Source of the DNA: Photobacterium chitinilyticum
GTDB taxonomy: Bacteria; Pseudomonadota; Gammaproteobacteria; Enterobacterales; Vibrionaceae
Direction: 5' to 3'
DNA: 24,000 nt
Assembly (NCBI RefSeq): GCF_004104355.1
Contig: NZ_RJLM01000002.1
Span: forward strand, 401,385 to 425,384
In this document: positions 1 to 24,000 of the stretch, in pieces
Position numbering within the stretch: position 1 is the stretch's first letter
Layout of the letters: every line of letters starts with the position of its first letter
Made by a program: the position numbers and the translations under genes
The notes under the pieces: model-generated
What the model was told of the DNA's origin: nothing
Seen by the model: the letters and a program-made list of their open reading frames with translations, nothing else
Database searches by the model: none

Positions 1-88
1 GCCTTATATTGAGATAGACGAGCCTGCCCAAGGGCAATGAGTGCAGCGTTAAAGGTGAACCAGCGGCTCGCCTATATGTTTTGTGTGA

Positions 89-646
89 TTATTTTGACAT
101 GCTTTTTGACTTAATGGACCGTGCGGGATTACCAGCAACTCGGTCGCCGGGAGCGACATCCCGAGTAACCACAGAGCCGGCGCCAATTACCGCTTCGGCT
201 CCGATTGTGATCCCTGGCATCAAGATGGCACCACCGCCAATCCAGACATTATCTTCGATTACTACAGGGTGAGCCGTTTCATCTCCTGCCAAACGTCGTT
301 CAGCGTCAAGGGCGTGTGCGGCGGTATAAATTTGCACTCTCGGGCCTATCATTACGCCTGAGCCTATATCCACTCGACCATTATCTAGAATGACAGCATC
401 CCAGTTGATATAGCTACCGTTACCAACGGATAGATGGCAGCCATAAGTGAGGCGTAGAGGCGGTTGGATGCAGGAATCTTCGCCTAAAGAAATCCCCAGC
501 TCAATAAGCAGTTGTCTTTGAGTCGCGGTATCGGGTTCATGATTGAAGCGAAATATTAGTGCAGAAGTGCGATCCCGCATTGCCTGCAATTCATCATCCA
601 GGCAGTTATAAGTTTCTCCGGCCTGCATTCGAATCAGTTCTGACAT
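89..646 (-). CDS. maa: Maltose/galactoside O-acetyltransferase family enzyme (hexapeptide-repeat, left-handed beta-helix)
   Basis: ORF 89..709. The N-terminal MSELIRMQAGETYNCLDDEL...RFNHEP fits the Maa N-terminal domain pattern (E. coli Maa: MIAGELY...RYNH). Hexapeptide repeats are present (VWIGGGAILMPGITIGAEAVIGAGSVVTRDV), as is the C-terminal GNPAR. I trimmed the start to the second Met (646): the first 21 codons look like a non-homologous extension, and 185 aa matches the family length. Confidence 0.85.
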   Translation of the reverse strand: MSELIRMQAGETYNCLDDELQAMRDRTSALIFRFNHEPDTATQRQLLIELGISLGEDSCIQPPLRLTYGCHLSVGNGSYINWDAVILDNGRVDIGSGVMIGPRVQIYTAAHALDAERRLAGDETAHPVVIEDNVWIGGGAILMPGITIGAEAVIGAGSVVTRDVAPGDRVAGNPARSIKSKSMSK

Positions 647-964
647 ATCAAAGCCCTTACAAAGAGTCTGTAACAAGGTAAACAATGATATAGCAGACGC
701 TATACCCAATCAAATTAAGGGCTTAATCTTAAGTGGTTGAAAATTATCACTAATTATGCAAGTTGAAATATCGGTGAATAAGTGTTGTGACTTGACTCAT
801 AAACGAGCAGGTAAAGGAGGCTTGAGCCGTATGCAGTGAAAGTTGCACGTACGGTTCTTATATCTCAACCAGCTAAAGAAAAGCACCGAGAAGCTATACA
901 ATACTCGACTTGCGAGGTCGCAGCATGGGATACTCATTCACAGGAAACCTTAAAGTAGCCACAT

Positions 965-1453
965 ATGTCTAAAGATTTTGATTTCACCACAGAATACACC
1001 CTCGACAAGGCCTTTTTTGCAGAGTGTTATGATCAAACTAGTCGTCCTGCTGAATTTCCCCAAGCCTATTTAAAAGGAATACTTTTTCTTTTTTTTGGGG
1101 TGGTTTTAGTAAAATTTGAGCTACTACCCAGCGGTTACGTTGGTTGGTTTTTTATTGTTTTGAGTATTATTGAGGCGTTTAGTGTTTATTTTAAGAGAAC
1201 CTGGTGGTTATGGCGACAAACACTCAGCATGAGCTCTGGCAGCAAAGTGGTATTTCATGTTGACTCTAACGGTGTGAGTTATAAAAGCGGTAAAAACACC
1301 CGTAATATCGCCTGGAGTGAAATCGACCAACTTCAACAAAGCGATTTAGGTTTTATCCTTCATATGGGTAAACAGCGCCAATATGTCAGTAAATCTTGCT
1401 TAAATGATGAAGTGATCGCGTTCATGGTAGAGCAGCACGCAGTATCAAAATGA
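965..1453 (+). CDS. Hypothetical membrane protein, YcxB-like architecture (two TM helices plus a small C-terminal soluble domain)
   Basis: 162-aa ORF. Two adjacent hydrophobic helices (GILFLFFGVVLVKFELL, VGWFFIVLSIIEAFSVYF) are followed by a WW/basic stretch and a ~70-aa soluble tail. The family name is from memory of this architecture and is not verified. Confidence 0.7.
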   Translation: MSKDFDFTTEYTLDKAFFAECYDQTSRPAEFPQAYLKGILFLFFGVVLVKFELLPSGYVGWFFIVLSIIEAFSVYFKRTWWLWRQTLSMSSGSKVVFHVDSNGVSYKSGKNTRNIAWSEIDQLQQSDLGFILHMGKQRQYVSKSCLNDEVIAFMVEQHAVSK

Positions 1454-2340
1454 ACTAGCGTCAATGCGCGCAAAATAGAGGTAATGAAACGAATACGGTT
1501 AGGTCTTTCATTTTGCTTTTGATTAGAATGGTTGAGCTTCTAGCTAGGGGTGCAGCAACTGAGGTTATCCGAGTTTACTCTGTAATATGAAGTTCGGAAC
1601 AAGGTTTTGTCCAAATCTAAGCTAGAAGGTGATGCTCATTTTCGGGAGTAAGTACGTTAGTAGTTGTACCGTTATGCGAGTTACTTAACGACTATCTCCT
1701 CAGTATTTTAAGTAAATCTCCTTGTTCGATATGGCACATACACTATTGCTGATACCGTGTGCTTATGCTTAACCGAGATTCACGCCATTCTTGATGTTTG
1801 GCTTGATTTCGGTTCAAGGCAGGTATGGATGCCCTAAAGCAAGATGTGTTAACCGAAACTCGCCGCTTTGATGCAGAGTGCGTAATAGACGAAATGGACT
1901 CTGACCAAATCACGCGGTTTGGTATTGGGAGTGATGCTCTGGTTAATACTGGCTTTTCCCGATTTAAAAACCTTGTTTCAGAAGTTAAAAAAGAGTGAAA
2001 GCATAAAGTGTGACGCTGAATGTCACGTTCAGCGTAACGTGACGTTTATGGATTGTAACGTGTCTTTCAGTGAACAATTGGAGACACAAACATGCAGTCA
2101 GCATCACAAGACCCAGTTGATGGGCGGTGTGTTCTGTAAGCGTAAGGAGCAGGCTTTTCAGCCTCACTATGAGGTGTCGATTCTGATACTAGACAAGCCA
2201 GTATTGCGCGAGCGAGCTTGTTAGGGCGCTTAAAGGTGTCGCGATTGCGGGTAAAGCAATCATCACCCGCTACATGAGTGGCGCATAGCGTTTTAGGTGC
2301 CATGCGTGCCTTAACTTGGAGTTCTGTGAATAAGTGTATT

Positions 2341-3021
2341 CTAGTCATTTGATGTTAAACAATGCCATGTTACTGGACCTACGATACCATCGATGGCAGT
2401 ATTCTTTTGCTCTTGAAAGGCCATTACAGCAGACTTCGTTTGTTGCCCAAAGATGCCATCTTCAACTAGTGCTATCTGTTGTTTTTGGTTTAGAAGCTTT
2501 TGAAGTGCTAAAACGGCAGCCCCTCTTGATGTAAGTTTTAATGTCTCTTGGTAGATATTTGATGGATTTTCTGTGGGCTGAGCATTGGGAGCAAAGTCCA
2601 TTTCACCAAAATTGCTTAGGCCAAGTATTTTTTGGTAATCAAAAACCGGACAGTTTTTATCTGATACCTCACGATGGCCTCGAAATACAATTTGCTCCTC
2701 ATAAGCTTTATTGATTAGCTTGCATAAATCGATCAAAGATTCGAATTGCTTCTTAGTGAAGAGCTCCTTTTTTAATCCATGAAGACAAATAGCTATTGAG
2801 TTTTTGTTATGACCACTTTGTGCAGCAGGTATTTTCTCAAGATCTCGGCCTACATCTAGCTGTCCATTTTTTCGAATAAAATAGTGGTAGCCAACATCTT
2901 GCCAACCTCTCTCTAGGTGCCATTTTCTCATCGTTTCTACATTATCGTGTTGAGGGTAGTCACTTGCACTGCAATGGATGAACACTTTCTCTATATGGCG
3001 ATTGGGTTTTATGAATGTCAT
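2341..3021 (-). CDS. N-acetylmuramoyl-L-alanine amidase (T7-lysozyme/PGRP Amidase_2 type) with C-terminal PG_binding_1 domain (operon gene D)
   Basis: 226 aa. FIHCSAS...RGWQDVGYHYFIRKNG...GHNKNSIAICL...GHREVSDKNCPVFD aligns by eye with T7 lysozyme (FVHCSAT...GWLDVGYHFII...HHEVAPKACPSFD). The His/His/Cys zinc ligands and the Tyr/Lys are kept. The C-terminal RGAAVLALQKLL...EDGIFGQQTKSAVMAFQ...IDGIVGPVTW is a PG_binding_1 repeat. SD GGAGGA lies 6 nt upstream of the ATG. Confidence 0.92.
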   Translation of the reverse strand: MTFIKPNRHIEKVFIHCSASDYPQHDNVETMRKWHLERGWQDVGYHYFIRKNGQLDVGRDLEKIPAAQSGHNKNSIAICLHGLKKELFTKKQFESLIDLCKLINKAYEEQIVFRGHREVSDKNCPVFDYQKILGLSNFGEMDFAPNAQPTENPSNIYQETLKLTSRGAAVLALQKLLNQKQQIALVEDGIFGQQTKSAVMAFQEQKNTAIDGIVGPVTWHCLTSND

Positions 3022-3075
3022 AGGTAATCCTCCATTTTTAAAGAAATGAAATTGTCATCTTAGATAAATTACATT

Positions 3076-3546
3076 CTAAATCTGACTTAACTTAGAGCCC
3101 GTTTTTTTATCGAGAGTGCCATTTTTTATCTGGAGGTCATGCAATGTTTGAAATGCTTTAACCGCATTTTGAGTCTTCTTTCCAAAGTCACCGTCAATGA
3201 TAAGGCCTGATTTTAGGTGATGGTTGAGAGCGGCTTGAAGCTCTTCAACAACTTTACCATGGGCACCAAGGGAAAGTTCCCCTCTGAATACAAAACGTTT
3301 AGGTTTGTATTCATCAGAAAGGTGTATCCGTGTGGCTAGTTTTACTTCTATAGTCGATTGGCTTGATTGGTTGGTGTTCACTAATGCAACAAGCTTTGCT
3401 GTATTCTTGCTTATTGTTGTATTTAGCTTGATGCCAATATCGACGTCTCCTTTGAAGCCCATATTCCCACTCATACGAAGTACGTCAGAGATAGTGGAAT
3501 ATAGTATATTCCCAATATCTACGGCTTCTAACTCTGTTTTAGTCAT
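3076..3546 (-). CDS. Hypothetical protein: unassigned beta-rich N-terminal region plus C-terminal PG_binding_1 domain (operon gene C)
   Basis: ORF 3076..3561. I chose the ATG at 3546 because GGAGGA lies 7 nt upstream; the longer form starts at a TTG. The C-terminus GAHGKVVEELQAALN...IDGDFGKKTQNAVKAFQ...NGTLDKKTGSKL is a PG_binding_1 pattern. The start overlaps the gene B stop by 8 nt (ATGACTAA). Confidence 0.8.
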   Translation of the reverse strand: MTKTELEAVDIGNILYSTISDVLRMSGNMGFKGDVDIGIKLNTTISKNTAKLVALVNTNQSSQSTIEVKLATRIHLSDEYKPKRFVFRGELSLGAHGKVVEELQAALNHHLKSGLIIDGDFGKKTQNAVKAFQTLHDLQIKNGTLDKKTGSKLSQI

Positions 3547-3823
3547 TACCTGATCCTCCAATCACTTGGATATCTGTATTTATTGTTCCCTTCAAATTTA
3601 TAGATATCCCACCATCATTTGATTGTTTAAGTTTATCCGCTTCTAAATTACATTTGAGGTCGAGTTCAAAATTAAGGTCACCTATTATCAAAGCTCGGGC
3701 TCTGTCTTTTGCCACACTACTTGAACTTTCATTTACTCGGCTTATCGATTTTTGTAGAGATACTAATATTTGCTCTAAAGACTTGGGTTCTAAATTGTCC
3801 AATTTTTCATTTTCATTTTGCAT
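3539..3823 (-). CDS. Hypothetical 94-aa protein, predicted helix followed by amphipathic beta strands (operon gene B)
   Basis: ORF with AAGGA upstream of the ATG, 22 nt after the gene A stop, and translationally coupled to gene C. No TM segment and no signal peptide. No family recognised with confidence. Confidence 0.7.
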   Translation of the reverse strand: MQNENEKLDNLEPKSLEQILVSLQKSISRVNESSSSVAKDRARALIIGDLNFELDLKCNLEADKLKQSNDGGISINLKGTINTDIQVIGGSGND

Positions 3824-3845
3824 AGTGTTGTATCCTTATTTCGAC

Positions 3846-4361
3846 TCAGCTTTGAGCAACATTGGTATGTGGAATGTTGATCTTCCCCAATTTTTTTATC
3901 GCATTGTCAAGATCTCCGGTGTTATCTAAAGTATTGATTCCAAGCATATTTAGATAATCTTTTAGAGAGGTTTCAGTATCATTTGTAAGGTTGTAAATCG
4001 CTTGAGCCTGTAAAGTGCTTTCTGTAGTGGTTTCCTTGGTGAAGCCAAATGAGCCGCTTCCGTGAATCATTCCAATACCTAAGCCTAAAGATACGCCACC
4101 CTCGGTTCTCTCTATTGAGGCGATTCGCATTGAAAGTGAGAGGGATAGTTGGGCAGACATTTTCCATGATGGAGCTAGTTTGAGGTGTTCATTGATGATT
4201 TTCCTGCTGACATCCTCAGGCTCACCTTTAATAAGCTTTGTCAGGTCGGTTAACCATTTCATCCATATATATCGCTGTGTAGCGGATGCTTGAACAACGG
4301 CATCAGCAGGAGCGGTGAGGAGTGTGGAGATAATGTTTGAGAGGTTTTCAGTAGCCATCAT
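3846..4361 (-). CDS. Hypothetical 171-aa protein with Gly/Ser/Thr-rich alternating-polarity central segment (operon gene A)
   Basis: ORF preceded by AAGGAAAG; tandem ATGs at 4361 and 4358. The N-terminal LSNIISTLLTAPADAVVQASATQRYIW and central LAPSWKMSAQLSLSLSMRI pattern remind me of DUF2589-type proteins. That recollection is from memory and unverified. Confidence 0.75.
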   Translation of the reverse strand: MMATENLSNIISTLLTAPADAVVQASATQRYIWMKWLTDLTKLIKGEPEDVSRKIINEHLKLAPSWKMSAQLSLSLSMRIASIERTEGGVSLGLGIGMIHGSGSFGFTKETTTESTLQAQAIYNLTNDTETSLKDYLNMLGINTLDNTGDLDNAIKKLGKINIPHTNVAQS

Positions 4362-4667
4362 CTTTCCTTATCACAATAAGTTAATAGATAGGGCACGACC
4401 ATACAGCCTACTCACTGCCAATAAAGGCAGGTAAAGTCTGTCCGTTTTTTAACCGCTTAAAGCTAGTCAAGCACAGTTTGTTTAATTAAAATGTGATAGA
4501 TGCTAGATAATATGCTACTGGGTGATTATTGATTGACTCGATATCAAGATGAGAGTTAAGAGTAAAATGTCTGAAAAATATGCTACACAGGATTTCAAAA
4601 AACCAAGATTGCAAGCGTTCACTAACCCTGTGCGTCGCATGTAACATGCGGTTCGCTTCGAGGGTGA

Positions 4668-4844
4668 ACAATCAGCAAAGCGATTAGGAGTCGCCCAGCT
4701 CTTCCCTTCATAATCAATGGTGCATTGTACCTTGTAGGATATATTTCTGCTTGGGCGTACAAGGTAAATGCCAACGAGTCAGAGCGCGGTACTCTGCCAT
4801 TGATGTTAGGCTCCTTTATTAGTAGATACAAGGAAGCCTGGTGA
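4668..4844 (+). pseudogene. Orphan 3' end of a membrane-protein gene (no start codon), ending in a hairpin terminator
   Basis: Open frame of 58 codons with no Met: ...ALPFIINGALYLVGYISAWAYKVNANESERGTLPLMLGSFISRYKEAW*. It contains one TM-like helix. The stop codon (4842-4844) sits inside the hairpin at 4840-4854. Confidence 0.25.
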
Positions 4845-4870
4845 CCCTGTCACCTTTGTTTGTGCTTTTT
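4840..4870 (+). terminator. Candidate intrinsic terminator belonging to the orphan gene 3' end
   Basis: GGTGAC-CCT-GTCACC stem-loop (4840-4854) followed by TTTGTTTGTGCTTTTT. The stem is short (6 bp). Confidence 0.3.
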
Positions 4871-4889
4871 CGAACTGACACTAGCAGTG

Positions 4890-5415
4890 TTATTGGGCTG
4901 ATTGAATACTCAGAGCTCGATAATGTGTGAGGGTATTACCTTCAAAACATAAATTATTGCTGGCTAGGCTTTCAATAAAGGGTAAAGGTTCAAAGAGTTG
5001 CTCAATATGGAAGACGCCAGGTTCAAATGAAGATATGTGGAGCTCTTCAGCGACTTTGGCTGCGACTAATCCGGTAATGTGCCCTTCGCCATTTCCACTG
5101 ACAGAGCATTCATATAGGATGCCTGTATCCCGAGATCTTCCCGCTTCAACTTTGACAACATATTGGTCCGTTCCAAAAGGAAAAAGGGTTAACAATTTGA
5201 TCAGGTAGTCCTGTACTGCCCTGAACTTAAGGATCTTGCTTCCCCCCCATTCCTAATAAAATATTGATATCAGCGAAGTGCATATCACGAATCACCGTGT
5301 TGCAATGCTTAGCCAGAAGGTTCGACATACCTGGTGCCAAGCCGTCAATTTGAAAAAGTTGTTCTGCGTGACATTTCTCATGTCGGGCGTTATGTCTTTC
5401 AAAAATATAATATTG
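4890..5415 (-). pseudogene. Saccharopine-dehydrogenase-family oxidoreductase remnant (N-terminal Rossmann part missing, frameshifted)
   Basis: Two overlapping frames. The upstream frame (5415..5227) reads ...HAEQLFQIDGLAPGMSNLLAKHCNTVIRDMHFADINILLGMGGKQDP*; GLAPGxSNLLA is the hallmark after the NADP domain. The downstream frame (5252..4890) reads ...ITGLVAAKVAEELHISSFEPGVFHIEQLFEPLPFIESL..., a typical C-terminal region. The frames switch in a C7/G7 tract at 5242-5248. There is no start codon and no Rossmann domain upstream. Confidence 0.5.
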
Positions 5416-5480
5416 TTATTCACGCCGATATTCTTTGGGCATTGCATTGGGTGCATTCTTTCCCTGTCTTTTTTCGGGTG

Positions 5481-5492
5481 ATTGTTAACAGT
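5481..5492. promoter_or_regulatory. Candidate GntR-type operator, copy 1 (ATTGTTAACAGT)
   Basis: 11/12 match to the perfect palindrome at 5514-5525. The core TGTTAACA is self-complementary. Confidence 0.35.
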
Positions 5493-5513
5493 CTAGACTA
5501 AGGTCTAATACAT

Positions 5514-5525
5514 ATTGTTAACAAT
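5514..5525. promoter_or_regulatory. Candidate GntR-type operator, copy 2 (ATTGTTAACAAT, perfect 12-bp palindrome)
   Basis: Perfect palindrome just upstream of the candidate -35. It has the GT...AC half-site logic typical of GntR/FadR-family operators. Confidence 0.4.
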
Positions 5526-5529
5526 GCGC

Positions 5530-5558
5530 TTGATCGAAGCCGTTTTTAGGGCTAAATT
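5530..5558 (+). promoter_or_regulatory. Candidate sigma70 promoter of the prp locus (-35 TTGATC, 17-bp spacer, -10 TAAATT)
   Basis: Hexamers at 5530-5535 and 5553-5558, each 4/6 to consensus with optimal spacing, located between operator copies 2 and 3. Eye-matched only. Confidence 0.25.
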
Positions 5559-5575
5559 TGTTCACAAGTTAACCA

Positions 5576-5587
5576 ATTGTTGACAAT
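5576..5587. promoter_or_regulatory. Candidate GntR-type operator, copy 3 (ATTGTTGACAAT)
   Basis: 11/12 match to copy 2. It overlaps the regulator start codon region, downstream of the candidate promoter. Confidence 0.35.
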
Positions 5588-6317
5588 GATGATGACCAAA
5601 CAAGACGTAATACTTGAAACTGTCGACAATCTTGCTGGGAATGGGATTGCCAAGGAGCTCACCAAGTCAGAGAACCTGACAGAGCAATTAATTGATTTAA
5701 TCGTAAACGGTGATTACCCGGCTGGCAGTAAGATTTCTGAACCTGAGTTAGCCCGCCGCTTTGGCGTCAGCCGAGGTCCGTTGCGTGAAGCGATGATGCG
5801 AGTGGAGTCTCTGGGTTTGGTGGAACGTGTACCGCATGTGGGGGCGAGAGTCGTTGCCCTGACTCAGGAAAAGCTGATTGAAATTTACTCGGTACGAGAA
5901 GCATTGGAAGGCATGGCCGCCCGTCTGGCATGTATCCATATTACTGACAAAGAAATTAATGCCCTGCAGCAATTGCTGGAAACCCACCAAAAGCATATCG
6001 AGCAGGTTGATGGTGCTTCTTATTTTCATCAGCAGGGGGATTTTGATTTTCACTACCGAATAATCAAAGCCAGTCGAAATAGCAAATTAATCAGCTTGTT
6101 GTGTGATGAACTCTATCACTTGCTCCGGATGTATCGCTATCAGTCTCAGCGTTTGCATTCGCGTCCACAACAGGCTTTGAGAGAACACTTCCATTTGCTT
6201 GCCGCATTGCGGGAAAGAGATGGAGAGCTGGCGGAAATGCTGATGCGACGCCATATCATGCGCAGCCGGCTGCTGATTGAACAACAACTGAAAGATGACA
6301 AGGAGATAGCCTCATGA
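5586..6317 (+). CDS. prpR: GntR-family (FadR/FCD subfamily) transcriptional regulator of the methylcitrate locus
   Basis: Winged-HTH [39 protein letters not shown], followed by an all-helical FCD-like C-terminal domain ([12 protein letters not shown]...[11 protein letters not shown]). The stop overlaps the prpB start (ATGA at 6314-6317). The ORF opens at TTG 5577; I prefer the first ATG (5586), and the start is uncertain by a few codons. The symbol is by position and context only. Confidence 0.88.
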
Positions 6318-7183
6318 GTCCAGGGAAAAGCTTCCGGCATGCCGTTGCTGCCAACCATCCGCTGCAGATTGTCGGCACTGTTAACCCTTATTGCGCCATG
6401 ATGGCCGAGCAGGTAGGACACCAGGCCATATATCTGTCGGGCGGCGGGATTGCCAATGCTTCATACGGTCTGCCGGATCTGGGGATCACAACCTTGAATG
6501 ATGTTCTGGAAGATGTACGCCGAATTACCGCAGCAACGACCTTGCCGCTGTTGGTTGATATCGATACTGGTTTTGGTGGCGCATTTAATATTGCCCGCAC
6601 CGTCAAAGAGATGGAGCGAGCGGGAGCGGCGGCAATACACATGGAGGATCAGGTTGCACAGAAGCGTTGCGGCCACCGTCCGAACAAGGCCATTGTTAGC
6701 CAGGAGGAAATGGTTGACCGTATCAAGGCGGCTGTCGATGCCCGCGTTGATAAGGACTTTGTCATCATGGCGCGTACCGATGCGCTGGCCGTGGAGGGGA
6801 TGGACGCCGCCATTGAGCGGGCGATAGCCTGTGTCGAAGCTGGCGCAGATATGATTTTCCCGGAGGCCATCAATACTCTTGAGCAGTATCAGCAGTTTTC
6901 GGATGCCGTGAAAGTACCGATCCTTGCCAATATTACTGAGTTTGGTCAAACGCCGTTGTTCAGTGGTGAAGAGCTGGCAGAATGTGGTGTCGACATGGTG
7001 CTGTATCCGTTGTCCGCGTTTCGGGCGATGAACCTCGCGGCGCTGAATGTCTATCAGCATATAAGGAAAGATGGCCATCAGCGCAATGTGGTGGATCAGA
7101 TGCAAACCCGTGAACAGCTCTACCATTACTTGGGTTACCACGATTATGAGCAGAAGCTCGATAAACTGTTCAACGAAAAGTAA
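6314..7183 (+). CDS. prpB: 2-methylisocitrate lyase
   Basis: 289 aa. Isocitrate-lyase/PEP-mutase family signature KRCGHRPNK, plus [11 protein letters not shown] and MARTDA motifs. Location in the prp cluster supports the call. Confidence 0.95.
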
Positions 7184-7191
7184 ATCAAAGC

Positions 7192-7208
7192 TACAGTAAT
7201 TTACTGTA
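7192..7208. repeat. Perfect 17-bp palindrome TACAGTAA-T-TTACTGTA, 9 nt after the prpB stop
   Basis: Read directly: the 8-bp arms are exact reverse complements. Function unknown (protein site or hairpin). Confidence 0.6.
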
Positions 7209-7233
7209 TATAAAACAACGAGTGTAGTAGATG

Positions 7234-7256
7234 ACTTATTATTCTAAATAATAAGT
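7234..7256. repeat. Perfect 23-bp AT-rich hairpin/palindrome ACTTATTATT-CTA-AATAATAAGT
   Basis: Read directly: the 10-bp arms are exact reverse complements with a 3-nt loop. Function unknown. Confidence 0.6.
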
Positions 7257-7497
7257 GTAATAACAATAATATAAACAAAAATAATAAAAAACAGATAACA
7301 ACAGTAATAATAAATAGGCAGGGAAGCCAGCTCGCTAATAAGCGGGAAGCCTAAGAAATTTAATACCTATAATAATATTACTAATAATTGACTATTTATT
7401 TAGTACTGATTCAGTCGCTGCCATTTCGAAGGGTACGAGTCTCACCTGTAGCTAGCGAAATCGCAATGGATTAACGTGAACAAATAAGGAGTCTGCT

Positions 7498-8673
7498 ATG
7501 ACTGCTATAGCCGTAGCTGATACGAACAAGGACAAGAAGCAAGACGATAAGAAATCATTGAGCGGTGCGGGTCTGCGCGGTCAAAGCGCCGGAACAACGT
7601 CACTGTGTACTGTTGGCCAAAGCGGGACGGGGTTGACTTACCGTGGTTATGACATCACTGATTTGGCGAACCATGCCGAATTTGAAGAAGTGGCGCACCT
7701 GTTACTCAAGGGAAAATTACCGACTCAAGCTGAACTGGATGGTTATAAGCAGGTACTGAAGAGTGCCCGTGGACTGCCACCATCACTGTGCCAGGTTCTG
7801 GAAGCGATTCCGGCTGACGCCCACCCGATGGATGTGATGCGTACCGGTTGTTCGATGCTAGGAAATCTCGATCAGGAACTCGACTTTTCCGAGCAGGACG
7901 AGAAAACCGATACTTTGCTTGCCATGCTTCCGGCCATTATCTGCTACTGGTATCGCTACAGTCATGATGGTGTTCGTATCGATACAGCTAATAGCAGTCA
8001 GGATAGTATTGGCGGCTATTTCCTCGAGATGCTGACAGGCAAAGCCCCGTCAGAACTGCACAAGCAGGTTATGCATTGCTCGCTGGTTCTGTATGCCGAA
8101 CATGAGTTCAATGCTTCGACGTTTACCGCTCGTGTTTGCGCTTCGACATTGTCTGATCTCCATTCTTGTATTACGGCTGCCATTGGTAGTTTGCGCGGTC
8201 CCTTGCATGGTGGTGCCAATGAAGCGGCCATGGCGATGATCGAGCAGTGGCAGACTGCGGATGAGGCTGAAGCTGGCATCATGGAGATGCTGGCGAACAA
8301 AGACAAAATTATGGGCTTCGGCCATGCAATTTACCGTGAATCTGATCCCCGAAATGCTTTAATTAAAGCATGGTCGGAAAAGCTCTCTGCCGATGTTGGC
8401 GATACCCATCTGTATGCAGTCTCTGAGCGTGTCGAGCAGGTGATGAAGCGGGAAAAGGGGCTGTTTTGTAACGCAGACTTTTTCCATGCCTCGGCCTATC
8501 ACTTCATGGGGATACCGACCAAGTTGTTTACCCCCATTTTTGTTATGAGCCGAGTCACAGGCTGGGCTGCCCATGTCTATGAGCAGCGTGCCAATAACCG
8601 GATTATCCGTCCGAGTGCCGATTACGAAGGACCGGAGCATCAGGATTGGCTGCCAATTGAAGGGCGCAGTTAA
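7498..8673 (+). CDS. prpC: 2-methylcitrate synthase
   Basis: 391 aa. Citrate synthase signature GFGHAIYRESDPR, and catalytic-region LHGGANEAA. AAGGAG lies 6 nt upstream of the ATG. Confidence 0.95.
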   Translation: MTAIAVADTNKDKKQDDKKSLSGAGLRGQSAGTTSLCTVGQSGTGLTYRGYDITDLANHAEFEEVAHLLLKGKLPTQAELDGYKQVLKSARGLPPSLCQVLEAIPADAHPMDVMRTGCSMLGNLDQELDFSEQDEKTDTLLAMLPAIICYWYRYSHDGVRIDTANSSQDSIGGYFLEMLTGKAPSELHKQVMHCSLVLYAEHEFNASTFTARVCASTLSDLHSCITAAIGSLRGPLHGGANEAAMAMIEQWQTADEAEAGIMEMLANKDKIMGFGHAIYRESDPRNALIKAWSEKLSADVGDTHLYAVSERVEQVMKREKGLFCNADFFHASAYHFMGIPTKLFTPIFVMSRVTGWAAHVYEQRANNRIIRPSADYEGPEHQDWLPIEGRS

Positions 8674-8785
8674 CGCTTAAATACAGACTTCGTGCCAAGG
8701 AGTTACACCTCAAACTCCTCCCTTAAAAGGGGGGAGAGCCAATTGCCTGATAGGTCTGCGAGCAGTAAATTCACGGATGTAAGCT

Positions 8786-11371
8786 ATGAATATTAATACA
8801 AAATACCGTAAGCCTCTTGCAGGCAGCGGGCTTGATTTCTTTGATACCCGAGAAGCCGTAAACGATATATCTCCCGGTGCGTACGAGACGCTCCCCTATA
8901 CCTCGCGCGTGTTGGCCGAGCAGCTGGTCAGACGCTGCGATCCGGATTCATTAACCAATAGCCTGAAACAGATCATCGAACGTAAGCGCGACCTTGATTT
9001 TCCATGGTATCCGGCGCGTGTGGTGTGCCACGATATCCTGGGACAAACTGCTTTAGTCGATTTAGCAGGTCTGCGGGATGCCATTGCCGATCAGGGGGGC
9101 GACCCGGCGAAGGTCAATCCGGTTGTGGAAACGCAATTGATTGTCGACCACTCGTTGGCGGTTGAGCATGCTGGTTCTGATCCTGATGCATTTGATAAAA
9201 ACCGTGCGATAGAAGATCGCCGCAACGAAGACCGTTTCCACTTTATCGAGTGGTGTAAAACTGCATTTGAAAACGTCAGCGTGATCCCTGCCGGTAACGG
9301 CATCATGCACCAGATCAACCTGGAAAAAATGTCGCCAGTGGTTCAGGCCAAGAACGGTATCGCCTACCCCGATACGTGTGTCGGCACCGACAGCCACACA
9401 CCGCACGTTGATGCGCTGGGTGTGATCGCGATTGGAGTGGGTGGGCTTGAAGCGGAAACGGTAATGCTGGGTCGCCCATCCATGATGCGTCTGCCGGATA
9501 TTGTCGGTATAAAACTGACAGGTAAACGCCAGCCTGGCATTACTGCCACCGATATTGTCCTCGCTATCACCGAGTTTTTACGTAACGAGCGTGTGGTTTC
9601 ATCTTATCTGGAATTCTTTGGCGAAGGGGCGAAAGATCTCACCATCGGTGATCGCGCGACCATCTCCAATATGACGCCAGAATATGGTGCCACTGCGGGT
9701 ATGTTCTATATTGATGAGCAGACCATAAACTACCTCAAGTTGACAGGCCGAGATGAGCAGCAAGTCGAGTTGGTGGAACAATACGCCAAGCAAACGGGTT
9801 TGTGGGCAGACTCTCTGGAGAGTGCAGTTTACGAGCGAGTGCTGGAATTCGATTTATCGACAGTTTCCCGCAATATGGCAGGTCCGTCGAACCCTCATCG
9901 TCGCCTGCCGACTTCAGAGCTTGCTTCTCGCGGGATTTCTGGCGAATGGGAAGAGAAAGAGGGCGAACTGCCTGATGGTGCAGTGATTATTGCCGCCATC
10001 ACCTCTTGTACCAACACCAGTAACCCGCGCAACGTGATAGCTGCCGCTCTGTTGGCGAAGAAAGCCAATGAGCTGGGCTTGATCCGTAAACCCTGGGTGA
10101 AATCGTCGTTTGCCCCGGGGTCGAAAGTCGCCAAGTTGTATTTGGAAGAAGCAGGGCTACTGCCAGAGCTGGAAAAATTGGGCTTTGGTATTGTTGGTTA
10201 TGCCTGTACGACCTGTAATGGCATGAGTGGTGCTTTGGATCCCAAAATCCAGCAAGAGATCATCGATCGTGATCTATATACAACCGCAGTACTTTCCGGC
10301 AACCGTAACTTTGATGGTCGTATTCATCCCTATGCCAAGCAGGCGTTTTTGGCTTCACCGCCTCTGGTTGTTGCTTATGCGTTAGCGGGTTCTATTCGCT
10401 TTGATATCGAGCGTGATGCCCTTGGTACCGATAATCAGGGTAATCCCATTTACCTCAATGATTTGTGGCCAAGTGATGAAGAAATTGATGCGGTTGTCGG
10501 TAAGTGTGTTAGGCCGGAGCAGTTCAATCAGGTCTACATCCAGATGTTTAAGCTGAACGACGAAGCGCGCAACAGCAATCCGCTATACGACTGGCGTCCA
10601 ATGAGTACCTATATTCGCCGCCCACCTTATTGGGAAGGTGCTTTGGCGGGAGAACGAACGCTGTCGGGCATGCGTCCACTGGCGGTTCTGGGTGACAACA
10701 TTACGACCGACCATTTGTCGCCGTCTAATGCGATTCTGGCTTCCAGCGCAGCAGGGGAGTATCTGGCCAAAATGGAGGTGCCGGAAGAGGACTTTAACTC
10801 TTATGCAACGCACCGTGGTGATCATTTGACGGCGCAGCGTGCTACGTTCGCCAACCCTAAACTCTTCAACGAAATGGTCAAAGAGAATGGCGAAGTTGTG
10901 CAGGGGTCAATGGCTCGTATTGAGCCGGAAGGCAAGGTTACTCGCATGTGGGAAGCGATTGAAACCTATATGAACCGCAAACAGCCTTTGATTGTGGTGG
11001 CTGGCGCGGATTACGGTCAGGGCTCTTCCCGTGACTGGGCGGCGAAAGGAGTTCGCTTGGCCGGGGTAGAGGCTATTGCTGCTGAAGGCTTCGAGCGTAT
11101 TCACCGAACTAATTTGGTGGGGATGGGCATACTGCCACTGCAGTTTAAGCAGGGCACCAACCGTAATACCCTGGAGTTGGACGGTACCGAGCTATACGAC
11201 GTTATCGGTGTGATAACACCCGGTGCAGATTTAGCTTTGGTGATCACTCGCGCCAACGGTGAAAAAGTCGATGTGGCAGTCACCTGTCGTCTCGATACGG
11301 CTGATGAAGTGGCCGTTTATGACGCTGGCGGTGTGTTGCAGCGCTTTGCCCAAGACTTCTTGGCTCAGTAG
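8786..11371 (+). CDS. acnD: Fe/S-dependent 2-methylcitrate dehydratase, aconitase family (AcnD)
   Basis: 861 aa, aconitase A-like. Cluster-ligand motifs IAAITSCTNTSNP and GYACTTCNGMSG, plus VGTDSHT. It is immediately followed by prpF, the diagnostic pairing for AcnD. Confidence 0.95.
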   Translation: MNINTKYRKPLAGSGLDFFDTREAVNDISPGAYETLPYTSRVLAEQLVRRCDPDSLTNSLKQIIERKRDLDFPWYPARVVCHDILGQTALVDLAGLRDAIADQGGDPAKVNPVVETQLIVDHSLAVEHAGSDPDAFDKNRAIEDRRNEDRFHFIEWCKTAFENVSVIPAGNGIMHQINLEKMSPVVQAKNGIAYPDTCVGTDSHTPHVDALGVIAIGVGGLEAETVMLGRPSMMRLPDIVGIKLTGKRQPGITATDIVLAITEFLRNERVVSSYLEFFGEGAKDLTIGDRATISNMTPEYGATAGMFYIDEQTINYLKLTGRDEQQVELVEQYAKQTGLWADSLESAVYERVLEFDLSTVSRNMAGPSNPHRRLPTSELASRGISGEWEEKEGELPDGAVIIAAITSCTNTSNPRNVIAAALLAKKANELGLIRKPWVKSSFAPGSKVAKLYLEEAGLLPELEKLGFGIVGYACTTCNGMSGALDPKIQQEIIDRDLYTTAVLSGNRNFDGRIHPYAKQAFLASPPLVVAYALAGSIRFDIERDALGTDNQGNPIYLNDLWPSDEEIDAVVGKCVRPEQFNQVYIQMFKLNDEARNSNPLYDWRPMSTYIRRPPYWEGALAGERTLSGMRPLAVLGDNITTDHLSPSNAILASSAAGEYLAKMEVPEEDFNSYATHRGDHLTAQRATFANPKLFNEMVKENGEVVQGSMARIEPEGKVTRMWEAIETYMNRKQPLIVVAGADYGQGSSRDWAAKGVRLAGVEAIAAEGFERIHRTNLVGMGILPLQFKQGTNRNTLELDGTELYDVIGVITPGADLALVITRANGEKVDVAVTCRLDTADEVAVYDAGGVLQRFAQDFLAQ

Positions 11372-11383
11372 GGGGAGATGATA

Positions 11384-12598
11384 ATGACAAATTCAACGTT
11401 CCAGTTACGACCCCAGTCACAACCCCTGTCGCAAATCAAAGTGCCTGCCACCTATATGCGTGGCGGCACCAGCAAGGGTATGTTTTTTAGCTTGGAAGAT
11501 TTGCCGCCTGAAGCTCAGGTATCTGGCGGTGCTCGTAACAAGTTGCTGCTGAGAGTTATAGGCAGCCCGGATCCTTACGCCAAGCAGATAGACGGTATGG
11601 GCGGTGCAACCTCGAGTACCAGCAAAGCGGTTATCGTTTCCAAAAGTAGCAAGGCTGATCACGATGTCGATTATCTGTTTGGTCAGGTATCGATTGATAA
11701 GCCCTTTGTTGACTGGAGCGGTAACTGCGGAAACCTCTCTGCGGCGGTAGGCCCATTTGCTATTCAGGCTGGTCTGCTTCCTGAAGGACGTATTCCTGCC
11801 AACGGCATCGTCACGGTTCGTGTTTGGCAAGTTAATATCGAGAAAACTATCGTTGTACATGTGCCTATTGTGAATGGGGTTGTACAGGAAACCGGTGACT
11901 TTGAGCTCGACGGGGTGACATTCCCCGCCGCCGAGATTCAGGTGGACTTTATGGATCCGGCTGACGGCGATGGTTCGATGTTTCCGACCGGTAATCTGGT
12001 TGATGATCTTGAAGTGCCGGGTATCGGTACCTTCAATGCCACACTGATTAATGCGGGTATTCCGACTATTTTTGTCGATGCCGAGGCGATTGGTTACACC
12101 GGCACCGAGCTGCAGGATAACATCAATAATGATGATAAAGCATTGGCGATGTTCGAGACCATTCGTGCCTACGGGGCGTTGAAAATGGGGTTGATAACTT
12201 GCTTGGAAGAGGCCGAAACTCGCCAGCATACGCCGAAGATCGCTTTTGTTTCCAAGCCGAAAACCTATCAGTCTTCGAGTGGTAAAACCGTTGCTGGTAG
12301 TGAGGTGGATATTTTGGTTCGCGCCCTTTCGATGGGTAAGTTACATCACGCCATGATGGGGACGGCAGCCGTCGCGATTGCATCAGCTGCCTGTGTTCCT
12401 GGGACGCTGGTTAATTTGGCGGCTGGTGGCGGCGAAAAAGAATCGGTGACGTTCGGGCATCCGTCCGGAACGTTAAAAGTGGGCGCGAAAGCCAAACAGG
12501 CAAACCAAGGCTGGGTAGTCGAGAAAGCCATTATGAGCCGCAGCGCTCGCATTTTGATGGAGGGCTTTGTACGTGTTCCCTCTAATGTCTTTGAATAA
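11384..12598 (+). CDS. prpF: 2-methylaconitate cis-trans isomerase PrpF
   Basis: PrpF family motif YMRGGTSKG near the N-terminus, ~400 aa, downstream of acnD. The ORF opens at ATG 11378, which abuts the GGGGGAG SD. ATG 11384 has better spacing. Confidence 0.9.
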   Translation: MTNSTFQLRPQSQPLSQIKVPATYMRGGTSKGMFFSLEDLPPEAQVSGGARNKLLLRVIGSPDPYAKQIDGMGGATSSTSKAVIVSKSSKADHDVDYLFGQVSIDKPFVDWSGNCGNLSAAVGPFAIQAGLLPEGRIPANGIVTVRVWQVNIEKTIVVHVPIVNGVVQETGDFELDGVTFPAAEIQVDFMDPADGDGSMFPTGNLVDDLEVPGIGTFNATLINAGIPTIFVDAEAIGYTGTELQDNINNDDKALAMFETIRAYGALKMGLITCLEEAETRQHTPKIAFVSKPKTYQSSSGKTVAGSEVDILVRALSMGKLHHAMMGTAAVAIASAACVPGTLVNLAAGGGEKESVTFGHPSGTLKVGAKAKQANQGWVVEKAIMSRSARILMEGFVRVPSNVFE

Positions 12599-12642
12599 GA
12601 TCCTTTGAATAAGCAATGTCAGGACATACTGGAGGAAGCAAT

Positions 12643-14517
12643 ATGTCTGCATATCAGAAACAATATCAGTTGGCACAAACTGCGCCGGAAGAATTTTGGA
12701 AACAACAGGCAGAAGATATTGCCTGGTTCAAATTTCCTCAAACTATCCTCAGCCAGGATGAACAGGGTATCGAGCGATGGTTTGCCGATGGTGAACTCAA
12801 TACCGCTTACCTGGCCTTGGATCACCATGTTGAACAGGGCAGAGGTGATCAAACCGCACTGATTTATGACTCCCCTGTCACGGGTCAGAAAGCCCGCTAT
12901 ACCTATCGTGTTCTGCGTGATCAGGTCGCCAAGACTGCTGGCATGCTAGCAAACCTGGGCGTTACCAAAGGGGATCGGGTAGTCATTTATATGCCGATGA
13001 TCCCGGAAGCGGCGATGGCAATGTTGGCCTGTGCTCGTCTGGGGGCCATTCACTCGGTCGTCTTTGGCGGCTTTGCGCCGAATGAGCTGGCGGTGCGTAT
13101 TGAAGATGCCGAACCGAAAGTGATCATGACGGCCAGCTGTGGTGTTGAGATCAACAAGGTGCTTCCCTATAAGCCGCTGGTTGATCAGGCCATTATGGAC
13201 AGCCGTTGGAAACCTGATCATGTGGTGGTTCATCAGCGTAAACAATGCCCGGCAGATCTGAATCAGGAACGCGACAAGGATTGGTCAGCATTATTGCGTA
13301 CAGCCAAAGCGCATGACTGTGTGTCGGTGAAGGCAACCGATCCGCTCTACATTCTTTATACCTCCGGAACGACGGGCAAACCCAAGGGGGTGGTGCGCGA
13401 TAATGGCGGTCATGCCGTTGCGATGAAGTACAGCATGGGAACAATCTATGATGTCGAGCCGGGGGATGTGTACTGGGCGGCATCAGATGTCGGGTGGGTG
13501 GTCGGGCACTCCTATATTGTCTATGCGCCGTTAATTCATGGCTGTACCACGATTATGTATGAAGGCAAACCTGTACGCACCCCTGATCCGGGCGCTTTCT
13601 GGCGAGTTTGTCAGGAGTATGGAGTCAAGGCTCTGTTCTCGGCACCGACGGCTTTCCGAGCGATAAAAAAAGAAGATCCAGAAGGTGGGCACCTCAAGCA
13701 GTACCCGATGCCCTCACTGAAAACCATTTTTATGGCTGGTGAGCGCTTGGATCCGCCGACACTGGAATGGGTCGAAAGTAAGACCGGGCGTCCGGTGGTC
13801 GATCATTGGTGGCAGACCGAGACGGGCTGGGCCATTGCCGGAAACCCGATTGGCTTGGAAAACTTTGCTGTCAAGCCGGGCTCGGCGACCAAACCTATTC
13901 CCGGTTATCTGGTGGAAGTGCTTAACGAAATCGGTGAGCCACAAAAAGCCAGCGAGCAGGGTTACATTGCGATTAAGCGACCATTGCCACCGGGTTGTCT
14001 GCCCACTGTTTGGCGTAACCACGATCGTTTTGAATCAGGCTATCTTAGTCAGTTCCCGGGTTACTACGTTTCTGGTGACGGTGGTTATATTGATGAAGAC
14101 GGTTACCTGTTCGTGATGGGACGTATTGATGATGTGATCAACGTTGCCGGTCACCGTCTGTCTACTGGTGAGATGGAGGAGGTTGTCGGTGGTCATGAAG
14201 CCGTTGCAGAGTGTGCGGTAATCGGTATTCATGATGATCTCAAGGGCCAGTTACCATTGGGGCTGGTGGTGCTAAAAGACGGATACGTATCTGAAGGTGG
14301 TGCCATAGAGAATGAACTGTTGCAAAAAGTGCGGCAGGAAATTGGTGCTGTAGCCTGCTTCAAACGAGCATTGATTGTCGATCGTCTGCCAAAAACACGA
14401 TCTGGTAAGATCTTGCGCCGGGTGATCCGCCAGATAGCCGATGGCGAGCAATATGTCGTGCCATCTACAATCGATGATCCAACCAGCCTGCAGGAGATTG
14501 AGCGGGTACTGGAATAA
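12643..14517 (+). CDS. prpE: Propionate--CoA ligase (propionyl-CoA synthetase)
   Basis: AMP-binding signature ILYTSGTTGKPKGVV, acetyl/propionyl-CoA synthetase-like N-terminus (YQKQYQLAQTAPEEFW), and C-terminal PKTRSGKILRR. The ORF opens at 12616, but GGAGG (12631-12635) sits 7 nt before ATG 12643. The resulting 624 aa fits PrpE length. Confidence 0.93.
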   Translation: MSAYQKQYQLAQTAPEEFWKQQAEDIAWFKFPQTILSQDEQGIERWFADGELNTAYLALDHHVEQGRGDQTALIYDSPVTGQKARYTYRVLRDQVAKTAGMLANLGVTKGDRVVIYMPMIPEAAMAMLACARLGAIHSVVFGGFAPNELAVRIEDAEPKVIMTASCGVEINKVLPYKPLVDQAIMDSRWKPDHVVVHQRKQCPADLNQERDKDWSALLRTAKAHDCVSVKATDPLYILYTSGTTGKPKGVVRDNGGHAVAMKYSMGTIYDVEPGDVYWAASDVGWVVGHSYIVYAPLIHGCTTIMYEGKPVRTPDPGAFWRVCQEYGVKALFSAPTAFRAIKKEDPEGGHLKQYPMPSLKTIFMAGERLDPPTLEWVESKTGRPVVDHWWQTETGWAIAGNPIGLENFAVKPGSATKPIPGYLVEVLNEIGEPQKASEQGYIAIKRPLPPGCLPTVWRNHDRFESGYLSQFPGYYVSGDGGYIDEDGYLFVMGRIDDVINVAGHRLSTGEMEEVVGGHEAVAECAVIGIHDDLKGQLPLGLVVLKDGYVSEGGAIENELLQKVRQEIGAVACFKRALIVDRLPKTRSGKILRRVIRQIADGEQYVVPSTIDDPTSLQEIERVLE

Positions 14518-14549
14518 GTATTTCTAAAGTTAAAAAAGACTCCCAGAGC

Positions 14550-14589
14550 AAACAGCTTTTGCATCGCAAGATGCAACGGCTGTTTTTTT
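14550..14589 (+). terminator. Intrinsic terminator of the prp operon
   Basis: AAACAGC..TTGCATC-GCAA-GATGCAA..GCTGTTT two-tier stem with a GNRA tetraloop, followed by a T7 run, 33 nt after the prpE stop. Confidence 0.85.
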
Positions 14590-14741
14590 ATGGGGATAGT
14601 TAATGTCCAGGTTAACCGATGATCCTCTGGTCACAACAGCGCTGCTAGTGGCGGTGAAATATAATTCCAATATCCACAGAGTTTTGGCTCTAAACTTGCT
14701 TATGAGCTTGTTTAGAGTGGACTAACTCAAGGAGACATTGG

Positions 14742-14954
14742 ATGTCGATTAACGTAACGGTACTGTGTCTTGCATTGGCGGCTGTAGCGTTTGACTATTT
14801 TGCGAATAGGGATGGTCTGAATAGCAAGCCACAATCGCAATTTCAAGAGATTAGCGATAGTGATTCAGTGCAGCAGAAAGGTGAGGGTAAGCCGGTCAAG
14901 ATCGAATTGCCGCCTCGTGGTGTTGTGCTGGGAGCCGTATATGTCGGCCAATGA
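14742..14954 (+). CDS. Small hypothetical protein (70 aa) with N-terminal hydrophobic signal/anchor
   Basis: AAGGAG lies 7-8 nt upstream of the ATG. The N-terminal INVTVLCLALAAVAFDYF is hydrophobic. The gene has its own strong terminator downstream. Confidence 0.55.
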   Translation: MSINVTVLCLALAAVAFDYFANRDGLNSKPQSQFQEISDSDSVQQKGEGKPVKIELPPRGVVLGAVYVGQ

Positions 14955-14987
14955 ATGGGATTGTTTTATCTTCCTGATAAAAAAGGG

Positions 14988-15019
14988 AAATCCCCGCGAC
15001 ACTTGTCGAGGGGATTTTT
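14988..15019 (+). terminator. Intrinsic terminator
   Basis: AAATCCCC-G-CGAC-ACTT-GTCG-A-GGGGATTT stem-loop followed by a T run. Confidence 0.8.
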
Positions 15020-15356
15020 GCTGATGCAGATAAGATCTAATCGGCTTGATCGTATTTCTTTAGAAATGAGTCTCTTGTTTTTTTCAGAGCGGATTGGGAT
15101 TGATATTTCAATTTTTGCCTAACCCGTTTTGTGTTCTTATCCATAGTAATAGTTCAATACACTCCCTGTATGCTGGCTAACTGGTGTAGATTATTAATAG
15201 CAGCAAAAGGTAGTCATTACATGCTAATTACGGCTTGTAATAGTGATGTGCATTCCAGATTTTGAGCCTCGGGAATAGGCATTGTTATAAGTCACTGAAA
15301 TGGTAAAAACAAGATGATGACAATTATTAGCTACAGCCTAGCGAGTAATGCAGTCT

Positions 15357-16163
15357 CTAAGGGGAGGTATTTCTGGTTTGCTGTTCATTGTTAAGGCTGT
15401 CACGTAAATCAATCAGCGGTTGTTGGCTGATTTCAATAATGCTGCGAACGGGTCTATCGAGTTCGATGATCAGGGTAAGCACCAATGAGAAGGACATTGC
15501 GAAGGGAAGAGCAGCAACAAGCAGTCGGCTTTTTCCCTGCGCGCTGACCTGAACACCATTGAGCGCTATGGTCAGAAAGGTCAGAAGCGTTAGCGTTATC
15601 CAGATACTGAGCGGGATTCGCCCTCTCAGTCCGTAGTTTACCCGTTCGCTATGGATGTCAAAGACAATATTTAGTGAATCAATATACAGCATGCTTTGGA
15701 TTGGCGGCGAGCTATGGTGGGCATTGACGACGATTTGCCACAAATCTTGCTGGATTTGCTCACTTTCAGTAATTACTTGATTAACAATTTTTTTTGCCTG
15801 ACTTTGATCTTCTACGACACGAATATTGACGTACTTGACTAGCCGCTCTCGACTCTGGCTCCTATAGGGTTCATCCAGCAGCCCCGTTCGCAGTATTGCT
15901 GTACCTACCGCATTGGCTTCTTTTAATACCAACTGCTTTCTGATGTCATTTTTTGAGGCGGCCATGCTGAATGTAATAGCCAGAATAAAGGCGAGAAGAC
16001 TGGCAAGCCCGGTTGCCATCGGGCTGATGGCTTTGCTGATCTGGCTAGAGGCGAAACGACGGGTAAGGCGAAAGCCAAACTCAAACATGATGCTAATTGA
16101 ACAAAAAACCAGAGCCAGAATGAGAAAAATAGACAATGAATCAATGTAGGTGTCTTGAAACAT
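15357..16163 (-). CDS. Hypothetical inner-membrane protein (2 N-terminal + 2 C-terminal TM helices around a soluble helical core; DUF4239-like layout)
   Basis: 268-aa ORF with AAGG 6 nt upstream of the ATG. TM segments: SLSIFLILALVFCSISIMFEF, LASLLAFILAITFSMAA, IWITLTLLTFLTIAL, LLVAALPFAMSFSLVLTLII. The family label is from memory of the architecture. Confidence 0.75.
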   Translation of the reverse strand: MFQDTYIDSLSIFLILALVFCSISIMFEFGFRLTRRFASSQISKAISPMATGLASLLAFILAITFSMAASKNDIRKQLVLKEANAVGTAILRTGLLDEPYRSQSRERLVKYVNIRVVEDQSQAKKIVNQVITESEQIQQDLWQIVVNAHHSSPPIQSMLYIDSLNIVFDIHSERVNYGLRGRIPLSIWITLTLLTFLTIALNGVQVSAQGKSRLLVAALPFAMSFSLVLTLIIELDRPVRSIIEISQQPLIDLRDSLNNEQQTRNTSP

Positions 16164-16381
16164 AAATAGCCTTGTACCTTTGTTTTTATTGGTAGCGCTT
16201 CAACGCTTTTGGTTGTCAAAAGTATAGCGGCTTACAACGAGAGGGAGTATGAACAGGAATAAAATAGAATATCAGAATTAGCATCGACAGGAATGAACGT
16301 GCATAAAATGGCATTCATGCCTACTTCAATTGGGCATTATCTTCTATGGTTTGTGTAGTGTCTTTGTCGAAGGAGAACTCC

Positions 16382-16813
16382 ATGGGATATAAGCATGTGC
16401 TGCTGGCATTGAATCTGGATGAAAATGCCGAGTATTTGATACTCAAGGCGGCGGAGATGGCCCGCATCTACCATGCGCTGTTCAGCGTGATCCATATTGA
16501 CCCTGATCTAGGTCACCTAGAGCAAGGCGTCAGGGAGTTTGATGCTGTCAATATTGATGATAGCGAGCATTACGAATCGGTAGCAAAGATGAAGCGGCTT
16601 CTCAAAGGGACCAATTACCCGCTGTATAAGCATTTGTTCTATACCGGCTATATTGAAGATCAGATGGAAAATGCAATAAATCAGTATGATGTCGATTTAT
16701 TGGTCTTGGGCCACCATCAGTCCAATATCTTCCGTCAGCTGATGTTATCGCTTAGCGAACCTTTGGTCAGGCAAATGCCTTGCGATATTCAGTTACTGAA
16801 GCTAGAGAAATAG
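16382..16813 (+). CDS. Universal stress protein (UspA family)
   Basis: YKHVLLALNL start, DLLVLGHH motif, and ~143 aa are typical of single-domain Usp. GAAGGAG lies 6 nt before ATG 16382. The ORF opens further upstream at 16346 without an SD. Confidence 0.85.
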   Translation: MGYKHVLLALNLDENAEYLILKAAEMARIYHALFSVIHIDPDLGHLEQGVREFDAVNIDDSEHYESVAKMKRLLKGTNYPLYKHLFYTGYIEDQMENAINQYDVDLLVLGHHQSNIFRQLMLSLSEPLVRQMPCDIQLLKLEK

Positions 16814-16842
16814 CGCTAAAGCGCTGTGTAGTCGTTGCCATT

Positions 16843-17388
16843 TTACTTGTCGATAAGGGGCGGGACGGATTGCCAGCGATAGACAAATTCATCAACCTTG
16901 CTACCGTCCGGGGCTTGCCATTGCTGGGCTTTGGTATTGAACGCCCCGAGTTTTTGGTAGAATTTCTGGGCGGCTTGATTGCCAGCCAATACCTCAAGAT
17001 ACATCCCTTTGTTCGGTGCCTGCTGATGGGATAGCTTGGCAGCTGATTGTAAAAGCTGCTTGCCAAGCCCAAGCCCCTGATAGCCTTGATTGATATGCAG
17101 GTTTTCTATCAGCGTTCCCCATTCCTGATGGTTATCCAAATAAACACAGATGAACCCGCAGAGACTTTCTCCTTCACAGGCAACCAAAATCCTTTGGTGG
17201 ATTTTAGGCGCAGCAAAACGTTGCTGCCAAATATTTCGTCGATCCGGAAAAATATCGTGACTGAGGTATTTATCGGATAATAATCCTCTATATATCGCCT
17301 GCCAGCTTGAAGCGTGTAATGCAGCAATCGCAGCCATATCATCAGTTGTGGCGATGTTAATCTCTATCATTGGCTCAACCATAGTCAC
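16843..17388 (-). CDS. GNAT-family N-acetyltransferase
   Basis: Acetyl-CoA motif A: INQGYQGLGLGKQLLQSAAKL. N-terminal IEINIATTDDMAAIAAL is typical of GNATs. The start is ambiguous: GTG 17388, ATG 17382 or ATG 17370. Confidence 0.85.
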   Translation of the reverse strand: MTMVEPMIEINIATTDDMAAIAALHASSWQAIYRGLLSDKYLSHDIFPDRRNIWQQRFAAPKIHQRILVACEGESLCGFICVYLDNHQEWGTLIENLHINQGYQGLGLGKQLLQSAAKLSHQQAPNKGMYLEVLAGNQAAQKFYQKLGAFNTKAQQWQAPDGSKVDEFVYRWQSVPPLIDK

Positions 17389-17530
17389 TTTCTCATTCCT
17401 TTTAGCTTTGCGTTTGGGTATATCCGTGTATATCGGCCTTTGAGGATAAGTTAATATCGTTAATGTACATAAAGTTAGAATATCAGTTATTTGAAACTGA
17501 AGGGAAACGTAACTTGAATTGGAATTGTAG

Positions 17531-17725
17531 ATGAATATTCAGCACCTGAAAGCATTTGTACAGGCTGCACATCTTGGATCTATTTCTGCCGCAGCTCGTG
17601 AAATGGGAAAGCGCCAGTCTTAGGTTAGCCAGTGGATAGCCGATCTGGAAGTTGATTTTGGGGTAGAGCTGTTTGTCCGTACCGGCAACAGTACCCGCCC
17701 TGCGGCTCTGGCGAAGTCTTGCTAA
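17531..17725 (+). pseudogene. LysR-family regulator remnant (HTH only, in-frame TAG, 3' part deleted)
   Basis: MNIQHLKAFVQAAHLGSISAAAREMGKRQS*VSQWIADLEVDFGVELFVRTGNSTRP... is a canonical LysR N-terminal wHTH. It is interrupted by TAG at 17621-17623. No effector-binding domain follows. Confidence 0.65.
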
Positions 17726-17909
17726 TTCCGGCGATCTGATTGCTGCCGACGTAGAGGATCTTCCCGTTGGCGATAGCAACGGCTTCGGCAGGTTTGTCGG
17801 TATAAACCTTGGCATTTGTAAAAATGGTATCGGCCAGTTCGGCGGCAGTCGCGTGTTGCGCAGACATCAGTGCGATGCCGTGCAGGGCAGCTTGTCGGGC
17901 TTTATTCAT
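17721..17909 (-). pseudogene. Amidohydrolase (YtcJ-like metal-dependent hydrolase) N-terminal remnant with signal peptide
   Basis: MNKARQAALHGIALMSAQHATA (signal-like) followed by ADTIFTNAKVYTDKPAEAVAIANGKILYVGSN, the typical N-terminal beta-sandwich start of this family. No catalytic HxH barrel follows. It runs head-on into the LysR remnant. Confidence 0.5.
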
Positions 17910-18165
17910 TATTGTGATCCTAATTGCTTTATGGTTGCGAGTAAATGAGCTGTGAACTCTAACAAGGCCATATCTGTCGTTCCTGACAGTACAGTATGGG
18001 CAATGATTAGAGAAAGAATAGGAAATAAATATTGATAACAAACAGGTAAGCTAAGTTGGCATACTATTTTTTTAAAATGCTATAGCAATCATACAAATAG
18101 ACACGCTCGTGTGTGAATATACCATAATGTAAATATTGGAAGTTGAAATAGAGTGAGTGAAAGGA

Positions 18166-18525
18166 ATGAAGCCGGGAGAGACAGGTCTAAAACGTGTTTT
18201 TGATGCCACTATCTATTCTATTCAGGGGCTTAAAGCTGCTTGGAAATATGAAGAAGCATTTCGAATGGAGATTGTGTTGCTGGTTTTGCTCACTACCCTC
18301 ACTTTCTTTTTGCCTGTGACTAAGTTTGAGCAGTTGGCAATGATTGCCAGCCTCTTTTTGGTAGTGATTGTCGAGCTGCTGAATTCGGCCGTTGAAGCCG
18401 TTGTTGATCGCATTGGTTCTGACTATCACGAGTTGTCCGGAAGAGCAAAAGATATTGGTTCTGCGGCTGTTTTTGTGTCAATGATCTTTGTCGGGATCAC
18501 GTGGTTTGTGGTGCTGTTTGTATAG
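18166..18525 (+). CDS. dgkA: Diacylglycerol kinase (prokaryotic DgkA)
   Basis: Aligns end to end by eye with E. coli DgkA: GLKAAWKYEEAFRME vs GLRAAWINEAAFRQE. The stretch VELLNSAVEAVVDRIGSDYHELSGRAKDIGSAAV is nearly identical. An alternative GTG start lies at 18157. Confidence 0.92.
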   Translation: MKPGETGLKRVFDATIYSIQGLKAAWKYEEAFRMEIVLLVLLTTLTFFLPVTKFEQLAMIASLFLVVIVELLNSAVEAVVDRIGSDYHELSGRAKDIGSAAVFVSMIFVGITWFVVLFV

Positions 18526-18680
18526 CAGGTTATACCTAACCAGGCTCGACAGTGAAATGTTATGGTGTCGAGCCATATGGTAACAAAGAGATGAAATAAG
18601 CTATTATTAATAAAGTAAAATGCTATTTTTATTATTAAAAATCAAATACATTAATTTGTTCGTTATTAACGCTTAAATCG

Positions 18681-18881
18681 CTATGAACGAGAAATCGTCC
18701 AGCTTTCGGAACAGTCTTTACATTCCATATCTGCATCGGTAATACTTTTTGATTTAATATAAGTATTAGATGATTCACATTTAGGGCATTGTGTCCGTGA
18801 TGGTGGACAGTTAACATCGACGCAGTGGTTATCTTTGTCCGTCGATTTTATCATCGGTTGTTTGCAGTCTGGACATAACAT
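18681..18881 (-). CDS. Hypothetical 66-aa double zinc-ribbon protein
   Basis: Eight Cys arranged as CxxC-13-CxxxxC-6-CxxC-18-CxxC. AAGGAG lies 9 nt upstream of the ATG. It sits in an AT-rich islet. Confidence 0.55.
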   Translation of the reverse strand: MLCPDCKQPMIKSTDKDNHCVDVNCPPSRTQCPKCESSNTYIKSKSITDADMECKDCSESWTISRS

Positions 18882-19358
18882 TTAATAACACTCCTTTTAT
18901 TAAATTTAAGACATTGCTTTTAATAATGCTGACATTTAATATCATTGCAATTGATAAAAGACTATAGCCGCCGAATGCTTATTATATATTCATTGATCAC
19001 AGTCATTATTTATTTCTTTAAGAGAAAATCCTGTTATTCGCTGTTTCTTGTTGATCTTTAATATGTAATTACTATCCATACATGATTTTTCATTAGTCTT
19101 GGTTGTTTTTAAGTTTTTTGTCTCATCAAGAACGTAATGTGTGTGCTTGTTATAAATCCATACGAGTGCAGTTGCATCCTCAAGTGCTTTTTTGTGCTGG
19201 GCGCATAACAACTTGTAGCATAGTGGGCTTAATGTAGATCAATAAAAGTCTCGGTTATTAATTCATTTAATAATAAGAAGTTTACATATTCCGCCTACAA
19301 ATACAGTATTCGATTTTTGTGCGAAAAGGGCAGAGGGTAAGTACTCTCATGCTGGACT

Positions 19359-21395
19359 ATGTGGAATATAATTAATAATAAAAGTATAGGGTTTCAGCTG
19401 AAGTTAGTAATAAGCGTGTTAATCATCACCGCTTTTACTTCAGTCGCAACCATTGTTTACCGTAATTCTTCTGAAATACTGCTAGAGCATACTCTGGAAG
19501 AGCAGCAGTCGAAACTGGATGCGTTGGCCGTTACTATTTCAAGCCAGTTTGAAATTTATCTGGATAATGCTCGCGAGCTGGAAAGTGCATTTCGTCAGGG
19601 CTACCTGCATGGCTTGTCCTTTGAAGATCAAAAGGTAAGTTTTGCCGGACAGCAGGTACAGAATGTCACGCTGAACAATAAATCACTGATCAACAATACC
19701 GACATAGTGGATCGTTTCAGCCGTGATACGGGGGCGATTGCGACATTGTTTGTTGCATCGGGCAATGATTTTGTTCGTGTTGCTACTTCTTTGAAAGATG
19801 ATAGCGGTAAGCGGGCGTTGGGGACAAAGCTTGGGCATGGACACCCTGGTTTTAACAACATAAGCAGCGGCCAGGCATATTACGCCAAGGTTGTGTTATT
19901 TGGTGATACCTATCTGACTTACTACTCGCCGATCAAAGATGAGAATGGCCGAGTGGTTGCTATTTCATTCATCGGCATTCCGATTGATGAAGCGACAAAG
20001 GCTGTCTTTGCAAGTCTGGCCAATATTCGTTGGGGCGATACGGGCTATACCATTGTGGTGGATAATGACAAGGACAGCCTAGGCGAGTATCTCTATCACC
20101 CTGTCATTAAAGAGAAAGGGACATCAATTCTTAATATGACTGACTATAACGGCAACAAGCCGTTTGGTGAGTTATTTGAGTCAACAAGTGGCTTGATGAC
20201 ATACCCGTATGAATATAATGGTGTTGTAGGCGACAAATACCTTGTCTATACCGAGGTTCCGGGCTGGAACTGGAAGCTGCTGGGCGGTACGTTCGTTAGT
20301 GAGGTTACCAAGGGCAGCCAGCATTTATTGATGGTGATAATTATTGTCGCCGTCGCTGCCTGCCTGGTTACTTTTGTTATTCTTAGCCTGTACCTGAGTA
20401 AACTGATAAAGCCTCTGAAGACGTTGACGGGTTATATGGATCGTTTAGGCAAAGGTGAAGTGACACTGGTAATGGAACAAGGCAATGGCCAGTCAGGGAA
20501 CGAGATCGAGCGCCTGACATACGGTGTTGCTTCGATGGCGACTAAGCTAAACAGTTTGGTCGGGGAGATCAGAACAAGCAGTGAGTCGGTTCAGAGCCAG
20601 GCAAGCAGCCTGTCGAGCGATGCCCACCAGAGCCTGAGTCAGTCTGATATCCAGCAGGATCAGGTTGAGCAAGTTGTGACTGCCATAGAAGAAATGGCGT
20701 CGTCAGCCAAGTCGGTAGCAGAGCAGGTCGAGGCGATAGCCGAAAGTGTCCGTTCGGCAAACGATGACAGTGTTTCTGGTTCTGATCTGGTTTCACAGGT
20801 TAGTGTAGAAATCGCCAGCCTTAACGAGCAATTGATACAGTCGGCAGAAGCGATCAATATGGTTAGTCGTGAAAGTGACAACATTCAAACTGTTACGCGC
20901 ATGATTGACGAGATCGCCGAGCAAACCAACCTGCTGGCACTGAATGCGGCTATCGAAGCTGCCCGTGCCGGTGAGCAAGGGCGCGGGTTTGCCGTGGTGG
21001 CTGATGAAGTGAGAACACTGGCTCACCGGACCCAGGAATCGGTCAAGGAAGTGGTTAGTATTATCGAACAATTGCGCGGCTGTACCAGCAGCGCGGTGTC
21101 AATGATGTCCGAGAGCCAAAAGAAAGGAAAACTGGTGACCGAGCAGGCCACTCAGGCTGGCTTGGCGCTCGAAGGGATAACGACTCAGGTAACGGCGATT
21201 GCCGCCCAGTCCGAGACGATTGCCGCGACATCGGAAGAACAGGCTCAGGTCTCACAGGAGATTGCCACCAATGCGACAGAAATCAGTAACCTGAACCGTC
21301 AGGGACGAGATATTGCTGCGCAGACGTCGAAGCGTGCTGATCATTTGCAGGAGCTCTCTGTTGAGTTGAAACAGCAGGTGGATTATTTCCATTAA
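19359..21395 (+). CDS. Methyl-accepting chemotaxis protein with periplasmic Cache-type (Cache_3-Cache_2-like) sensor, HAMP and MCP signalling domain
   Basis: N-terminal TM, then a periplasmic region with [31 protein letters not shown]...[36 protein letters not shown] (Cache pattern). A second TM follows ([24 protein letters not shown]). The highly conserved hairpin tip is [38 protein letters not shown]. Confidence 0.92.
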
Positions 21396-21428
21396 TCCAT
21401 AATCAGAACGTTACTGTTTAATAAAGTT

Positions 21429-21454
21429 AAAGAGAGGCTCGCCTCTCTTTTTTT
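21429..21454. terminator. Bidirectional intrinsic terminator shared by the convergent MCP and ligase/acyltransferase genes
   Basis: AAAGAGAGG-CTCG-CCTCTCTTT stem-loop, flanked by an A-rich 5' side and a T-run 3' side, lying between the two stop codons (21395 and 21466). Confidence 0.8.
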
Positions 21455-21465
21455 CTGCCATGTCG

Positions 21466-24000
21466 TTAGCGAACAGGGGGGGTATGAGCCAAGTCCGGCT
21501 CCCCGCAATAACGCAGAATATCGGCTCTTGCCTCATCCCTGAGCTGCAGAGCGGCATTCCAGTCATTGCCTTGCGGGTGTTTGAGCGGACTAATTGTGAC
21601 ACTGATATCTCCCCGCCTCGGAAACAGAGAGCGATTGCGGAGTTTGGAGCGGGTACCGCACAGAGTAACAGGAAGCACGGGGAGTCCCGCATCAGCTGCT
21701 GCAATAAATGCCCCCATGTGAAACTCGTGCAACCCGGCCATCCGATAGAGCGTTCCTTCGGGAAAGAAGAATAAAGGCTGGCTGCTATTGGCGCTGTCAG
21801 CAATCCGTTTGGCATCCAGAATTCCCTTTTCAACGTCGAAGCGTTCGACAAATTCAGTATCCAGCTTGGATAGGAAAATACGGGCAAAAAGATTGTTCTT
21901 CAGCTCGGACTTGGCGACAAAGCGGCACTTTAGATGAGTGGCTGCAACCATGACCAAGCCGTCGAGATAGCTGGCGTGATTAGCAACCAAAATGCAGGGC
22001 GTATCGTTGTCTGGTAGGTGTTCCTCGCCTTTTATGGTCAGTTTTGTCCCCGTTAGCTTGATCAGTGCCCGAGCCCCGGCACGGGTGATAGCCCAGCACC
22101 AGTCTCGGTTTGGCACAATTGCAACCAGAGACCAGACACTAGGCGCGAGTATACCCATCATCAGCCACATGTAGGCGGCATAGCCTATATCTAACCCTGT
22201 TCGCCAGTACCGCCTGAATTGCGGTGCAATACCTGCCGTCATCAGTCTTAATGCCTGCCACCAGACTGCACGTTGCCGAATATCGAGGCTGTCTTGTTCG
22301 TATAGATCCTTGCAGGCCGCACGGCGTATCTTGCCACTGGAGGTTTTGGGGACGGTATGCGGCAGCCCGATAACGACGTCGTCAGGCGGGCTGCCCAGTA
22401 AATCCAGCGCCAGATTATTAATTTGATGTTTTAGCTGTTGGTGTTTGGTGGTGTCGGTTTCACGGCTTTCGGCAAGTACGATAAGGCGTTCGGTACCAGA
22501 GCGGCTGTCATGGCTGGCAAAAGCCGCAACGCAGCCCTTGCGGATCCCGGGAACATTGCTTACGGCTTCTTCCAGTTCATGGGGGTAAATGTTTCTCCCA
22601 GCGCGAATGATGATGTCCTTGCTTCGTCCGGTCAGAAAGAGCTCGCCACCAATGGTAAAAGCGCGGTCGCCGGTATTGAGCCAGTCGCCGTGATACAGGG
22701 CCTTGGTTTTTTCCGGATCGTGGTAATAGCCTGTTGTGGCCGAAGGCCCTTTAAATTCTAGTTCACCCTCTTCCCGTTCAGGCAGTTCCTGGCCAAGATC
22801 ACCCATGATCCGGATTTGGTGTCCGGGCAATGGTTGGCCGAGTCCGATAACTTGCATCGCATCGGGATCATCACTGCTGGCAGCTTCGGCACGGCCAAAG
22901 CGTGTCATCGGTTCCCGTTTGACTCGTTCTATCCGCGGTCTCCTTATCTCGGTCGGGAAAGTCAGTCCAACGGTTGATTCAGCGAGGCCATAAACCGGTG
23001 ACATGGTTTCGGGGCGAAAACCGTATTTGGAAAATCGCTCGGTAAAGCGTTCTATCGTACTGGGGCTAACAGGTTCGGCGCCGTTCCACGCCAGTCGCCA
23101 GCAGCTGAGATCCAAGCCTTCAAGTTCGCTCTCATCGATTTTGTTGATGCAAAGCTCGTAGGCAAAATTGGGAGCCGGTGACACCGTGCCCCCGTGGCGG
23201 TGAATCGCCCACAGCCAGCGCTGAGGTTTTGAGAGAAACAACAAAGGCGACATGATCACCAGCGGGCTGGCATAGTACAGGCTACCGAACCAGGTGCCGA
23301 TCAGTCCCATATCGTGATAAACCGGCAGCCAGCTGACAAACACATCGCTCGAGCTGGCTTTGACAACCTTGCCCATTGCTCTGATATTGGCCAACAGGTT
23401 GGCATGGGTAAGTGCAACGCCCTTGGGAATTCCGGTGCTGCCCGAAGTGTACTGCAAGAAAGCGATATCAGATGTACTGGCCACTCCGACATCTGGAGGC
23501 ATTGGTGCCTGCATGATCTCTGAAACCGCAACCACTGCCTTGATAGAAGGAACCTGCAATCGCAGTAGCTGCGACAGTGGCTTGGCTTCGGGTACCGTTA
23601 TCAGCAACCGGGCCTCGGCATTTTGCAAGATATTGGCATGGCGCTTTAGATGGTCTTCTATTTGCGAAGGCCGTGCCGGGGGATAAATCGGCACGGGGAT
23701 CGCTCGGGCATATAGTATCCCGAAGAAGCAGTAGAAATAATCACTGCTGGTTGGCAGCATTATGGCAACGCACTCCCCCGGGGCGATATCCTGTTCGATT
23801 AAGCCATTGGCGATTTGCAGCGCTTTCTCTCGCACTGTTCGGTAGCTAATTTCGGTAACCTGGTCGGCATTCTGGTATACGTAAAGATGCGGCCTGTCAG
23901 GATGGGCATTGACGTGCCAGTCAAGAACCTGCTGAAGGGAGTGGACATGCTCAGGAGCTGACTCGACAATATCAAGCTGGATTTGCTCGATAAGTTGTTC
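21466..24000 (-). CDS. Fusion protein: fatty-acyl-AMP/CoA ligase (AMP-binding) + TM linker + PlsC-type lysophospholipid acyltransferase; 5' end outside the window
   Basis: AMP-binding motifs LQYTSGSTGIPKGVALTH, GDWLNTGDRAF, GRSKDIIIRAGRNIYP, PKTSSGKIRR. A hydrophobic segment follows (IGYAAYMWLMMGILAPSVWSLVAIV). The acyltransferase part has VANHASYLD (HX4D) and FFFPEGT. The frame stays open from 23835 to 24000 (...EQLIEQIQLDIVESAPEHVHSLQQVLDWHVNAHPDRPHLYVYQ...), so the true start is beyond the window. Confidence 0.9.
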   Translation of the reverse strand, partial: EQLIEQIQLDIVESAPEHVHSLQQVLDWHVNAHPDRPHLYVYQNADQVTEISYRTVREKALQIANGLIEQDIAPGECVAIMLPTSSDYFYCFFGILYARAIPVPIYPPARPSQIEDHLKRHANILQNAEARLLITVPEAKPLSQLLRLQVPSIKAVVAVSEIMQAPMPPDVGVASTSDIAFLQYTSGSTGIPKGVALTHANLLANIRAMGKVVKASSSDVFVSWLPVYHDMGLIGTWFGSLYYASPLVIMSPLLFLSKPQRWLWAIHRHGGTVSPAPNFAYELCINKIDESELEGLDLSCWRLAWNGAEPVSPSTIERFTERFSKYGFRPETMSPVYGLAESTVGLTFPTEIRRPRIERVKREPMTRFGRAEAASSDDPDAMQVIGLGQPLPGHQIRIMGDLGQELPEREEGELEFKGPSATTGYYHDPEKTKALYHGDWLNTGDRAFTIGGELFLTGRSKDIIIRAGRNIYPHELEEAVSNVPGIRKGCVAAFASHDSRSGTERLIVLAESRETDTTKHQQLKHQINNLALDLLGSPPDDVVIGLPHTVPKTSSGKIRRAACKDLYEQDSLDIRQRAVWWQALRLMTAGIAPQFRRYWRTGLDIGYAAYMWLMMGILAPSVWSLVAIVPNRDWCWAITRAGARALIKLTGTKLTIKGEEHLPDNDTPCILVANHASYLDGLVMVAATHLKCRFVAKSELKNNLFARIFLSKLDTEFVERFDVEKGILDAKRIADSANSSQPLFFFPEGTLYRMAGLHEFHMGAFIAAADAGLPVLPVTLCGTRSKLRNRSLFPRRGDISVTISPLKHPQGNDWNAALQLRDEARADILRYCGEPDLAHTPPVR

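Follow-up and report, generated by a model that had tools for sequence, protein, structure and literature searches.

A conserved gene trio that recurs beside unrelated cell-wall hydrolases in diderm bacteria, and its possible role in opening membranes for self-lysis

Four tightly packed minus-strand genes, here called A to D, lie in a low-GC block of the 24-kb stretch of Photobacterium chitinilyticum DNA that we analysed (the window). Comparison with other genomes shows that the conserved unit is the trio A–B–C′, where C′ is the N-terminal part of gene C, and not the A–D quartet. As the trio recurs beside unrelated wall-cutting enzymes, it may represent a new membrane-opening route for self-lysis. 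Our preferred reading, to which we assign a probability of roughly 0.45, is that the trio opens the membrane through a lesion, probably a β-barrel, that is not of the holin type and lets enzymes of the endolysin kind reach the wall; it would then be a regulated autolysis module, found in defence and toxin islands. We infer pore formation by A, the roles of B and C′, a trigger and the biological role within this framework. Only tentatively do we extend this reading to all hosts, in which A–B–C′ would be an unrecognised, phylum-spanning, three-component “holin analogue” of diderms that has no transmembrane (TM) helix and acts either as a lone suicide effector or as an endolysin-paired lysis cassette.

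The cassette in its chromosomal setting

The features of the cassette are as follows (window coordinates).

Gene A: 3846–4361, minus strand, 171 aa (170 aa from the second ATG at 4358)
Gene B: 3539–3823, minus strand, 94 aa, from the ORF list
Gene C: 3076–3546, minus strand, C′ module followed by PG_binding_1
C′ module: 3292–3546, minus strand, N-terminal ~85 aa of gene C
PG_binding_1 domain of C: 3094–3258 (aa 97–151), minus strand, PF01471, E = 5.4e-10, 39.7 bits against a cut-off of 23
Gene D: 2341–3021, minus strand, 226 aa, Amidase_2 and PG_binding_1
Amidase_2 domain of D: 2647–3003 (aa 7–125), minus strand, PF01510, 53.6 bits against a cut-off of 26
PG_binding_1 domain of D: 2362–2526 (aa 166–220), minus strand, PF01471, 51.2 bits against a cut-off of 23
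5′ leader with putative promoter: 4362–4450, minus strand, delimited by DNA alignment with loci L001, L002, L003 and L007

All four reading frames are present in the ORF list at the positions and on the strand that a preliminary description had assigned to them, and re-reading the sequence returned its values for the Shine-Dalgarno-like sites (AAGGAAAG for A, AAGGA for B, GGAGGA for both C and D) and for the junctions. A and B are separated by 22 nt and C and D by 54 nt, while B and C overlap by 8 nt (ATGACTAA), such that the start codon of C lies inside the end of B. Gene A begins with tandem ATG codons, the NCBI annotation being the 170-aa form, and C has an additional upstream TTG start at 3561. 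Orthologous cassettes in three other loci retain 45–75% protein identity despite saturated synonymous sites, which indicates that genes A–D are real; judging by sequence comparison, the trio is under purifying selection. DNA similarity to the cassettes of L001, L002, L003 and L007 reaches ~90 nt upstream of A and ends at the D stop codon. Within this leader an inverted repeat, CTGCC-N6-GGCAG at 4415–4430, is followed by GGCTGTATGGTC, and the two together may be a regulator site and a σ70-like promoter; the repeat is conserved in the alignment, suggesting that the operon is under transcriptional control.

GC content is 0.34–0.39 over positions 2501–4000, compared with 0.50–0.55 in the neighbouring prp-type genes, confirming that the cassette is more AT-rich than its surroundings, and a broader low-GC zone extends from approximately 500 to 5500 of the window. 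The flanks (1454–2340 and 4362–5576), previously described as non-coding or decayed, carry nothing but short ORFs in the ORF list, and the sole flanking ORF tested (4890–5195) matched no family. Integrase, capsid, tail, holin and spanin genes are all absent from the 24 kb, as had been noted for the vicinity of the cassette, and the genes found there are housekeeping ones. The initial view of a single operon in an AT-rich, non-prophage island is supported.

Conservation of the A–B–C′ trio

The order A–B–C′ was invariant in every locus with enough sequence, amounting to about 26 distinct loci from at least eight diderm phyla. Hosts include Vibrionaceae, Alteromonadales, Burkholderiales, Rhodocyclaceae and Acidobacteriota, as well as Desulfobacterota, Planctomycetota, Verrucomicrobiota, Gemmatimonadota and Bacteroidota, and the overlap of B with C′ is usually 4–8 nt across loci. 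In most other genomes C′ is a separate protein of 66–95 aa (stand-alone genes in L004, L008, L011, L013, L015–L018 and L020–L037). Outside the window its fusion to PG_binding_1 was found only in L001, L002, L003 and L007, and both the amidase and this fusion are confined to a small Photobacterium-like clade. The quartet that the preliminary description had treated as a unit is thus preserved in part, with A–B–C′ syntenic across genomes and the amidase restricted to that clade; linkage to an amidase is missing outside it, whereas linkage to wall hydrolases in general is recurrent. Many trios stand alone, and approximately half of the well-flanked loci have no adjoining hydrolase (L008, L013, L017, L022, L023, L025, L032, L033 and L037).

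None of A, B and C′ matched a Pfam, NCBIfam, PHROG, PADLOC or PDB entry above threshold, and no relatedness among the three proteins was detectable. Gene A is the founding member of an unnamed family, for which exhaustive HMMER searches recovered 65 representatives (56 of them below 1e-10); gene A itself had no match in Pfam, PHROG or PADLOC and a sub-threshold tape-measure match in NCBIfam. The B family, which comprises 135 clusters in a database of 5.8 billion proteins, every one labelled “hypothetical” and without a Pfam domain, carries the signature L-x-x-V-L-x-A-L-Q-K-S-[FIL]-S-R-V, then alternating β-type segments, and ends in a variable, acidic tail at the C terminus; nine diverse members had no Pfam match, and B matched neither a PHROG nor a PDB sequence. 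Alignment of C′ revealed the motifs V-D-h-x-h-T-F and K-L-A-T-R-I, and the nine members searched likewise had no Pfam match. A and B accordingly remain unassignable, as first reported, and C can still be described as a second PG_binding_1 domain behind an N-terminal module that cannot be placed. The tentative suggestion of DUF2589-like and Trypco2-like patterns, by contrast, was not borne out: DUF2589 (PF11655) matched none of 52 A-family members at E ≤ 0.1, with nothing for the window copy of A at E ≤ 1, and Trypco2/Pepco (PF19631) matched none of nine B and none of nine C′ proteins at E ≤ 10, the single A-family match (1/52, E = 0.006) being sub-threshold.

Hydrolase partners and the place of holins

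The characterization of D as a zinc amidase of the T7-lysozyme/PGRP type with intact ligands and a PG_binding_1 domain was well supported. In addition to its two Pfam domains, D matches the phrog_822 amidase at 6e-41 and T7 lysozyme (1ARO/1LBA) at E = 4e-25, and its His16 (HCSA), Tyr45 (GYH), His115 (GHxEV), Lys121 and Cys123 align with the T7 catalytic and zinc residues, which we take to be His/His/Cys ligands and a catalytic Tyr and Lys. A signal peptide, SAR segment and TM segment are all absent. A SAR endolysin was rejected because the N terminus (MTFIKPNRHIEKVF) is polar, with no weakly hydrophobic arrest-release segment; the maximum 19-residue Kyte-Doolittle mean of D, 0.73, is located in the PG-binding domain. 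Relatives of D were found in 1452 phage genomes, and the endolysin of Aeromonas phage HJ05, which is 45% identical to D over its full length, shares the arrangement of an amidase with a C-terminal PG_binding_1 domain and sits in a classical cassette of TM holins, a TM i-spanin and a lipobox-bearing o-spanin. Unlike T7 lysozyme and phage endolysins, D is chromosomal and is partnered by the trio rather than by a holin and spanins.

Four unrelated signal-less hydrolase families directly adjoin the trio in independent lineages, at spacings ranging from a 10-nt overlap to 54 nt. These are Amidase_2 with a PG-binding domain (the window and L001–L003), GH19 with a PG-binding domain (three Ideonella species; an endolysin by phrog_181), VanY/Peptidase_M15_4 in a metagenome lineage (L031 and L034), and DUF5675 in Thalassotalea, a domain described as a C82-like candidate lysin (bioRxiv 10.64898/2026.04.11.717860). 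A CHAP call in L007 is sub-threshold. A constant partner with interchangeable lysins is the signature of holin–endolysin cassettes, and trio loci resemble phage holin–endolysin(–spanin) cassettes and type 10 secretion systems (T10SS), which are domesticated cassettes of this kind, both in this respect and in the tight linkage of a signal-less phage-type hydrolase to small partner genes. They differ from both in having three partners in fixed order and in that about half of the loci are hydrolase-free.

The trio also differs from holin and spanin partners in lacking a TM helix, a dual-start motif, a lipobox and similarity to holin or spanin families. Kyte-Doolittle analysis detected no TM helix in A, B, C or D (maximum 19-residue means of 1.14, 0.61 and 0.72 for A, B and C), A, B and C′ have no signal peptide, and no cassette protein matched a holin in Pfam or PHROG. 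On the strand of the cassette a single mini-ORF is TM-like (4515–4640, 41 aa), and it is not conserved in the orthologous cassettes, and five lysin-linked cassettes contained no conserved small TM ORF. Given that the small endolysin-adjacent proteins have neither a TM helix nor a holin match, we rejected the trio as a holin of any class, and reading of the N termini, which revealed no TM segment and no lipobox, led us to reject it as an i-, o- or u-spanin as well.

One may postulate that the trio is instead an envelope lysis accessory, such as an outer-membrane analogue of spanins or disruptins or a regulator, scaffold or inhibitor of the hydrolase, with passage of the inner membrane provided by something else. 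The family was found in diderm lineages only, β-barrels are an outer-membrane architecture, the PG_binding_1 domain on C would put C′ in the periplasm, and relative to the endolysin the trio sits where the holins and spanins of HJ05 do. Moreover, L031 encodes a canonical GTA_holin_3TM alongside the trio and the M15 lysin; should lysis at that locus depend on a holin, the trio may act otherwise, for example by outer-membrane disruption or regulation. We nevertheless consider this scenario rather unlikely, given that the TM anchor or lipobox of i-, o- and u-spanins is missing, that 8–9 of the 9–10 lysin-linked loci (depending on the sub-threshold call in L007) have no alternative holin, and that stand-alone trios would have no lysis to assist. 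The amidase regulators EnvC, NlpD and ActS have LytM domains or signal peptides, and the trio has neither.

We also considered whether the cassette could be the decayed remnant of a lysis region from an unrecognised phage, tailocin or GTA, in which case A–C would be phage proteins of unrelated function, virion or assembly proteins for instance, that travelled along with the endolysin and form no functional module. By their PHROG matches, D and the neighbouring GH19, M15 and DUF5675 enzymes are of phage type, relatives of D occur in the 1452 phage genomes noted above, the region is low in GC with decayed flanks, and the sub-threshold match of A is to a tape-measure protein. This explanation appears highly improbable, however. 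Unlike phage lysis cassettes, the trio was not found in the phage genomes searched (A and B against the 2.9 million contigs of IMG/VR, and A against the 50,697 phage genomes of INPHARED), A and B have no PHROG match, and phage structural genes are absent from the window and from the loci with annotated contigs, as far as the genes there had a Pfam entry or were tested. The synteny of the trio across phyla and the purifying selection on it also argue against a remnant. On the grounds of the housekeeping gene content of the window, the lack of a PHROG match for A or B, and the absence of A and B from IMG/VR and of A from INPHARED, we rejected a prophage or phage-derived particle cluster.

The neighbourhoods in other genomes include AbiE, RES toxin–antitoxin, TIR, PD-(D/E)xK, RHS toxins, IS elements (IS3) and Dcm, although many neighbours in scan-derived loci were read by eye only or had no family match. 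This company is typical of conflict islands and compatible with the original suggestion that the module, so far uncharacterised, serves conflict, autolysis or lysis-dependent secretion; PADLOC-DB v2 returned no match at E ≤ 1 for any of the four cassette proteins. The trio adjoins RHS polymorphic toxins in L031 and L034, and these, together with a CBM_5_12 protein in L001 and a GH20 chitobiase in L003, are circumstantial candidates for T10SS-type cargo; no comparable gene flanks the window cassette. As in T10SS, trio loci are chromosomal and non-prophage, and some lie beside RHS toxins or chitin-related genes. Known T10SS pair a holin with a peptidoglycan hydrolase (Yersinia entomophaga LC, Serratia ChiWXYZ, Salmonella ChiA/TtsA), whereas in the window the hydrolase is present and the holin is missing. 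We found no adjacent protease in the window or in loci with Pfam-annotated or tested neighbours, and the trio is accompanied by no gene for a sensor, a protease or an evident trigger.

Predicted fold of A and the proposed lesion

An AF2 model of A built on a 52-sequence alignment (pLDDT 80.3) comprises a helical hairpin (aa 2–61), a β-hairpin with strands 66–86 and 109–131, and two short helices, with a Gly-rich hairpin tip (87–108) at pLDDT < 50. The initial label “beta-rich” therefore captures the long hairpin of A but not the ~60 aa of helix and the two short helices that are also modelled. Each strand of the modelled hairpin exceeds 20 residues and is amphipathic, and the alternation of hydrophobic residues with polar residues or Gly is found across the family, with G103 present in 98%. 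Searches of the PDB and BFVD returned nothing significant (best TM-score ~0.26), and the weak Foldseek matches were mostly to pore-state stems of β-barrel toxins (iota Ib, anthrax PA, VCC, CDTb, aerolysin). The likeness of A to β-barrel pore-forming toxins (aerolysin, α-haemolysin/VCC, PA/iota Ib/CDTb) is non-significant (E ≥ 0.14, TM-score ≤ 0.22) and lies in one long amphipathic hairpin, the tip of which is Gly-rich in the model of A and Gly/Ser-rich and membrane-inserting in the toxins. A differs from them in its size of 171 aa, its helical base, and its lack of a receptor-binding domain and secretion signal, and the hydrophobic face of the hairpin could merely pack against the helices in a soluble protein.

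Under our preferred reading, the operon would be silent or latent at rest. Upon a trigger, A would oligomerise and its amphipathic, Gly-rich β-hairpins would assemble as a β-barrel-type pore or lesion, breaching the cytoplasmic membrane without a classical TM holin; B and C′, produced in a fixed ratio through translational coupling, would either restrain A until the trigger or co-assemble with it. The lesion would open the murein to the signal-less amidase D and to the PG-binding domain on C, and D would then cleave MurNAc-L-Ala bonds and lyse the cell. In Photobacterium the coupling of the trio to a phage-type endolysin would thus yield a self-contained autolysis cassette, and at bare-trio loci killing would proceed through membrane permeabilisation alone. 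Biologically, the cell may die altruistically (abortive infection) and/or set free toxins or other cytoplasmic cargo in the manner of type 10 secretion.

Some precedent comes from Pepco (Trypco1/Trypco2) and EACC1, small soluble β-rich proteins of defence systems that have been shown to act as death effectors by forming pores (Evans et al., bioRxiv 10.1101/2025.11.14.688446) and are activated by proteases (same source; Kaur et al., eLife 2020, PMC7159879). The trio proteins are similarly small, soluble and TM-less, they occur in conflict islands with PG-binding and FGE domains in the neighbourhood, and their predicted output is likewise an oligomeric β-barrel membrane pore. B in particular appears from its sequence to share the Pepco layout (~90–117 aa, an N-terminal amphipathic helix, β segments and a charged, disordered C-terminal tail), and its helix motif, alternating strands and acidic tail would be compatible with the small β-barrel fold and basal amphipathic helix of Pepco. 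The trio differs in having no adjacent STAND or vWA partner and no adjacent protease, which for Pepco is a trypsin-like or cysteine protease that cleaves the C-terminal tail, in consisting of three different proteins rather than one, and in that PF19631 matched 0 of 18 B and C′ proteins; Pepco and EACC1 have no described coupling to wall hydrolases.

Tripartite pore toxins encoded in operons are also known. These α-pore-forming toxins (AhlABC, SmhABC, Hbl and Nhe, with the ClyA fold) are secreted, mutually homologous proteins of ~350–400 aa encoded by three-gene operons, have a helical body with a hydrophobic β-tongue, and probably build a single pore by stepwise assembly. The trio may be analogous in its three-gene operon and in the helical base and hairpin of A, but its proteins (170, 90 and 80 aa) are not detectably related to one another and have no sequence or fold match to these toxins.

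Such systems invite an alternative in which the trio is itself the cargo: A would be a small pore-forming, bacteriocin-like toxin and B and C′ a chaperone, immunity protein or co-toxin, while the adjoining hydrolase would lyse the producer, releasing the toxin much as colicin lysis genes and T10SS lysins do, and with the PG-binding and Ig-like fusions acting outside the producer. The release of toxins by lysis is established for T10SS (PMC10847048), the modelled hairpin of A resembles those of pore toxins, all three trio proteins lack a signal peptide, and in L031 and L034 the trio lies next to RHS toxins, together with an M15 lysin and a true holin (the latter in L031) that could perform release alone. 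We judge this alternative unlikely. In the vicinity of many trios (L008, L022, L025 and others) there is neither a lysin nor a holin, and a signal-less toxin would therefore be trapped; the Photobacterium, Ideonella and Thalassotalea cassettes provide their signal-less endolysin with no holin besides the trio; and a receptor-binding or translocation domain, needed to cross the outer membrane of a target, is lacking.

The accepted routes by which cytoplasmic endolysins reach the wall are TM holins, the pinholin/SAR pathway and Sec export. If the lesion-forming reading is correct, a conserved, TM-less three-protein partner that recurs beside four unrelated endolysin families would solve this step in a new way, and it would add a family of small bacterial pore-formers to gasdermins, Pepco and EACC1. 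Three families labelled “hypothetical” in the sources that name them would also gain names and a function open to testing, and the trio would provide a compact genetic lysis switch of potential use in programmed lysis or protein release. Even if the trio turned out to disrupt the outer membrane or to be released as a toxin, it would still be a new component of bacterial lysis and secretion.

Finally, two members of the A family carry a fusion to an Ig-like domain. Together with the C′::PG_binding_1 fusion, this places domains of extracytoplasmic type on proteins without signal peptides, an observation that we counted in favour of the pore model.

The cassette and its surroundings

The ORF list of the window contains four minus-strand genes at the coordinates assigned to them in the preliminary description, and the Shine-Dalgarno-like sites reported before them are seen in the sequence itself. 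The features considered here are the following:

3846-4361 (-), gene A
3539-3823 (-), gene B
3076-3546 (-), gene C, whose N-terminal module is called C'
2341-3021 (-), gene D, the amidase
4415-4430 (-), inverted repeat CTGCC-TTTATT-GGCAG, then GGCTGTATGGTC, inside the conserved leader 4362-4450
4890-5195 (-), 101-aa ORF without a Pfam match, in the non-coding or decayed 1.2-kb stretch upstream of the operon; possibly a gene fragment

The junctions are likewise as first described, with a 22-nt gap between A and B, an 8-nt overlap of B and C (ATGACTAA) and a 54-nt gap between C and D, and the AT-rich character of the block is borne out by a GC content of 0.34-0.39 over 2501-4000 vs 0.50-0.55 in the adjoining propionate-operon-like genes. 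Both flanks (1454-2340 and 4362-5576) hold short ORFs only, one of which was tested and matched no family, and ORF and family searches of the 24-kb window found no phage or integrase genes, in agreement with what had been claimed. The remaining genes are housekeeping (maltose-acetyltransferase-like, YcxB, bestrophin-like, Usp, GNAT, DagK, MCP and acyl-ligase/acyltransferase). A and B show 100% identity to proteins of Photobacterium chitinilyticum, the source of the window. Cassette orthologues at other loci are 45-75% identical at the protein level, with dN of 0.17-0.49 and saturated synonymous sites (dS undefined), which indicates that all four genes are real and under purifying selection.

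Approximately 90 nt upstream of A are kept between loci whose flanks are otherwise unrelated. The inverted repeat in this leader, a candidate for an operator or promoter, also precedes A in the P. gaetbulicola locus and in one of two metagenome loci, and is partly kept in the other. Because the conserved leader holds this repeat, control of the cassette in the Photobacterium clade is probably transcriptional. A σ54 or σ70 promoter in the leader found no support, as a consensus scan yielded more promoter-like sites in shuffled sequence than in the sequence itself.

Positions 822-863 (+), on the margin of the low-GC zone, match the Rfam family Intron_gpII (RF00029; 47.7 bits vs a gathering score of 40), a small model of domain V/VI only; with no ORF for a reverse transcriptase or maturase in the vicinity, we take the match as a probable remnant of a group II intron. 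Strong AT richness is also seen at 18526-19358 (GC 0.33-0.34), where ~830 bp separate dgkA (18157-18525) from a Cache/MCP chemoreceptor gene (19359-21395).

Three protein families in constant order

A and B had been called unassignable, and they remain so: neither they nor C' match Pfam, PADLOC or PHROGs, and the only NCBIfam match for the three is a sub-threshold tape-measure match on A (E = 5e-5, 22.4 bits vs a cut-off of 28.8), which lies over a Gly-rich region and was taken as compositional. On HMM evidence, we reject the resemblances to DUF2589 and Trypco2 tentatively raised in the preliminary description: no A relative out of 52 matches DUF2589, none of nine B and nine C' relatives matches anything in Pfam, and a single A relative of the 52 reaches Trypco2, below threshold, at E = 0.006. 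Profiles of A, B and C' found no sequence matches in the PDB. Relationships of B and C' to each other as paralogues, or to a hairpin predicted in A, were also rejected, with hhalign probabilities below 3% for both shallow and deep profiles; kinship among the three would be speculation, prompted by weak hhalign alignments that repeatedly pair the same strand-loop-strand motifs.

Word-indexed searches recovered only 5 relatives of A and 3 of B. An exhaustive HMMER search of 1.84 billion representatives gave 65 A-family clusters (56 below 1e-10), and a profile search for B gave 135, all unnamed; trio relatives that bear any name are all called 'hypothetical'. One protein with 9 matches to the tip of A's hairpin (P0070, 6,874 aa) was discarded as spurious, being a eukaryotic plakin-repeat protein that the broad family HMM did not recover. 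Genomic contexts came from exact-protein look-ups, a species-representative genome scan, a metagenome scan and plasmid BLAST, and were annotated with local HMMs built from our own alignments; at many metagenome loci, contigs are too short for neighbours to be visible. The order A (147-187 aa), B (88-150 aa), C' (66-130 aa) is constant in ~26 distinct loci, all those with enough sequence, and B and C' usually overlap by a few bases; the quartet with D, however, is not a conserved unit. Hosts of this trio include Photobacterium, Thalassotalea, three Ideonella species, a Rhodocyclaceae MAG, Sulfidibacter (Acidobacteriota), Desulfohalobiaceae, Phycisphaeraceae/Planctomycetota, Brocadiia, Verrucomicrobiota, Longimicrobium, Bacteroidia and Flavobacteriaceae, and all named hosts belong to diderm lineages. 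A and B are absent from IMG/VR, and A is absent from 50,697 phage genomes.

A first AlphaFold2 (AF2) model of A, built from 5 sequences (pLDDT 55), was an all-helical artefact and was replaced by one based on the 52-sequence family alignment (pLDDT 80.3, pTM 0.68). The latter predicts helices at 2-44, 49-61, 133-139 and 148-160 and a β-hairpin with strands 66-86 and 109-131 and a low-confidence tip at 87-110; each arm would span ~30 residues if the tip continues the strands. Family columns alternate strictly between hydrophobic and polar at 66-83 and between hydrophobic and Gly at 90-107, and G103 is kept in 98% of members. β-barrel pore formers typically show patterns of this kind in the stems that insert into the membrane. 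Foldseek found nothing significant for A in the PDB (best E 0.14, TM <= 0.22) or in BFVD (best E ~0.02, TM <0.3 save one at 0.36); the non-significant PDB list consists mostly of pore-state protomers (iota Ib, anthrax PA, VCC, CDTb, β-toxin, aerolysin and lysenin) together with ring barrels (flagellar LP/MS rings), all covering the hairpin only. In the sequence of B, a helix-type motif at the N terminus (LxxVLxALQKSFSRV) is followed by alternating segments of strand type and by an acidic tail that varies in length. No TM helix was found in A-D (maximum 19-residue KD mean 1.14). A has no signal peptide, and two of its relatives, P0034 (L012 592-1413) and P0058, carry C-terminal Ig-like (ASH/DUF1573/HYDIN-VesB) domains; these, like the PG_binding_1 domain attached to C', are domain types that are normally extracytoplasmic.

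Wall hydrolases and the proposed membrane lesion

D had been described as a T7-lysozyme-type amidase with a wall-binding domain, and this identification holds. It consists of Amidase_2 and PG_binding_1 (Pfam), matches phrog_822 'amidase' at 6e-41, and aligns with T7 lysozyme (1ARO/1LBA) at E = 4e-25 with His16, Tyr45, His115, Lys121 and Cys123 opposite catalytic/Zn residues; it has no signal peptide, SAR or TM segment. Relatives of D are encoded by 1452 phage genomes; the nearest that is full-length (45% identity) belongs to Aeromonas phage HJ05, whose endolysin is flanked by multi-TM holins and by a TM i-spanin and lipobox o-spanin. The PG_binding_1 domain reported on C lies at aa 97-151, behind the unassigned ~85-aa C' module. 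D is a typical representative of the T7-lysozyme/Amidase_2 family, and the two PG_binding_1 domains are likewise unremarkable. In loci outside the Photobacterium-like clade, C' stands alone as a protein of ~80 aa that has no PG-binding domain. A C' homologue in one locus (L039, ~571-1130) is extended at its C terminus by ~100 aa that include a PG_binding_1-like motif (DGIYGPQTEFAF), to which our local HMM gave no score; this is a possible second, independent fusion.

The expected link to an amidase is not general, as D occurs solely in the window, in P. gaetbulicola (L001, L002) and on a single metagenome contig (L003). Another locus (L007) has the C' fusion, no D, and a weak, sub-threshold CHAP-like ORF upstream; tblastn found no remnants of D there or in L004. 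Other hydrolases adjoin the trio elsewhere:

21 nt upstream of A, three Ideonella species: GH19 + PG_binding_1 (phrog_181 endolysin, 3e-56)
14 nt after C', Thalassotalea: DUF5675 (phrog_1501)
33 nt after C', metagenome L031: VanY/Peptidase_M15_4, then a GTA_holin_3TM holin
overlapping C', metagenome L034: VanY/Peptidase_M15_4

DUF5675 has been described as a C82-like candidate lysin domain (bioRxiv 10.64898/2026.04.11.717860). Inspection of N termini by eye revealed no signal peptides in the trio-adjacent hydrolases. Thus, four independent lineages have four unrelated hydrolase families next to the trio, upstream of it in some and downstream in others; by our own rough estimate, the chance of such linkage is ~1e-5 among ~15 lineages if ~1% of neighbour genes are such enzymes. 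No hydrolase lies near the trio in about half of the loci with good flanks (L008, L013, L017, L022, L023, L025, L032, L033 and L037). A holin is absent from 8-9 of 9-10 lysin-linked loci, the range reflecting the sub-threshold CHAP match. A hidden holin was sought by scanning five lysin-linked cassettes for small TM ORFs and rejected, the sole such ORF not being conserved.

The presence of phage-type enzymes as neighbours could indicate that the cassette is a decayed phage remnant without a function of its own, but the absence from viromes, the synteny across phyla and the purifying selection make this very unlikely. The constancy of the trio, the interchangeability of the signal-less endolysin-type enzymes beside it, the scarcity of holins in lysin-linked loci and the hairpin of A lead us instead to propose that the trio supplies the membrane lesion normally made by a holin, forming an autolysis cassette with D; we give this reading a probability of roughly 0.45. 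From the trio-hydrolase linkage and the predicted hairpin we infer the later steps. A would oligomerise into a β-barrel-type pore, and B and C', held in a fixed ratio by translational coupling, would restrain A until a trigger arrives or co-assemble with it. The lesion would give D and the PG-binding end of C access to murein, where D would cut MurNAc-L-Ala bonds and lyse the cell; bare trios would kill through permeabilisation alone.

Two other roles for the trio must be weighed. It may act at a later stage or at another site, by disrupting the outer membrane or regulating the hydrolase, which would accord with the diderm-only distribution, the L031 holin and the PG_binding_1 domain on C'; we regard this as unlikely, given that the trio has no anchor or lipobox and that there is no alternative holin. 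Alternatively, it could be a signal-less pore toxin complex freed by the lysin, following colicin or type 10 secretion (T10SS) logic, as loci combining RHS, M15 and a holin might suggest; bare trios and cassettes without a holin speak against this, and we consider it improbable. The remaining probability lies with something else.

If the trio does make the lesion, the cassette would work much like holin-endolysin or T10SS modules, although it lacks the TM helix, lipobox or family match that define holins and spanins. The likeness of A to β-pore-forming toxins is limited to the predicted hairpin. Pepco and EACC1, which have been shown to kill by permeabilisation in protease-gated defence systems (bioRxiv 10.1101/2025.11.14.688446), are alike in concept, but the trio fails the Trypco2 HMM test and is without their defining protease partner. 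The locus thus appears to be an autolysis or lysis cassette around three protein families that are new as judged by family-database match. That the trio represents a new class of TM-less membrane-breaching machinery is a tentative further step; if true, it would be of high interest.

Conflict-island context

The other neighbours of the trio are typical of variable conflict islands. They include AbiEi/AbiEii (L026, L037), a RES toxin gene, RHS toxins bearing a Tox-REase-9 tip, Dcm (a by-eye assignment from the sequence), an FGE-sulfatase and ParE/PhD. In L004 (GCA_028280025), an IS3-family element (rve + HTH_Tnp_1; 11117-12441) lies 34 nt after a stand-alone C', and beyond it (13306-16781) lie PDDEXK_13/REase-ARP and a 617-aa TIR_2 protein, a context that looks defence-island-like. 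Because of these island contexts, we suggest that the cassette serves abortive infection and/or lysis-dependent toxin release, the latter being the logic of type 10 secretion (PMC10847048, PMC10109510).

Chitin-related genes lie near the cassette in two loci (a CBM_5_12 protein at L001 7529-9712 and a GH20 chitobiase at L003 10150-12737) and recall the chitinase-secreting T10SS. A conserved chitin link, as in ChiWXYZ, was rejected, such genes occurring neither in the window, whose host bears the name 'chitinilyticum', nor at the other loci.

In two Ideonella species (I. oryzae and I. dechloratans), a ~168-aa signal-peptide protein without a Pfam family, equal in length and not aligned, lies just upstream of GH19, and I. 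sp. B508-1 has a hand-called ORF of doubtful frame at the same position (coordinates for Ideonella spp.: L018 7095-7601, L026 1624-2247, L041 4558-5064); it may be a fifth component of this variant. In the Phycisphaeraceae locus L017, the gene immediately upstream of A (7377-8198) encodes a signal-peptide protein with an FGE-sulfatase domain, and on the downstream side there is a 227-aa protein (9703-10386) with an N-terminal anchor; in Pepco-type conflict systems, FGE domains often serve as sensor modules. The P. gaetbulicola loci L001 and L002 diverge directly downstream of the amidase, from position 12030 onwards, which indicates that the cassette borders an integration hot spot: Peptidase_M1 is encoded at this site in one strain, and the other carries what looks like a mobile element, made up of genes for a 216-aa protein, for a DUF6538 fragment and for an AEP-TOTE primase/helicase.
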